A stretch of DNA of 64,000 nt from an uncultured delta proteobacterium (GCA_963708295.1 CAVPSJ010000013.1:96001-160000), one strand, 5' to 3'. Counted from the first letter of the stretch, positions 1-64,000 are shown. Notes: generated from the letters alone by a model not told the origin. Program-made: numbers and translations.

Positions 1-1
1 G

Positions 2-640
<639 letters not shown>

Positions 641-647
641 AATAACA

Positions 648-795
648 AAGTCGAAGCACGAAATCCCTGCCATCGCGCAGGCAGGCGAAATTCGAAACAA
701 GCACGAATTTTTGAAATAAAAATTTCCAAAACGGAGAGTTTAAAGATTTGAACAGTTGAATTTGTTTCGGGATTCGATATTCGGATTTCGGATTT
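648..795. repeat. Intergenic bipartite palindromic repeat (CGAAAT-type arms) with a nested CCTGCC...GGCAGG unit
   Basis: Left arm cgaagcacgaaatc..cgaaattcgaaacaa; right arm ttgtttcgggattcgatattcggatttcggattt; related copies at 29118, 30818 and 48105. Confidence 0.8.
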
Positions 796-813
796 TTCTG
801 TAAGGGAGTGACC

Positions 814-2010
814 ATGGATTCTCAAACCTTGATGATGTTATCTGAACAGGTTGTGGCCAATACCTATGCCCGCTATCCCGTTGTTCTTGTCAGAGGGAAG
901 GGAACTCGGGTCTGGGATTTGGAAGGAGAAGAATACCTTGATTTTTTGTCAGGCCTGGCGGTCTGCAATTTAGGGCACTGCCATCCAAGAGTGGTCAAGA
1001 CCATTCAAGAACAAGCAGAGAAGTTGATTCATGTTTCAAACTTCTATTATATCGAACCGCAGATCCAACTCGCTTCGCTTCTATGTAAGCATTCCTTTGC
1101 GGATAAAGTCTTCTTCTGCAATAGCGGGGCCGAAGCCAACGAGGGAGCGATCAAATTGGCCCGGAAATATGCAAAAGAGAAGGTCGGGAAAGACCGGTAT
1201 GAAATCATCACCATGGAGCGTTCCTTTCACGGAAGAACTCTGGCGACCCTGACGGCAACGGGCCAAGAGAAGTTCCACAAAGGTTATGACCCTCTGATGC
1301 CCGGGTTTAGGTATGTTCCCTTCAACGACATCGGGGCAGTGAAACATGCCATCGGACCCGGAACGTGCGCTGTCATGGTGGAACCCATCCAGGGAGAGGG
1401 AGGGGTGAATTGCCCATCCGAAGGTTACCTGAAAGCCCTTCGGGAGATCTGTGACGAAAAGAAGCTCCTCCTCATCTTTGATGAAGTCCAGGTGGGAATG
1501 GGCCGGACCGGGAAGCTTTTCGCTTATGAGCACGAAAGGGTTGAACCGGATGTCCTTACGCTTGCAAAATCATTGGCAGGAGGAGTTCCTATCGGAGCTT
1601 TGTTGATCAAAAAGGGAGTTGCAGATAGTTTCAAGCCTGGGGATCATGCCTCCACCTTTGGGGGAAACCCCCTGGCCAGCGCAGCAGGTGTGGCCGCCTT
1701 GACGGCGATATTGGAAGAGGGGATGTTGGAAAATTGCCAAAAGATGGGAGACTACTTCTTCGCTGAGCTTGACAAGACGAAGAATAAGTTTCCTTTCATA
1801 AAAGAGGTTCGGGGGAAAGGTTTGATCTTGGGCATGGAACTGAAGATAGAGGGGGGGGCTATCGTTAAGGAGATGTTGAAGAAAAGAATTCTCATCAACT
1901 GCACAATGGGAAATGTTCTCCGGTTCCTCCCCCCTCTGATTGTCACCCAGGAAGAAGTCGACCGGGTCGTCACAGCATTGGAAGAAGTCTTAGAAGGGTT
2001 GAAGTTATGA
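814..2010 (+). CDS. argD: Acetylornithine aminotransferase (class III PLP)
   Basis: FCNSGAEANE, SFHGRT, EPIQGEGG, FDEVQVGMGRTG, LAKSLAGG and HASTFGGNPL motifs; AGGGAG RBS before ATG 814. Confidence 0.95.
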   Translation: MDSQTLMMLSEQVVANTYARYPVVLVRGKGTRVWDLEGEEYLDFLSGLAVCNLGHCHPRVVKTIQEQAEKLIHVSNFYYIEPQIQLASLLCKHSFADKVFFCNSGAEANEGAIKLARKYAKEKVGKDRYEIITMERSFHGRTLATLTATGQEKFHKGYDPLMPGFRYVPFNDIGAVKHAIGPGTCAVMVEPIQGEGGVNCPSEGYLKALREICDEKKLLLIFDEVQVGMGRTGKLFAYEHERVEPDVLTLAKSLAGGVPIGALLIKKGVADSFKPGDHASTFGGNPLASAAGVAALTAILEEGMLENCQKMGDYFFAELDKTKNKFPFIKEVRGKGLILGMELKIEGGAIVKEMLKKRILINCTMGNVLRFLPPLIVTQEEVDRVVTALEEVLEGLKL

Positions 2011-2073
2011 GTTCGGAGTTGAGAGTTCGGAGAAGAGAATTGACTCCGAACCCCGAGCTAATGACTCCGAACT
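2009..2073. repeat. Intergenic GAGTTCG/CTCCGAAC heptamer palindromic repeat
   Basis: gagttcggagttgagagttcggag ... ctccgaaccccgagc..ctccgaact; the same family occurs at ~3306-3402 and 52149-52206. Confidence 0.75.
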
Positions 2074-2100
2074 GAATTACCTTTCAACAAAGGAGGCAAC

Positions 2101-3306
2101 ATGAAAGGCGGGGTTAAGAAGGTCGTCCTGGCTTACTCCGGGGGTTTGGACACCTCGATCATTTTGAAATGGTTGAAAAATGAGTTCGGGTGTGAGGTCA
2201 TTGCTTTTACTGCCGACGTCGGACAGGCGGAAGAGATTGATCATTTAGAAGAAAAGGCGATTGCCACGGGTGCCAGTAAAGTCTACATCGAAGATCTGAG
2301 AGAGGAGTTCGTCCGGGATTACGTTTTTACAGCGATCAAGGCGAACGCCGTGTATGAAGGAACTTATCTCCTCGGCACGTCGATCGCCCGGCCTTTGATT
2401 GCCAAAAGGCAAGTGGAGATCGCCCAGTTAGAGGGGGCCGATGCGGTGTCCCATGGGTCCACGGGGAAGGGGAATGACCAAGTCCGGTTTGAATTGACAT
2501 ACTATGCCCTGAATCCTTACATCCGGGTGATCTCTCCCTGGAGGGAGTGGCAATATAAGTCGAGAGAGGATTTAATCGCCTATGCCCGAGAGAACGGGAT
2601 CCCCGTTCCTGTGACAAAGGAGAAACCCTATTCGTCCGACCGAAATCTCCTGCACATCAGCTTTGAAGGAGGGATTCTGGAGGACCCCTGGTCCGAACCC
2701 TCAGAGGATATGTTTATCCTCTCCGTTTCTCCGGAAAAGGCCCCGGACCGTCCCACCTATATTGAAATTGATTTCAAGAACGGGGTTCCGGAACGGATTG
2801 ACGGCAAGGCCCTTTCTCCGGCGGCCCTCCTGTCCCGTTTGAATGAACTGGGAGGTCGAAACGGAATCGGCCGGGTGGATATGGTGGAGAACCGCTATGT
2901 TGGAATGAAATCAAGAGGAGTCTATGAGACTCCGGGGGGGACTATCCTTCACGTCGCCCACCGAGCGATCGAATCGATCACGATGGACAGAGAGGTCATG
3001 CATCTCCGAGATAGCTGGATTCCGAAGATAGCGGAGATGATCTATTATGGGTACTGGTTTTCACCCGAGATGGAGATTTTGAAGAATGCAATCGATGAAA
3101 CGCAGAGGGACGTGACCGGGACGGTTCGCCTGAAGCTCTACAAAGGGAACTGTACGGTGGTCGGGAGGAAGTCTGAAAAATCGCTCTATCATGGGGCCTT
3201 TGCCACCTTTGAAAAAGATACCGTTTATAATCAGAAGGATGCCGAGGGATTTATCCGGCTTAATGCCTTAAGACTTCGAATCCGAAGGATGATGAGAGAT
3301 AAGTAA
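2101..3306 (+). CDS. argG: Argininosuccinate synthase
   Basis: [33 protein letters not shown] and [10 protein letters not shown] motifs; AGGAGG RBS. Confidence 0.98.
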
Positions 3307-3426
3307 GTTCGGAGTTGGGAGTAAAGAATAAGAAATGATCATTAGGAGATGAGAACTGGGAAGGTAGAGTTTCTCCGAGCTAAGACCGCCGAGTTTTGAG
3401 CTTCAAATTTAAGAAAGAGGAAAGGT

Positions 3427-6024
3427 ATGAAGGAACGTTATCAACCCAAAGAGATTGAAGAAAAGTGGCAAAAGATCTGGGAGAGCCAGAATCTCTTCAA
3501 AGTGACGGAAGATCCGAAAAAAGAAAAGTACTACCTACTTGAGATGTTTCCCTATCCCTCTGGCAAAATCCACATGGGCCATGTTCGTAATTATTCCATC
3601 GGCGATGTGGTCGCCCGGTATAAGAAGATGAAGGGTTTTAATGTCCTTCACCCGATGGGATGGGATGCCTTTGGCATGCCCGCTGAAAACGCGGCCATTG
3701 AACGCGGCGTTCATCCTGCAAAATGGACGTATGAAAATATCGATACCATGCGGAAACAGTTGAAGCGGATGGGCTTCAGCTATGATTGGGAACGGGAATT
3801 TGCCACTTGCGATGTTTCCTACTACAAGTGGGAACAACTCTTTTTCCTAAAGATGTTCGAAAAAGGTTTGGCTTACAAGAGGAGGTCCTTTGTCAATTGG
3901 TGCGAGATCTGCCAGACCGTTTTAGCCAATGAGCAGGTGATGAGCGACGGGACCTGCTGGCGCGGCCATGCCGATGATCCGGGTGTCACACAGAAAGAAT
4001 TGGATCAATGGTTCTTCAAAATCACAGGATACGCAGAAGAACTTCTGGCGGGGTGCGATCAACTGAGCGGATGGCCCGAACGGGTTCTGACCATGCAGCG
4101 CAACTGGATTGGAAAGTCGATCGGCGCTGAGATTCATTTTCCTTTGATGAATTCGAAAGAATTCATCAAGATTTTCACCACGCGGCAGGATACTGTTTTT
4201 GGCGCAACCTTCATGAGCCTGGCACCCGAACATCCCCTCGCGCTGAGCCTGTCAAAGGGGACTCCACAGGAGCAGGCCGTGGGAGAATTCGTCGAGCGGA
4301 TGCGACGGCAGGATAAAATAAAGAGAACGGCTGAGACGACGGAGAAAGAGGGTGTTTTTACGGGGGCTTATTGCCTGAATCCTATGACCAAAGCCAGAAT
4401 GCCCATCTTCGTTGCCAATTTTGTCTTGATGGAATATGGGACAGGGGCGGTGATGGCGGTGCCAACCCACGACCAGAGGGACTTTGAGTTTGCAAAAAAA
4501 TTTGGACTGTCCTTGATCGTTGTGGTTCAACCGGAGGATCGGAAATTAGATGCGGATAAGATGACGGAAGCCTATGAAGGAGAGGGTTCGCTGGTCAACT
4601 CCGGCCAATTCAATGGCGTGTACAGTGTCAAAGCAAGGGAGATGATCGCCCAGTATCTTGACGAAAAGGGGCTGGGCGGGAAAAGAATCACTTACCGGTT
4701 GAGGGATTGGGGGATATCGAGACAGCGATATTGGGGAGCACCCATTCCCATTATTTACTGCAACCGATGCGGAACCGTGCCCGTTCCTGAAAAAGACCTT
4801 CCGGTCGTCCTCCCTTTCAATGTGGAGATCACGGGGTTGGGCAAGTCGCCTCTTTCCGGGTTAAAAGAGTTTGTGGAGGCCCGATGTCCTCAATGTGGTG
4901 AACCCGGGAAAAGAGAGACAGACACCATGGACACCTTCGTCGAATCCTCATGGTATTTTGATCGGTTTGCATGCCCCGACTACGACAAAGGTCCTTTGGA
5001 CAAGAAGCGGGTGGATTACTGGATGCCTGTGGATCAATACATCGGGGGGATTGAGCATGCGATCCTTCATCTCCTCTATTCCCGATTTTTTACTCGAGTT
5101 TTAAGGGAGATGGGATGGGTCGGCGTGGATGAACCCTTCACAAACCTTCTGACCCAAGGGATGGTTTGCAAGGAGGTCTACGAATGCCCGAAGGACGGCT
5201 ACCTCTATCCGGAAGAGGTGGAAGAGCCGGGCGAGACGATTCGCTGCCGGAAGTGCGGCAGTCCGGTTTCTATCGGAAGGATCGAGAAGATGTCCAAGTC
5301 GAAGAAGAACGTGGTGGACCCCGAATACTTGATCGAGAAATACGGCGCGGATACGGCCAGAATGTTTTGCCTCTTCGCCTCCCCGCCGGAGAAGGATCTG
5401 GATTGGAGCGACCAAGGGGTGGAGGGATCCGCCCGTTTCCTCAATCGGGTGTGGAGGCTCTTCGACGAGCAACATCTTCGCCTTCAAAAGGTAAGACCCT
5501 TTCCTTTCGGAGCAGCCCTTGAAGGAGAGCATAAGTCTTTGCGACAAAGGATCCACAAGACGATCAAAAAGGTGACCGAAGATATAGAGCGATTCCATTT
5601 CAACACCGCCATCAGTGCCGTCATGGAATTGGTGAACGAGGTCTATGTCTCAGAGGTGAAAGACCGGACGGACGAGATTTCGGAGAGGGTGATACGCGAG
5701 TCGCTTGAGGCAGTGGTCGTTTTACTGTCTCCCTTTGTTCCTCACTTTGCAGAAGAACTCTGGGAGGCTTTAGGGAACCGGGAATCGATCATCAAAACCC
5801 GATGGCCCGAATACGACCCGGAAGGGGTCTTGGAAGAGGAAATATTGATCGTCATTCAGGTCAACGGGAAATTGAGGGATCGGATGACCATCCCTGTGTC
5901 GTACGGAGAGGAGGAAGTAAAAGCCTGGGCATTGAAGAGTGAGAGAATTCGGAAATTGGTTGAAGGCAAGGAGATCAAACGGGTGATCCTCGTACCCAAG
6001 AAACTCGTCAATATCGTGTGTTGA
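3427..6024 (+). CDS. leuS: Leucine--tRNA ligase
   Basis: MFPYPSG.IHMGH (HIGH motif), KMSKS, CP1 editing motif [15 protein letters not shown], and C-terminal QVNGKLR. Confidence 0.98.
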
Positions 6025-6034
6025 TCGGAAAACA

Positions 6035-6315
6035 AAATGCGGAATGTGGAATTCGGAATTCGGAATTTAAATTCGCAATCATCCAGCACTGATAGATTGA
6101 AAAGAAATGTCCCTTCAATGTCACTCCTGCGAAAGCGGGAGTCCAGAAGTTCAAGGGACGAGGTTCTCCACATCAAGTGCGGAGTGTACCTGGCGAAGTT
6201 TATCCCGTTGAAGAAGGGCGTAGAAATGACATCCCGGAGTCCGAGGGGGGATTTCCAGTGGCCAGCGAATCTCATTGTAAAAAGACCCCGTATTCCGCGC
6301 TCCGCATTCCGAAAT
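6035..6315. repeat. GGAATKY/ATTCCG heptamer repeat arms enclosing a REP-like GTCACTCCTGCGAAAGCGGGAGTCCAG unit (6120-6146)
   Basis: aatgcggaatgtggaattcggaattcggaatt ... attccgcgctccgcattccgaaat read directly from the sequence. Confidence 0.75.
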
Positions 6316-6819
6316 TACGCTAACGTACTATTCATCCTATGCATGCTGCTCCTCACAGCCTGTGGCTACCAGATGGTGGGGAAGGAGACACATGTCCCCC
6401 CTGGGCTGAGTTCCGTCGCCATCCCCACCTTCAAGAATCGCACCTATGAACCTGGAATCGAGGTTCCTTTTACCCAGGCCTTTTTGAGGGAGTTCATCCT
6501 GGATCGAAGAGTCAACGTCGTGGACCGGGCGCAGGCGGACTCCCTGTTGGAAGGGGTCATAAAGGATTTTAGGTTCTACTCGGTTTCCTACGACCAATCT
6601 GGCTTCGTCTTGGAATATCAAACCATTGTCGTGCTCGACGTGACTCTGAAGGACCGGGAAGGGAAGGTTCTCTGGGAGCAGAGAAATTTTTCAGAAACCC
6701 AATGGTTTCGGGCTTCTTCGGGCGTTCTGACCAACGAAGCGAACAAGGCCGCTGCGGTTCAACGGATCGGAAAGCTTGTAGCAGGACGGCTTCGAAATCG
6801 TTTCTTTTATAATTTTTGA
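6226..6819 (+). CDS. lptE: LPS-assembly lipoprotein LptE (start uncertain; ORF open from 6037)
   Basis: Lipobox LLTA|CGY with Cys codon at 6361; VAIPTFKNRT.EPGIE motif; conserved position right after leuS. Confidence 0.85.
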   Translation: MTSRSPRGDFQWPANLIVKRPRIPRSAFRNYANVLFILCMLLLTACGYQMVGKETHVPPGLSSVAIPTFKNRTYEPGIEVPFTQAFLREFILDRRVNVVDRAQADSLLEGVIKDFRFYSVSYDQSGFVLEYQTIVVLDVTLKDREGKVLWEQRNFSETQWFRASSGVLTNEANKAAAVQRIGKLVAGRLRNRFFYNF

Positions 6820-7035
6820 CCGGAGAGTGCCCCCCGGTCAAAACAGTATACCATAGGGTAAGGGGCACCGTTAAGAGGGTATTTCCTCTCCATGAGACCC
6901 CGGCGTGCCTGCCCCGTGCTGATGGGGTGACCGTGGAGCTTCACAAAATAAAACGTTTTCCTCCGCCCCTGCCTGCAGCAGGCAGGCCCGCCTTCCCTTG
7001 GAGGGAAGCAAAGGAGGAGGAAGGGAAAATCATCT

Positions 7036-7599
7036 ATGTACTCCGCTTCAGATTTAAGAAAGGGATTGAAAGTCATCATTGATGGGGAACCCTACGTGGT
7101 GACGGTATTTGATTTTTCGAAGCCCGGAAAGGGTCAAGCCCTCTATCGGACGAAACTGAAGAATATGATCACGGGCCTGAGCATTGATCGAACGTATCGT
7201 GAGGGAGAAACCTTCGAACCCGCTTCTCTTGAAGAACGAGCCATGCAGTTTCTTTACAGGGAGGGCGAGCACTTTCACTTCATGGATAACGAAACCTACG
7301 AACAGATCATCGTCAGCGAGGAATCACTGGAGGATGCCAAGAATTTTCTTATTGACAATTTAAATGTGAAAGTCCTGTTATTCGGAGACAGAGCGATCGG
7401 CGTCGAGCTGCCGAACTTCGTCAATCTCAGGGTGGTGAAGACGGATCCCTGGATGAGAGGGGATACCTCGAAGGCGGATTTTAAGCCGGCTACGTTGGAA
7501 ACCGGCTATGAACTTCGCGTCCCTCCGTTTATCGAAGAAGGTGAACTGATCACTATTGATACCCGAACCGGTGAATTTTCGAAAAGAGTCAAGGAATAA
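7036..7599 (+). CDS. efp: Translation elongation factor P
   Basis: KPGKG loop, KPATLETG and VPPFIEEGE.I.IDTRTG motifs. Confidence 0.97.
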   Translation: MYSASDLRKGLKVIIDGEPYVVTVFDFSKPGKGQALYRTKLKNMITGLSIDRTYREGETFEPASLEERAMQFLYREGEHFHFMDNETYEQIIVSEESLEDAKNFLIDNLNVKVLLFGDRAIGVELPNFVNLRVVKTDPWMRGDTSKADFKPATLETGYELRVPPFIEEGELITIDTRTGEFSKRVKE

Positions 7600-7625
7600 T
7601 TAAACCCTGTTCGAATTGTTCAAAA

Positions 7626-7651
7626 TGGAATCCCGCTGTAGCGGGATTCCA
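7626..7651. terminator. Perfect hairpin after efp (terminator or REP-like unit)
   Basis: TGGAATCCCGC-TGTA-GCGGGATTCCA, an 11-bp stem; no clear U-tract. Confidence 0.4.
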
Positions 7652-7700
7652 AGAAGTTATTTCTGGCGGGTAAACGGCGGTTGGGAGCATATTTCGCGGA

Positions 7701-8657
7701 ATGGGCGGGTCGAACCTGGGGCAGGGACACAGACACGATAGTCCTCCGATCCTGGCAAGACGTAAAAAGGCTCTTGAACAAAGGGCACACATCCTGCAGG
7801 GGATCAGGCAGTTCTTTGTTAAAAGAGGTTACCTGGAAGTAGAGACTCCGCACCGAATACCGACCCCCGCACCCGAATCTCATATTGATGCGGTTCCCTC
7901 CCTGACGTGGTTCCTTCATACCTCTCCAGAACTTTGCATGAAGCGAATGATGGCGGCGGGATATGACAAGATTTTTCAAATCTGCCGGTGCTGGAGAGAA
8001 CGGGAGCGAGGGAGTCTGCACCTTCCGGAGTTTACCCTTGTAGAATGGTACAGGGCAGGGGGGGATTACCGCTCGTTGATGGATGAATGTGAAGAGATGA
8101 TCTGCTTTATGGCTCAGGTTACCGGCATGGGGAGGACCCTTCATTTCCGGGACGGTGAGATCGACCTATCACCTCCATGGGATCGGATTTCTGTCTTTGA
8201 AGCGTTTCAGCATGATGCTCGCGCGACGTTAGCCGAGGCACTGGAGAAAGATCTTTTTGATGAAATCATGGTTCAGGAGATTGAGCCGAAATTGGGTCTG
8301 AGAAAACCGACGTTTCTGTATGATTACCCCGCGGAACGCGGAGCGCTGGCCCGGTTGAAGAATGAAGATCCGGCGGTTGCTGAACGTTTTGAGCTCTATA
8401 TGGGGGGGGTGGAATTGGCCAACGGCTTCTCGGAATTGGTTGATTCTGAAGAGCAGCGAAGACGCTTCACCGTAGAAAACGAAAACCGTCAAGCCCGCGG
8501 CAAACCCATCTATTCCATGCCCGATCGATTTTTGGCCGAATTGCAGGGTATGCCTCCGGCGGCCGGCATCGCGTTAGGCGTGGACCGGCTGGTGATGGTT
8601 TTTTCGGATGCCAGGACCATTGATGAGGTAGTGGCGTTTACGCCTGAGGAACTTTAG
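7701..8657 (+). CDS. epmA: EF-P lysine aminoacylase (GenX/PoxA)
   Basis: LysRS-like catalytic domain without the anticodon domain: LEVETP, LHTSPELCMKR, H.PEFTLVEWY, ERFELY, ELANGFSEL and GIALGVDRL; adjacent to efp. Confidence 0.93.
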   Translation: MGGSNLGQGHRHDSPPILARRKKALEQRAHILQGIRQFFVKRGYLEVETPHRIPTPAPESHIDAVPSLTWFLHTSPELCMKRMMAAGYDKIFQICRCWRERERGSLHLPEFTLVEWYRAGGDYRSLMDECEEMICFMAQVTGMGRTLHFRDGEIDLSPPWDRISVFEAFQHDARATLAEALEKDLFDEIMVQEIEPKLGLRKPTFLYDYPAERGALARLKNEDPAVAERFELYMGGVELANGFSELVDSEEQRRRFTVENENRQARGKPIYSMPDRFLAELQGMPPAAGIALGVDRLVMVFSDARTIDEVVAFTPEEL

Positions 8658-8658
8658 T

Positions 8659-8858
8659 GGGCTGCTGAAAAACCCCATCTGCGGTGTGGCCCCTGCCTAT
8701 TGGTTGACAGGCAGGTCCTTCGTCATTGCGGCGTACGTACAAGTACGCCTCAGGCCGACTCACCAACTCGTCGGCGTGGCAAGAAGTCGCTCCTTATTCG
8801 TCGCGACGCCACTCTCAGGATCTCGGGCGCCTTGCATCTGGGCATTTTTTAGCAGCCC
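8659..8858. mobile_element. MITE-like non-autonomous element (~200 bp)
   Basis: Terminal inverted repeats GGGCTGCTGAAAAA / TTTTTAGCAGCCC; internal CATCTG motifs near both ends; no transposase ORF. Confidence 0.65.
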
Positions 8859-8927
8859 GCGTAAGATGATTTTTTCAGCAAACCACAGGAAACTGCACCC
8901 TCACTGTTAGGGAGAGCAAGAGGGTTT

Positions 8928-10100
8928 ATGTCTTTTTGGACAGAAAAAAGTAAAATTGTCGTTACCTGCGCGAAAGGCGTGACGCCTTTCTTAAAACAGG
9001 AGGTCCTTTCCTTAGGATTCTCAGTCCTCTCGGAGGGAAGGGCGGAGGTTGAGACAGAGGGGACGATGACGGACACGCTGAGGCTCAACCTGTCGATTCG
9101 AACGGGGCAGCGGGTTCTTTTCCTAGTTGATTCTTTCAATGTGAAGACTCCGGACGAACTATACCGAAGGATCTCGCGAATCAAATGGGAAGATTATATT
9201 CCAGAGGAGAGCTATTTCTCTGTGACATCTTCCGTCCATAATCCGACCATCAAAGATTCAAGATATCCGAATGTGAAATGCAAGGATGCGGTGGTGGACA
9301 GGATTAAAGATAAGCGGGGACGCAGGCCGGATACCGGTCCGGAAAGAGACAGGGCCGTAATTCATCTTTACTGGAGGGGAAATCTCGGCCAGGTATATCT
9401 GGATACCTCCGGGGAACCCCTTTCGAAGCGCGGATATCGAATGATTCCTCTGAAGGCACCGATGCAGGAGACCCTTGCAGCGGCAGTGGTTTTGGCAACC
9501 GGCTGGACGGGAAGCGGGAATTTTATCAATCCGATGTGCGGGAGCGGGACGCTTGCCATAGAGGCAGCATTGATCGGTCTCGGCAGGGCTCCGGGTTTAT
9601 TAAGAAGCAATTTTGGTTTCATGCATCTGAAAGGTTTTGACGAATCCTCCTGGAAAGCCCTTCGAAGGAAGGCAAGGGCAGAGGCCAAGGATAGGCTAGA
9701 CGGAAGAATGATTGCTACGGATATCAGCCAGCAGGCGGTTGAGGCGGCCAAGAAGAATGCCATGACAGCAGGGGTCGAACGATTCGTCGAGTTTGGTGTT
9801 TGTGATTTTTCGGAAACCCCCGTCCCGGATCAAGGAGGAGTGGTCGTCCTGAATCCCGAATACGGAGACCGGATGGGTGAAATCGGAGGGCTGGCAGGGA
9901 CCTACCGGGGGATTGGGGATTTTCTCAAAAAGAAATGTCATGACTATCGGGGGTATGTATTTACCGGTAATCTCGACCTGGCCAAAAAAGTGGGGTTGAG
10001 GACAAAAAGAAGAATTCTTTTTTACAACGGCCCCATTGAGTGTCGACTGTTGGAGTACGATTTGTATGAAGGGAGTCGAAAAGGAGTATTGCAAACTTAG
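8928..10100 (+). CDS. THUMP-domain class I SAM-dependent RNA methyltransferase (RlmL/YpsC-like)
   Basis: LDTSGEPLSKRGYR, APMQETLAAA, NPMCGSGT and NPEYG.R motifs. Confidence 0.9.
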   Translation: MSFWTEKSKIVVTCAKGVTPFLKQEVLSLGFSVLSEGRAEVETEGTMTDTLRLNLSIRTGQRVLFLVDSFNVKTPDELYRRISRIKWEDYIPEESYFSVTSSVHNPTIKDSRYPNVKCKDAVVDRIKDKRGRRPDTGPERDRAVIHLYWRGNLGQVYLDTSGEPLSKRGYRMIPLKAPMQETLAAAVVLATGWTGSGNFINPMCGSGTLAIEAALIGLGRAPGLLRSNFGFMHLKGFDESSWKALRRKARAEAKDRLDGRMIATDISQQAVEAAKKNAMTAGVERFVEFGVCDFSETPVPDQGGVVVLNPEYGDRMGEIGGLAGTYRGIGDFLKKKCHDYRGYVFTGNLDLAKKVGLRTKRRILFYNGPIECRLLEYDLYEGSRKGVLQT

Positions 10101-10251
10101 CATTGCAAAGTTAGCATTGTGCCTGAACCCGAACACTGTCTGGGAGTTTCTGGTTTCCTGCCTTCTCAGGAATGACACCGTAAGAAATGAATGATTTCAA
10201 TTTAAAGTGCTAAATGCTAATTCTCCAATTTGCAGTGGTTTTTGAGGGAAG

Positions 10252-11298
10252 ATGAAGGTTCGGTCGGATATCTATCCTGTCTATTTTCTTTACGGGCCTG
10301 AAGATTACCTCATTGAAGAGGAGATCCAGAAGCTGTTGAACCAGACTCTTTCCCTAAAGGAGAGAGGATTAAACTTCCACCTCTTCGGCGGAGAAGAACA
10401 CAGCGACCAGGAGATCGTCCAGGCCGCTCAAACGCTGCCGATGTTTTCTCAACACCGGTTTGTTCTCGTCCGGGAAGCGGATCGTATGGAAGAGGAGAAA
10501 GTGGAAGGGTTGACGGAATATATCACCAACCCCTCCCCGAGTACCTGTCTCGTCCTTTATGGTCAAACAATGGGCTCCTGGAAGAAACACAGGAAAGAGA
10601 TCGAAAAGGTAGGGAAAGTGGAGGAATACTCCCGGTTGAAAGGTAGAGCATTAGTTTCCTGGATGAAGAATCGGATGAAGGAAAAGGGAAAGGCCCTTTC
10701 GGATGAGCCTGCGGACTATTTGGCCGAGGTCGTGGGGGACCATCTCTACGATCTCGACAATGTTCTGGAAAAAGTTTTTTTGAGTGTTGGGGAGAAAGGA
10801 ACGGTCGGGCTTTCCGATTTAGAAGAGATGACTTCAGAGGTCAAAGTCAGCACAGTCTTCGATTTAACAGATGCGATCGGTCGCCAAAATCTGGACAAAG
10901 CCCTCGAAATCTTGGGAAGAACCATGGAGTCAAAGGCCGTCGTGTTCAGGAAAGAAGAACAAGGGTCGAAGTCTGGTGACCCGACCCCTGTCCTCTTGAG
11001 CATGATGGCGAAGCAATACTGGAGTATGTTGACCGTCAAAGAGATGAGTTCTCACCATAAGGATACGGGGGAGATAGCTAAAGAACTGGGAACGCCACCG
11101 TGGACTATAAAGAAATTGATGGATCAGGGGAAGAATTTTTCTGAGGCTTCACTCCGGGAAGGAATTTTAAAGTGTCATCAAACCGATTTAGCCGTCAAGA
11201 GGAGCCAGGGCCCCAAGGACCTTCTGATGGAGAAATTGGTGATCGACCTTTGCCGGCCGGAAGCCCCTAAAAATCCGCTGCCACTCGGGCAAAGGTGA
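10252..11298 (+). CDS. holA: DNA polymerase III delta subunit
   Basis: PVYFLYGPEDYLI, TLPMFS..R.VLV, VFDLTDAI and DLAVK motifs; leuS-lptE...holA-rpsT synteny. Confidence 0.92.
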   Translation: MKVRSDIYPVYFLYGPEDYLIEEEIQKLLNQTLSLKERGLNFHLFGGEEHSDQEIVQAAQTLPMFSQHRFVLVREADRMEEEKVEGLTEYITNPSPSTCLVLYGQTMGSWKKHRKEIEKVGKVEEYSRLKGRALVSWMKNRMKEKGKALSDEPADYLAEVVGDHLYDLDNVLEKVFLSVGEKGTVGLSDLEEMTSEVKVSTVFDLTDAIGRQNLDKALEILGRTMESKAVVFRKEEQGSKSGDPTPVLLSMMAKQYWSMLTVKEMSSHHKDTGEIAKELGTPPWTIKKLMDQGKNFSEASLREGILKCHQTDLAVKRSQGPKDLLMEKLVIDLCRPEAPKNPLPLGQR

Positions 11299-11333
11299 CC
11301 GATGACAGGGGGACGTATACTCTCGACAAGAAG

Positions 11334-11609
11334 TTACTTGGAAACGACCGTGAGAGCATTCACCTCCCGGGTCAGCCGAGAGATTTTTCTGGCAGAGGCA
11401 TTCTTATGAAGAACACTCTTCGATCGAGCCTTCTGGATGAGGGGGATTGCGGTGAGCAAGGCCTTTTTGGCCCCTTCCACATCCTTCCCCTCAATGGCTA
11501 CTCTTACTTTTTTTACCGAGGACTTCACTGTAGATCTGATTTGGAGATTCCGAAGTCTCCTTTTTTCATTCTGCCTTGCCCGTTTAATGGCCGATAAATG
11601 AGTCGCCAA
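11334..11609 (-). CDS. rpsT: 30S ribosomal protein S20
   Basis: MATHLSAIKRARQNEKRRLRN...HKNASARKISRL; GGAGG RBS. Confidence 0.97.
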   Translation of the reverse strand: MATHLSAIKRARQNEKRRLRNLQIRSTVKSSVKKVRVAIEGKDVEGAKKALLTAIPLIQKARSKSVLHKNASARKISRLTREVNALTVVSK

Positions 11610-11721
11610 AATTAAGCCTCCTTCTCTTAATAAATCAAGGAAATCAGTAACATCGAGGGATTGTGAATCTCAAAAATCCTAAATTCCCAAGTCATTCGAC
11701 CTGCCATTGATCTTATTGATT

Positions 11722-11751
11722 TTTTTAACATTCTAGGATAGCGTGTGTCAA
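11722..11751 (-). promoter_or_regulatory. Putative sigma70 promoter for rpsT
   Basis: Minus strand TTGACA-N17/18-(T)TAAAAA with an extended TG. Confidence 0.5.
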
Positions 11752-11844
11752 GGCCTTTTGAAATAACAAATTACACGAATGATAACGAATTTGCCGAATT
11801 TGGGTTTATTCGCTGCATTCGCTGCACTTCGCCTTATTCGAAGT

Positions 11845-13410
11845 ATGTCTGAAAACCATCAGATCGCCAGGGCAGCTACCACCATCGGAATGGCAACTTT
11901 CCTCAGCCGTATCCTGGGCTTTTTCCGGGACATGGTGATCGCCAATTTCTTCGGAGCTGGAATGGCAGCGGATGCCTTTTTCGTGGCTTTTCGGATTCCC
12001 AATCTATGGCGGCGGTTGGTCGGAGAGGGTTCCTTAACCATTTCATTCATCCCTGTGTATACGGAATATCTTACCCGGCAATCGGAAGAAGAGACTCGAA
12101 AGGTCACTCATGTCGCATTCACCCTGGGTGGAGTCATTTTATTGATTCTGACAGTCCTTGGAATTATCTTCTCGCCGATTTTGATCAGGATCGTTGCGCC
12201 GGGATTTATTCAAATACCGGAGAAATTTGAGCTAACGGTTACACTCAATAAGATCATTTTCCCCTATCTTTTTTTCATGGGGCTCTTTGCCCTCTGCATG
12301 GGAATCCTGAATTCCTACAGACATTTCTTTGCTTCCGCCGTTGCTCCGATTTTTCTCAATATCGCCATCATCGTATCCGTCTTTCTCTTTTATCATTCTT
12401 TTAAAGTACCGGTGATGACCCTTGCCCTGGGGGTTCTGGCCGGAGGGGTGATCCAATTTCTCTTTCAGATTCCTTTCCTATGGAAGAGGGGAATTACTTT
12501 CCGATTCAATTTTGATTTCCGAAACCCGGCGATCAAGCGGATCGGCCTTTTGATGGTTCCGGGCCTCATCGGGACCGGTCTTTATCAGATGAATACCTTC
12601 ATCGACATGATTTTCGCCTCCTTTCTCCCGGGTGGAAGCGTTTCCTACCTTTTCTTTGCAGATCGACTCATGGAATTTCCTTTGGGGATTTTCGCTATTG
12701 CCATTGGAATGGCATCGCTTCCAAGCTTTTCAGGACTGGCTTCTCAGGGAAAGATTAAGGAATTGAAAGAGACGCTTTCTTTTACCTTTCGTCTGGTTTC
12801 CTTCATCAGTGTTCCCGCAATGGTGGGACTGATCGCACTCAAAACCCCTATCGTTAACCTCCTCTTTCAAAGAGGACAGTTTGACTATTCTGCGACGGAG
12901 AAAACAGCTTTCGCTCTTCTGTTCTATTCCGTGGGCCTGTGGGCCATTGCAGGGTCAAGGATCATTGCTCCCGCTTTCTATTCCCTCCAGGACACCTGGA
13001 CGCCGATGAAAATTGCCTTAATTTGTTTGGGAGCTAATATTCTTTTTCGAGCGGTTCTGATTTTTCCTTTAATGCATGGAGGTTTGGCTTTGGCCACCAG
13101 TCTTTCTTCCACACTCAACCTTATCCTCCTCTTTAGAAAGTTGGGCCCAAGGTTGGGAGGAATGGATATAAGAAAGAATATTCAATCACTCTTACGAATG
13201 TTGTTGTGTAGTCTCCCAATGGGTTTGGCCGCCTATTCGATCTGTTCAATCGGACATTGGTCCACAACAGGTAACGTTGGGGAAAAGATTTTGATTCTTT
13301 TTTCAGGAATTGCGATTGGCCTCGGAATCTATTTGGCTTGTTCCTATTGGGTGAAGAATGAGGAAATGCTCTTCTTGGTGAATATTGTTAAAAGAAAGAT
13401 GAAACGCTAA
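11845..13410 (+). CDS. murJ: Lipid II flippase MurJ (MviN)
   Basis: LSRILGFFRD, ADAFFVAFRIPN..RRL.GEG and ADRLMEFPLG motifs; multiple TM segments; the upstream ORF extension (11779) is repeat-derived. Confidence 0.96.
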   Translation: MSENHQIARAATTIGMATFLSRILGFFRDMVIANFFGAGMAADAFFVAFRIPNLWRRLVGEGSLTISFIPVYTEYLTRQSEEETRKVTHVAFTLGGVILLILTVLGIIFSPILIRIVAPGFIQIPEKFELTVTLNKIIFPYLFFMGLFALCMGILNSYRHFFASAVAPIFLNIAIIVSVFLFYHSFKVPVMTLALGVLAGGVIQFLFQIPFLWKRGITFRFNFDFRNPAIKRIGLLMVPGLIGTGLYQMNTFIDMIFASFLPGGSVSYLFFADRLMEFPLGIFAIAIGMASLPSFSGLASQGKIKELKETLSFTFRLVSFISVPAMVGLIALKTPIVNLLFQRGQFDYSATEKTAFALLFYSVGLWAIAGSRIIAPAFYSLQDTWTPMKIALICLGANILFRAVLIFPLMHGGLALATSLSSTLNLILLFRKLGPRLGGMDIRKNIQSLLRMLLCSLPMGLAAYSICSIGHWSTTGNVGEKILILFSGIAIGLGIYLACSYWVKNEEMLFLVNIVKRKMKR

Positions 13411-13470
13411 GAAGGAATACCGAATCAGTTCAAGCCGATTCCCTTTTTTCTATCATCGCGTAAGACTGCA

Positions 13471-14625
13471 ATGGAAAAAACGGCAGATGTGGTCATCATT
13501 GGAGGAGGTGTTGTGGGCCTGAGTGTTGCCTACTCTCTTGCCCTGAAGAAGACAGGAAAGGTTGTCCTTTTCGAGAGGGGGCAGCTGGGAGAAGGCTCGA
13601 CGAGTCGTTGTGTGGGAGGGATCCGAACCCAATTTTCGACAGCGATTAACATCCGTTTCTCCCTCGAATCATTGAAGACTTTTGAGCATTTCAAAGAGGA
13701 ATTCGGGGTTGACCCGGAATTTAAGAGAATCGGGTATCTCTTTCTGGGGACTTCGGAGCAGGAGATGGGAGTCTTCAGGGAGAATATCAAACTCCAGAGG
13801 AGTTTCGGCATTCCTGTTGAATTCTTAGATTCTAGCGAAATCGGGTCGAGGTGGCCCTATTTGAGAGTGGATGATGTTCTTGGAGGGACATTTTGTTCCT
13901 GGGACGGGTATGCAGGCCCCAATGAAATCCTCGCAGGCTTTGCCAGTGGTGCGAGGAGGGAAGGGGTGAGAATCCACGAAGGAGTGGAAGTTGTAGGAAT
14001 CTCACTGGAGAGAGGAAAGGTCCAGGGTGTGGAGACAAAAAGCGGAGATATTTCCGCCCCTGTGGTTGTCAACGCTGGAGGACCTTATGCCGCATCTGTA
14101 GGAGGAATGATAGGTGTTCCTATTCCTGTCAAGCCCCTGAGAAGGCAGATTTTTATCACGACTCCTTTCCATCTAACCGACCATTCGATTCCACTGACCA
14201 TCGACTTTCACAGAGGGTGGTATTTCCGCCAGGAAGGGGACGGGTTGCTTCTCTCGGGCCCCATGGACCTGGAGCCGAGTTTTAATCTAAATACGGACTA
14301 TGAGGCCATGGCCGAAGCTTCGGAGAATGCGACATACCGCATTCCGGTTTTGGAAAAGGCCCGTATTGCCCGGGGATGGGCAGGGCTCTATGAAATTTCT
14401 CCGGATCACCATGCTATCCTGGGAAGGGTTCCCGGAGTGGAAGGGTTTATTCTGGCCAACGGCTTGAGTGGACATGGGTTTCAGCACAGTCCTGCAGTGG
14501 GAAAAGTAATCTCCGAATTGATCGTAGACGGAGACGCCGACACCATCGACATTTCCTCCCTTTCGATCGAGCGTTTTGAAAAGGGAGAGTTAGTACGAGA
14601 GTCCATGACTGCCTTTAAGGAGTAA
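13471..14625 (+). CDS. FAD-dependent oxidoreductase, DAO/sarcosine oxidase beta family
   Basis: IIGGGVVG Rossmann motif, GSTSRCVGGIR, WAGLYEISPDH and GLSGHGFQHSPAVG. Confidence 0.9.
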   Translation: MEKTADVVIIGGGVVGLSVAYSLALKKTGKVVLFERGQLGEGSTSRCVGGIRTQFSTAINIRFSLESLKTFEHFKEEFGVDPEFKRIGYLFLGTSEQEMGVFRENIKLQRSFGIPVEFLDSSEIGSRWPYLRVDDVLGGTFCSWDGYAGPNEILAGFASGARREGVRIHEGVEVVGISLERGKVQGVETKSGDISAPVVVNAGGPYAASVGGMIGVPIPVKPLRRQIFITTPFHLTDHSIPLTIDFHRGWYFRQEGDGLLLSGPMDLEPSFNLNTDYEAMAEASENATYRIPVLEKARIARGWAGLYEISPDHHAILGRVPGVEGFILANGLSGHGFQHSPAVGKVISELIVDGDADTIDISSLSIERFEKGELVRESMTAFKE

Positions 14626-14764
14626 GTCTGCGGTAAATATTCCCTCATATTTTTCAAATGTTAAGTAGCAACAATTAACGCAAAATGGTGTCAAAAGATA
14701 TCAAGACGCTTCATGAAAAGAACAGAAATATTGAGAGCTTATCACCTCAACGATATTTTCGAAA

Positions 14765-14793
14765 TTGAGTTTCTAGCAAATTCTGTCTATAAT
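14765..14793 (+). promoter_or_regulatory. Sigma70 promoter
   Basis: TTGAGT-N17-TATAAT upstream of the 14848 ORF. Confidence 0.6.
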
Positions 14794-14847
14794 GATTAGA
14801 GATTCAGGGATTGAATTCCATTGGAAAGGCATGGTGATTAGAACGAA

Positions 14848-15633
14848 ATGGAATCTATCGAACGTAAAATGGATTTTCTCGCACATGAGCGGGATGCTTC
14901 TTTCTCAAATCCATTTTTTATTGAATTGATTCAACAGATTGAGAGTAAACTCGACTCCATCAAAAATTACACTCAAATCTCCAGGGGGAAGTTTAGCGAT
15001 AAGGAATTCGGTGAATATTATTATCGGGTGATAACAGAGGGCATTGAGAAGATGGAGATCGTATTGAATGGCCTGATCGATTATACGAAGCTTCGCACAC
15101 CGATCAGGAAAATGGACACGGTTCACAAAATCATTGGGGAAGTCCTGAAGAAACATCAGGTCAAACTGGAAGAGAAGGGAATCAAGTTGTTAAAAAGATT
15201 TGAAAAGGATCTTCCCGAAACCATCGTTCCTGATGAGCAGCTCAGGTACGTTTTAAGTTCCGTTCTTCTATATGCGATGATCGCGACGCCTCCCAATTGG
15301 AATGTTGCCGTTTCGACGAAATCTCTCTTGATTGAGAAGGTTACCGGGGAGGCTGAGGGTTTGTTTAAGAAGGATGGAAAATATATCGAGATCTCAGTGA
15401 TTTTTGAGGTTCATCGGAGGCGAAGCGAGCTGGCATCGGGAACGGACACCATCCAAAAAGAAGAGGGCCCGGATATCCTCCTTCGTTTTGTCAAGGAGGT
15501 AGTGCTGCGCAATCGCGGGATAATGAAGATGGTGACCAAAGGAACAAGAACTCTTATCTCCTTACGATTCCCCGTTGAACAACGAAAAGTGGTCTACGAT
15601 CAGTCTTTGAACCAGATGAAAAAAAGGTTTTGA
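14848..15633 (+). CDS. Degenerate histidine-kinase-like protein (HisKA/HATPase fold; predicted pseudokinase)
   Basis: HK-like architecture (…L.SIK..TQ helix, F.KDLPE…D.EQL, C-terminal GT…LRFP), but the H, N and G boxes are degenerate. Confidence 0.65.
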   Translation: MESIERKMDFLAHERDASFSNPFFIELIQQIESKLDSIKNYTQISRGKFSDKEFGEYYYRVITEGIEKMEIVLNGLIDYTKLRTPIRKMDTVHKIIGEVLKKHQVKLEEKGIKLLKRFEKDLPETIVPDEQLRYVLSSVLLYAMIATPPNWNVAVSTKSLLIEKVTGEAEGLFKKDGKYIEISVIFEVHRRRSELASGTDTIQKEEGPDILLRFVKEVVLRNRGIMKMVTKGTRTLISLRFPVEQRKVVYDQSLNQMKKRF

Positions 15634-15641
15634 AAAACTCC

Positions 15642-15670
15642 TTGCAGTTTCCAACAAATTGGGTTAATCT
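15642..15670 (+). promoter_or_regulatory. Putative sigma70 promoter for rpmB
   Basis: TTGCAG-N17-TAATCT. Confidence 0.45.
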
Positions 15671-15698
15671 AATAAAATCAAATTTTTGAGGTTCGATT

Positions 15699-15890
15699 AT
15701 GGCCAGGGTTTGCGAGATCTGCGGAAAAGGACCGGTTTTTGGGCATAACGTAAGTCATGCCAACAACAAGACGCGAAGAGTCTGGTACCCCAACTTGCAT
15801 AAGATAAAGGCTTCGGTAAAGGGAAAGACCACTCGAATGAGAATTTGTTCGAGATGCCTTCGAACGGGATTGGTCACCAAGGCCGCCTAG
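15699..15890 (+). CDS. rpmB: 50S ribosomal protein L28
   Basis: [33 protein letters not shown]; zinc-ligand Cys retained. Confidence 0.98.
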
Positions 15891-15999
15891 CAAAGATGTA
15901 AGTCATGGTGTCTCATCGTCGCGTCGTCTTATCGTCCGACAGTTCTTGGAGCAGATGACTACAAGTCCCGACGACTACGGGACGACGTGACTATTCGAG

Positions 16000-18171
16000 T
16001 TAGGATTCTGCCTGCACATCCACCTTCACTCTTTCAACCCCATAGACCCCCTTAATTTTCCCGATGCCACGAATGACCTTATTCAGGTGGTTTAGATCCC
16101 GTATCTCTACCTCAAAGGTGCTGATAGCCTTTTTATCCTCCGTCGTATCTACCCTGGCATTCTTGATGTTGGCTCCATTCGAGGAGATGGAATTACTGAT
16201 CTCGCCCAGCAGGCCTTTCTTGTCGTCAGAGTGGATTCGGACGCGTACGGGATAGCTGTATTCCTTCGTAGAATCCCATTCGACTTCGACCTTCCGATTT
16301 GGATCATCATCCTTTGCATTTTGACAGTCGGCAGCATGAATCGTCACCCCTCGCCCCCGGGTGATGAACCCGATCACCCTGTCCCCCGGCAGGGGGTTGC
16401 AGCATCCCGCGTAGCGGACCATCACGTTATCGATCCCTTTGATCAAGAGAGCATCCTGGGGGCCACGAGTAATCTTTCTAAAAAGGGTCCTTAAACGTCC
16501 TTCTTCTTGCTCCTCCCTTTGCTGCTCCAACCGCTCCTGAGGGAGGATCTTCCCAATGATCTGGTTGGCGGTTATCTTCCCGTAACCTACGGCAGCGATG
16601 AGATCATCGACGCCTTGGTAGCTGAATTCATTGGCGACCTTTGCGAGATCTCCACTCTTGATCAATTTTGCCTGCTGGAGGTCGTATTTCCGGAGTTCCT
16701 TCTCCAGGATTTCTTTTCCAAGATTGATTGATTTTTCCCTTTCCTCATTCGTAAACCATTGGCGAATCTTCGTTTTTGCCCGTGCCGTCTTGACAAACTT
16801 AAGCCAGTCTTTGCTGGGCTTCTGGTTGGGCGAGGTCATGATCTCGATCGTATCCCCGCTCCGGAGTTCATATCTCAGGGGGACGATCTTGCCGTTCACT
16901 TTTGCTCCGGAACAGTGGTCCCCGACATCGGAATGGATGCTATAGGCGAAATCGACAGGAGTCGCCCCGAAGGGGAACTGCTTCACCGCCCCTTTGGGAG
17001 TAAAGACATAGACCTCGTGAGGAAAGAGGTCCACCTTGACGCTCTCGATAAATTCTGCGTCATCTTTCAGATCCCGTTGCCATTCCAGCAGTTGCCTCAG
17101 CCAGGTGAAGCGTTTATCCTCGGCTTCTTCGACGACTTTCCCCTCTTTGTATTTCCAATGGGCGGCAATGCCTTCCTCGGCAATTTTATGCATTTCATGG
17201 GTTCGAATTTGGATCTCGATCCGCTCCCCGTAAGGTCCGATCACTGTGGTATGAAGGGATTGATACATATTCTCTTTCGGAAGGCCGACGTAGTCTTTGA
17301 ATTTCCCGGGAATGGGTTTCCAAAGGGAATGAATGATTCCTAAGACATCGTAGCATTCTTTAATGGAACTGACGATGACCCGGAAAGCGGTGATATCATA
17401 AACCTGAGCAAAGTCGAGGTTCTGTTCCTTCATCTTCAAGTAAATGCTATAAATCTGTTTTAATCGACCGGTGACCTCGGAGTCAATGTGATTTTCATAG
17501 AGTTTCTTCACCAAGGTGCGTTTGACCTCTTCGATGTAACGGGTTCTCTCCTTTTCTTTCTTCGCGATCTTGCGCTGGATCTCATCATAGATTTCGGGAT
17601 GAAGGTACTGAAAAGCCAGGTCTTCGAGTTCCGATTTGATCCAGTCAATCCCGAGCCGATGGGCCAGGGGAGCGTAGATGTCGAGGGTTTCCTGAGCGAT
17701 TTCGACCTGTTTCTGAGGGTGGTGATATTTAAGTGTCCGCATGTTGTGGAGGCGGTCGGCCAGTTTAATCAGGATGACCCGAATATCCTTTACCATGGCC
17801 AGGATCATCTTGCGGAAGTTCTCCGCCTGGTGTTCTTCGGAAGATCGCAGAGAGATCATGCTGATCTTGGTCAGTCCGTTCACCATCTGTGCGATCTCTT
17901 CCCCGAAGTTCTCTTGAATTTCTTTGAGCGTGGTCAGCGTGTCTTCCACGGTATCGTGAAGCAATCCGGTAGCCACACTGGCCACGTCCAGTCTCAATTG
18001 GGTCAGGATTCCGGCAACCTCCAAGGGATGATTGAGGTACGGTTCTCCGGAGAGGCGGACCTGCCCTAAATGAACTTTGGCAGAAAAGACATAAGCCTTT
18101 CTGAGGAGTTCAATGTCCGCATTGGGATTATAGGAGATTAATCTTTCCAGGATGTCGTTGAATCTTAACAT
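16000..18171 (-). CDS. spoT: Bifunctional (p)ppGpp synthetase/hydrolase (long RSH)
   Basis: Intact HDTVED hydrolase motif, IKLADRLHNMRT, YQSLHT and EIQIRT; TGS (VFTPKG), CC and ACT domains. Confidence 0.96.
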   Translation of the reverse strand: MLRFNDILERLISYNPNADIELLRKAYVFSAKVHLGQVRLSGEPYLNHPLEVAGILTQLRLDVASVATGLLHDTVEDTLTTLKEIQENFGEEIAQMVNGLTKISMISLRSSEEHQAENFRKMILAMVKDIRVILIKLADRLHNMRTLKYHHPQKQVEIAQETLDIYAPLAHRLGIDWIKSELEDLAFQYLHPEIYDEIQRKIAKKEKERTRYIEEVKRTLVKKLYENHIDSEVTGRLKQIYSIYLKMKEQNLDFAQVYDITAFRVIVSSIKECYDVLGIIHSLWKPIPGKFKDYVGLPKENMYQSLHTTVIGPYGERIEIQIRTHEMHKIAEEGIAAHWKYKEGKVVEEAEDKRFTWLRQLLEWQRDLKDDAEFIESVKVDLFPHEVYVFTPKGAVKQFPFGATPVDFAYSIHSDVGDHCSGAKVNGKIVPLRYELRSGDTIEIMTSPNQKPSKDWLKFVKTARAKTKIRQWFTNEEREKSINLGKEILEKELRKYDLQQAKLIKSGDLAKVANEFSYQGVDDLIAAVGYGKITANQIIGKILPQERLEQQREEQEEGRLRTLFRKITRGPQDALLIKGIDNVMVRYAGCCNPLPGDRVIGFITRGRGVTIHAADCQNAKDDDPNRKVEVEWDSTKEYSYPVRVRIHSDDKKGLLGEISNSISSNGANIKNARVDTTEDKKAISTFEVEIRDLNHLNKVIRGIGKIKGVYGVERVKVDVQAES

Positions 18172-18242
18172 TGGATAAACCCATCTTACTCGTAACTATT
18201 AGAAAATTCAAGGGGGTTGTTCCCTCGGTCTCAGAAAAACCT

Positions 18243-18271
18243 TTGACAGTGACTAAAATAGAATCTATAAT
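18243..18271 (+). promoter_or_regulatory. Consensus sigma70 promoter for the HlyD/ABC operon
   Basis: Perfect TTGACA-N17-TATAAT. Confidence 0.8.
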
Positions 18272-18304
18272 AATTTCCTTTATGTGTGAGATTAAGAGGG
18301 CAGA

Positions 18305-19310
18305 ATGAAGCGGATTTTACTGATCGTCATCGCAGCCATGGCTGTCGCCGGCTTTATCTATTATCTTCTGACGAGAAGTAAGGAGGAAGAAGCGGCTTTT
18401 ATCAAGGTTTCAGGAAATATCGAGGCCACGGAGGTGGATGTAGGGTTCAAGGTCTCAGGGAGGATTGTCAGCCGTTTCTACGAAGAGGGGGATTGGGTCG
18501 AACAAGGGAAGGTTCTGGCCAAGCTGGACGACGAGGATCTTCGCAACCGGCTTGAAGTGGCACGGGCCACCCTGATGTCGGCGCAGGCTCGACTAAGGAA
18601 GCTGCTTGCGGGGTCAAGGCCGGAGGAAATAAAGCAAGCTGAAGCCAGTCTCCACCAGACTCAGTCTGATCTTAAGAATAAGCAGGTTCAGTACGAACGG
18701 ATGAAGGGTCTCTATGAGAGGGGGGTGATTGCTAAGGAGGCCTTTGACAATGCGGAGACGAGCTATCAGATCGCCCAGGCTGCCGTGCAAGTGGGCGCGG
18801 AGAATTACCAACTCGTGAAGGAAGGACCGAGAAAAGAGGATATCGAAGATGCAAGAGCTCAAGTGGAACAGGCCCGGGCCTCTGTGAAACTGAACGAGAC
18901 ACAGCTCAGTTATGCCACCCTCTATTCTCCCATCTCCGGAGTGGTGCTGGTCAAATCGGGGGAAATCGGCGAGGTGGTCAACCCGGGGACTTCCATCCTT
19001 ACCATCGCTGACGTTGAAAATGTTTGGTTGAAGGCCTACATCCCCGAGACCGATCTCGGCAAAGTGAAGTGGGGTCAGGACGTCATCGTGACCACTGACC
19101 TTCGGCCCCAGGAAAGAGTACAGGGGAAGAATTTCCTTCATCTCTTCTCAGGCCGAATTTACACCCAAACAGATTCAGACGGAAAAGGAGAGAGTGACGC
19201 TGGTCTATCGGATTAAGGTGGATATCTCCAATAAGGACCATGAGCTCAAGCCCGGCATGCCAGCCGATGGACGGATTCTCCTGGAATCGTCTTCTCTGAG
19301 AAAACCATAA
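18305..19310 (+). CDS. HlyD-family membrane fusion protein (YbhG-like); one +1 frameshift near 19110, probably sequencing error
   Basis: VSGNIEA, SPISGVV...GEVVNPG; the conserved C-terminus ISSQAEFTPKQIQT...VYRIKV...LKPGMPADG continues in another frame to TAA at 19310. Confidence 0.85.
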
Positions 19311-19347
19311 TGCCAATGGTTTCATGAAAATAATAATTGTATCCTTA

Positions 19348-19541
19348 AATTCCAAATCACAAATTCCTGAGTCCGAATCTCGAATGGCCTCCTCACCCCA
19401 CCCTCTCCCCTCAGGGGAGAGGGAAGGGGGAGGGGTTTTGAAATTTTGAATTTTGGACACTGGAATTTATTTGGTATTTGGCCTGCCTGCGCGAAGCCCC
19501 CGCCCTGCGGGGCGGAGGCAGGTGCTTGGAATTTGGTGCTT
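19348..19541. repeat. AAATTCC/GGAATTT heptamer element with nested CCTCACCC..CTCTCCCC..GGGGAGAGGG and CCTGCC..GGCAGG units
   Basis: Three nested palindromic units visible between the hlyD stop and the ABC ATPase start. Confidence 0.75.
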
Positions 19542-19547
19542 GCTCCT

Positions 19548-20486
19548 ATGCTCTCCATTCAAACCACCCATCTGACCAAGTCTTTCGAATCATTGACCGC
19601 TGTCAAAGATTTGAGCCTGGAAGTTAAAACAGGCGAGATTTTTGGCCTGGTCGGTCCGGACGCCTCCGGGAAAACGACGACACTCCGGATGTTATGCGGG
19701 ATTCTTCCTCCGGACGGAGGAGAGGCAACGGTAGCAGGATGTGACATTCGGAAAGAGACAGAGTCTCTGAAAGAAAAGGTCGGTTATCTTCCCCAGCGCT
19801 TTGGACTCTACGGGGATCTCACCGTTCTTGAAAACATCCATTTCTACGGAGACCTCTATCAAGTCCCGAAGGAGAGAAGAAAGGAACGTATCGAAAGGCT
19901 CCTTCAATTTGCCAACCTGAAACCCTTCGGGAAACGGAAGGCCCAGGATCTTTCGGGTGGGATGAAACAGAAACTGGGACTGATCTGTGCGTTGATCCAT
20001 ACGCCTGAAATCCTTTTCCTCGATGAACCCACCACGGGAGTCGATCCTCTGTCCCGGAGGGATTTCTGGATCTTCCTTTACGATCTACTGAAAGAAGGGG
20101 TGACGATCCTTTTCTCAACTTCCTATCTGGATGAAGCCGAGCGTTGCAGTCGTGTCGGCCTGATTTATCAGGGAGACCTGTTGATCGCGGATACACCTTC
20201 TTCGATAAAGGCCCGAATCGGAGGGACGATCCTTGAACTGCGGGTCGAGAACCACCAGAGAGGGATGAAAGTCCTTGAAGGGATCGAGTTCATTCGGAGT
20301 CTGGTCTTATCCGGGGACAAGATCCATATCCTTGTCGATGATTCGGAAAAAGCCGAAAACGTGGTCCGAGAGGTGCTTAAAGAGCAAAGGATGGAGATCC
20401 TCGATCTCGTGGTGGTCCGTCCTTCGCTGGAAGACGCTTTTGTCTCCATTGTCCAAAAAAGGCAAAGGAATAATGCTGAGTTGTGA
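19548..20486 (+). CDS. ABC transporter ATP-binding protein
   Basis: Walker A GPDASGKTT, signature LSGGMKQ, Walker B FLDEPT. Confidence 0.93.
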   Translation: MLSIQTTHLTKSFESLTAVKDLSLEVKTGEIFGLVGPDASGKTTTLRMLCGILPPDGGEATVAGCDIRKETESLKEKVGYLPQRFGLYGDLTVLENIHFYGDLYQVPKERRKERIERLLQFANLKPFGKRKAQDLSGGMKQKLGLICALIHTPEILFLDEPTTGVDPLSRRDFWIFLYDLLKEGVTILFSTSYLDEAERCSRVGLIYQGDLLIADTPSSIKARIGGTILELRVENHQRGMKVLEGIEFIRSLVLSGDKIHILVDDSEKAENVVREVLKEQRMEILDLVVVRPSLEDAFVSIVQKRQRNNAEL

Positions 20487-20560
20487 GTTAAGAATGATGA
20501 ATTATTTTATAACTCATCATTCTTACTTAACTCATCGCTCTGAACTGAGAACTCAGTACC

Positions 20561-21496
20561 ATGTCGACTTTCGTCGTCGAGGTGGAAGACCTCGTTAGAA
20601 CATTTGGTAGCTTTGTCGCCGTGGATCATATCCATTTTCGGGTTGAAAAGGGAGAAATCTTCGGATTTCTGGGCCCGAACGGCGCCGGTAAATCCACGAC
20701 CATTCGAATGCTGTGCGGACTCTTGCTGCCTACCTCCGGAAAGGGGAAGGTGGCGGGACTCGATATCATGAAGGAGCCGGAGAAGATAAAGCAGGCGATC
20801 GGGTATGTGTCGCAGAGGTTTTCGCTCTACGATGACCTGACGGCTGCTGAAAATCTCCATTTTTTCGGGGGAATTTACGGCCTCTCCGGTCCATTCCAGA
20901 GGAAGAGGGAAAGTGAGGTTTTAGAGATGATTGGCCTCCAGGGTTTCCAAGAGCGATCCACTCGAACACTGCCTGTCGGATGGAAACAGCGTCTTGCCCT
21001 GGGCTGTGCCATCCTCCATGCACCTTCAGTCCTTTTTCTGGATGAGCCCACGTCAGGGGTGGATCCAATCTCACGAAGAAATTTCTGGAGTCTTATTCAG
21101 GAGATGGGAGAAAAGGGCGTGACGACATTCGTCACAACCCACTATATGGATGAGGCGGAGTATTGCGGCCGGTTGGCCCTCATCTATCAAGGAAGGATCG
21201 TTGCCCTGGGGACTCCTTCTGAATTGAAATTGAAGACGCTCTCACAAGGGGTGCTGGAAGTAGAGTGCGATCCTCTCGTTCCAGCTTTGGACCTCTTGAA
21301 GAAAGAACCTTGGGTTTCAGAATCCGCCGTTTTCGGAGACGGTCTGCATGTGATCGGGAGGGAAGGAGCCGATTTGGAGCGAGAGATCCATGTCCTATTC
21401 CAGAAGCATGGAATTCTTCTTAAAAGGATGGGGAGAATCAGACCTTCTCTGGAAGATGTTTTTGTCTCTCTGATCGAAAAAGAGGATAAGCGATGA
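20561..21496 (+). CDS. ABC transporter ATP-binding protein
   Basis: GPNGAGKST, LPVGWKQRL, FLDEPTSG and TTHYMDEAE motifs. Confidence 0.94.
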   Translation: MSTFVVEVEDLVRTFGSFVAVDHIHFRVEKGEIFGFLGPNGAGKSTTIRMLCGLLLPTSGKGKVAGLDIMKEPEKIKQAIGYVSQRFSLYDDLTAAENLHFFGGIYGLSGPFQRKRESEVLEMIGLQGFQERSTRTLPVGWKQRLALGCAILHAPSVLFLDEPTSGVDPISRRNFWSLIQEMGEKGVTTFVTTHYMDEAEYCGRLALIYQGRIVALGTPSELKLKTLSQGVLEVECDPLVPALDLLKKEPWVSESAVFGDGLHVIGREGADLEREIHVLFQKHGILLKRMGRIRPSLEDVFVSLIEKEDKR

Positions 21497-22626
21497 AGGT
21501 CTCTCGTACCTGGGCCATTGCGAAAAAAGAGTTTGTTCATATCTACCGGGATCCGAGAAGCCTGGCGCTGGTGATTCTGATGCCAGCCCTCTTGATGCTC
21601 CTCTTTGGATACGCCGTCACCCTCGACGTTAAGAAAGTCTCAATGGCCGTCCTCGACCGCGACCGGAGCCAAGAGAGTCTCAATTTCATCCAGCGGTTCA
21701 GCGCCTCACCCTATTTCCGTCTCCGCCTTTGGGTTCAGGATGAAAAGACGATGCTGCGACTCATCGACCAGGGAGAGGTGAAGATGGGGTTGATCCTTCC
21801 CTGGGATTTTTCAAAAACGATCAAGGCAGAGAAGATGGCTTCTGTCCAGGCTTTGATCGATGGCGCCGATGCCAACACAGCCAGTCTTATTCTCAGTTAT
21901 GCCCAGGCGATCGCCCGACAATACACGCAGGAGAAGACCATTCTCAAGGTCACACGGCTGGGGATGCAGAATCTGAGTTTCCCCGTCGATGCGCGGCCGA
22001 GGGTCTGGTTCAACGAAGATCTGGAATCGAAGAACTATTTCGTCCCGGGACTGGTTGCAGTGATCATATCGATCATCGGCGTCCTCCTGACCGGGCAGGT
22101 CATTGTTCGTGAATGGGAGAAGGGGACGATGGAACTCCTCATCTCGACTCCCGTCCGAAAAGGTGAGTTGATGGTGGGGAAGTTATTCCCTTATTTTTTC
22201 ATCGGCCTCCTGGATCTGTCGCTTTCCGTTCTGATGGGCAAATGGGTTTTTCAGGTGCCGTTAAGAGGAAGTGTTGTACTGCTTTTTGCCCTGTCCTGTA
22301 TCTATATCCTCGTGGCCTTGGCCCTCGGACTGACCATCTCCACCTTCGCCAGGACACAGCTCCTGGCCAATCAAATGGCGATGGTCATCGGATTTCTGCC
22401 CACATTCCTTCTCTCCGGGTTTACCTTCGTGATCTCCAACATGCCCCCATGGCTTCAGATCATTACTTACGGGATTGCGCCTCGGTATTATGTGACGATC
22501 GTGAAGGAGATCTTCCTAAAAGGGGCGGGTTTCTCTTCTCTCTGGCGTGAAACCCTGGTGTTGATGGGGATGGCGCTGGCGGGGCTCTGGGTGGCCACCC
22601 GGAGTTTTAAGAAGGAGTTAAGGTAA
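21493..22626 (+). CDS. ABC-2 type transporter permease (YbhS-like)
   Basis: KEF.HI.RD.RSL and VREWEKGTME.L.STP motifs; TM segments. Confidence 0.92.
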   Translation: MKVSRTWAIAKKEFVHIYRDPRSLALVILMPALLMLLFGYAVTLDVKKVSMAVLDRDRSQESLNFIQRFSASPYFRLRLWVQDEKTMLRLIDQGEVKMGLILPWDFSKTIKAEKMASVQALIDGADANTASLILSYAQAIARQYTQEKTILKVTRLGMQNLSFPVDARPRVWFNEDLESKNYFVPGLVAVIISIIGVLLTGQVIVREWEKGTMELLISTPVRKGELMVGKLFPYFFIGLLDLSLSVLMGKWVFQVPLRGSVVLLFALSCIYILVALALGLTISTFARTQLLANQMAMVIGFLPTFLLSGFTFVISNMPPWLQIITYGIAPRYYVTIVKEIFLKGAGFSSLWRETLVLMGMALAGLWVATRSFKKELR

Positions 22627-22642
22627 GAAGAGAGAAAAGGCA

Positions 22643-23785
22643 ATGATCTTTCCTATGTTCAACAAGATTCGATATCTCTTTGTCAAGGAATTGATCCAAA
22701 CCCTGAGGGATAAGCGGATGCGGATGACCTTGATCGTCCCGCCCATCCTCCAATTGATTATCTTCGGGTATGCCGCCAACCTGGATGTGAAACATATCCG
22801 TACGGCCATTCGGGATCTGGATCAGAGTGTGGAGTCAAGGGATCTTATCGGAAGATTCGGAAGTTCAAAATATTTTGACATGGTGTCTTTCCCCAATACC
22901 CCGAAGGAGGTCAGAGACCTCGTCAACCGGGGGGAGGTTGCGATCAGCATCGAGATTCCAACCGATTTTTCGAGAAAGCTGAAAAAGGGGGATACGGCCA
23001 CGGTTCAGATCGTCCTCGACGGAACCGAATCCAATACGGCGTTGATCGCCCTGGGCTATGCGAACCAGATCCTTTCCGAATTCTCGACGCAAGTTCTCGT
23101 AAAAAAGTTGAATCGAGCCGGCATGATCGGGTTTGAGGAAGCGGGGGTCGAGCTGCAACACCGGATTTGGTTCAACCCTAATCTGGAGAGCAGACTCTAT
23201 TACATCCCGGGCGTGATCGCCTCCATCGCCTTTCTTATCCCAATCATTTTGACCGCTCAAGCCATTGTCAGGGAGAGGGAGATCGGGACGCTTGAACAAA
23301 TCATGGTGACTCCGATCCGTTCCTGGGAATTGATCATAGGGAAAACCCTTCCGTTTGCCTTGCTGGGGCTTTTTGATGTCATCATGATTGCACTGATTGG
23401 CGTCTACTGGTTTGAAGTCCCCCTTCAGGGGAATCCCCTCGTTCTTCTGTTAGGGGCCGTGCTTTTTCTGATGAGTTCAGTGGCGATCGGGCTCTTTATT
23501 TCCACCATCTGCGCCACTCAACAACAGGCCCAGATTTCAACTTTCTTTTTTGGGATGCCAGCCTTTATTCTATCCGGTTTTGCCTTTCCGATAGAGAATA
23601 TGCCGGAGTGGATCCAATACTTGACTTATGCCAACCCGCTCCGTTACTTCCTGGTCATCATCCGAGGTGTCTTTTTGAAGGCGATTGGTTTGGATATTCT
23701 TTGGCCCCAGATGTTAGCACTGGGTATCTTAGGCGCCTTCATGATTCTTCTCAGTTCGTTGAGATTCCAGAAGAGACTGAAATAG
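22643..23785 (+). CDS. ABC-2 type transporter permease (YbhR-like)
   Basis: KELIQTLRD, VREREIGTLEQIMVTP and LSGFAFPIENMP motifs. Confidence 0.92.
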   Translation: MIFPMFNKIRYLFVKELIQTLRDKRMRMTLIVPPILQLIIFGYAANLDVKHIRTAIRDLDQSVESRDLIGRFGSSKYFDMVSFPNTPKEVRDLVNRGEVAISIEIPTDFSRKLKKGDTATVQIVLDGTESNTALIALGYANQILSEFSTQVLVKKLNRAGMIGFEEAGVELQHRIWFNPNLESRLYYIPGVIASIAFLIPIILTAQAIVREREIGTLEQIMVTPIRSWELIIGKTLPFALLGLFDVIMIALIGVYWFEVPLQGNPLVLLLGAVLFLMSSVAIGLFISTICATQQQAQISTFFFGMPAFILSGFAFPIENMPEWIQYLTYANPLRYFLVIIRGVFLKAIGLDILWPQMLALGILGAFMILLSSLRFQKRLK

Positions 23786-23840
23786 GAACCATAAATTTAT
23801 ACGCTATGCTCTATGCGCTTGGCGCTATACGGCTTAAAAG

Positions 23841-24569
23841 ATGGCTTACTGGGAAAAAGAAATTCGGAGTTTGATGGGGAAGGCGATTCACCGTTACGGT
23901 TTGATCCAGGAGGGGGACCGCATTTTGGTCGGGGTCTCCGGAGGGAAAGATAGCTTAACCCTTATGACACTTCTGTCTGAGCGTGCCAAACGGGTTCCGA
24001 TTCGCTATGAGCTGCTAGCGGTCCATGTCGATCTTGGATTCGAGTCGGGCGGGGCGGACATGCTCAAAGAGTTCTTTGAAGCGAAGAGGATAGCCTATCA
24101 CATTGAGCCCACCCGGATTGCAGAACTGGCCAATGGTCCTGAAAACCGGGAAAATCCGTGTTTTCTCTGCTCGTGGGAGAGAAGAAAGAGGATCTTTTCT
24201 CTGGCGCAACGGTTCGGATGCAACAAGGTGGCCTTTGGGCATCACAAAGACGATATCATTGAGACTCTCCTTCTCAATATCTTCTACAGCGCGGAAATCA
24301 GCACAATGCTGCCCGTTCAATCCCTGTTCAATGGAAAGATCACCCTCATACGACCCTTGGCCTTGTTGGAAGAAAGGAAAATCGAGCGGTTTGCGAAGGA
24401 GATGGGACTTCCTTACTTTCCGTGTGGATGTCCCGCCTCTCGAAGATCAAAGAGAAGAAAGGTAAAGGAATTGATCGGTGCCCTGGAGAAGGAGAATCCC
24501 CGGGTCAAGGGAAACATTTTCCGATCCCTTTCCAATATTAAGCTGGATTATTTGTTGGGGAAAAAATGA
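23841..24569 (+). CDS. ttcA: tRNA 2-thiocytidine biosynthesis protein TtcA family
   Basis: PP-loop SGGKDS, CFLC, GHHKDD..ET and IRPL motifs. Confidence 0.85.
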   Translation: MAYWEKEIRSLMGKAIHRYGLIQEGDRILVGVSGGKDSLTLMTLLSERAKRVPIRYELLAVHVDLGFESGGADMLKEFFEAKRIAYHIEPTRIAELANGPENRENPCFLCSWERRKRIFSLAQRFGCNKVAFGHHKDDIIETLLLNIFYSAEISTMLPVQSLFNGKITLIRPLALLEERKIERFAKEMGLPYFPCGCPASRRSKRRKVKELIGALEKENPRVKGNIFRSLSNIKLDYLLGKK

Positions 24570-24676
24570 AAAGGTAGGCATCGGTTAACCCCAAAGGTTT
24601 TTGCTTGACAGTTTTCATGAGATTAAGTATTTGTTAACTGAATTAAATAGATTCTAAGTATGAAGGGAGGGTCAAC

Positions 24677-25396
24677 ATGAATCATAGGGGAGTGAAAACA
24701 GTGGCAGGGGCCTTGTTTTTCATGCTGGTATGGGGGGGAATGGCGGTCGCAAAGGAGACGACAATGGGTGTCATCGTGGTCGATGTCCAGGGAGATTTTA
24801 CAAAATTTAAGAATGGATCCTTGGCGGTAGAGGGAACCGATGAGGCCTACGTGAAGGAGGTAGGGGACCAGACGAAGAAACTGAAGGCGGCAGGTTTTCC
24901 CATCTTCGCAACTCAAGATTGGCATCCTGCCAAACACCTCTCTTTTTTCAGCAATCATCCAGGGAAAAAGGCCTTTGACGTCGTCAAACTTCACGGAAAG
25001 GATCAGGTGCTGTGGCCACCCCACTGCGTTCAAAACACTCCCGGAGCGGAGATCTTGCTGGATAAGAAACTATTCACAGCCACCGTGAAAAAGGGGATGG
25101 ACCCTCAATTTGATAGCTATTCCGGTTTCCAGGACGACGGTGGGAAGAAGACAGATATGGATAAACTCCTCAAGGGCAAGAAGATCAAGACAGTCGTCGT
25201 CTACGGCATAGCTACGGACTATTGTGTAAAGGCGACCGCACTCGATGCAGCTGCCGCAGGATACAAGGTCATTTTCATCAAGAACCTGAGCAGAGGGGTT
25301 GCACCCGATACATCCCAAAAGTCGATTGAGGAGATGAAAGCCAAGGGTGTCGTTGTCTTCGATGACCTCAATCTAGAAAAAATAAAAGCCCTCTAG
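24677..25396 (+). CDS. pncA: Nicotinamidase/pyrazinamidase with a predicted Sec signal peptide
   Basis: VDVQGDF, TQDWHP, WPPHCVQ, SYSGF and GIATDYCV motifs; N-terminal hydrophobic stretch ending AVA|K. Confidence 0.92.
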   Translation: MNHRGVKTVAGALFFMLVWGGMAVAKETTMGVIVVDVQGDFTKFKNGSLAVEGTDEAYVKEVGDQTKKLKAAGFPIFATQDWHPAKHLSFFSNHPGKKAFDVVKLHGKDQVLWPPHCVQNTPGAEILLDKKLFTATVKKGMDPQFDSYSGFQDDGGKKTDMDKLLKGKKIKTVVVYGIATDYCVKATALDAAAAGYKVIFIKNLSRGVAPDTSQKSIEEMKAKGVVVFDDLNLEKIKAL

Positions 25397-25404
25397 CAAA
25401 AGCA

Positions 25405-25953
25405 ATGATAGAGATCGCCGAAAAACTGAAGGCGTTCCGATTGGCAAATCGCATGACGCTCAAGCAGTTGGCGTCTAAGGCGGGATGTACGGACGCTTAT
25501 CTCTCCCAACTGGAAAGAGGCCGCGCCAACCCTTCCATCATGATCTTGAAGAAGATTGCTTCCGCCCTTCAAGTGAAGGTCGTTGATTTCTTCCTTGAGT
25601 CAGAGATCGATGAGAACGATGTGGTCTGTCAAGAAGGGGAGAGGGTCAATATTCGGTTCAAACAAGGGGATGCAAAGATTCAGATGCTTGTCCGGAATAT
25701 CCAAAATAAACGGATGCAACCTTTTTATACGACCATTGAGGCCGGGGGTGGCTCAAAAGGGCCTTACTCCCATATCGGGGAGGAATTTGGGATTGTTCTC
25801 CAGGGGGAACTTAAGGTCAATCTGAATGGGAAACCCTATCGAGTGAAGAAGAACGAAAGTTTTTATTTTTCGTCGCAAGAATCTCACAGCTGGTCCAACC
25901 CGGGTAAAAGAAAGACCGTCGTGATATGGGTCGTCAGTCCTCCCACCTTTTGA
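25405..25953 (+). CDS. XRE-family HTH transcriptional regulator with cupin domain
   Basis: LSQLERG.ANPS HTH and H.GEE cupin motif. Confidence 0.92.
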   Translation: MIEIAEKLKAFRLANRMTLKQLASKAGCTDAYLSQLERGRANPSIMILKKIASALQVKVVDFFLESEIDENDVVCQEGERVNIRFKQGDAKIQMLVRNIQNKRMQPFYTTIEAGGGSKGPYSHIGEEFGIVLQGELKVNLNGKPYRVKKNESFYFSSQESHSWSNPGKRKTVVIWVVSPPTF

Positions 25954-26142
25954 TGGAAGATTAAGGAACAGGGAGGTGGATCCAGCTTTTGGAGGCTTCC
26001 CGACTCTCAATGGGTAAGGGTGACGGTAGTCGCTCGGAAAAACCATAAGAAGCGGAGGAGAGTGAGATTTCTAAATTCATATTCATGGCTGCACCGTTTA
26101 CTGCTGAGCGGTGAGCGATTCAACTCAGAAAGGAGGAGTAAA

Positions 26143-27220
26143 ATGTCTAAGAGAATCACAAAAAAGGAATTCCTGGGAGTTTCGATTATTTGTGTTGTCT
26201 TGTTTCTCGTATTAGGGACAGGCTTGAGTACGCCCCAGGTGGCTTATGGACAGACCACCAATTTGAGATTTAGCACCTGGCACGTTCCCGTGGGTTATGA
26301 GGTCAAAACGGTCTGGGAGCCCATGCTTGAGCAACTGAAGAAGAAGAGCAATGGAAAGATCACATCCACGCATGTTTGCCGGAGGGGCTCTGGGCAAAGG
26401 CCCGGAACATTATGACATTGTGGCGAAAGGTCTCTCGGATATGGGTTACTTTACGGCCACCTGGACGCCCGGCCGCTTTCCTCTCACCGATGTTCTTTCT
26501 CTTGCGGCCTGGGTGGATGGCAAGGACGTTGCCACCGAAATCGGGAATGCGATGTACAAACGGGTCCTCAATCAGGAATTTCCAGGTGTGAAAATGGTGG
26601 AGTTAAACGGATGTATCCAGGCTTTTATGTGGACCAAGAAACCTGTAAAGACCCTTGAGGATGTGAAGGGACTGAAGATTAGGACGCCGGGAGGTCATCA
26701 GACCAATTACATCAAGGCCCTTGGGGCGGAGCCAATCTTCATGCCTCTTGGCGACGTCTATATGGCGATGGAGACGGGGACGATCGATGGGATCGTTACC
26801 TGTCCACCCTTGATCCTGTCTTTTAAACTTCATGAAGTGGCCAAACACGCAGTGGTGACGACCTTCGGTTGTGTTTCCGAAGGGGTCATCATGAACCAGG
26901 AGAGCTGGAAGAAGACCCCTGATGATCTCAAACCGGTGGTCGACGAGGTGTGTCACAATCCTTTCCACACCACAGGAGGATTGACCCGAGACGTCTACAA
27001 AAAGATGATGAAGGAGGTTACGGACAAGAAGGTGGAACTCTATAACCTGCCTGCCAAGGAAGCGGAACGATGGTATGATCGGTTTAGAGATGTGACAAGA
27101 AAATGGGTGGCGGACTTGGAAGGGAAAGGGCTTAAGGCCAAAGAAGTCGTCAGCATGTATAACGAGGAATGCGAGAAGAGAGGCGTAAAAGTGGTTGCCT
27201 TCCCGACAGAGTGGAAATAG
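26143..27220 (+). CDS. dctP: TRAP transporter substrate-binding protein; frameshift near 26371
   Basis: Signal peptide, GGALGK, PGRFPLT, KGLKIRTPG and GTIDG motifs; two overlapping ORFs joined by one extra base. Confidence 0.85.
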
Positions 27221-27305
27221 ACTTCATCTCCTCCAGCTCCTTTTAGCAAAGTGAGGTCGGGAGGGATGAGCAATGGTGAGGATCATAGATTGAGGAGTGA
27301 AGGCC

Positions 27306-27802
27306 ATGGGGTGGATCAAAGCCCAGAAGATAATACATCGTTTAAACTTTTCCGTTGCAGTTGTTGGGATGTCCTTTACTCATTCCGCTGATGTTGCTCA
27401 CCACAGGGGATATCATCGGCAGAAAATTTTTTAGCTAAAACCATCCCCGGGACCTTCGAGATATCCGAATATATCTTGGCAGTCTTCATCCTGCTGGGTG
27501 CCGCCTACACCCAGCAGGTGAAGGGACATGTGGGAGTTGACTTTCTTACCTCCCGGCTATCTCCCCGTGTTCAAATCTGCCTGCGAGATTATTACCACCT
27601 TGCTCAGTTTATTCATTATCGGTATTGTGGTATGGCAGGGCTGGGTAGAGGGGATCGGAGAAAGAGCTGTTTCAGACATGCTGAGAATTCCCCAATATCC
27701 ATTCCGACTCCTCGTTGCAGTCGGAGGTTTTCTTCTATGGCTGGAGCTTCTGATTGACCTCTTGATCTCAATAGGAAAACTCAAAGGGAGGGAAAGTGTG
27801 AA
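27306..27802 (+). CDS. dctQ: TRAP small permease; about 3 frameshifts
   Basis: Reconstructed fragments PG.FEISEY, LGAAYTQQVKGHVGVDF and LRIPQYPF. Confidence 0.7.
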
Positions 27803-29110
27803 TCCCGTCACCGTTGGGATATTGGGCAGTGTCCTGCTCGTTTTCCTTTTATTTCTTGGTATGCCCATCGCTTTTGTTATGATGTTTGTAGGATTTCTGG
27901 GCATTAGTTATTTGGCTTCCGCCAACGCGGCATTGCCCGTTGTGGCTAAAACGGTCTATGAGACTGCTGCCCATTACCCCTACACCATCATCCCTCTCTT
28001 TATCCTGATGGGAGGATTTGCTGGAAACGCAGGGATTACCAGGGAACTTTACCAATCTTTTGATAAATGGTTTAGGAAGACTACCGGGGGGATTGGGTAT
28101 TGCAACCATTGCTGCCTGTGCCTGTTTTGCCGCTTTAAGCGGGTCTTCGGTGGCCGCTGCAGCGGCCATGGGGACAGTTGCTATTCCGGAGATGAGACGC
28201 TTCAATTATGCGCCGAAATTGGCTGTCGGGAATGGTGGCTGCGGGCGGCACCCTCAGCTTTCTCATTCCGCCGAGTCTTGGGTTTCGTCGTCTATGGGAT
28301 GCTCACCGAACAATCGATCGGAAAACTTCTGATTTCCGGCATCTTTCCCGGCCTCCTTCTATCCTTGGCCTTCATGGCATCATCGTCGTTGAGGTAAAAA
28401 TGGATCCGAGTTTGGCCCCAGCGACTCCTGGTGAGGTGAGTCTGGAAGGAGAAGCTCCTGGCCTTTTCAGGAGTGTGGGAGACATTGCTCGTATTTTTCA
28501 TCGTCATGGGCGGAATCTACCTCGGTTTTATCAATCCGACGGAGGCCGGGGCGATCGGCGCGACCGCCCTCTTTCTCATCGCTCTTTTGAAAAGGAAATT
28601 AAGTTTTCGCAATCTTTCTGCCTCGTTACTGGAAGCGGTTCGGATTTCAGTATTAGTTCTTTTTCTTGTGGCAGGGGCAAACGTTTTCAGCTATTTTCTT
28701 GCCCTCTCGACCATCCCGATGGCAGTATCTTCCTGGATGGCAGGGCTTGCGGTCTCCCGATATGTCATCCTCTCTATCATTATCATTATTTATTTGATCC
28801 TGGGCTGTTTCCTGGATGCGATTTCCATGATGGTGTCTGACCATGCCCGTCATCTTTCCTGTCGTTAAGGCATTGGGTTTTGATCCAATCTGGTTCGGGG
28901 TCATCTGCGTGATCATGATGGAGGCAGGGCTCATTACGCCGCCGGTGGGACTCAATGTGTACACCCTTGCCGGAGTCGTCAAAGACGTCCCCATGCAAAC
29001 GATCTTCCGCGGAGCGATGCCTTTTCTGATTGCCATGGTGGTCGTTCGTTTTGATCATCACGATTTTCCCAGAAATTGCCCTTTTCCTTCCCTCCATGAT
29101 GGGAAGGTAG
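27798..29110 (+). CDS. dctM: TRAP large permease; about 7 frameshifts
   Basis: Fragments IIPLFILMG, RLPGGL, SGSSVA.AAAMG..AIPEM, GGTLSFLIPPS, NPTEAGAIG and ITPPVGLNV across alternating frames. Confidence 0.8.
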
Positions 29111-29117
29111 TTTATGA

Positions 29118-29253
29118 AAATCCGAAATCCTAAGTTCGTATTTTGAAGCAGCATCAAAATCCAGATTCACAATTTCAAAACATTTGTGGTTGGGTCATTT
29201 GTATTTTGAACATTCGAACGTGGGTTCGAATTTCATGCTTCGTAATTCGAATT
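29118..29253. repeat. Degenerate CGAAAT-type intergenic palindromic repeat
   Basis: aaatccgaaatcc... ggtcattt...ttcgaatttc.tgcttcg.aattcgaattt. Confidence 0.65.
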
Positions 29254-29299
29254 TATGACTTGAGTGGGATCAAATCATATGGATTGGAAAGGATCTGAG

Positions 29300-30815
29300 A
29301 TGGAAGTGAAGAAACTGAAGAATTACATCAATGGACAGTGGGTGGAATCGAAAACGAAGAAGTGGTTGGAAGTGCAAAAATCCGGCTAAGGACGAGGTCA
29401 TCGCTCTTATCCCGGATACGCCCAAGGAGGAAATCGACCAGACGGTCAAAGCGGCGGAAGATGCGTTCTGGCGTTGGAGAACAACTCCGCCTCCACGGCG
29501 TGCTAAACTTCTTTTCGATTTTCATGAAAAACTCGATAAACATATCGACGAAATCGCTGAGCTGATCGTGAATGAAAATGGGAAAACCTTTGCCGATGGG
29601 AAGGGCGAAATGACGCGGGCCTTGGAGTACGTGGAACACGCCTGTGCCGGGCCGGAGCTGATGAAGGGAAGTCACGCTGAGGACGTTGGAACGGGGGTGG
29701 ATACCCTGTATATCCGCGAACCCCTCGGACCTTTTGTCTTCCTTCCTCCATTTAATTTTCCCGCCATGATCGCTCTCTATTTCGTATGGGCCACTGCTGC
29801 AGGAAATACAGCCATCGTCAAATCAAGTCGTCTCTGTCCGATGACCATCACCCGGATCATCGAGATTGCAGAGGAATGTGGTTTTCCGAAAGGGGTGATC
29901 AACCTTCTGCACGGGTCTGGGAGCGGGGTGGGAGATGCCTTGATTACGCATCCTGGAACAGTGGGGGTCACTTTTGTGGGCTCTTCTAAGGTGGGAGAGC
30001 ATGTTTATAAGGAGGCGATCAATCATGACAAGAGGGCCCAGTGTCAGGGAGGTGCAAAAAACCACGTCCTGATTGCTGAGGACGCAGTGATTGATGAAGT
30101 GATGCAGAACGTCGTCGACTCCTGCTTCGGTCATGTAGGGGAGCGTTGTTTTGCCGTTTCGAACGTATTGGCGGTGGAAAGAATTTATGACAAAGTGAAA
30201 GAGAAATTCATTGAGCTGTCGAAGAGACTGGTACTGGGTTATGGCATGGATAAGGGTGTGACCTTGGGCCCCGTGGTCTCAAGGGATGCTCTGGATAAGA
30301 TTCTGAAAGAAGTGGATCGGGGGATCAAGGATGGAGCAAAACTGATTCTCGACGGAAGAAATCCAAAAGTCGAAAAGTATCCCAAGGGTTACTTTATCGG
30401 GCCAACAGTTTTGGAAGCAGAGCCCGAGATGCGGATCTTTCAGGAAGAGGTCTTTGGTCCTGTTCGGTGCCTTAAGAAAGTGAAGGACCTTGCTGAAGGT
30501 GTCGAGGTCATCAACCGGAGTCCTTACGGTCACACCGCAAATCTTTATACAGAGAACGGCGGTTGGGCCCGAGAGTTTGCCCGTCTGGTTCATGTGGGCC
30601 AGGTGGGGATCAATATTGGGACCCCTGCTCCGATCGCCTACTTTCCCGTGGGAGGGAAGAAGATATCGATGTTTGGAGACATCCGGGGGCGGGCCAATGA
30701 GGCCATTGATTTCTATACGGACAAGAAGGTCGTCATCAGCAGGTGGCATTCGTCCTTTCATGGAGTCGCCAAAAGCCTGGATGATGGGTTTGCAATGAAG
30801 TATGCCAAGAAATAG
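29300..30815 (+). CDS. CoA-acylating aldehyde dehydrogenase, methylmalonate-semialdehyde dehydrogenase-like; one frameshift in an A-run near 29378
   Basis: NYINGQWV, PFNFPAMI, FVGS, QGGAKNH (MMSDH-type, lacking the ELGG Glu), catalytic GERC and EEVFGPV. Confidence 0.88.
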
Positions 30816-30817
30816 TT

Positions 30818-30983
30818 AATTCGAAGTACAAAATCCGAAATTCGAAACAATATCAAATGACAAAAATTCAAAACTCAGAACAGTTTTATCTGCTTAGTCG
30901 AATTTCTAAGAAGTCGTTTTAGAGCGTTTGGTCATTTGAAAATTAGTGTTTGTTTCGGATTTCGATATTCGGATTTCGGATTT
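30818..30983. repeat. CGAAAT-type intergenic palindromic repeat
   Basis: aaatccgaaattcgaaacaatatcaaatgac ... gtcatttga...tgtttcggatttcgatattcggatttcggattt. Confidence 0.85.
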
Positions 30984-31010
30984 GGCGGTGCGACAACTAC
31001 AGTGGGATTG

Positions 31011-31463
31011 ATGGAGATCAAATTTACGCTCAATGGGAAAGTGATTGCGGTGGAGGTTCCCCCGCACTGGACGCTTCTGCGGCTCCTTCGGGAGAAGATC
31101 GGTCTCACCGGCACCAAAGAGGGGTGCGGGATCGGCGAGTGTGGAGCGTGCACCGTATTATTGGATGGAACTCCCGTAAATGCCTGTCTGGTCTTGGCTC
31201 CCAAGGTAGAGGGAAGAGAGGTTGAAACCATAGAAGGTCTTGGAAATCGAGAATCACTTCATCCACTACAGAAATCGTTTATCGACCATGGGGCGATCCA
31301 ATGCGGTTTCTGCACCCCCGGGGTATTGATATCGGCAAAGGCCCTGTTGGAGAAAAATCCAAGCCCTACGAGAGAGGACATCAACGAGGCGATCTCGGGC
31401 CATCTCTGCCGATGTACGGGTTACCATCAGATCATTGAAGCCATAGAAGCACTAAAAGAATAA
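31011..31463 (+). CDS. ndhS: Nicotinate dehydrogenase small [2Fe-2S] subunit (CoxS family)
   Basis: GTKEGC.IGECGAC, QCGFCTPG and LCRCTGY motifs; cluster context. Confidence 0.9.
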   Translation: MEIKFTLNGKVIAVEVPPHWTLLRLLREKIGLTGTKEGCGIGECGACTVLLDGTPVNACLVLAPKVEGREVETIEGLGNRESLHPLQKSFIDHGAIQCGFCTPGVLISAKALLEKNPSPTREDINEAISGHLCRCTGYHQIIEAIEALKE

Positions 31464-31467
31464 GTAG

Positions 31468-31628
31468 AAATGTCAAAGCTCAATATTCAAATGTCAAAGG
31501 AATGTCAAAGTTCAAAATCTTGTAAGTCAACCCTATCAGGGTTAATCGTCGTCGAGGCTGAAATCTCAAATCGCATGATTTGAACTTTGGAATTGATTTG
31601 AACTTTGAAGTTTTGTCACGTGGCATTC
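31468..31628. repeat. AATGTCA/TTTGAAC-type intergenic repeat
   Basis: aaatgtcaaag..aaatgtcaaaggaatgtcaaagttcaaa ... tttgaactttg..tttgaactttg. Confidence 0.7.
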
Positions 31629-31631
31629 TTT

Positions 31632-32498
31632 ATGGTGATTCCTCCCCTTGACTACAAAACTCCAACTACCATTCAAGAAGCGATCGAGCTTCTATCGAAG
31701 GCTGGCGGGAAGGCTAAAATTATTGCGGGAGGAACGGACCTCGTAATCGGGCTTCGGAATGGGGATCAGAAGGCGCAGTGCCTGATCGATATCACAAAGA
31801 TACCTGAGCTTCGGGGAGTTGACGAAAAAAATGGAACGGTTTTTCTCGGAGCTGCAGTCACCCACTCTGAAATTGCTTCTTCTTCCCTGGTGAAAAAATA
31901 CGGGGGAATACTATCCGATGCGGCATCCGAGATCGGTTCTCCACAGATCAGGAACCTCGGGACGATCGGAGGGAATATCGTCAATGCCTCTCCTGCGGCG
32001 GATACCCTTCCTCCGCTGATGGTCTTGAATGCCATGGGCAGGGTGGTATCCAGGGAGGGTGAAAAGGAAGTGCCGCTTTCGGAGCTTTTTAAAGGTCCCT
32101 ATGAGTCAAACTTGAAACCTTACGAACTCCTGGCTCAAATTGCATTTCAAAAGCTTTCCCCCGCCATGAGAAGCGGTTTTATCAGGTTAGCCAGAAGGGG
32201 GGCAATGGCGATTGCAAGGATGAGCGTGGCCGTTGTTCTTAAGATGGAAAGCAAGGAAAGACGTATCGAAGATATCCGCATCGCTGTCGGGTCAGTGACC
32301 CCCACCCCTCAAAGGGTGCCCGAGGCAGAGGTCTTTTTAAAAGGAGAATCGCCTGATGAAGAGGTCCTGCAAAAGGCCTCTCTCAAGATTTCCGAGGCAA
32401 TGATCCGACAAAGCGGGATTCGGCCTTCCACCTCCTATAAAAAGCCAGTGGTAGAGGCTTTGTTCCTCAGAGTGATGAGAAAGGCCCTGGAAGGGTAA
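31632..32498 (+). CDS. ndhF: Nicotinate dehydrogenase FAD subunit (CoxM family)
   Basis: IAGGTDL and IGSPQIRNLGTIGGN..NASPAAD motifs. Confidence 0.9.
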   Translation: MVIPPLDYKTPTTIQEAIELLSKAGGKAKIIAGGTDLVIGLRNGDQKAQCLIDITKIPELRGVDEKNGTVFLGAAVTHSEIASSSLVKKYGGILSDAASEIGSPQIRNLGTIGGNIVNASPAADTLPPLMVLNAMGRVVSREGEKEVPLSELFKGPYESNLKPYELLAQIAFQKLSPAMRSGFIRLARRGAMAIARMSVAVVLKMESKERRIEDIRIAVGSVTPTPQRVPEAEVFLKGESPDEEVLQKASLKISEAMIRQSGIRPSTSYKKPVVEALFLRVMRKALEG

Positions 32499-32500
32499 GC

Positions 32501-34756
32501 ATGAAACAGGTAGGGATTGAGATTCCCAAGGTTGATGTTCTGGAGAAGGCTTTGGGTGAGGCAAAGTACGGAGCAGATTTGCCTTCGAGTAAGCCCCTCC
32601 ACCTGAAAGTCGTCCGAAGCCCGAAGGCCCATGCCCGGGTCGTAAAGGTCGTAACGGATGAGGCGCTCCGCGTACAAGGAGTGGAGCGAGTCTTCACGGC
32701 GAAGGACATTCCAGGGAAGAACCTGATTGGAATTATTACCAAGGATCACCCCGTTCTCGCCTCGGACCGTGTCAGGTTCGTCGGAGACGCCGTTGCCTTG
32801 GTCGTGGCCAGGACAGAGGAGGCAGCCGAAGAAGCAGCCTCTAAGGTGATCGTGACCTACGTGGATCTCCCGGTCATCTCCCGGCCGGAGGAGGCTCTCA
32901 GGCTCGGTGCCCCGTTGATCCATGAAAAGGGGAATCTTTTGCTCGAATTCAACGTGGTGAAGGGTGACGTTCAGGCCGGGTTCAAGGAGGCCGACGTCAT
33001 TGTCGAGGAAACCTACAGCACCACATGGATCGAACACGCTTACCTTGAGCCGGATGCAGGGCTGGCAGACGTGGATGAAGAGGGGCGAGTGGTGGTCACT
33101 TGTCCCACCCAGAATGTCCACTACGATCAAAGAGACGTAGCCACTGTCCTGGGTGTTCCCTTGGAGAAGGTAAGGATCATCCAGTGTGCCACGGGAGGAG
33201 GTTTTGGAGGAAGGCTGGACATTACCGTTCAATGCCTGCTGGCCCTGGCGGCCTTTCAACTCAGGAAGCCCGTCAGGATCGCCTACCCGCGTGAAGAGGT
33301 CTTTCAAGCCACTGCCAAGCGTCACCCCCTGACCATCTCTTACAGGAGTGGCGCCAAAGAAGATGGAAAACTGACCGCCGTTGAGGTTAACATTCTATGC
33401 GACGGAGGGGCCTACGCGTCGTATGGGGTTGCGGTCGCCATCCGCTCTGCCGTGCATGCGACAGGGCCTTATGTCGTTCCTCACGTGAAGGTCAAAAGTC
33501 AGATGGTCTATACGAATAACCCATGGTCCGGTGCGATGAGAGGTTTCGGAGTCCCTCAGATCGCCTTTGCCCACGAATCACAAATGGACCTGCTTGCTCA
33601 GACTCTGAAGATCGACCCCATCGAGATTCGCCTTCGAAACGCTCTGACCACCGGAGCTGAGACAGCCACCGGGCAGACGCTCATGGCGAGCGTTGGGATC
33701 GGCGAGACCTTGAAAAGGATCCGGGAATGGAGAGAGCATCACCCCATCGCTCGTTCCGACCTGGAGAGACCTTACATCAGGAGAGGAGTTGGAGTGGGCT
33801 CGATGTGGTACGGAATCGGGAACACAGGGGTGGCCAATCCTTCGACCGCTCAGGTGGAAATCGATTCAAGCGGCGCCCTTCGACTCTTCACGGGAGCGGC
33901 AGATATAGGCCAGGGATCGGACACGGTCCTGCTTCAGATCGCTTCGGAATCTTTAGGGCTGCCCATCCATGAGATTCATCTCATCCGGGCCGATACTGCT
34001 TTGACCACCGACGCGGGGGCGACCTCAGCGAGTCGCCAGACTTATATCTCTGGAAATGCCATTCTCAGTGCCGTTAAAAATTTGAAACAGGAGGCCATCA
34101 AAGAAGCAAGTCAGCTTTTAAAGATGGATGAAAAGGACCTGTTTTTTGAAGAGGGTAAGGTCAAAGCGAGGACCTGTCTAACCACCTCGATCCCTATACG
34201 GGAGGTGGTTCGAAGAAGCGGTAGGGGACTCCGGGGGGAAGGGCATTTCGATCCGGAAACGACCAAGCTTGATCCAAAAACAGGGCAGGGAGTACCCTAT
34301 GCGACCTTTGCTTTTGCAACCCATCTTGCAGAGGTAGAAGTGGACACAGAGACGGGGAGGGTCAAGGTTCATCGTGTTGTGGCGAGCCACGACGTGGGAA
34401 AAGCGATCAACCCTGGAAATGTAAGGGGCCAGATTACGGGCGGGGTAGCCATGGGGTTGGGGTTTGCTCTGATGGAGGAATTCGTCCCGGGGGAGACCAC
34501 TTCTTTCGTCAATTACCTCATTCCCACATCGAAGGATATTCCCGAGGTTGTTCCCATCCTTGTGGAGGATGCGGAACCGACAGGCCCCTTTGGGGCAAAG
34601 GGAGTGGGAGAACCCGCACTCATACCGACAGCACCAGCGATCTTGAATGCGATTGCAGACGCCATCGGGGAAAGGATCTACCATCTTCCGGCCAACCTGG
34701 AACGGGTGAGGGAGGCAGCGGAGAAGAGTGAGAAACGCAAAGCACATAGCGCATAG
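32501..34756 (+). CDS. ndhL: Nicotinate dehydrogenase molybdopterin subunit (fused L+M)
   Basis: XDH-family motifs HAYLEP, GGGFGG, AMRGFG.PQ and GAKGVGEP; the C-terminal half has GVGSMWYGIGNTG..NP, GAADIGQGS and GATSASRQT, as I recall from E. barkeri NdhM. Confidence 0.88.
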   Translation: MKQVGIEIPKVDVLEKALGEAKYGADLPSSKPLHLKVVRSPKAHARVVKVVTDEALRVQGVERVFTAKDIPGKNLIGIITKDHPVLASDRVRFVGDAVALVVARTEEAAEEAASKVIVTYVDLPVISRPEEALRLGAPLIHEKGNLLLEFNVVKGDVQAGFKEADVIVEETYSTTWIEHAYLEPDAGLADVDEEGRVVVTCPTQNVHYDQRDVATVLGVPLEKVRIIQCATGGGFGGRLDITVQCLLALAAFQLRKPVRIAYPREEVFQATAKRHPLTISYRSGAKEDGKLTAVEVNILCDGGAYASYGVAVAIRSAVHATGPYVVPHVKVKSQMVYTNNPWSGAMRGFGVPQIAFAHESQMDLLAQTLKIDPIEIRLRNALTTGAETATGQTLMASVGIGETLKRIREWREHHPIARSDLERPYIRRGVGVGSMWYGIGNTGVANPSTAQVEIDSSGALRLFTGAADIGQGSDTVLLQIASESLGLPIHEIHLIRADTALTTDAGATSASRQTYISGNAILSAVKNLKQEAIKEASQLLKMDEKDLFFEEGKVKARTCLTTSIPIREVVRRSGRGLRGEGHFDPETTKLDPKTGQGVPYATFAFATHLAEVEVDTETGRVKVHRVVASHDVGKAINPGNVRGQITGGVAMGLGFALMEEFVPGETTSFVNYLIPTSKDIPEVVPILVEDAEPTGPFGAKGVGEPALIPTAPAILNAIADAIGERIYHLPANLERVREAAEKSEKRKAHSA

Positions 34757-34939
34757 CATGAAGAAAAGAAAATGAAAACAGGAGAGCAGAAAGTCCGGGT
34801 CATCCTCTGTGGCCGGCTAGAGCCGGGAGCCCGCGGAGGCCTCCCTTTTGTTAAAGATTTGGCCCAGCTTCAGCTTAGTGACCGCTGCATTGTGTGAATA
34901 CGGTAGCGCCATGCGATTTTAGGTAAATGGAGGAAAGAT

Positions 34940-36103
34940 ATGGCCAAACTGATGATCAAGAATATCGGTGCGATGGTTTCAGGGGATATTTCAAATCCGC
35001 TGTTGAACGCCGACGCCCTAATCATCGAAGGAAGTTTGATTCAAGGTGTGGGGAAAGAGAAAAATTTGGATAGCAAGGGAGTCGATCAGGTCATTGACGT
35101 GCAGGGAATGACGGTGACCCCCGGGTTGATTGATTCCCACTGTCATCCCGTTCTCGGAGATTTTACACCGAGGCAGAAGATGTTGGACTTTATCGAGTCT
35201 TCACTCCACGGGGGGGTGACGACGGTTATTTCGGCTGGGGAGGTCCATCTGCCGGGCAGACCGAAAGATGTTGCGGGAACGAAGGCTCTGGCCATTTTAG
35301 CTGCCAAGTCTTTTTCCAACGCAAGGCCCGGCGGTGTGAAGGTGTTGGGAGGAGCTCTTATCCTTGAGCCTGGCTTGCAGGAGAAGGATTTTGAGGAGCT
35401 GGCCAGAGAAGGCGTGAAGGTGGTTGGGGAGATTGGTTTAGGAGGGGTGAAGAGCCCGAAGGATGCCGCCCCCATGGTCAAATGGGCGAAGAAATGCGGG
35501 ATGGTTGTGATGATGCACACCGGAGGAACCTCCATTCCCGGAAGTACCACCGTTCCCGCCGATGATGTGATCGCCGCTGATCCGGATGTCGTCTCCCATA
35601 TTAATGGAGGCCCCACGGCCATCTCCGTTGCTGAGGCAGAGAAATTAATTCGGAAAACCCCGCTTGCTCTGGAGATTGTTCACTGCGGAAATTCAAAGAT
35701 GATCCTTGATGTGATGAAGATTGTCAAAGAGGTAAAAGCCTATCCAAGGGTCATCATTGGAAATGATGCGCCCTCCGGAACGGGCGTCATTCCTCTTGGA
35801 ATTCTCAGGGTGATCAACTTTTTGGCGTCCCTCTGTGACGTCAAAGCCGAAGAGGCGATTGCCATGGCTACCGGCAATACAGCAAAAGTATATAAGCTCA
35901 ATAGAGGGCGGATAGAAGTTGGTAAGGAAGCTGACCTGGTGATCATGGACGCACCCATGGGATCTGTCGGAAAAGATGCCCTTTCAGCCATCGAAGCAGG
36001 CGACATTCCAGGGATTGCAGGTGTGCTGATCGATGGGATGATGAAAATCGGTGTGAGCAGAAACACGCCCCCACCCCAGCGAAAGATAGTCACCGGTAAA
36101 TAA
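34940..36103 (+). CDS. ena: Enamidase (amidohydrolase family; 1,4,5,6-tetrahydro-6-oxonicotinate hydrolase)
   Basis: IKNIG..VSGDI, PGLIDSHCH, GRPKD.AGTKALAI, MHTGGTSIPGS, SHINGGPT, GNDAPSGTG.IPLG and SRNTPP match the E. barkeri enamidase pattern as recalled. Confidence 0.92.
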   Translation: MAKLMIKNIGAMVSGDISNPLLNADALIIEGSLIQGVGKEKNLDSKGVDQVIDVQGMTVTPGLIDSHCHPVLGDFTPRQKMLDFIESSLHGGVTTVISAGEVHLPGRPKDVAGTKALAILAAKSFSNARPGGVKVLGGALILEPGLQEKDFEELAREGVKVVGEIGLGGVKSPKDAAPMVKWAKKCGMVVMMHTGGTSIPGSTTVPADDVIAADPDVVSHINGGPTAISVAEAEKLIRKTPLALEIVHCGNSKMILDVMKIVKEVKAYPRVIIGNDAPSGTGVIPLGILRVINFLASLCDVKAEEAIAMATGNTAKVYKLNRGRIEVGKEADLVIMDAPMGSVGKDALSAIEAGDIPGIAGVLIDGMMKIGVSRNTPPPQRKIVTGK

Positions 36104-36108
36104 GTGAT

Positions 36109-36213
36109 AAAGTTGAAAATGCCTAAAGTGACTAAAGTTGAAAATGACCGAAGTTCTTAAGACTTCCTTTAGACACTTTAGCTCACTTTAGTTCACTTCA
36201 GTCACTTAAGCTT
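36109..36213. repeat. CTAAAGTGA/TCACTTTAG-type intergenic repeat
   Basis: cctaaagtgactaaagttg ... cactttagctcactttagttcacttcagtcactt. Confidence 0.75.
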
Positions 36214-36242
36214 TTTAACCCAATTTGGGCAACGGGGATTAA

Positions 36243-37799
36243 ATGATGATCGTTGACTGGGAGACTTGTATCGGGTGTGGCTTGTGCGTCGAAGTTTGTC
36301 CTTTGGGAGCTATTTCTCTCGTCGAAGAAGGCAAGAAAAAAGCCTCCATCTCTGATCTCTGCGTCGACTGTCAAGCCTGCGCCAAAGCCTGCCCGAAGGA
36401 GGCTATCGGACCTCCCCCGGAACCAAAAGAAGGAGGCGTGAAGTGTATCTCCTGTCCGATCACCTGTTATATCAAAGCCGGAAGGACAGGAGCCTGTCAA
36501 CGATTTGTCAATCTCGAAGGAGAACTCGTCCGTAAGATTCCCCTTCAGACTTATGAAAACGTCGCAGAGATGGTTGGCGATGATCATGAGGAGGCCATCC
36601 GGAGACCGTTGATCACCGGCATCGGAGCGGGGACCACTTATCCCGATACCAAACCTGCCCCCTATATTGTTCAGTCCAAGTTGAAAGGGATTGATGTGGT
36701 CACCGTCGTCACGGAAGCACCCTTGAGTTACAGCGGCATCAAGGTCAAGGTGGATACGGATCTGCACATGGGCAAGGAGGGGGCACCTGTCCTGATAGGA
36801 AAGAAGAAAGTAGGACACCTCTGCACGGAGGAATACGGGTCCAAGATTCTCTCCTTGGGGGGAGTCAACCTCCTCACTGGAAAAGATGGCATCGCTGTGG
36901 CAAAGCTCATCGTCGATATCGCCAATCGAAGAGAAGTCCGTCTCAAGGTGGACGACGGAGCTGAATTGATTCTTCAAGTAGGCAGGCCTCCTGTCATCGA
37001 TGGTGAAACAGGAAGAAGAATGAGGGTGGGCTGCGGCAGCGCCTCGATGGGTCTTTTCGGTAGATATTTTCTAGGTGCGGCGGATGAAGTGATTGTCCTC
37101 GATGCTCACCTGATCGGACAATTTACCGAGCATGCCGCGGGCAGAGAACTGGGTGCGAAATATAGCGGAATCCATTTGAAAGCGAGACGATCCACTCCGG
37201 GAAGATATTTTGGAGAGCATGGCAGGGGCTGGGGGGGGACGCCGATAGGAGATCCCCTTGAGATCATCAAAGGATTTGACCCGAAGATTGCTATACCCGG
37301 GATGACATTTTTGATCACTGAAACCACAGCGGAAAGAGCAGCGATGTATCGACTGGAAAAGGACGGGAAATTTGAGCAGATCGAATTAACTCCAATGGCC
37401 AAGACGGCTGTGGCCATGATCGCCTCAAACTGCCAGCCATCAAGAGTTTCCGCTGTTTTCATCGGCGGGGGTGGCGGGAGCGCAAGGGCAGGGGTGACCA
37501 AGGTGCCCGTTAGACTCAACCAGGCCATTCATCAAAACCGGGCAAAGTTAACGGTGGGCGGGGCGCCAACCTATATCCTCCCAGGAGGCGGGATTACTTT
37601 TTTGGTCGATGTGGAGAAGGTGATGGTGAGGGCGTTTACTTATGTCCCCACCCCGGCAATGGTTGTTCCCCTCGAATATACAATGAGATTGAAAGAATAT
37701 CTGGAAATAGGTGGCCATAAGGAGAAGATCCGAAGGCTAAAGGATGTCCTGAAGGAGATAGGAGAAAGCTCCAGATCCCGGGCGCCGTTGATGAAATAA
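36243..37799 (+). CDS. hnr: 6-hydroxynicotinate reductase (ferredoxin-dependent Fe-S flavoprotein)
   Basis: N-terminal 2x[4Fe-4S] (CxxCxxCxxxCP twice), C..CP..C....G.C.R, TGIGAGTTYPD.KPAP, VTVVTE, MRVGCGSA, STPGRYF and GGSARAGVT; next to the enamidase. Confidence 0.9.
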   Translation: MMIVDWETCIGCGLCVEVCPLGAISLVEEGKKKASISDLCVDCQACAKACPKEAIGPPPEPKEGGVKCISCPITCYIKAGRTGACQRFVNLEGELVRKIPLQTYENVAEMVGDDHEEAIRRPLITGIGAGTTYPDTKPAPYIVQSKLKGIDVVTVVTEAPLSYSGIKVKVDTDLHMGKEGAPVLIGKKKVGHLCTEEYGSKILSLGGVNLLTGKDGIAVAKLIVDIANRREVRLKVDDGAELILQVGRPPVIDGETGRRMRVGCGSASMGLFGRYFLGAADEVIVLDAHLIGQFTEHAAGRELGAKYSGIHLKARRSTPGRYFGEHGRGWGGTPIGDPLEIIKGFDPKIAIPGMTFLITETTAERAAMYRLEKDGKFEQIELTPMAKTAVAMIASNCQPSRVSAVFIGGGGGSARAGVTKVPVRLNQAIHQNRAKLTVGGAPTYILPGGGITFLVDVEKVMVRAFTYVPTPAMVVPLEYTMRLKEYLEIGGHKEKIRRLKDVLKEIGESSRSRAPLMK

Positions 37800-37915
37800 T
37801 TCCAAGTAACCCATAACCAAATTCAAATTAGTCGTTTCACTTATTGAGTTTGGAAATTGGTTTTTGCTGATTGGAGCTAAGGTGGGGTTTGGAGTTTTGT
37901 TAGTGGAATTTATCG

Positions 37916-38797
37916 ATGACGATGCAGGCGGCACAAAGGATTCATCGCACGAATTGTATTCAGACCCTGTCGAACGGAGTTGTCCTGGTCGACTATGGTC
38001 CCATGCATATGTTTATCAGTGCCTCTGAAAATGCAAGACCTCTTGTGGAATTGGCGAAAGAGGGGGCCCATTTCGCCATGGAGGTTCTCGCAGATTTGGC
38101 AAGATTTCTTCCGGTGATCAAGAAAAAAGCGTGGAAGCTTGGGGTTGGGGAGACATACCCGGATGTTGTTCGAAGGATGATCGAAGCGACGAGAAGAATG
38201 GAGGAGCCGGATCTAACTCCCCTCGCTGCTGTTGCTGGAACGGCCTCTGACGTGGTTGCCGATTTCATCTTCCGCAAAGGTGGGACCAAGATCATTGTGG
38301 ATAACGGAGGGGACATTGCGATCCGTTTGAGAGAAGGGGAGGTGGCAAAGGTAGGGGTGAAAACAGAGATTGATGCAGACCAACCGACTTACCTCATTTC
38401 GATCGATTCTACTATGGGAATAGGGGGAGTGGCGACAAGCGGTCTTGGAGGAAGGAGTCTTACCAAAGGAATTGCTTCAGCCGCAACCGTCCTCTCTCCG
38501 ACGGCCGCGGTGTCGGATTCGGCGGCTACGGTGATTGGAAACTTTACCCATGTCGAAGATGCGAATATCGTGAAGTCTCTGGCAGAAAAAATCCAGCCTG
38601 ATACCGATATTGCAGGGGAGTGGGTCACCGTCGAAGTTGGAAGCTTATCTCAGGATAAGATTGAGGAGGCGTTGAAGAACGGTCTGTCGAAGGCGGTCTC
38701 GATTTGCGAGAAGGGATGGATCACCGGAGCCTTGATTGCCATACAAGGCAAAGTGGCCTGGACGGATTCTTTGAATTCTTGGTTGACGAAATTATAA
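37916..38797 (+). CDS. UPF0280 / ApbE-superfamily protein
   Basis: TPLAAVAG..SD, DNGGDIA, GVATSG.GGRSLTKGIA and D.AATVIGN motifs. Confidence 0.85.
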   Translation: MTMQAAQRIHRTNCIQTLSNGVVLVDYGPMHMFISASENARPLVELAKEGAHFAMEVLADLARFLPVIKKKAWKLGVGETYPDVVRRMIEATRRMEEPDLTPLAAVAGTASDVVADFIFRKGGTKIIVDNGGDIAIRLREGEVAKVGVKTEIDADQPTYLISIDSTMGIGGVATSGLGGRSLTKGIASAATVLSPTAAVSDSAATVIGNFTHVEDANIVKSLAEKIQPDTDIAGEWVTVEVGSLSQDKIEEALKNGLSKAVSICEKGWITGALIAIQGKVAWTDSLNSWLTKL

Positions 38798-38872
38798 AAC
38801 ACAAAATGAAATTTCCCTTACCATCCCCTCTCCTCGGGGGGAGGGATAGAGTGAGGGACCGGAGGTGAAAAC

Positions 38873-39451
38873 ATGGAAGTCAGAAAATACGTCATCATTG
38901 TTGAAGAGACCGCGATCGAAGGAGGAAAGAAGGTCGATCCGCCAACTCGCAAAGCTGCTGCCATCGCAGTGATAAAGAATCCCTTCGCGGGGAAATATGT
39001 GGAGAAACTGGATGAACTTGTCGATGTCGGCGAAGTGTTAGGGGGAATCCTTGGGAAGAAGGCTGTCGAGGCGTTGAAGATACCGCCTAAAGATGCTGAG
39101 AGTTATGGGAAGGCAGCCATCGTAGGAGCGGAGGGTGAGCTGGAGCATGCGGCAGCCATCTTACATCCCAAATTAGGAACTCCCTTGAGGGAAGCCGTCG
39201 GTGGAGGAAAAGCGATTATCCCTTCCGCGAAAAAGATGGGAGGTCCCGGAACAGAAATTGACGTCCCTGTCCATTACAAGGATGCAGCATTTGTCCGCTC
39301 TCACTTTGATGCCATGGCTGTGAGAGTCCCGGATGCACCCAGATCCGATGAAATCCTGGTTGTGGTCGTCGTCACGGATTCAGGCAGACCTCATCCTCGA
39401 ATCGGCGGCTTGAAGAAGGAAGAAGCGAAAAAAGAGGACGGGCTGAGATAA
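38873..39451 (+). CDS. 'Amino acid synthesis' family protein (DUF1185)
   Basis: AVIKNPFAGKYV, ESYGKAAIVG..GELEH.AA, RSHFDA, DAPR.DEI and GRPH.RIGG motifs. Confidence 0.88.
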   Translation: MEVRKYVIIVEETAIEGGKKVDPPTRKAAAIAVIKNPFAGKYVEKLDELVDVGEVLGGILGKKAVEALKIPPKDAESYGKAAIVGAEGELEHAAAILHPKLGTPLREAVGGGKAIIPSAKKMGGPGTEIDVPVHYKDAAFVRSHFDAMAVRVPDAPRSDEILVVVVVTDSGRPHPRIGGLKKEEAKKEDGLR

Positions 39452-39531
39452 TCGTCATAGGGTCTTGTGGTCCCGTAGTCTATAAGCGGTTGGATTACAA
39501 GACGATGGGACGGTATGATTCATTATGCCGT

Positions 39532-40602
39532 TTAGATTTTTCGAATCAGATCTTCGATAGCGGCTGAGTTGAGGCCCTTGAGAAAGAGGAAAAGCAACTC
39601 GGCCGTTTTCTCCACATCGGGCCATTTTACCAATTCTGCGGGCGAATGGCTATACCGGCGGGGGATATAGAGTCCGCCGCACGGGATGCCCTTACCCGAG
39701 GTGTGAATGGTGGCGGCATCCGTCCACGTCTTGGCCACATCCTTCTGGTGGGGTATCCCGCTCTTTTCCGCAGTGGTCAGCAGTCTCTTCCGAATCTTCT
39801 TTGAATAGATCGTCCCCCACCCCAAGGCATTGACGTCTACGGACCGGATGATCGGTCCCTTGCCGCATTCAGCGGTGGCTTGTTGAGGCGGGGTGATCGG
39901 ATCGGAGGCCGGAACCGTGTCGACCACGATGGCCATATCCGGTTCGAGTGCTTGGGCGGCCACCTTGGCTCCTCTTGATCCAATCTCTTCCTGGACGGCG
40001 GCAACCAAATAGAGCTGATAGTCTATCTTCTTTGATTTCATTTTCTCCGCCAAATCGATGAGAATGGTGCAGCCCGCGCGGTTATCAATCGCTTTGCTGA
40101 TGATGGACTCTTTGCCAATTTTTTGGAAATTGGGATGAAAGACGATAGGATCTCCGATTTCGATACCCCACCGCCTAACATCATCCTCACTCCCGGCGCC
40201 CACGTCGATCCACAGATCCGAAACGCTGATTGGACGTTTGAGGTCTTCCGGCGTCAAAAGGTGTCGATTTTTCACTCCCACCACACCCGTCAGAATTCCT
40301 CTGTCTGTGCAGAGGTCCACCTTGGTGCTGAGAAGGGCCCTTTCGTCGATTATGCCGTTGAGCTCAAAATAGATAAACCCTTTCGGATCGATATATTTGA
40401 CCAGCAGTCCCACTTCGTCGGAATGGACGCAAACCATGACTGATTTTTTGCCCTTCCCGAGTTTTCCGATGACATTTCCCATCGGATCTACGGAGACATC
40501 CGGGAGTCTTCCCTTCAATTCCGTGGCGATAAACTCGATCACCTCTTCTTCAAAACCACTTCCTCCGGGGATTTGAGCAAGCTTTTCAAAATTTTTGAGC
40601 AT
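39532..40602 (-). CDS. M42-family metallopeptidase
   Basis: HSDEVG, KAIDNRAG, VQEEIG.RGA and YSHS metal-ligand motifs. Confidence 0.9.
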   Translation of the reverse strand: MLKNFEKLAQIPGGSGFEEEVIEFIATELKGRLPDVSVDPMGNVIGKLGKGKKSVMVCVHSDEVGLLVKYIDPKGFIYFELNGIIDERALLSTKVDLCTDRGILTGVVGVKNRHLLTPEDLKRPISVSDLWIDVGAGSEDDVRRWGIEIGDPIVFHPNFQKIGKESIISKAIDNRAGCTILIDLAEKMKSKKIDYQLYLVAAVQEEIGSRGAKVAAQALEPDMAIVVDTVPASDPITPPQQATAECGKGPIIRSVDVNALGWGTIYSKKIRKRLLTTAEKSGIPHQKDVAKTWTDAATIHTSGKGIPCGGLYIPRRYSHSPAELVKWPDVEKTAELLFLFLKGLNSAAIEDLIRKI

Positions 40603-40771
40603 ATTCTCTCCGTGAATCGGTTTGGGATTGGCTGGGAGACCGCCGTCTCATCCAGCAGGGATCAGAATGAATTTTATAATTTATTCCAGATTATTTCAAT
40701 GAATATGATCGCAGGACTGATCTTCCTGGGTGGCATGCGAATGACGATTACGGCATGTTAGAATGGACGAT

Positions 40772-41815
40772 ATGAGGCGGATTCTTCACATCGATATGGA
40801 CGCCTTCTTCTCTGCCGTGGAACAGAAGAGGCATCCTGAGCTGGTTGGAAAGCCAGTGGTCGTTGGGGGTGGGGGAGACCCCACAAAGAGAGGGGTAGTA
40901 TCAACAGCCTCTTACGAGGCGAGGAAGTTCGGAATTTATTCCGCCATGCCTTTGAGGATAGCCCATAAGCTTTGTCCTGAGGCTGTTTTTCTCCCCGTTG
41001 ATTACGAGGAATACTCAAGAGTTTCGGAAGAGGTCAAGGCCATCCTCAGAGAATTCAGTCCGATCATGGAAGACGCAGGAATCGATGAAGCATTCCTGGA
41101 TATCTCATTCGTCGCCGGACCCCTAGAGGAGATCGCCGGGGAGATTAAAAAAAGAATCAAACTTAACACAGGCCTTACCTGTTCTATTGGTATTGCGCCG
41201 AACAAGCTTCTCGCCAAGATGGCTTCGGACATGCAGAAACCCGATGGGTTTACCCTCATTACGGAAGATGATATCCGGGGCCGTATCTGGCCTTTACCGG
41301 TAAGAAAGCTCCGGGGGGTGGGACCAAAGACAGAAGCCTATCTCAAAGAGATGGGCATCCAGACGATTGGAGACCTTGCCTCATTATCCCTGGATAGATT
41401 GACCGAAGAATTCGGCCAATCCTACGGAAATTACCTCTACGAGGCATCAAGAGGGACTGATGAGAGTTCCCTCATCACCCACTGGGAGCCAAAGTCGATT
41501 AGCAGAGAGACCACCTTTGAAAGAGATGTAGACAACTGGCAGGTCATCGCAAAAACTCTTGCCGAACTCACAAAGGAAGTAGCCCTCAACATGAAAGAGG
41601 GGGGCTATCAGGGTAGGACCGTGACCTTAAAAATAAGATTCAACGATTTTAAGACCTACACGAGGGCAAAGACCCTAAGCCGGCATACGGGTTCGGAAGA
41701 AGAAATCAGGAGGGCTGCCTTCGACTGCCTTGGCAGGGTCGAGATCAAGAAGAAGGTCCGACTCATTGGGGTGAGGGTTGGGAGTTTGAAGAAGATCAAG
41801 GAAGGTGAAGATTAA
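40772..41815 (+). CDS. dinB: DNA polymerase IV
   Basis: ILHIDMDAFFSAVE, GVVSTASYEAR, GIDEAFLD, NKLLAKMASD.QKPDG and VRLIGV motifs. Confidence 0.96.
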   Translation: MRRILHIDMDAFFSAVEQKRHPELVGKPVVVGGGGDPTKRGVVSTASYEARKFGIYSAMPLRIAHKLCPEAVFLPVDYEEYSRVSEEVKAILREFSPIMEDAGIDEAFLDISFVAGPLEEIAGEIKKRIKLNTGLTCSIGIAPNKLLAKMASDMQKPDGFTLITEDDIRGRIWPLPVRKLRGVGPKTEAYLKEMGIQTIGDLASLSLDRLTEEFGQSYGNYLYEASRGTDESSLITHWEPKSISRETTFERDVDNWQVIAKTLAELTKEVALNMKEGGYQGRTVTLKIRFNDFKTYTRAKTLSRHTGSEEEIRRAAFDCLGRVEIKKKVRLIGVRVGSLKKIKEGED

Positions 41816-41932
41816 GAGGGAAGGGGTTCTTCAAATTTTTCCTGAAGCTTACTTGATTTACTTCTGCCCGACGCATTTACGTGCCAGTGTTCACCGACAT
41901 AGATCGAAAAGGCGATAACCGAATGAGATAGT

Positions 41933-41969
41933 GGAAAGGCGGAGTTGAGTTTTTCAACTCCGCCTTTCC
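41933..41969. terminator. 16-bp perfect hairpin between convergent dinB and hydrolase genes
   Basis: GGAAAGGCGGAGTTGA-gtttt-TCAACTCCGCCTTTCC. Confidence 0.6.
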
Positions 41970-42098
41970 GTTGCCCGCGGCAGAGAAGGAACGATCGCCA
42001 GTGGCAGTTTGTGTGTGCAGTCTCGAGGATATTGATCCTTGTTCCTCGATTGTTGAAGTCAAGATTTTCCGCCTGGCAATTCGAACCTTAGAATCATT

Positions 42099-43037
42099 CT
42101 ATCGTGTCGGCTGAATGAATTTTGGCAGCCAGGTTACCAGAGTCTCGGCGTACTTGTCGGCCACTGCCCCTTTAATGAGATAATGCCCAGCGCCCTCTAC
42201 CCAAACGATTTCGCGATGCGGAGATGCAGTCAGGCTGTCGTAAATGGCCTGCCCGTTCGGAGGCACTGCTATTTCGTCCTTCAAGCCATGGATAATAAGC
42301 GCCGGAATGGTAATTTGGGGCCCGAACTTCACTGTGCTCGCGTTTGACTCGGCGAGTGCGCCAAAGATATTTACGAAGGTCTGCGCCGAAAGAGTGACTG
42401 TGAGGTTCGGGAACCATCCCGTATAAGACAAGACTTCATTCCCCTTTCCCTGGGCCACTCGATCACGAGCCCCCTGCAGGAAAGCATCGTACCTGGCCCG
42501 TTCGCTTTCGTTCCAGCGAAGCTGTGCTTCAAGGTACGGAGACTTGATGCATCCCATGAAGACAAGGGCACGGACAGAAGGATCTTTTGTCTGGGCCCAA
42601 TAATACATGATGCGTGGGCCCCCGAGACTAACGCCCCAAAGGACGACTTCCGTGAACCCACGGGATTTCGCAAAGCGAATGGCGGCATCAATGTCCTTCA
42701 CGTAGTCCTCGAAGCGTGCGAAAAGCATCCCATGCAGGCCTGCTGTTCGCATGTTCACCGCCAATAAAGCATAGCCCTTGCTGGTGAGGCCTTCCGCAGC
42801 CGGGTTTATTTCGTGGACACCGATGAAGCCTCCGGTCATGCCCGGAATATAGATCACCACTGTCTTGGTCCCACCCGGCGGTAGCCATAGGAGTGCATTG
42901 AGGAGAACCTTGTCCTCGGTCGTGTAGCTCACGAATTCTGCAAGTGGGGCAGCTTGCGCGACCTGCATGAATAACATACATACGACCAATACCCCCATCA
43001 AATAGCCCAAACGGTGTAGACGATACTTTCTATCCAT
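42099..43037 (-). CDS. Secreted alpha/beta-fold hydrolase
   Basis: Signal peptide (AQA|A), nucleophile elbow GVSLG, HGLKD and GAGH motifs. Confidence 0.85.
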   Translation of the reverse strand: MDRKYRLHRLGYLMGVLVVCMLFMQVAQAAPLAEFVSYTTEDKVLLNALLWLPPGGTKTVVIYIPGMTGGFIGVHEINPAAEGLTSKGYALLAVNMRTAGLHGMLFARFEDYVKDIDAAIRFAKSRGFTEVVLWGVSLGGPRIMYYWAQTKDPSVRALVFMGCIKSPYLEAQLRWNESERARYDAFLQGARDRVAQGKGNEVLSYTGWFPNLTVTLSAQTFVNIFGALAESNASTVKFGPQITIPALIIHGLKDEIAVPPNGQAIYDSLTASPHREIVWVEGAGHYLIKGAVADKYAETLVTWLPKFIQPTR

Positions 43038-43435
43038 GGTTTTTTCCCTCCTTTCGGTTTAGAGGCGAACTGTCCCAATCCCGAGACAGGTCACCTGATA
43101 AAAGAAACTCTTTTACCCTGGTTCCCCTTGAGGTGACCTGGTGAACCGTTCCCCGGACACATACAGAACTGCCAGGCCTTATGTCCCAGCTACGATATTT
43201 CCCTAGATCTAAGACCACGGAAGGCTCTTTTCTTGTCAAAAAGGGGCGAATCGCACAGCACCTTTTCCGAAAAGAAGTTTTAAACAACATCCTAAATCAA
43301 CTACTATCCTGAAATGAATTATTCAGAAGAGGTGAGAGTATACCCCATGATCAATTTGCGATTCCAATATACACTATTTTTAAGAGTCAGGGAAGAGAAA
43401 GCTTTGGGAAAGGAGTAGCCCCTCACCATTCTCAT

Positions 43436-44359
43436 TTACTCTTTTTGACGCATCTCTATCGGGGTACAAGGGGAAGTTTTTTCTTTGGCCACCTGGAGAA
43501 GCACAATCGCGGCAATGACCCCGATGCCGCCCAGCACCTGGAGTGGGGACAATACTTCTCCCAAAACAAAATAGGCGGTGATGCCCGCCACCACGGGTTC
43601 CCAGGTGGCTGTGATGCTTGCCCGGGTTGCACGAACCCGCTCGATCCCCTTGAAGTAGAGGCCGAAGGGAATCAAGGTCGAAAAGATAGCAATATAAAGA
43701 AAAGCCATCCAGATTTTGAACGGATAATCTTCCCTGATCACCTTGACCGGTGAGATAAGAATCCAGTAAAAGATCGCGCCGAACCCAAAACCATAAAGAA
43801 TGAGGGTCCAGGAGTCGTACTTTTTGAGTCCCTTCTCTCCATAAAGGGCATAAAAGGAGAAAAAGAGCGAAGAAATCAGGCCGCTCACAATCCCGATCCG
43901 GTTTAATCTCAACAGGTCCAATCGATATCCGCCCACGGTAAGATAGCATCCCAGGAGGGCCAAAAGCAGGGCTGCAATTTTTCTCCTTGAGAGGGGTTCT
44001 TTCTGGAAAAGAAAAGCATAGAGTGCAATCCAGACAGGGGAGAGATACTGAATCAAAACAGCGGGGCCGACGTGGATCTTACTGATCGTGTAGTAATAAG
44101 TAAACTGGACGCCGGCGACGCCCACAAAGCCTAGCACAAAAAAATAGGGGAGGTCATGGTATGAAATAATAATCCTCTTTCGGTCGAAAATGAGGAGGAT
44201 CAATAGAAGCGTAACCGTGGCGAGGGTCAGCCGGATTTGAACCAATTCGGCGGGAGGGAGTCCGATGATGAAAAGGGATTTAGCCACCACGCTCGAGACA
44301 CCCCAGAGTGTCGTTCCGATCAAAATATAGATATACCCGGTTCCCTCAGTTTTCTTCAT
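43436..44359 (-). CDS. DMT/EamA-family transporter
   Basis: About 10 TM segments in two EamA repeats; ATRASITATWEPV...LGE motif. Confidence 0.9.
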   Translation of the reverse strand: MKKTEGTGYIYILIGTTLWGVSSVVAKSLFIIGLPPAELVQIRLTLATVTLLLILLIFDRKRIIISYHDLPYFFVLGFVGVAGVQFTYYYTISKIHVGPAVLIQYLSPVWIALYAFLFQKEPLSRRKIAALLLALLGCYLTVGGYRLDLLRLNRIGIVSGLISSLFFSFYALYGEKGLKKYDSWTLILYGFGFGAIFYWILISPVKVIREDYPFKIWMAFLYIAIFSTLIPFGLYFKGIERVRATRASITATWEPVVAGITAYFVLGEVLSPLQVLGGIGVIAAIVLLQVAKEKTSPCTPIEMRQKE

Positions 44360-44563
44360 GGATGGGCATCCTTGCACAGGTCCCAGGTGTCAACCAACCC
44401 TTCGACGTTCCGCGATCTCATGCCCCCGTGGTTTGCCCCTCGGCCTGAGCGGGTCGAAGGTTCAGCCTGTTTGCCGGTAGGCAGGGGTTGATACCGAGAG
44501 ACGCTTCTTCGGCCGTCCCCAAGAATGGGGGTGGCGCCGTCAAATATCAAGTCGAACGGGTGT

Positions 44564-45748
44564 CTATCTCGGCAGAGAAATAAAACTCGTATGTCGTGAA
44601 AGCTTTCCATCTTTGACGATAAAGATCCTGGATTCCATGCTGGGGCGATGATCTTTTGGAGTAATGGTAAGGGGGGGGGTGAGGCCTCCTGTGACGAAAC
44701 TCCTCATACCTTCTAATGCAGATTTAACGCTCGCGCGAGAAACTCCTTGCTTTGTGAAAGACTTTCTTAAAGCCTCTGAGATGACCTGGGCCGTCGCCCA
44801 ACCTTCCACATAAGAGAGGGTATGAGAATCGAAGGGGTGCCATTTCTGATGGCCTTCTTTGATCGCGGCCATGCCGGGAATGCCCTCTCCGAAAGGAGAG
44901 ATGGGCTGCACGCCGAGAACACCATCGAAAGGCAAGAGATTTTCGTCGAAGGCCCTCATGGTGCAAATCCACTGGGTCTTTTTAATATCCGCTTTCCTGA
45001 CCTCCAGCAAAAGAGAGGAGGCTTCCTTAGAGGTGAGGCTCACGTAGGCGAAGTCCGGGTTGTAGGAATTGATCGTCGCGAGGAGAGAGGGGAGGTATTT
45101 TTCCGCTTTCCCTCCGAGCTGCGACAAATCGGAGATCCAGACATCCGGTCCGATGTCGATACCCAAGGCTCTGGCATATTCCTTCGCTTCATCTAAAAAA
45201 TGACCACCCAGATGGTCAGAGGACCCGATAAAGATGACTTTAGGTTTTCTCACTTTAATTCCGGATTTATCCGATACGAAATTCATTGCGATTTTTGCCA
45301 GATCGAGTTGGGTCGGAAGGATTGAGAAAACATAGGGATATTTGGACACGTCGGCAAATTGGGAAGGGAAGGGGCTGACAAACGTAGGGATTTGGTCATA
45401 TTGGAAATGGGGAGCTAGGGCAAAAGCTGTCTCCGTGGAATAAATGAAAAGAATCGGAATACGATCTGCTTCATTCAGTTTTCGGTAGGCCGCCATAAAC
45501 TCAGCCGGTTGGGAGGTATCGTCGACGAGAAGGATCTCCAGTTTTCTTCCGGAGACTCCCTCGTGTTGATTGATCCATTTCGCTCCGTCCAACATCCCCC
45601 TGGCACATTCCCTTCCTGAATCTCCCCATCGGCCTGAGTAGGGGATTAAAGCTCCCACCTTGAAAGCAGGCTGGCTGAGGCCGATTTCAGGAAGGATGAG
45701 GATGAGGATAAGGACAAGCGCCAAGAGAAAAGAAGAAAGTGTTTTCAT
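44564..45748 (-). CDS. Branched-chain amino-acid-type ABC substrate-binding protein (LivJ-like fold)
   Basis: Signal peptide, KVGALIPYSG, IN..GGVSGRKLE..DD and TPP.T.T.KDHR motifs. Confidence 0.85.
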   Translation of the reverse strand: MKTLSSFLLALVLILILILPEIGLSQPAFKVGALIPYSGRWGDSGRECARGMLDGAKWINQHEGVSGRKLEILLVDDTSQPAEFMAAYRKLNEADRIPILFIYSTETAFALAPHFQYDQIPTFVSPFPSQFADVSKYPYVFSILPTQLDLAKIAMNFVSDKSGIKVRKPKVIFIGSSDHLGGHFLDEAKEYARALGIDIGPDVWISDLSQLGGKAEKYLPSLLATINSYNPDFAYVSLTSKEASSLLLEVRKADIKKTQWICTMRAFDENLLPFDGVLGVQPISPFGEGIPGMAAIKEGHQKWHPFDSHTLSYVEGWATAQVISEALRKSFTKQGVSRASVKSALEGMRSFVTGGLTPPLTITPKDHRPSMESRIFIVKDGKLSRHTSFISLPR

Positions 45749-45817
45749 GATTCGTTTGGAAATTGATTTTCAGTTTCTATATCTGCTGACGAGTATCCAC
45801 TCGCTACGATCCGGCTC

Positions 45818-46408
45818 TTAAGTGCTGGTCGCATAGAGCACAGCCAAAATGGTCGTCACCCGATCCTGATAACATTGGACGCGATGAGGAATGTTAGAAT
45901 CATAATATATCGAATCCCCTGGGTAAAGGACATCGGTATGGTTTCCCAGGATGACCTCCATGGCCCCTTCCAGAACGAAGATAAATTCCTCACCGTCGTG
46001 AACAGAGGTTTTGGAGGTCTTAACGGTGGCGGGTTCCAGCATCACAATGAACGGCTCCATATGGCGGTTTTTCTTCTCAAATCCCAAAGACTCGTAAGAA
46101 TAACCGTACTTGACTCCCTCTTTTGAGGCAAATCGAGAAACCGTCTTTCGTTCATCCTTCCTCACGATCGCGAAAGGTTCTCCTTCTGTTTCACCCAAAA
46201 AGTCACCCACCTTGACTCCCAATGCTTTCGCCAGCTTGATCATCGTTCCAAGGGAAGGGGAAACGAGATGGTTTTCCATCTGGGAGAGTAAGGCAGTAGA
46301 AAATCCAGTTAAGTCGGCCAAATCCTTCAGCGAAAGGCCCTTCTGCTCCCTCAACGTTTTCACCTTTTCCCCAACGTGGATTTCTTCAACACCCTTCTCT
46401 TCTTCCAT
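45818..46408 (-). CDS. XRE-family regulator with cupin domain
   Basis: LSQMEN..VSPSL HTH, MEPFIV, H.GEEFIFV and GDSIYYDS..PH motifs. Confidence 0.92.
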   Translation of the reverse strand: MEEEKGVEEIHVGEKVKTLREQKGLSLKDLADLTGFSTALLSQMENHLVSPSLGTMIKLAKALGVKVGDFLGETEGEPFAIVRKDERKTVSRFASKEGVKYGYSYESLGFEKKNRHMEPFIVMLEPATVKTSKTSVHDGEEFIFVLEGAMEVILGNHTDVLYPGDSIYYDSNIPHRVQCYQDRVTTILAVLYATST

Positions 46409-46447
46409 GTTTTTTCCCTTCCTGAACCCTGCGCGATTCAAGGCCCT

Positions 46448-47014
46448 TTAAATCGATTCAGCAAACTTGGCTCCGATTTCGATGCCCTTGGTATTGGATG
46501 GAATGAGATGATGATATCGCTCATCAAGCACCTTTTCCAAAGACTGAAACAGAGAGCTCATCTGAACCAGTTTGGTTTTTTGGTTGAAAGCGCCTAAGGC
46601 GATCATGTTCGCCAATTTGGGGTTTCCATGATCAATCGCAATCTCATTGACGGGAACGGAAAGAATTTGAATGTCCTTTCGATAGGTCTCCTTGGGCTCA
46701 ATGAGAGAGGAGTTGATGAACAAAAGGCCATTGGGCTGAATGGACGGTTCGTATTTCGTCAAAGAAGGCAGATTCATTACAATGGCGGCACGGGGTCTTC
46801 CCACGACAGGAGATCCGATCGGGCGAGAAGAGATCACGATCGTGCAATTGGCCGTTCCACCTCTCATCTCGACTCCGTAAACGGGTAGATAAGTGACATA
46901 TCTGCCTTCAGTCATCGCAGCATGGGCAAGAAGGTTTCCGATGACCAGGACCCCCTGTCCTCCAAATCCCGCAACAATAACATCGTAGTAGAAATGATTA
47001 CTTTCTGTATTCAT
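46448..47014 (-). CDS. 2-oxoacid:ferredoxin oxidoreductase gamma subunit
   Basis: AGFGGQG, YGVEMRGGTANC and NMIALGA motifs. Confidence 0.93.
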   Translation of the reverse strand: MNTESNHFYYDVIVAGFGGQGVLVIGNLLAHAAMTEGRYVTYLPVYGVEMRGGTANCTIVISSRPIGSPVVGRPRAAIVMNLPSLTKYEPSIQPNGLLFINSSLIEPKETYRKDIQILSVPVNEIAIDHGNPKLANMIALGAFNQKTKLVQMSSLFQSLEKVLDERYHHLIPSNTKGIEIGAKFAESI

Positions 47015-47337
47015 TCGTTCCTCAATATCCTCTCACCCCGCTTTCCCCCCCCCGAAAACCATGTCATCATTAACGAAAAACGACTTCCCTTGCAAGATGG
47101 GACAAACGGTCAGGGGACGAAGCTTTAGGCCTGCCTGCGCGAAGCCGCTTCGGCGAAGGCAGGGCGGAACCCTTTTATCGGCCAGCTACTGGGCTACAAG
47201 CCCTTGAAAAGATCGTATTTCCGACAAACTTGATCACCCATCACACTAAAATGACCGCATGCTTAAGATGAGGAGCCTGACTGTCTGTCCCGTCCACGCT
47301 CCGAAGAAAGAGGAACGGTGAGGGGAATCGTCACTCA

Positions 47338-48090
47338 TCACAGGGAATCCGCCATTTTCCGCTCTTTCAGGATGCCCAAGGGGAAGTAAGGAATCATTTC
47401 CTCTTCAACCCTACGATTGGCCTCCAGAGCCGTCATTCCCCAATTGGTGGGACAGGCCAGTAACATCTCGACAAAAGAAAAACCCATCTCTTCAATCTGC
47501 ATCTGAAAGGCCTTACGGATGGCTCTTTTTGCCTTCATCAAATTGGCGGGATTGTTGACAGCCACCCTGGCCACGAAGGCGCTTCCTTCCAGGGTCGCTA
47601 ACATCTCCGCCATTCGGATGGGATAGCCGTTGCAAGTAAAGTCTCTTCCGTAAGGGCTCGTGCTTGTCTTTTGTCCAAGAAGCGTTGTGGGCGCCATTTG
47701 ACCACCCGTCATTCCATAAATTCCGTTGTTGGCAAAGATGAGGGTGATGTTTTCACCGCGATTGGCCGTATGAATCCCTTCTGCAATCCCGATGGCCGCG
47801 AGGTCTCCATCCCCCTGGTAAGTGAAGACGATTCGGTCTTTTCGGGCCCGTTTCACCCCGGAGGCCACCGCCGAAGCTCTTCCATGGGGTGCCTCTAAGA
47901 CGTCGATATTGAAATAATCGTACATAAAAACAGAGCACCCCACGGAGGCCACCCCGATCGTTTTTTCCCTCAGCTTGAAATAGTCAATGGCCTCTGCCAC
48001 CAACCGGTGAGCGATACCATGGTGACATCCAGGGCAAAAATGGAACGGAATATCAATCAAACAATCTGGGCGCTTAAAAACAAGTTCCAT
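47338..48090 (-). CDS. 2-oxoacid:ferredoxin oxidoreductase beta (TPP-binding) subunit
   Basis: [39 protein letters not shown] and CPTNW motifs. Confidence 0.93.
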
Positions 48091-48104
48091 TTCTTAAACC
48101 CTCC

Positions 48105-48269
48105 AAATTCTAAATCCGAATATCGAAATCCGAAACAATATCAAAATGCGAATGACCAAATGATCTAAGCTTGTTTCTTCTTCTCATTTCAATCTTGAAT
48201 TCCGGTCATTTGAAATTGTTTCGAATTGATCCCTCCGGGATGCTTCGCCCGGATTTCGTGCTTCGAAAT
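48105..48269. repeat. CGAAAT-type intergenic palindromic repeat
   Basis: aaatccgaatatcgaaatccgaaacaatatcaaa..gacc ... ggtcatttgaaattgtttcg..ggatttcgtgcttcgaaat. Confidence 0.85.
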
Positions 48270-48279
48270 GAGAGTCCGT

Positions 48280-49338
48280 TCAGTAGTATTTTTTAATCTC
48301 CTCCAATATCTCTTCAGGGGAGGGGAGAGAGCCGGGTGGCCTCCCGTAGAAACTGACGTGGGCATCCCGCTCCACCGAAAGCTTCACGTCTTCCACCATC
48401 TGTCCTGTATTCAATTCAACCGTTAAAAACCGTTTAACTCGCCGGGAAAGTTCATCAAAGGCTTTTTCTGGAAAAGGAAAGAGCGTGACGGGTCTGAGAA
48501 GTCCCACGTTCATCCCTTCCTCCCTCGCCAACTCAACAGAAGTTCTCGATACCCTGGCCATACTGCCAAATGCTGCGACAATCAGTTTTGCATCCTCAGT
48601 AAGAAAATTTTCGAAGGAGACCTCCTCTTTTTTCATCTGTTCATATTTATGATGGAGCTTCCAGTTGTGCTCAGAAAGCTCACCATCCTGGAGATAAAGG
48701 GACTTCAAGCGATTAGGTTTTCTCCCCGTTGCTCCGGTCAGGGCCCAGTCTTTTGGAGGGAGGTCCGTCCCTGCAGGTTTTCTCCTCACGAGAGGTTCTT
48801 TCATCTGTCCGATCAGGGCATCACCCAGAATCATGGCAGGATTTCGGTATTTGTCGGAAAGATCGAAGGCAAGGCAGGTCAAGTCATACATTTCCTGAAC
48901 CGAGGAAGGGGCAAGGACGATCATTCGATAATCTCCGTGTCCTCCGCCGCGGGTGGCCTGAAAATAGTCTCCTTGGGAAGGAGAGATTCCCCCCAGTCCC
49001 GGTCCACTCCTGGAAATATTGACGATAAGCCCCGGGAGCTCACTTCCCGCCATATAGGAGATTCCCTCCTGCATCAGAGAGATCCCAGGACTCGAAGATG
49101 AAGTCATGGCCCTTGCTCCGGTGGCTGATGCCCCTAAGAGGAGATTGATGGAGGCAATCTCGCTTTCCGCTTGAATGAACTCTCCACCCAAAGCAGGAAG
49201 ATGTTTGGAAAGATATTCGGGGATGTCGTTCTGAGGGGTGATGGGATATCCGAAATAGAGGAGACATCCCGAGTCAATGGCAGCCATGGCGATGGCTTCA
49301 TTTCCTTTGGCCAATATTTTTTCAGAATGTTGTTCCAT
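48280..49338 (-). CDS. vorB: 2-oxoisovalerate:ferredoxin oxidoreductase alpha subunit (VorB-type)
   Basis: KGNEAIA, FGYPITPQ, QAESEIA, TSSSSPGISL.QE and GGGHGDY motifs. Confidence 0.88.
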   Translation of the reverse strand: MEQHSEKILAKGNEAIAMAAIDSGCLLYFGYPITPQNDIPEYLSKHLPALGGEFIQAESEIASINLLLGASATGARAMTSSSSPGISLMQEGISYMAGSELPGLIVNISRSGPGLGGISPSQGDYFQATRGGGHGDYRMIVLAPSSVQEMYDLTCLAFDLSDKYRNPAMILGDALIGQMKEPLVRRKPAGTDLPPKDWALTGATGRKPNRLKSLYLQDGELSEHNWKLHHKYEQMKKEEVSFENFLTEDAKLIVAAFGSMARVSRTSVELAREEGMNVGLLRPVTLFPFPEKAFDELSRRVKRFLTVELNTGQMVEDVKLSVERDAHVSFYGRPPGSLPSPEEILEEIKKYY

Positions 49339-49443
49339 CAAGCTTCAAGCCTTTCCTTACAATTTACCGTTTCCTTTTGCGCTCTTACTTTCTCTGAGAC
49401 CTTAACTCCCTATCTCCCGGTCTCACCATCTCCCAATCTATCT

Positions 49444-49650
49444 TCATCCCTTCCATACCCGGATGGCGACATCAGGGCAGATCTCTCCACAAATAGCGCA
49501 CCCTGTACACTGTCCATCCGTGCTCCAAACGACATAAAAGTACCCCTGACGATTGATTTCCTCCCCAATCTTAATAAGGGTCTTCGGACAAGCAATCGTA
49601 CAGAGTCCACATCCTTTGCATCGCTCTCGGTCGATTTCAATCTTGGCCAT
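49444..49650 (-). CDS. 4Fe-4S dicluster delta subunit
   Basis: CKGCGLCTIACP and CTGCAICGEICP; first gene of the oxidoreductase operon. Confidence 0.92.
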   Translation of the reverse strand: MAKIEIDRERCKGCGLCTIACPKTLIKIGEEINRQGYFYVVWSTDGQCTGCAICGEICPDVAIRVWKG

Positions 49651-49865
49651 GACTCACCAGTAATAAAAATTGGAATTCAGACAAGTCCCGCTTATTTGCC
49701 CGGGTGACAATTTATAGGAAAATTAATAACATATCATGTCAAAAAATAAAAGTCTTGTACCCAAGCCCTGACGGTTGGATTCGGTCCCGACCGAGGGCTG
49801 AGCAGGCAAAGGGTTCTCGGGAAGAACGGGGAGCCCCACCACCATTCTCGACGAACAAATATAGC

Positions 49866-49918
49866 TTGACGGGAAATATTAAGAATGCTATTCAATAAAA
49901 GTTCATTTGCGAAATGAA
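49866..49918 (+). promoter_or_regulatory. Sigma70 promoter plus palindromic operator upstream of the acetoacetate-CoA ligase
   Basis: TTGACG-N17-TATTCA with an extended TG; TTCATTT-GCG-AAATGAA inverted repeat at 49902-49918. Confidence 0.6.
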
Positions 49919-49938
49919 TCCTTAAGGAGGAGTCACTT

Positions 49939-52146
49939 ATGAAAAAATCTTCAAAAAAATCTTTGAAAAAACCTTCCAAGAAGCCTTTAAAAAAGCCTTT
50001 GAGAAAGGCTGGGAAAAAGGCTTTGAAGAAACCTTCCAAGAAGCCCTTGAAAAAAACTTCGAGAAAACTCTTAAAGAAACCGGCGAAGAAGCTTACCGTG
50101 AAGATTGCAAGAAAGCCTTCGAAGAAGCCTCCGAAGAAACGATCTATAAAACCATCGGTAAAACCATCGGTAAAACCTCTCAAACCATTAAAGAAGCCTT
50201 TATGGATACCCTCCGAGGCCAATATCAAAAATGCCAACGTGACTCGATTTATTGAGTTTGTGAATGGCAGGTTTGGCAAGAAATTTAATAGTTACGATGA
50301 CTTGTATCAGTGGTCCGTTGACTCCATTCCTGATTTCTGGGCTGGCGTGTGGGATTTTGTAGGGGTCAAAGCCTCAAGAAAGTGGGATCAGGTGGTGGAT
50401 GACTTGAAAAAGTTCCCGGGGGCAAAGTGGTTTGTCGGGGCAAGGCTCAATTTCGCGGAGAATCTATTGCGGTATCGGGACGACCGGCTGGCCTTTCTGT
50501 TCAAGGGAGAGACACAGAAATCTGCCAAAATGACGTATAAAGAACTTTATAACACGGTGGCCCGGCTGGCCAAATCTTTGCGGGAAATAGGCATTCAGCC
50601 AGGAGACCGGATCGCTGGCTATATGCCGAACATGATGGAAACGGCTATCGGCATGCTCGCAGCGACCAGCATCGGAGCTGTCTGGTCTTCTTGCGCCACA
50701 GACATCGGGTCGCAGGCTGCGCTGGATCGACTCGGGCAAATAGAACCTAAGGTCTTAATCTCCGTAGATGGATATTTTTATAAGGCAAAACCCTTCAACA
50801 CCCTGGGGAATGTGGCAGAGGTGGCCAAAGCGATCCCTTCCCTCAGGAAGGTTATTATTGTTTCCTATACGGGGACGAAACCGGATATCGGGAACATTCC
50901 CAATGCGGTCTACTACGAAGACTTCCTGTCTGCGGAAAAGGAACCTGGCTTGGAGTTTGAACAATTGCCTTTTGATCATCCCATCTTCATCATGTTCTCC
51001 TCCGGAACGACCGGGAAGCCTAAATGCATGGTGCAGGGAGCGGGCGGTATCTTACTCCACCATATGAAAGAGCTTATACTCCACAGCGATCTCAAGCGCG
51101 AGGACAAAGTTTTCTACATTACCACATGCAGCTGGATGATGTGGAACTGGTTGATCAGTACCCTAGGCGTAGGCTCCACAATCGTCTTGTATGATGGCAA
51201 CCCGAACTACCCCGATGCCGGGGCGATGTGGAAGATGGTACAGGACGAAAAGATAAGCTTTTTCGGTCTCAGCGCATCGTATATCAACTATCTCCGGGGC
51301 GAAGGGATTCAACCCGGAAAGACGTACGATCTTTCCTCTCTTCGAGAGATTTCTCAAACAGGTTCTCCACTGTCAAAGGAAGGGTTCGAGTGGATCTACG
51401 AGGAAGTGAAAAAGGACCTCCATTTCAATTCCATCGCAGGGGGCACGGACATCAACGGTTGTTTTGCCATCGGCAGCCCGATTCAACGTGTTTACGCCGG
51501 GGAGCTTCAAGGGCCGGGCCTGGGCATGAAGGTGAAGGCATATGACGAAAACGGGAAGCCGGTCTGGGATAAGGAGGGAGAGTTGGTATGTGAAGCTCCT
51601 GCTCCATGCATGCCGCTCTATTTCTGGAATGATCCCAACGGGGAAAAATATAAGAGCGCTTACTTCGAATATTATCCCAATGTCTGGCGCCACGGTGACT
51701 ATGTCGTCTTTCACAGTGACACCCAGGGGATCACCTTTTACGGCCGTTCCGACGCCGTTTTAAAACCTTCGGGAGTCCGGATCGGCACGGCTGAAATCTA
51801 TAACGTGGTGGAGAGGATCGAAGGAATCGCCGACAGCTTGGCCATTGGACAGAATTGGGAGGGCGAACAGCGCATCATCCTCTTCGTAAAGTTGGCAGCG
51901 GGTGCCCAGTTGACGGATGCATTGAAGGATAGCGTGAAGAAAGCACTGAAGGAAAAAGCCTCTCCCCGCCATGTTCCGGCAATCATCCTGGAGATGCCCG
52001 ATGCTCCCTATACCTTGAATATGAAAAAGGTGGAAAGTGCTGTCACCAATATTATCCATGGAAGACCGGTTCTGAACAGGGATGCTTTGAGCAATCCGCA
52101 GGTCCTGGATTACTTCGAGAAGATCGTTCCGGACCTTCAAAAATGA
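49939..52146 (+). CDS. Acetoacetate--CoA ligase with a Lys-rich N-terminal extension
   Basis: PLW.PS, WF.GARLNFAENLL, FSSGTTGKPKC, WMMWNW, SIAGGTDI, WRHGD, GRSDA.LKP.GVRIGTAEIY and SPRHVP motifs; AAGGAGG RBS before ATG 49939. Confidence 0.93.
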   Translation: MKKSSKKSLKKPSKKPLKKPLRKAGKKALKKPSKKPLKKTSRKLLKKPAKKLTVKIARKPSKKPPKKRSIKPSVKPSVKPLKPLKKPLWIPSEANIKNANVTRFIEFVNGRFGKKFNSYDDLYQWSVDSIPDFWAGVWDFVGVKASRKWDQVVDDLKKFPGAKWFVGARLNFAENLLRYRDDRLAFLFKGETQKSAKMTYKELYNTVARLAKSLREIGIQPGDRIAGYMPNMMETAIGMLAATSIGAVWSSCATDIGSQAALDRLGQIEPKVLISVDGYFYKAKPFNTLGNVAEVAKAIPSLRKVIIVSYTGTKPDIGNIPNAVYYEDFLSAEKEPGLEFEQLPFDHPIFIMFSSGTTGKPKCMVQGAGGILLHHMKELILHSDLKREDKVFYITTCSWMMWNWLISTLGVGSTIVLYDGNPNYPDAGAMWKMVQDEKISFFGLSASYINYLRGEGIQPGKTYDLSSLREISQTGSPLSKEGFEWIYEEVKKDLHFNSIAGGTDINGCFAIGSPIQRVYAGELQGPGLGMKVKAYDENGKPVWDKEGELVCEAPAPCMPLYFWNDPNGEKYKSAYFEYYPNVWRHGDYVVFHSDTQGITFYGRSDAVLKPSGVRIGTAEIYNVVERIEGIADSLAIGQNWEGEQRIILFVKLAAGAQLTDALKDSVKKALKEKASPRHVPAIILEMPDAPYTLNMKKVESAVTNIIHGRPVLNRDALSNPQVLDYFEKIVPDLQK
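49942..50202 (+). repeat. Coding 12-nt-period repeat (about 21 x KKP[SL]-like tetrapeptides)
   Basis: KKSS KKSL KKPS KKPL KKPL RKAG KKAL KKPS KKPL ...; 40 basic and 0 acidic residues in the first 88 aa. Confidence 0.92.
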
Positions 52147-52213
52147 ACAGTTCGGAGCAATTCGTTCGGTGTTCGGAGACATAAAAATACTCCGAACTCC
52201 GAACTTTCTCATC

Positions 52214-52591
52214 ATGACATTGACCCGAAAAGAGTTTGAGGAGTTGGTGGTTTTAGCGCTGAGGAGACTTCCCAAGTTCTTTAAAAAGAAGATGAAGAAT
52301 ATGGATGTCGTGGTGGAGGACCGGGCCTCACGAGATCTTCTTTCAGAGATGGGACTCCGATCCCCATTTGAATTATTAGGCCTTTATCAGGGGGTGCCCT
52401 TAGACCGAAGAGGGTTTTATTATGGGAATGTCCTTCCGGACAAGATCACACTCTTCCAGAGCCCGATCGAGTCGATGTGTCAAACCAAGGAGGAGATCGA
52501 AGAAAAAGTCAAAGAGGTTGTAATCCACGAAGTTGGGCATTACTTCGGATTGGACGACCAGAGGTTAAGGGAACTGGAGCGAGGCGAATAA
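52214..52591 (+). CDS. Zincin-like metallopeptidase family protein (DUF1025-type)
   Basis: LLGLYQGVPL, PDKITLF..PI and HEVGHYFG motifs. Confidence 0.9.
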   Translation: MTLTRKEFEELVVLALRRLPKFFKKKMKNMDVVVEDRASRDLLSEMGLRSPFELLGLYQGVPLDRRGFYYGNVLPDKITLFQSPIESMCQTKEEIEEKVKEVVIHEVGHYFGLDDQRLRELERGE

Positions 52592-52600
52592 CCCATCCCC

Positions 52601-53092
52601 TGTTCGCCCCAAGGGATGCCTTGGAGGAAGCCCCGGTTGTTTTAAGAAATGCGATGGGTTATGTTGATAAAGTAGAGGTGCTGAAGGAGGATTCCGAATA
52701 ACGAATTGGGGGCATTCGATTCAACCGCCCGTAAACACCCTCTTCGAGTGGAAACGTACGGACTCAACTTTAAGACGTCACCCCGGACCATTTCATTTAT
52801 CACGGATACAAGGTTTTTCCCTGAGCTTCCGAGTCTTTATCAGGGGGAAATCCGGGTGATTCACGTGGTCCCGCTAAAACCCGCGGGGAAGGAACCGATC
52901 GAGCACCTCTCGGTTGAGGAGGTGAGGACAATCCTCAAGAAAGCGAAGCCAAGATTGACTCTCTTGACCCATTTCGGAATGACGATGATCAAAGCGAAAC
53001 CCAGGTGGGTGGCTGCTGAATTGGAGAAAGAATTGGGGTTGAAGGGCGTTGCTGCGAGCGATGGTATGCAAATAAATTTGGTGGAGGTTTGA
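52601..53092 (+). pseudogene. 5'-truncated MBL-fold metallo-hydrolase remnant
   Basis: LFAPRDALE..PVV, then an in-frame TAA (52699-52701) and a frameshift into VETYG...ITDT...HLS...LTHFG; the N-terminal HxHxDH half is missing. Confidence 0.7.
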
Positions 53093-54216
53093 TGATGGAG
53101 AAGTGGATGGGAGGAGACATGCATCCGAGTTACCGGATACTGATGGGCCCCGGGCCGAGCAACGTCCACTACCGGGTTTACCAAGCGATGTCCAATCCGG
53201 TGATCGGATATCTCGATCCCCAAATTCTGGCCTGTATGGACGAGATCAGTGAAATGTTAAGAGGCGTTTTCCAGACGAAAAACAAGGTTACCCTGGCTAT
53301 TTCCGCTACAGGAAGTTCGGGGATGGAGACTTCGTATGTCAATTTCGTTGAACCCGGAGATGTGGTTGTCATTGGCGTGAACGGGTTCTTTGCAGACCGG
53401 ATGACCGAGGTGGCTTCCCGCTGTGGTGCGAGGGTCATTCGGGTTGAAGAGGAGTGGGGAAAGATCATTGAACCAGAAAAATTGATCAAAGTCTTAAAGC
53501 AACATCCTGAGGCCAAGATCTGTGGCGTCGTCCATGGAGAGACCTCCACCGGGGTGAGGCAGCCCCTTGAGGAAATAGGAGCCTATTGCAAAAAAGGGAC
53601 TACGCTCCTGGTGGTGGATGCTGTCACCACGTTAGGAGGATATGATGTAAAGGTTGATGGTTGGGGAGTCGATGTTTGCTACGGTAGTTCCCAGAAGTGT
53701 CTCAGCGTTCCGCCAGGACTTTCTCCCATTACGGTGAGTCCTAAGGCCATGGATACCCTCCGAGCGCGCAAGACAATGGTGCAAAGTTTTTATCTCGATC
53801 TATCATTGCTTGAAAAGTATTGGGGGGAAGAAAGGGTTTATCACCATACGGCGCCCGTTTCCATGTTCTATGCCTTGAGAGAAGGGTTGAAAATCGTTTA
53901 TGAAGAGGGCCTTGAGAATAGATTCCGGCGCCATGAAATGCTGGGCGATCGCTTGAAGATGGAGCTGGAGGGCCTGGGATTCAAACTTTTTGCACAGGAA
54001 GGATACCGCTTGCCCATGTTGACCTCGGTGGGTCTTCCTGCCGGGATGGATGACGCCAAGACACGGTCGAGACTACTGAACGAGTACAACATCGAAGTCG
54101 GAGCAGGTTTAGGCTGGCTGAAGGGGAAAATATGGAGAGTCGGACTCATGGGAGAGACCTGCAAACTCAGATATATCCATTGTCTGCTGGGAGCGCTTGC
54201 AGAGATCCCGGCGTGA
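53092..54216 (+). CDS. Alanine--glyoxylate/serine--pyruvate aminotransferase (class V PLP); start uncertain
   Basis: LMGPGPS, HGETSTG, VDAVT.LGG, SQKCLS.PPG, YHHTAP and WRVGLMG motifs. Confidence 0.92.
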   Translation: MMEKWMGGDMHPSYRILMGPGPSNVHYRVYQAMSNPVIGYLDPQILACMDEISEMLRGVFQTKNKVTLAISATGSSGMETSYVNFVEPGDVVVIGVNGFFADRMTEVASRCGARVIRVEEEWGKIIEPEKLIKVLKQHPEAKICGVVHGETSTGVRQPLEEIGAYCKKGTTLLVVDAVTTLGGYDVKVDGWGVDVCYGSSQKCLSVPPGLSPITVSPKAMDTLRARKTMVQSFYLDLSLLEKYWGEERVYHHTAPVSMFYALREGLKIVYEEGLENRFRRHEMLGDRLKMELEGLGFKLFAQEGYRLPMLTSVGLPAGMDDAKTRSRLLNEYNIEVGAGLGWLKGKIWRVGLMGETCKLRYIHCLLGALAEIPA

Positions 54217-54331
54217 TGACGGATTGTTGATGTAAGCCCCTACCTTATACCCTTCCGTCACCCCTTCTGCGAGCCCAAAGGGCATGGCAACCTCCGATTA
54301 CTCCTGATTTCGACGAGATTTCCATGAGTTC

Positions 54332-54706
54332 TTAGCTTTTCTCATTTCCAGATCCCTTCGCGTAGTCCGACATTCCTTGAAAGTCAACGACCACCACGGG
54401 CTCATCCCCGACAACCCAACCGTCATGTCCCGCCTCGAGCAGAGAAACATCCCCGGCCTTGAAATCCCTTTCCGACCCATCGTCCATTCTAACTCTTAAC
54501 GTTCCGGATACGTGATATTGAAAATGAGGAGCCTCGCAGCTTTTAGTGTTCATCAAAGGCTTGAGGGATTGAGACCATCTCCATCCCGGTTGGAGGGTGG
54601 CCCGCCCCACCGTCTTTCCGCCGATCGTTACAAGTTCCAATTTTCCCTTATCAAACGTCCTCACCTCATCCGGGTTATTAAGGCTTTTTCCTTCCATTCC
54701 TACCAT
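54332..54706 (-). CDS. Cupin-domain protein
   Basis: PDEVRTF..G, PGWRWS..KP, C...H..Y.VSG and GHD.WVVG.EP motifs; GGAGGT RBS before ATG 54706. Confidence 0.85.
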   Translation of the reverse strand: MVGMEGKSLNNPDEVRTFDKGKLELVTIGGKTVGRATLQPGWRWSQSLKPLMNTKSCEAPHFQYHVSGTLRVRMDDGSERDFKAGDVSLLEAGHDGWVVGDEPVVVVDFQGMSDYAKGSGNEKS

Positions 54707-54925
54707 CCTAATCACCTCCTCTGCCTTCAGTTCGTCTTTTTCTTTTGGTTCAAAGATGCTCATCGGAAATCCAACTGTCAAGCAAACACATCAGCCGTTC
54801 TCAACTCAAGAGCCTGAACATATGTGGAAAAAAGTTCCCACCCGTCTAAGAGAGGAGATAAGACGACTGAAGAGGGGTATTATGAAAATCTAAGGCATAA
54901 AACTTTCAGCTAACGAACTCTTTTA

Positions 54926-54953
54926 TTGACACCGCCGGACACTCCGTTATAAA
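54926..54953 (+). promoter_or_regulatory. Sigma70 promoter
   Basis: TTGACA-N16-TATAAA upstream of the 54976 ORF. Confidence 0.55.
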
Positions 54954-54975
54954 AAGGAAAAAGGAGCCGCACAAA

Positions 54976-56466
54976 ATGAAGAAACACCGTTCCGTCTTTC
55001 TGATCTTCCTTTTGTTCTTTTTTGCCGGCTGTACCTCAATGACGGCCCAACGAATTTCCCGGTCCTTAGACAGGCCGGAGGAGTGCCAGTCTTTCCTGAG
55101 CGTCCTGGATAAGAGAGTCGACCGGTCCGGTGTAAGGGATGCTGCAAGTTATCCCATCCCGGGGTTTTCTTACCTCCGGGCCAATCGTTTTCTTTCCTTT
55201 ATGAAAGACAGGACCGATACCCAAGGAGGAAGGGAACTATGGACCCTGTGGATGCAGAAACTGGATCTTGAAGCCAGGCAAAAGGAAATCAACAACCTGT
55301 CGGATGGTATTGTTTCTTCCTTTCCGGCGAAGCAAGGGGCAGAGCCAACCCGATCCGAGTTATACGATCGTGTGAAATCCTGCTCTGACAGGCTCTTCCA
55401 GCATGACAAGACCCGGCCGGGTGTTTATGAAATGCTGAATTCCGTCGTCGAGGTGCCAGAGGAGTATTCGTTTACGATGAGGGCCATCGGTCTCTATCCT
55501 CTTGTTGCCATCCCCGTCGCCGTACTTACGGATCGTTCACGAAAAAGGACCCGGTCATGGTTCGAAACGAATCTGGAAAATCTTCCTGTCGAGGGGCGGC
55601 TGAAAAGCTTCACTCCTGCGAAAACCTTCTCTCTAAGCCGGGAAGAGCTTCAGGCAATCATTGAATCATCAAAGGAAAATCCACTGGACGTTCCACTCCC
55701 GGACGAGAGCCAGGGTAAGAAGATCGTTGAGCACTTTGCGCCAGTATTCATCCAGGACGTTGCAGCTCCATACGATCGGATAGGCCGGTTGGTATGGAAT
55801 GGAGAGTGTCCGGATGTGGATCAAGAAAAGCCGACGGTGTATTATTATTTTTCCAATGCTTTCCTGAAGGGCAGGCCCATCCTGCAGATTAATTATGTGA
55901 TCTGGTTTTCGGAGCGCGCCGGAAAGAAGGCACCCGGAATTGAGCGGGGTCATCTGGACGGGTTGACGTTGCGGGTCTCGCTGGACGAGCAGGGAAAGCC
56001 TTTCATGGTGGATATCGTGAATGATTGCGGATGCTATCATTTATTTGCCCCCGAGAAGACCCGTGTGGATCAAATCATTTCAAAACCGTTGAAGTTTGAT
56101 CCCTTCGTCCCCCAGTGGTTGCCCGACCTTCTCCCGGACCAGCGCCTCGGGGTGCGTCTGAATTCGGGATGGCACCAGGTCCAGCGTCTGATTGCAGGAG
56201 AGGGCTTTCCTGCCCCGATTCCTTATGAGCTGGTGCCCTATGATGTCCTGGAGGTGCTTCCTCGCGGAGATGGCCGGACAGAAAGCATCTTTAACTCCAA
56301 AGGGATTGCGAAGTGCTCCGAAAGGATTGAGCGATTCATCCTCTTTTCCATGGGAATCCCCAGGATCGGTAGCATGCGCCAAAGGGGCCACCACGCCATA
56401 GAGTTAATCGGACGAGCCCAGTTCGATGACCCGACTCTTTTTGACGAAAGTTTCATTTTCAAATGA
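54976..56466 (+). CDS. Hypothetical lipoprotein with His/Cys-rich motifs
   Basis: Lipobox FAG|C; GHLDG, NDCGCYH, GWHQ and GSMRQRGHHA...FDDP motifs. Confidence 0.8.
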   Translation: MKKHRSVFLIFLLFFFAGCTSMTAQRISRSLDRPEECQSFLSVLDKRVDRSGVRDAASYPIPGFSYLRANRFLSFMKDRTDTQGGRELWTLWMQKLDLEARQKEINNLSDGIVSSFPAKQGAEPTRSELYDRVKSCSDRLFQHDKTRPGVYEMLNSVVEVPEEYSFTMRAIGLYPLVAIPVAVLTDRSRKRTRSWFETNLENLPVEGRLKSFTPAKTFSLSREELQAIIESSKENPLDVPLPDESQGKKIVEHFAPVFIQDVAAPYDRIGRLVWNGECPDVDQEKPTVYYYFSNAFLKGRPILQINYVIWFSERAGKKAPGIERGHLDGLTLRVSLDEQGKPFMVDIVNDCGCYHLFAPEKTRVDQIISKPLKFDPFVPQWLPDLLPDQRLGVRLNSGWHQVQRLIAGEGFPAPIPYELVPYDVLEVLPRGDGRTESIFNSKGIAKCSERIERFILFSMGIPRIGSMRQRGHHAIELIGRAQFDDPTLFDESFIFK

Positions 56467-57146
56467 TGCGAAAAGCCGTCTTGATAGTGCTTTCACTCGC
56501 CTTCCTGCTTCTCTACCTTGAGAACCTCGAAGCAATGGCCGGAAATGAAAAACAGATCCTCGCCGTTGCCCAAAATATGGAAGCTGCATTCAATAAATTA
56601 GAAGATTACACCTGTGAAGTAGAGCAGATATTTTATCGTGACGGAGCGGAGAATCAGCGATATCTTTTCAAGTTTTACTTTAAGAAAGAGAAAAAAATTC
56701 GGGTTGATTTCTTCCAGCCCCACTCCGGATTGACTATCTTTTATAGTAAAGAGGACAAAGAAGCGACCGTGATACCGCTTCGTTCCCTACCTGGCCTGAA
56801 ATTCCGGCTTTCCGTCGATAACCCTCTGATGAAAACACTAGCAGGACAGCGGATAACCCAGACCGACATGGGGTACTTTATTAAGTTCATGTTCAGGAAT
56901 CTCAGGAGCGTTGACCAGAAAGAGAACGAATTTCGGGAAGATAGCGACCGGGTGGAGTTCCTGTTCCGGGCCATGGACTATATCGAAGAGAAGTCTCCGG
57001 AAAAATATCGGATTTCTATTTCAAAAGAGCACTGGCTTCCCATCCGTATTGAGAGGTACGATTCAACAGACAGACGCCTCGAGGTCACTGACATTAGAAA
57101 TTATGTCCTCAACGCCCATCTGAAAGATGAGTTCTTTGTGCCGTAG
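56463..57146 (+). CDS. LolA-like outer-membrane lipoprotein carrier/sorting-fold protein
   Basis: Signal peptide, DYTC...Q, FYFKK..KIRVD..P and LP.RIE.YD...N..L.DE.F motifs; overlaps the upstream stop. Confidence 0.7.
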   Translation: MMRKAVLIVLSLAFLLLYLENLEAMAGNEKQILAVAQNMEAAFNKLEDYTCEVEQIFYRDGAENQRYLFKFYFKKEKKIRVDFFQPHSGLTIFYSKEDKEATVIPLRSLPGLKFRLSVDNPLMKTLAGQRITQTDMGYFIKFMFRNLRSVDQKENEFREDSDRVEFLFRAMDYIEEKSPEKYRISISKEHWLPIRIERYDSTDRRLEVTDIRNYVLNAHLKDEFFVP

Positions 57147-57440
57147 AATTTTCCTTCTCGTGCGCCGGGGTGTCAAGGTCGCAGAACCCTTCACGGCTTG
57201 CCAAAAAAGGCGACGAAAAACGGCACTCCGGGTTAGAGAAGCTTATTGTTAAAGAGTGTGAACTCAAACCATAATGGCGTCATCGTGCGGCTTCTCTATT
57301 TATACATTCAACCGTTATTCTCCAGTTCGTAATACCTTGTTTTTTCATGCTTTTCTTCTCTCCTAAAGTGGTCGTGTTCGCGCGTCTCCCTCGGCATTCG
57401 TCTTGCTGCAAGTGACGAGATATACGAGAAAATTGAGCGA

Positions 57441-57456
57441 TGGCATATATCTTGCT
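57441..57456 (+). promoter_or_regulatory. Sigma54 (-24/-12) promoter
   Basis: TGGCATATATCTTGCT fits TGGCA-N6-TTGCT with exact GG-N10-GC spacing, about 70 bp upstream of the pseudopilin ORF. Confidence 0.7.
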
Positions 57457-57527
57457 GCTTTCCTTCTAAGGAATGACAGAAAGACAACAACGAGTCTTAG
57501 GAGTCTACGTGGAATTTGGGTAAGAAT

Positions 57528-58034
57528 ATGTGCTATCCCAGCTTCTTGGACATTCTTCTCATAGGGGAGCAACCGCAGGAACGTGTTAGGGCTTTTACGC
57601 TTTTGGAGCTACTTGTTACGCTAGCGATCATTGGGACGTTAAGCGTGATTGCAGTGCCTATGGTCAATAACAACACCGAAAAGGCGAGAATTGCAACTGC
57701 CATGACCGATATCCGGGAGATGGAACTGGGAATCGTGAGGTTTCAAGCCGAGCGTGGAAGACCACCGGACACCCTTGCCGAAGCCGGACTTTCAATACAA
57801 CGCGACCCCTGGGGGCGTCCGTACCAGTATATGAGAATCGCAGGGTTGACAAAGCACGAGATGGATGCGAAGTGTCGGTGGGATAAGTATGATAAGCCGC
57901 TCAATCACGATTTCGACCTCTACAGCGTGGGGAAGGACGGGCAGACGAAGGCAAAGATTACGGACAAAGACAGCCATGATGACATCATCCGCGCGCATGG
58001 CGGGAGATACGTAGGCTTGGCTTCAGAATATTAG
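57528..58034 (+). CDS. Prepilin-type N-terminal cleavage/methylation protein (GspG-like pseudopilin); start uncertain
   Basis: RA|FTLLELLVTLAIIG class III signal, DPWGRPYQY, DLYSVGKDG and DDI motifs. Confidence 0.88.
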   Translation: MCYPSFLDILLIGEQPQERVRAFTLLELLVTLAIIGTLSVIAVPMVNNNTEKARIATAMTDIREMELGIVRFQAERGRPPDTLAEAGLSIQRDPWGRPYQYMRIAGLTKHEMDAKCRWDKYDKPLNHDFDLYSVGKDGQTKAKITDKDSHDDIIRAHGGRYVGLASEY

Positions 58035-58047
58035 CGTAGGCGAAAGG

Positions 58048-60159
58048 ATGAAAATTGAAACGACATTTTTCCGGAGCAAGGTCGCAATCCGGATTTTTGG
58101 GTTGTTTGTCTGCTGTGCGCTCCTTCCCATCGCAACCCTTGCAGTTCTGTCTTACAGCCAGGTAACCAGACAGCTCAACGAACAAACACAGAAGAGACTG
58201 AAACAGGCGGCCAAGGACGTAGGGGGGGGCATTTCTGAGAGACTCTATTTCCTTGGAAGCCAGATGAAAGAGACTGCCTCTAAATTGAGTATGGAGTCCC
58301 ATCCCACCCCTGCCCAAAGAGGGAGTGGGTTACTGAAAGAGGGGTTCAAAGGCCTCGTCATGGTAGTTGATCAGCACGAAAATGTTCTCCTTTTCGGGGA
58401 TATTCAACATATACCCAACTTAACGCCGGACCAAAAACAGTATATTCGATCCGGCGGCATCTGCGTGTGGAGTAAGCACTTTACAGATTTCAAGACACAT
58501 ATATTTATGGGCGTTGCTGTCGATCCCAGAAGCCCCGGACGAGGGATCCTTTTGGGAGAGATTTCCCCGGCATACCTGTGGGGTCCGACCGGCGAGCTTC
58601 CAATACCGGCATTGACAGAACTCTGTATTCTGGACCGGTGGAATCGTGTCATCTTTTCATCCCTCCCGGCACCGGCGGCGTTTCCCGAACAGGTAACGGT
58701 CCAAATGAGTCGGTCCATGCAGGGTCAATTCGAGTGGGAGCATGAAGAGAAAGAATACATGGCCAGTTATCGGACGCTCTCTCTTCCCGCTGATATTTCG
58801 ATGCCGAAATGGGCAGTGGTGCTGAGCGAATCGAAATCAGATCTGCTCGCTCCTGCAGCCCATTTCAAAAAGATCTTCCCTCTCGTCATCCTTCTGTCTG
58901 TGTGGGTGGTGTTGCTCCTCAGCATGGTGCAGATACGAAGGAGCCTGATCCCACTGGAAAAGCTTCGGGAAGGAACAAGGCGGATTGCCGCACAGGATTT
59001 CAACAGCCCGGTGACGATCAGGAGCGGCGATGAATTTGAGGAGCTCGGAGCATCTTTTAATACGATGGCGAGTCGTTTGGGCAAGCAGTTTAGCACCCTG
59101 ACGACGATGGGTAAGATCGATCGGGCCATTCTGTCGGCGCTGGAAACTGAAAAAATCATCGGGGTGGTGCTCACCCATATCCCCGACGTTTTCCCTTGCA
59201 ACCACGTCAGCGTGACTTTGTTGGATGACGACGGCAGGGTGACTGGCCGAAGGTACACTGAAAATGGCACGGCAGACAAAGAAACGGCGGTGGAGACGAT
59301 CGAGTTCCCGGCTAACGAGATTCAAGAACTCCTGAAGCATCCTGAAAGCGTAATCATCGAAGCCGGAGAGACGATTCCCAGCTATCTCGTTCCCATCGCC
59401 CAGAATGGCATCAAGACGTTTTTGGTCTTGCCGATCATTCTCAAGAAGAGACTGTCAGGATTGATGACACTGGGATGGTCCTTCGAATCGAAGATCCATA
59501 CCCAGGAAGATTTTGGTCGAGCCCGGCAATTGGCCGATCAGATGGGAGTGGCCCTTTCAAACGCCAGCCTCATCAGGGAATTGAATGAATTCAACTGGGG
59601 CACGCTTGAAGCCTTAGCCCGTGCTATTGATGCAAAATCTCATTGGACGGCAGGCCACTCCGAACGAGTCACGAAACTGGCATTGAAAATCGGCCGGATT
59701 TTGGGACTGCCCCAGGAAGAGATCGATGTGCTTCACCGGGCAGGGCTGTTACACGACATTGGAAAGCTTGGGATACCCATCGATATTCTTGACAAGGAGG
59801 GGAAGTTAAGCAAGAAGGAAGAACAGCTCATGCGGGAACACGTTCGTCTGGGGCTCCGTATTCTGGAACCCATTGCGGCGTATCACGAAGTCATGTCCGT
59901 CATATCGCACCATCACGAGAATTTTAACGGTGAGGGTTACCCCGACGGCCTCGTCGGAAAGGACATCAGTTTGGGCGGACGCATTTTTGCTGTTGCGGAT
60001 TCTTTTGATGCTCTGACCTCCAACCGGCCGTACAGGCAAGCACTGGACCGCGAGTACGCTACTGAGATGATCAAGCAGGGGAGCGGGAGCCGGTACGACC
60101 CGGATATCGTGCAGGCGTTTCTGCAGGTCATAGCGCAGGAAGGGCAAGGAGAGGAATAA
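58048..60159 (+). CDS. Membrane HD-GYP cyclic-dinucleotide phosphodiesterase (periplasmic Cache-like sensor, HAMP, GAF, HD-GYP)
   Basis: Two TMs; HAMP (PLEKL..GT…DEFEELG.SFN.M); GAF; GHSERV, LHDIGK, HHENFNG.GYPDGL and ADSFDALTS.RPYR motifs. Confidence 0.92.
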   Translation: MKIETTFFRSKVAIRIFGLFVCCALLPIATLAVLSYSQVTRQLNEQTQKRLKQAAKDVGGGISERLYFLGSQMKETASKLSMESHPTPAQRGSGLLKEGFKGLVMVVDQHENVLLFGDIQHIPNLTPDQKQYIRSGGICVWSKHFTDFKTHIFMGVAVDPRSPGRGILLGEISPAYLWGPTGELPIPALTELCILDRWNRVIFSSLPAPAAFPEQVTVQMSRSMQGQFEWEHEEKEYMASYRTLSLPADISMPKWAVVLSESKSDLLAPAAHFKKIFPLVILLSVWVVLLLSMVQIRRSLIPLEKLREGTRRIAAQDFNSPVTIRSGDEFEELGASFNTMASRLGKQFSTLTTMGKIDRAILSALETEKIIGVVLTHIPDVFPCNHVSVTLLDDDGRVTGRRYTENGTADKETAVETIEFPANEIQELLKHPESVIIEAGETIPSYLVPIAQNGIKTFLVLPIILKKRLSGLMTLGWSFESKIHTQEDFGRARQLADQMGVALSNASLIRELNEFNWGTLEALARAIDAKSHWTAGHSERVTKLALKIGRILGLPQEEIDVLHRAGLLHDIGKLGIPIDILDKEGKLSKKEEQLMREHVRLGLRILEPIAAYHEVMSVISHHHENFNGEGYPDGLVGKDISLGGRIFAVADSFDALTSNRPYRQALDREYATEMIKQGSGSRYDPDIVQAFLQVIAQEGQGEE

Positions 60160-60551
60160 TGAAAGTGGCGAGAGTATGGATCATCATCATCTGTCTCATG
60201 GTGTTATTTTTATGTCAATGCGGGAAGAAGACAACGGTTCCGGAAGGTTTGATCGGGGTATGGGAGACCACCGCGCCAACCTATGCGGATCGCTTTTTTG
60301 AGATCAAGACCGATGAGGTCATCTTTTCCACCGGGGAGGAAAAGTTCGACACCTATCCGATATCAAAGATGAAAATAGAAGAAGATCGTAAAGAACAAAA
60401 GACCCTATACATCATCTGCTATAAAAACGCGGCAGGGCAAGAATACAAGTTTTCCTTCTATTATGATCCGGGAAATCAGGGGACGATAAGATTCAAGAAT
60501 CAAAGCGAGATGGTTTGGACGAAGAAACCCCTCTCCTCCGCTTCAGAGTGA
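60159..60551 (+). CDS. Small hypothetical (lipo)protein
   Basis: Hydrophobic N-terminus ending LCQ|C, LIGVWET motif; start overlaps the HD-GYP stop (TAATG). Confidence 0.75.
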   Translation: MKVARVWIIIICLMVLFLCQCGKKTTVPEGLIGVWETTAPTYADRFFEIKTDEVIFSTGEEKFDTYPISKMKIEEDRKEQKTLYIICYKNAAGQEYKFSFYYDPGNQGTIRFKNQSEMVWTKKPLSSASE

Positions 60552-60733
60552 TCAAAAAACTCTGGCTAGCCGGTGTTGAGACGAAAAATGGAGTCCACTG
60601 ATCTGACGATAGCGTCGGTCCCATCCTTTATCGGGAGCCTTTAAGACATCAGGTCAACTTCAACTTCCCGTAAATATGCAATTGGAATCCATGGATGAGA
60701 GCGGAGTGGGCGAGGCACACGAGCTTTCAGGGT

Positions 60734-61603
60734 TCATTCTGTTTCAGAGGGTTTGATCGGGCCCAGGGTCGTTTTAACGTTTTCCAATGATAACTCCAAT
60801 ATGCCGAGATGCTCATAAACCACCTCAACCCCTTGCCTGATTTTTACGCCGGTTGGGATTCTAGGAGTTTTTTTCAGGAGAAATTCCTCGGAAGTCATCC
60901 AGACTTCGAGCTGCCTCATCTTCTCACGAATCTCCGGGTTCAAGGAAGCGGGGGTGGTCTTTCCCACCCTTTTTTCAAATTTTTCTTTTAGGACGGCGAC
61001 CACTTCCTCCCGAGAGGGGATCCTTCCTAATTCTCTCTTCATCGTGGTCAAATTTTCCTCCATTGTTCGATAGACCTTCTCTCTGAATTTTTCATCAGGG
61101 GCTCTCAGGATTCTGCTCATCGCCTCATAATTAAAATCGAGGAGGATCCCTCCGACAAAGACCATGCAATCACCAATATTCCCCCCGCCTTCCCCGGCGA
61201 TCTTTCTACCTCCTTTGGTAAGAATGTCATTGACCACTCGAAATTCGGCCTCAATTCCGAAGGCTCCATAAGTTTCCACCGGGGCCTGTGAGAACCAGGG
61301 GTAAATCTCGTCGATCGCCCTGGGAAATCTTAGGTTATCTTTTTTCCAGATGAGCTGATAGAAAATTTGATTTTCGTCCAGGTAGGTGGTTCCTCCTCCC
61401 ACCTCTCTTCTCATAAAGGGAATTCCGGCTTCCCTACAATATTTGACATCCACCTCCTGTGGGGCGTCCTGGAAATATCCGATGCTCACCAGAGGAATTT
61501 TAGGGGAGACAAGGACGAGGGCCTCGATGCCCATCCGGGCGAGGGCATGAAAGATGAGCATGGATTGCTGGCCAGGGAGCTTCCCCAGATCGAATAGGTA
61601 CAT
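60734..61603 (-). CDS. Lipoate--protein ligase family protein with a shortened C-terminal domain
   Basis: VSIGYFQ, RREVGGGT.Y.D, VNDI...GRKIAG.G motifs. Confidence 0.88.
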   Translation of the reverse strand: MYLFDLGKLPGQQSMLIFHALARMGIEALVLVSPKIPLVSIGYFQDAPQEVDVKYCREAGIPFMRREVGGGTTYLDENQIFYQLIWKKDNLRFPRAIDEIYPWFSQAPVETYGAFGIEAEFRVVNDILTKGGRKIAGEGGGNIGDCMVFVGGILLDFNYEAMSRILRAPDEKFREKVYRTMEENLTTMKRELGRIPSREEVVAVLKEKFEKRVGKTTPASLNPEIREKMRQLEVWMTSEEFLLKKTPRIPTGVKIRQGVEVVYEHLGILELSLENVKTTLGPIKPSETE

Positions 61604-61725
61604 ATCTTCCTCGCTTTCTCCGGTATAGCGACCGCCGTCAATGTGTTAACATGTTCCCGAGAATTTTTCAAAACGAAAAAAGAAAAGAAGAAAAGAAAAG
61701 AAGAAAGAAAAGGGAAGTGTTCCTC

Positions 61726-62565
61726 TTATTTAAGCTTTTTGCGGTCGGAGATGACAGTCATGGAAGAGGTGAAGATATGGAGAAGTTTGCTATGGGGAAT
61801 ATAGATAATCCATATGAGGCTGGGAACGACATGGAAGTACCAGAGGAAGTCGGCATTGATTTTCACATCTCTGAGGAATTGGGATATAAAGTAACCCCCA
61901 AAGGAAATCCAGTTATTGGCGCTGGCAGGTGTGAAGTTAGCCAGGTAATTATGTGCCTCGACGACTTCATGATGTGCGATGCGGTAACCCTCAATAAAGA
62001 AACCGGAAAGTTCCAAGAAAAGGAGGAAGAGCAATGTGGTCACATCCTCTTCTTCTGTCCGGAGCTGATCCGGGCGAATCGCAAAGCGGCGAACAATGGC
62101 CATGAGGCAGCCCACCAAAATAAGGAAGCTGAAGAATTCGAGGAAGAAATCGAGAAAAGGACGGATTGCACCGGTCTCAAAGACATGGGCGAAAGAAAGG
62201 AATGGTATGCGGTGACTCAGTTCCACGAGATACCCTGTGGTAAACCCCTTGATCATATCGACGACGAAGGTGGCGATGAATCCAAACACCAGTAGCGTAT
62301 GAGCGAGCCAGCGATAGAAGGATTGGCCGAAAAGTTTTCGATGGAAGATGACCTCTGTGATAAAGATTTTTACGTACCATCCCGGCCTCATCCAAAATTC
62401 CTTCCAGCCTCTCCGGATATAAATCTTGAGTTTCTCCCATTTGGTGGCCTTCTCTGCCCCTTCGAGGCCTCCTTCCAGCCAGATGCTGACATGGAGACCC
62501 ATCCCCCAGACGAAGAAAATCATCGTTGGGAAGAACATGACGTAGAAGATCAGGTGTTTGTCCAT
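61726..62565 (-). CDS. NarI/HdrE-like membrane cytochrome b subunit
   Basis: Several TMs; WLAH...FGF, A..RRF, SGF.IEG.R, W.FH and P.SKLLHIF motifs with candidate heme His ligands. Confidence 0.85.
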   Translation of the reverse strand: MDKHLIFYVMFFPTMIFFVWGMGLHVSIWLEGGLEGAEKATKWEKLKIYIRRGWKEFWMRPGWYVKIFITEVIFHRKLFGQSFYRWLAHTLLVFGFIATFVVDMIKGFTTGYLVELSHRIPFLSFAHVFETGAIRPFLDFFLEFFSFLILVGCLMAIVRRFAIRPDQLRTEEEDVTTLLFLLFLELSGFFIEGYRIAHHEVVEAHNYLANFTPASANNWISFGGYFISQFLRDVKINADFLWYFHVVPSLIWIIYIPHSKLLHIFTSSMTVISDRKKLK

Positions 62566-62577
62566 AAAGGTTTTTCC

Positions 62578-62968
62578 GCCACAGAGGCACAGAGATCACG
62601 GAGGATTTAGTTTTTTATCCAATCGGGACATACCGATTGGATAAAAAGCCCATTTCTCAGGCTCTAATCCGCCACAAGGCGGCTGAGGCTTTTCCATTTG
62701 CCGTCGTCTCCCGGCAAATGGAAAAAACACCATTCCTCTGTATTACTGACGTGAAGAATTTTGAAATTTTATTAAGCAAAAACTTTTTCCTAACACTTTC
62801 CCCTCCCCCTTCGACGGGGGAGGGTGAGGGTGGGGGTGGACAAAATAGAAACCTTTGGTCCCCCCTCCCCATCATCCCCTCCCACGAAGGGGAGGGGAAA
62901 AAACTTTAGAAAGTTTTGTTTGGTTGCGGCTATGCTGCGCTGTGCCCTCTGTATCTCTGTGGTGAGAC
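62578..62968. repeat. CACAGAG/CTCTGTG-type element enclosing two inverted CCCCTCCC...GGGAGGG REP-like units
   Basis: ccacagaggcacagagatcacggag ... ctgtgccctctgtatctctgtggtg; nested units at ~62800-62897. Confidence 0.75.
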
Positions 62969-62974
62969 CCGAAT

Positions 62975-64000
62975 TCATTTCATATTCCTCAGCACGAACT
63001 CCGTGATGTCCATGGCGCTGATGGGAATCTCTTTTCTTCGTGCCGTGGTTAAGATGGTCCGGACGCATTGCTGACAGGCTGTAATGACCGTATCCGCCCC
63101 CGTCGCCTGGATCTGGTTGATCTTCTCTTGGGCTAAGGCAGCTGAAAGTTCCGGGTCCACCATTTCCAGATTGCCCCCTCCACCACAGCATTTGCACTGT
63201 TCCCTGTTGTTTTCCATCTCAGTTAATTCCACACCGGGAATGGAGCGGAGAATCTCTCTCGGGGCTTCATAAACCCCGCTTGCCCTTCCCAAATCGCACG
63301 GATCATGGTAAGTCACTTTTATCTTCTTTTCCTTGAAAAGGATTTTTCCTTCGTCAATCAGTCTCTTGATAAATTGGGTGGAGTGGAAGATATCGACGTC
63401 GGTCTTGTATTCCTCCATCCAGGTATGGTAGCAGGAGGGACAAGCGAAGACCACTCTTTTCACGCCCTTTTCCTTCACCATCTCCAGATTATGCTCGATT
63501 AATACCTCTGCTTCCTTTTTCATCCCCGCGCCGATCAGGGGGAACCCGCAGCACCACTCCTCTCCACCCAGGAGCGTGAAATCCACTTTTGTTTTATTGA
63601 GGATTTCAACGAAGGCTAAGGGAATCTTCTGTACCAAGGGGAAGAAGGAGGCCACGCACCCCACAAAAAAAGCAGTCTCGGCCTTCTCTTTCTGATATTG
63701 GTGGGCAGGGAGTTCCTCCAGGAACTCCAGCCACTCTACCCTTTCTTCGTTTTCATCTCCGGAGACATTATGGGCCTTCAGGACATTTGCCTTCAGTCGT
63801 TTCGCTGCTTCTGGAAAATGGCCCATCTCTACCAAGGTCTCCCGAAGTGCGGTCCAGAGATGTTTGGCATCGATGGAAACCGGACAGCTTACGCTGCACT
63901 CCCCGCAGAGGGTGCATCGATAGACCATCTCTGAGAATTTCTTCAGTTTTTCCTCATCCAGCTTCTTCGGGCCGAAAATCTTGGCCCAGAGTCCGTACTG
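62975..64000 (-). CDS. HdrD/GlpC-like Fe-S oxidoreductase (5' part lies beyond the window)
   Basis: CTLCGECSVSCP plus two CCG domains (FVGC..EWCCG..CPSC; YHDPC.LGR..CCGGGG..CQQC); the frame is open to the window end. Confidence 0.92.
   Translation of the reverse strand, partial: QYGLWAKIFGPKKLDEEKLKKFSEMVYRCTLCGECSVSCPVSIDAKHLWTALRETLVEMGHFPEAAKRLKANVLKAHNVSGDENEERVEWLEFLEELPAHQYQKEKAETAFFVGCVASFFPLVQKIPLAFVEILNKTKVDFTLLGGEEWCCGFPLIGAGMKKEAEVLIEHNLEMVKEKGVKRVVFACPSCYHTWMEEYKTDVDIFHSTQFIKRLIDEGKILFKEKKIKVTYHDPCDLGRASGVYEAPREILRSIPGVELTEMENNREQCKCCGGGGNLEMVDPELSAALAQEKINQIQATGADTVITACQQCVRTILTTARRKEIPISAMDITEFVLRNMK

Follow-up and report, generated by a model that had tools for sequence, protein, structure and literature searches.

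ORF calling on the window (the whole stretch of DNA that was analysed, 64,000 nucleotides in length) distinguished a gene cluster at positions 24677-39451, all of it on the + strand. It comprises pncA, an XRE-cupin regulator gene, dctPQM, a gene for an aldehyde dehydrogenase (ALDH) of the methylmalonate semialdehyde dehydrogenase (MMSDH) type, ndhS, ndhF, ndhLM, the enamidase gene (ena), hnr, and genes for UPF0280 and DUF1185 proteins (Table 1). Every gene of the co-directional block listed in an earlier, sequence-only reading of this DNA was recovered among the ORFs, at matching coordinates. The XRE-cupin regulator is kept at the cluster head in related loci.

Table 1. Genes of the cluster, in window coordinates, and the evidence for each
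Gene and product	Position	Strand	Evidence
pncA, nicotinamidase (nicotinamide -> nicotinate + NH3)	24677..25396	+	NF008623, 175.6 bits (cut-off 174); isochorismatase fold
XRE-family HTH + cupin regulator	25405..25953	+	HTH_3 + Cupin_2
dctP, TRAP solute-binding protein	26143..27220	+	tblastn with intact L009 protein, two frames (26143-26403 and 26321-27217); one-base insertion ~26370
dctQ, TRAP small membrane protein	27306..27797	+	tblastn with intact relatives; one-base insertions ~27379, 27434, 27577
dctM, TRAP large membrane protein	27798..29110	+	tblastn with intact relatives; insertions ~28077, 28228, 28280, 28442, 28835, 29047; deletion 28378
Clade A MMSDH-like CoA-acylating ALDH, proposed 2-formylglutarate dehydrogenase (decarboxylating)	29300..30815	+	TIGR01722; insertion ~29374 cuts first ~25 codons from ORF 29331-30815
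ndhS, 2Fe-2S subunit of molybdenum hydroxylase	30936..31463	+	Fer2_2, Fer2
ndhF, FAD subunit	31605..32498	+	FAD_binding_5, CO_deh_flav_C
ndhLM, unsplit molybdopterin subunit of nicotinate dehydrogenase, 751 aa	32501..34756	+	3hrd_A, 3hrd_B
ena, enamidase (THON -> 2-formylglutarate + NH3)	34940..36103	+	2vun, 6.8e-143, full length
hnr, 6-hydroxynicotinate reductase, N-terminal 2x[4Fe-4S] ferredoxin domain	36243..37799	+	Domain matches; annotated homologs
UPF0280, distant ApbE-like protein	37916..38797	+	NF003322; 2o34
DUF1185 / AA_synth protein	38873..39451	+	PF06684, 1.7e-74

The best solved relatives of NdhLM are the L and M chains of the Eubacterium barkeri nicotinate dehydrogenase, with 3hrd_A matching residues 8-409 (1.5e-118) and 3hrd_B residues 427-740 (1.5e-84). 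The label 'fused ndhLM' in the sequence-only reading is right as a description, with one chain spanning both; an unsplit LM polypeptide is the normal condition in the xanthine dehydrogenase family, and the split between NdhL and NdhM in E. barkeri is reportedly the exception. The enamidase matches 2vun across residues 1-381, while Hnr, compared with annotated homologs and not with the E. barkeri Hnr, shares 45 % identity with an annotated 6-hydroxynicotinate reductase, a name also given to its close relatives at NCBI and JGI. Ndh, Hnr and Ena are thus clustered, each with close full-length homology to the E. barkeri-type upper pathway (Hnr by way of annotated homologs), and strong homology to enzymes characterised in E. 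barkeri underlies the predicted steps from nicotinate to 2-formylglutarate. The hydroxylase substrate is nevertheless set by homology, with 4-hydroxybenzoyl-CoA reductase (9e-110) as the next match close behind 3hrd, and the cluster proteins gave no score with any NCBIfam nicotinate dehydrogenase equivalog. Furthermore, a separate group of loci pairs ena and DUF1185 with a distant hydroxylase, without hnr. The cluster could therefore serve another N-heterocyclic acid through an identical series of reactions (hydroxylation, reduction of the ring and its opening by amidohydrolysis), with an ALDH aldehyde other than 2-formylglutarate. This is improbable, considering that the enamidase resembles the characterised enzyme very closely from end to end and that a nicotinamidase is encoded in the cluster; among 401 genomes from the window's phylum (67 enamidase-positive and 334 enamidase-negative), a pncA homolog lies within ~10 kb of ena in 14/67 enamidase-positive genomes, and adjoins ena in genome G352.

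Two further proteins accompany these enzymes. The UPF0280 gene always adjoins hnr in the loci examined. The Pfam family of ApbE, an FAD:protein FMN transferase (PF02424, cut-off 25.6 bits), gives 16.3 bits (E 0.007) with the window copy and 18.8 and 30.2 bits with the orthologs of loci L027 and L029, respectively, while a profile search of the PDB met 6nxj weakly (E 0.5). A role as flavin transferase for Hnr is possible for this protein. DUF1185 accompanies ena in all the cluster types observed, and its structural matches, 2qtp and 3byq, are both uncharacterised. Both genes also occur in L085, a low-GC metagenome contig of the B12 type which encodes a B12-binding 591-aa protein, a PrpF/Mii-like protein, MutL, Hnr, UPF0280, Ena and DUF1185, and lacks an ALDH gene. 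UPF0280 and DUF1185 are part of the shared upper pathway, rather than specific to the ALDH ending.

A frameshift at the 5' end of the ALDH gene, noted in the sequence-only reading, is present in the assembly. That reading made no mention of 12 further single-base insertions and one deletion in dctPQM (26370-29047), which bring the number of frame-breaking single-base indels to 14 in 26370-29374, with none in 29400-39451. This distribution might suggest that the transporter and ALDH genes are decaying pseudogenes and that the pathway is dead in the organism itself, which is improbable. All but one of the 14 are insertions, no longer indels occur, and the broken genes are as similar to their relatives in amino acid identity as the intact genes. 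At 10 indel sites, including 27433 and 27577 in dctQ, the base in question is lacking or restored in related short-read contigs, as it is at each of the dctM indels; one contig of 101 bases matches the window exactly, save for the extra base at 28836/7. Other genes of the same 20-contig assembly are likewise broken, among them two ACAD genes (C7:155543-156697 and C17:149045-150166). The 14 indels thus look like assembly errors.

The window ALDH ORF, which lacks its first ~25 residues through the frameshift, scores 448.0 bits against TIGR01722 (cut-off 448.5 bits), a model of the AlDH6 or CoA-acylating MMSDH family (cd07085), while the intact ortholog in locus L003 scores 466.5 bits. Its best solved matches are all MMSDHs, including 1t90 at 2.2e-123. 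Related sequences fall into three clades, A (including the window protein), B and C, which are well supported in the tree (SH-aLRT 100, 100 and 99, respectively), with 36-42 % identity between clades A and B and of each to clade C. Clade B proteins score below the TIGR01722 cut-off (340-376 bits), with MMSDH still the sole family at E<=1e-90. The motif remarked upon in the sequence-only reading, GGAKNH without the Glu of ELGG, was found as CQGGAKNH, with Q at the Glu position and GERC at the catalytic site. Mapped via the 1t90 alignment, the catalytic Cys (Cys284 of 1T90) is present within GERC in clade A and GQRC in clade B, the oxyanion Asn (Asn153) within PFNFP and PGNIP, respectively, and the position of the general-base Glu (L250 of 1T90) is occupied by Q (clade A) or N (clade B). 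The carboxylate-binding Arg pair (Arg107 and Arg283 of 1T90) is invariant in the nine clade A, ten clade B and six clade C sequences, as are the Cys and the oxyanion Asn. The roles of these residues in AlDH6/MMSDH enzymes, including the proposal that the Arg pair aids bicarbonate release, are described in section 30 of PMC12041015. The Arg pair shows a predicted pocket of the β-carboxy aldehyde type, but is not diagnostic of 2-formylglutarate, because clade C keeps it too.

Clade A occurs in 16 and clade B in 48 of the 401 genomes, with no genome containing both. Counting an additional clade B fragment in G352, at a contig end beside the cluster of that genome, a clade A or B gene is present in 63/67 enamidase-positive genomes versus 2/334 enamidase-negative genomes, although the genomes are kin rather than independent, so that these counts overstate the independent events. 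The two enamidase-negative carriers, one of each clade, are 85 % and 81 % complete. The ALDH gene is found on the ena contig, within ~10 kb, in 47/67 enamidase-positive genomes, and inside the cluster in 22/31 related genome loci (14 with clade A and eight with clade B). Eight of the nine related loci without it end at a contig edge upstream of the ndh genes. In the locus L019, dctM is joined directly to ndhS, with no ALDH gene between them. Among metagenome loci, 11/80 include the ALDH gene in the cluster, all with the same synteny. Some arrangements differ: the clade B gene of family f17 lies on a separate contig among unrelated neighbours, and contig G246:C62 has clade A, ndhSF-LM and DUF1185 genes without ena, hnr and UPF0280. 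The linkage with ena that the sequence-only reading had put forward for checking is thus borne out, and conserved linkage together with co-occurrence show, on genomic grounds, that the ALDH belongs to the nicotinate pathway. With MMSDHs as its top family and top structural matches, the ALDH could be an ordinary methylmalonate/malonate semialdehyde dehydrogenase of valine, β-alanine or inositol metabolism that happens to be nearby. This is very improbable, as clades A and B are nearly confined to enamidase-positive genomes and mostly lie within the cluster, while clade C, found both with and without enamidase, is the likelier housekeeping MMSDH form.

Nicotinate fermentation in E. barkeri reportedly involves Ndh, Hnr, Ena, Hgd, Hmd, a B12-dependent Mgm, Mii, DmdAB and Dml. 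As the sequence-only reading stated, none of the lower-pathway families is encoded in the cluster. Furthermore, queries for PrpF/Mii (PF04303) and for Hmd of the serine dehydratase-like type (SDH_alpha, PF03313) had no match in the genome containing the window, which is 91 % complete, and the L085 query for an Mgm-like mutase met only small B12-binding domain proteins there. PF04303 and PF03313 are presumably the families of Mii and Hmd, the former assignment being backed by the composition of the L085 cluster. The anti-correlation with the B12 route that was expected holds only in part: Mii-like genes occur in 11/67 enamidase-positive genomes, in eight of them together with a clade A or B gene.

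A search for glutaryl-CoA dehydrogenase elsewhere in the genome, suggested by the same reading, yielded a canonical GcdH away from the cluster (G000:C16:49194-50357). Canonical GcdH is present in just 8/67 enamidase-positive genomes. Genes resembling Acd-type glutaryl-CoA dehydrogenases (E<=1e-120) occur in 62/67 enamidase-positive versus 103/334 other genomes, with none above the cut-off in the genome containing the window (top score 314 versus 470 bits). Acd-like genes have little specificity and are weakly informative, because they are common across the phylum anyway (165/401 genomes). In G352, genes for an Acd-like ACAD, an SDR and a crotonase adjoin the cluster.

With a little better than an even chance, the cluster is an operon-like unit for the anaerobic use of nicotinate and, via PncA, of nicotinamide, in which the ALDH turns 2-formylglutarate into glutaryl-CoA for GcdH and β-oxidation. 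The TRAP transporter would import nicotinate, and PncA would feed nicotinamide in as nicotinate. The molybdenum hydroxylase NdhSF-LM would convert nicotinate to 6-hydroxynicotinate, Hnr would convert this to 1,4,5,6-tetrahydro-6-oxonicotinate (THON), and the enamidase would open the ring to give 2-formylglutarate and ammonia. The ALDH may then act as MMSDH does on methylmalonate semialdehyde, with the formyl group oxidised on the catalytic Cys, the β-carboxyl leaving as CO2 or bicarbonate with the assistance of the two Arg residues, and the glutaryl remainder handed to CoA. The resulting glutaryl-CoA would be passed to glutaryl-CoA dehydrogenase and β-oxidation of the host. Comparative genomics, rather than biochemistry, indicates that glutaryl-CoA is probably the ending, and we infer that the ALDH acts on 2-formylglutarate directly, before any decarboxylation, and that it yields glutaryl-CoA.

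The ALDH may instead act one step later, if 2-formylglutarate loses CO2 first, spontaneously or through another protein, leaving glutarate semialdehyde for the ALDH to oxidise to glutaryl-CoA, with no decarboxylation in that step. This would amount to an anaerobic and CoA-conserving form of the Azorhizobium route; in Azorhizobium, decarboxylation is reported to precede oxidation. The product is the same, all linkage data agree equally well with both orders, and sequence cannot separate them. Azorhizobium degrades nicotinate by way of THON and glutarate (PMC3511419), and AlDH6 enzymes also accept carboxylate-free aldehydes such as propionaldehyde (PMC12041015, section 30). However, clades A and B both keep the β-carboxylate-binding Arg pair proposed to help bicarbonate leave, there is no decarboxylase candidate specific to ALDH-bearing clusters, and DUF1185 and UPF0280 are also present in the B12-type L085, where decarboxylation is not expected. 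Prior decarboxylation is thus unlikely, if the least so of the alternatives, and direct conversion of 2-formylglutarate is preferred. A broader proposal, which is tentative and falls somewhat short of an even chance, is that clades A and B represent two dedicated CoA-acylating, decarboxylating 2-formylglutarate dehydrogenases, that these enzymes define a B12-independent nicotinate/nicotinamide pathway, seen in ~1 in 6 of the genomes sampled, as the one mainly used by Thermodesulfobacteriota under anaerobic conditions, that UPF0280 matures Hnr as a flavin transferase and that DUF1185 is an unrecognised enamidase partner. If true, the pathway would provide a vitamin B12-independent end to the anaerobic breakdown of vitamin B3. 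The idea of a course from nicotinate to glutaryl-CoA is not wholly new, a glutarate route being already known from biochemical work in Azorhizobium (PMC3511419).

Three known systems can be compared with the cluster. The nicotinate fermentation of E. barkeri shares its first three enzymes, nicotinate dehydrogenase (3hrd), Hnr and enamidase (2vun), but has separate NdhL and NdhM where a single polypeptide is found here, and its lower-pathway families, absent from the cluster and unmatched by the queries run against the genome, are replaced by the MMSDH-like ALDH. The Azorhizobium route reportedly employs free glutarate and a CoA transferase, and it uses an ABC transporter in place of the TRAP transporter. 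Azorhizobium caulinodans and Bradyrhizobiaceae catabolise nicotinate via THON and glutarate (PMC3511419). Proteobacterial plasmid clusters similarly bear hnr, UPF0280, two DUF1185 copies, ena and a Mo hydroxylase gene. The difference is that the two plasmid loci with hnr contain no ALDH gene in the cluster, and that none of the 15 metagenome loci in which DUF1185 is present twice contains an ALDH gene of the MMSDH type. With the AlDH6/MMSDH enzymes (IolA/MmsA, PDB 1T90), the ALDH shares the fold, the catalytic Cys, the Asn, the two Arg residues and the loss of the hydrolytic Glu, and the CoA-acylating, β-decarboxylating chemistry set out in section 30 of PMC12041015 may be expected here. Clades A and B, however, are tied to enamidase rather than to valine or inositol genes, and carry His and Arg at positions 413 and 466 (L003 numbering), which are Asn and His in clade C.

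The window corresponds to G000:C13:96001-160000; its nicotinate cluster extends from 24677 to 39451, with every gene on the forward strand and short gaps between them in the ORF map. The gene list drawn up in the sequence-only reading is confirmed by the matches to the enamidase (2vun) and nicotinate dehydrogenase (3hrd) of Eubacterium barkeri, to 6-hydroxynicotinate reductase (Hnr) and to the respective protein families, with near relatives of the hnr product carrying the name 6-hydroxynicotinate reductase at both NCBI and JGI. The PP-loop ATPase gene upstream and the M42 peptidase gene downstream of the cluster keep their positions in many related loci.

Features of the nicotinate cluster and its flanks in the window, and of other loci compared
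Feature	Position	Strand	Match or content
PP-loop ATPase	23841-24569		
pncA		+	NF008623, 175.6 bits (cut-off 174)
XRE-cupin regulator		+	
TRAP transporter dctP, dctQ, dctM		+	
Aldehyde dehydrogenase (ALDH)	29300-30815	+	
Xanthine-dehydrogenase-family hydroxylase		+	2Fe-2S, FAD and molybdopterin subunits
Molybdopterin subunit, 751 aa		+	Best matches E. barkeri nicotinate dehydrogenase chains 3hrd_A (residues 8-409) and 3hrd_B (427-740)
Amidohydrolase (enamidase, ena)		+	Full-length match to E. barkeri enamidase 2vun (6.8e-143)
hnr, 518 aa		+	N-terminal 2x[4Fe-4S] domain; 45% identity to plasmid protein annotated as 6-hydroxynicotinate reductase
UPF0280	37916-38797	+	
DUF1185	38873-39451	+	
M42 peptidase	39532-40602	opposite	
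Canonical glutaryl-CoA dehydrogenase, own genome	G000:C16:49194-50357		3sf6 (4e-123)
Two-domain ORF, own genome (G000:C16)	L053:9199-10629		Response-regulator receiver and LpxC deacetylase domains
Cluster copy, same-genus genome (L154)	G246:C62:7312-18556		
Genes converging on the G352 cluster (L156)	G352:C30:1770-6230		
Low-GC metagenome contig, 32.6% GC (L085)	1-15596		
UPF0280 ortholog (L029)	12712-13704		
YqeC and MobA-like nucleotidyltransferase	L027:13717-15201		

The ALDH had been read as a methylmalonate-semialdehyde dehydrogenase (MMSDH)-like enzyme from which the catalytic Glu is gone, and its family, its structural relatives and its aligned residues point the same way. Its best family is TIGR01722 (cut-off 448.5 bits), which scores 448.0 bits with the truncated ORF and 466.5 bits with the intact ortholog in the related locus L003, and its top solved relatives are all methylmalonate-semialdehyde dehydrogenases (1t90 at 2.2e-123). 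According to a review of the superfamily, AlDH6 enzymes keep Cys284 and Asn153 (1T90 numbering) and have the catalytic Glu replaced (L250); the substrate carboxylate is bound by Arg107 and Arg283, for which a part in bicarbonate release before acyl transfer to CoA has also been proposed (PMC12041015). Alignment to 1t90 and a further alignment of 25 sequences show all of these residue features.

Three well-supported clades of MMSDH-like proteins could be distinguished, namely clade A (the window type), clade B and clade C. They branch as a trichotomy without resolved order, in a tree rooted for drawing with an ordinary Glu-bearing ALDH as outgroup, and the idea that clades A and B form a monophyletic group was dropped. 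Clade B proteins carry the motifs NGNGKNH and GQRC and have TIGR01722 as their sole strong family match, while those of clade C are 41-47% identical to clade A. At residues 413 and 466 (numbered as in L003), clades A and B have His and Arg, against Asn and His in clade C.

The reading frames of the three transporter genes dctP, dctQ and dctM are disturbed in the window, as is the start of the ALDH gene (its first 25 codons). Alignment with three relatives (L002, L009 and L004) places thirteen insertions and one deletion, each of a single base, in frame-bearing sequence at 26370-29374, and none in the 10 kb beyond. Contigs of four public sequencing runs from wetlands, with 90-99% similarity to the window, show the base absent or restored at ten of the fourteen sites, and a contig of 101 bases differs from the window sequence solely at the extra base 28836/7. 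The runs contained at most 0.19 of the sampled words and their contigs represent relatives, not the source strain, and therefore not all fourteen indels are settled; sites 26370, 27379 and 29374 are without informative cover in the related contigs. Since the indels are almost exclusively +1 insertions, the amino acid identity is normal and split genes also occur elsewhere in the genome, assembly error is likely rather than decay. The interval is probably one of locally poor consensus, for which differing co-assembled strains are perhaps the cause.

A single-protein enamidase scan, which reached close relatives only, gave 31 loci, in 22 of which an ALDH is encoded inside the cluster. Fourteen of these 22 proteins are orthologs of the window enzyme (clade A; 77-90% identity), and eight belong to clade B, a different MMSDH-like protein (36-39% identity) encoded either between dctM and ndhS, like clade A, or elsewhere within the cluster. 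Eight of the nine loci without an ALDH end with their contig upstream of the ndh genes, and in L019 dctM is followed directly by ndhS with no ALDH between them. In the same-genus genome G246, one cluster copy (L154) comprises xre, a clade A ALDH, ndhS, ndhF, ndhLM and a truncated DUF1185, with ena, hnr and UPF0280 absent, and a second, more divergent cluster, complete except for UPF0280, is found on another contig (L155).

The expectation that this type of ALDH would accompany ena is borne out across 401 genomes of the phylum (Thermodesulfobacteriota), using cut-offs of at least 57% identity to the L003 protein for clade A and at least 57% to that of L004 for clade B. Enamidase is encoded in 67/401 genomes and 41/254 genera; clade A occurs in 16 genomes and clade B in 48, with both together in none of the 401. 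A clade A or B gene is present in 63/67 enamidase-positive versus 2/334 enamidase-negative genomes; these counts cover approximately twenty families but, with genes shared among kin, do not represent independent events. The two enamidase-negative carriers, one per clade, are G270 (85% complete) and G308 (81% complete). G352 was counted among the positives for a clade B fragment, which lies where its cluster-bearing contig ends. When coordinates were compared by hand, the ALDH was located on the ena contig within ~10 kb in 47/67 genomes and on another contig in 16/67, many of these contigs ending near ena. In one family (f17) the clade B gene lies on a separate contig among unrelated genes, and here its separation from ena seems real. 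Clade C is present both with and without enamidase. A functional link between the ALDH and the nicotinate cluster is thus well supported.

No pncA was found in the 31 close loci, but across the phylum a homolog lies within ~10 kb of ena in 14/67 enamidase-positive genomes, in many cases as the immediate neighbour of ena or of the ALDH gene; the link to nicotinamide is thus recurrent but not universal. In the G352 cluster pncA is located between ndhLM and ena.

As 2-formylglutarate is methylmalonate semialdehyde with a carboxyethyl group in place of the methyl, the established chemistry of the MMSDH family, if it extends to this compound, would yield glutaryl-CoA and CO2. Judging from the aligned residues, the Arg pair fits a beta-carboxy aldehyde substrate; it is also kept in clade C, and so does not prove specificity for 2-formylglutarate. 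The main rival is that the ALDH acts on glutarate semialdehyde after a decarboxylation, as in Azorhizobium, with an identical end product. Kitts reportedly described an ending via glutarate for nicotinate in 1992. Such an ending is known biochemically (PMC3511419). No paper assigning an MMSDH-like enzyme to 2-formylglutarate was found in a literature search that covered few subscription journals. Direct conversion of 2-formylglutarate to glutaryl-CoA is put forward here as a proposed, unproven reaction.

The families of the B12-dependent lower pathway of E. barkeri that were searched for were not recovered from the window's own genome (4.95 Mb in 20 contigs; 91% complete), where PrpF and SDH_alpha had no match and the Mgm-like (B12-dependent mutase) protein of L085 as query matched only small B12-binding domains. 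Genes for Mii-like (PrpF family) proteins occur in 11/67 enamidase-positive genomes, never on the ena contig, and in 3/4 of those without clades A and B. The glutaryl-CoA dehydrogenase sought elsewhere in the own genome was found in its canonical form (GcdH), adjoining an ordinary ALDH that has kept the Glu. The two-domain ORF sits between the two genes, and the pairing of an ordinary ALDH with GcdH recurs in G246, G024, G065 and G101. Canonical GcdH is encoded in only 8/67 enamidase-positive genomes, while a relative of the second type, Acd (E<=1e-120), occurs in 62/67 of these versus 103/334 other genomes, with 24 of the 62 scoring over the curated cut-off; the Desulfococcus-type Acd model gave nothing over cut-off in the own genome. 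The genes needed to use glutaryl-CoA are therefore generally in place, yet not specific to enamidase-positive genomes. In G352, the genes that converge on the nicotinate cluster encode an Acd-like acyl-CoA dehydrogenase (ACAD), an SDR, a Zn-dehydrogenase and a crotonase (enoyl-CoA hydratase). In the own genome, the ten ACADs examined first are not glutaryl-CoA dehydrogenases, and the candidate L044 is a generic ACAD.

The upper pathway is already known, as is its spread to Proteobacteria, and sulfate reducers have long been known to grow on nicotinate, but to our knowledge no genes have been assigned to the end of nicotinate breakdown in strict anaerobes other than E. barkeri. With the proposed reaction, one conserved enzyme would bridge the ring-opening steps, already established, and the glutaryl-CoA route by which these bacteria handle aromatic and dicarboxylic acids. 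Such an ending would be independent of vitamin B12 and would conserve the thioester. The AlDH6 family would gain a new substrate class, ena together with a clade A or B ALDH would become a marker pair for following how vitamin B3 is turned over in anoxic sediments and wetlands, and UPF0280 and DUF1185, both widespread families of unknown function, would be given roles that can be tested.

When metagenomes were scanned with an alignment of enamidases, 80 loci of several types were obtained. Clade A or B is present in 11/80, all with a Thermodesulfobacteriota-like gene set, while 15/80 show the proteobacterial arrangement of two DUF1185 copies, UPF0280, hnr and the hydroxylase, with an MMSDH-like gene in none of these fifteen nor in either of two annotated proteobacterial plasmids with hnr. 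In a high-GC group, ena and DUF1185 are joined to a distant hydroxylase and hnr is absent. Contig L085 encodes a 591-aa protein that ends in a B12-binding domain at its C-terminus, a PrpF-family protein, MutL, hnr, UPF0280, a Cache-domain chemoreceptor (inserted between UPF0280 and ena), ena and DUF1185, and no ALDH. It corresponds to the B12-type ending known from E. barkeri, as represented by a metagenome contig and not by E. barkeri itself. Across these cluster types the ALDH therefore marks a distinct ending, and the gene sets place UPF0280 and DUF1185 in the upper pathway that the types have in common. As DUF1185 is also part of the B12-type cluster, the idea that it serves the glutaryl route specifically, as a 2-formylglutarate decarboxylase, was rejected.

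Of all the genes, DUF1185 has the closest tie to enamidase (in the window, L097-L116 and L035). It stands beside ena even in high-GC loci and on a Thermomicrobium plasmid, which lack hnr and UPF0280 and have a hydroxylase of only ~30% identity. UPF0280 always adjoins hnr and has weak ApbE-family matches, with the L029 ortholog above the Pfam cut-off; since E. barkeri Hnr has been reported to carry a covalent flavin, UPF0280 may be the flavin transferase of Hnr. In L027 the cluster is followed by genes for YqeC and a MobA-like nucleotidyltransferase. Accessory genes of this kind are associated with molybdenum hydroxylases that depend on selenium, in keeping with the nicotinate dehydrogenase of E. 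barkeri, which contains selenium.
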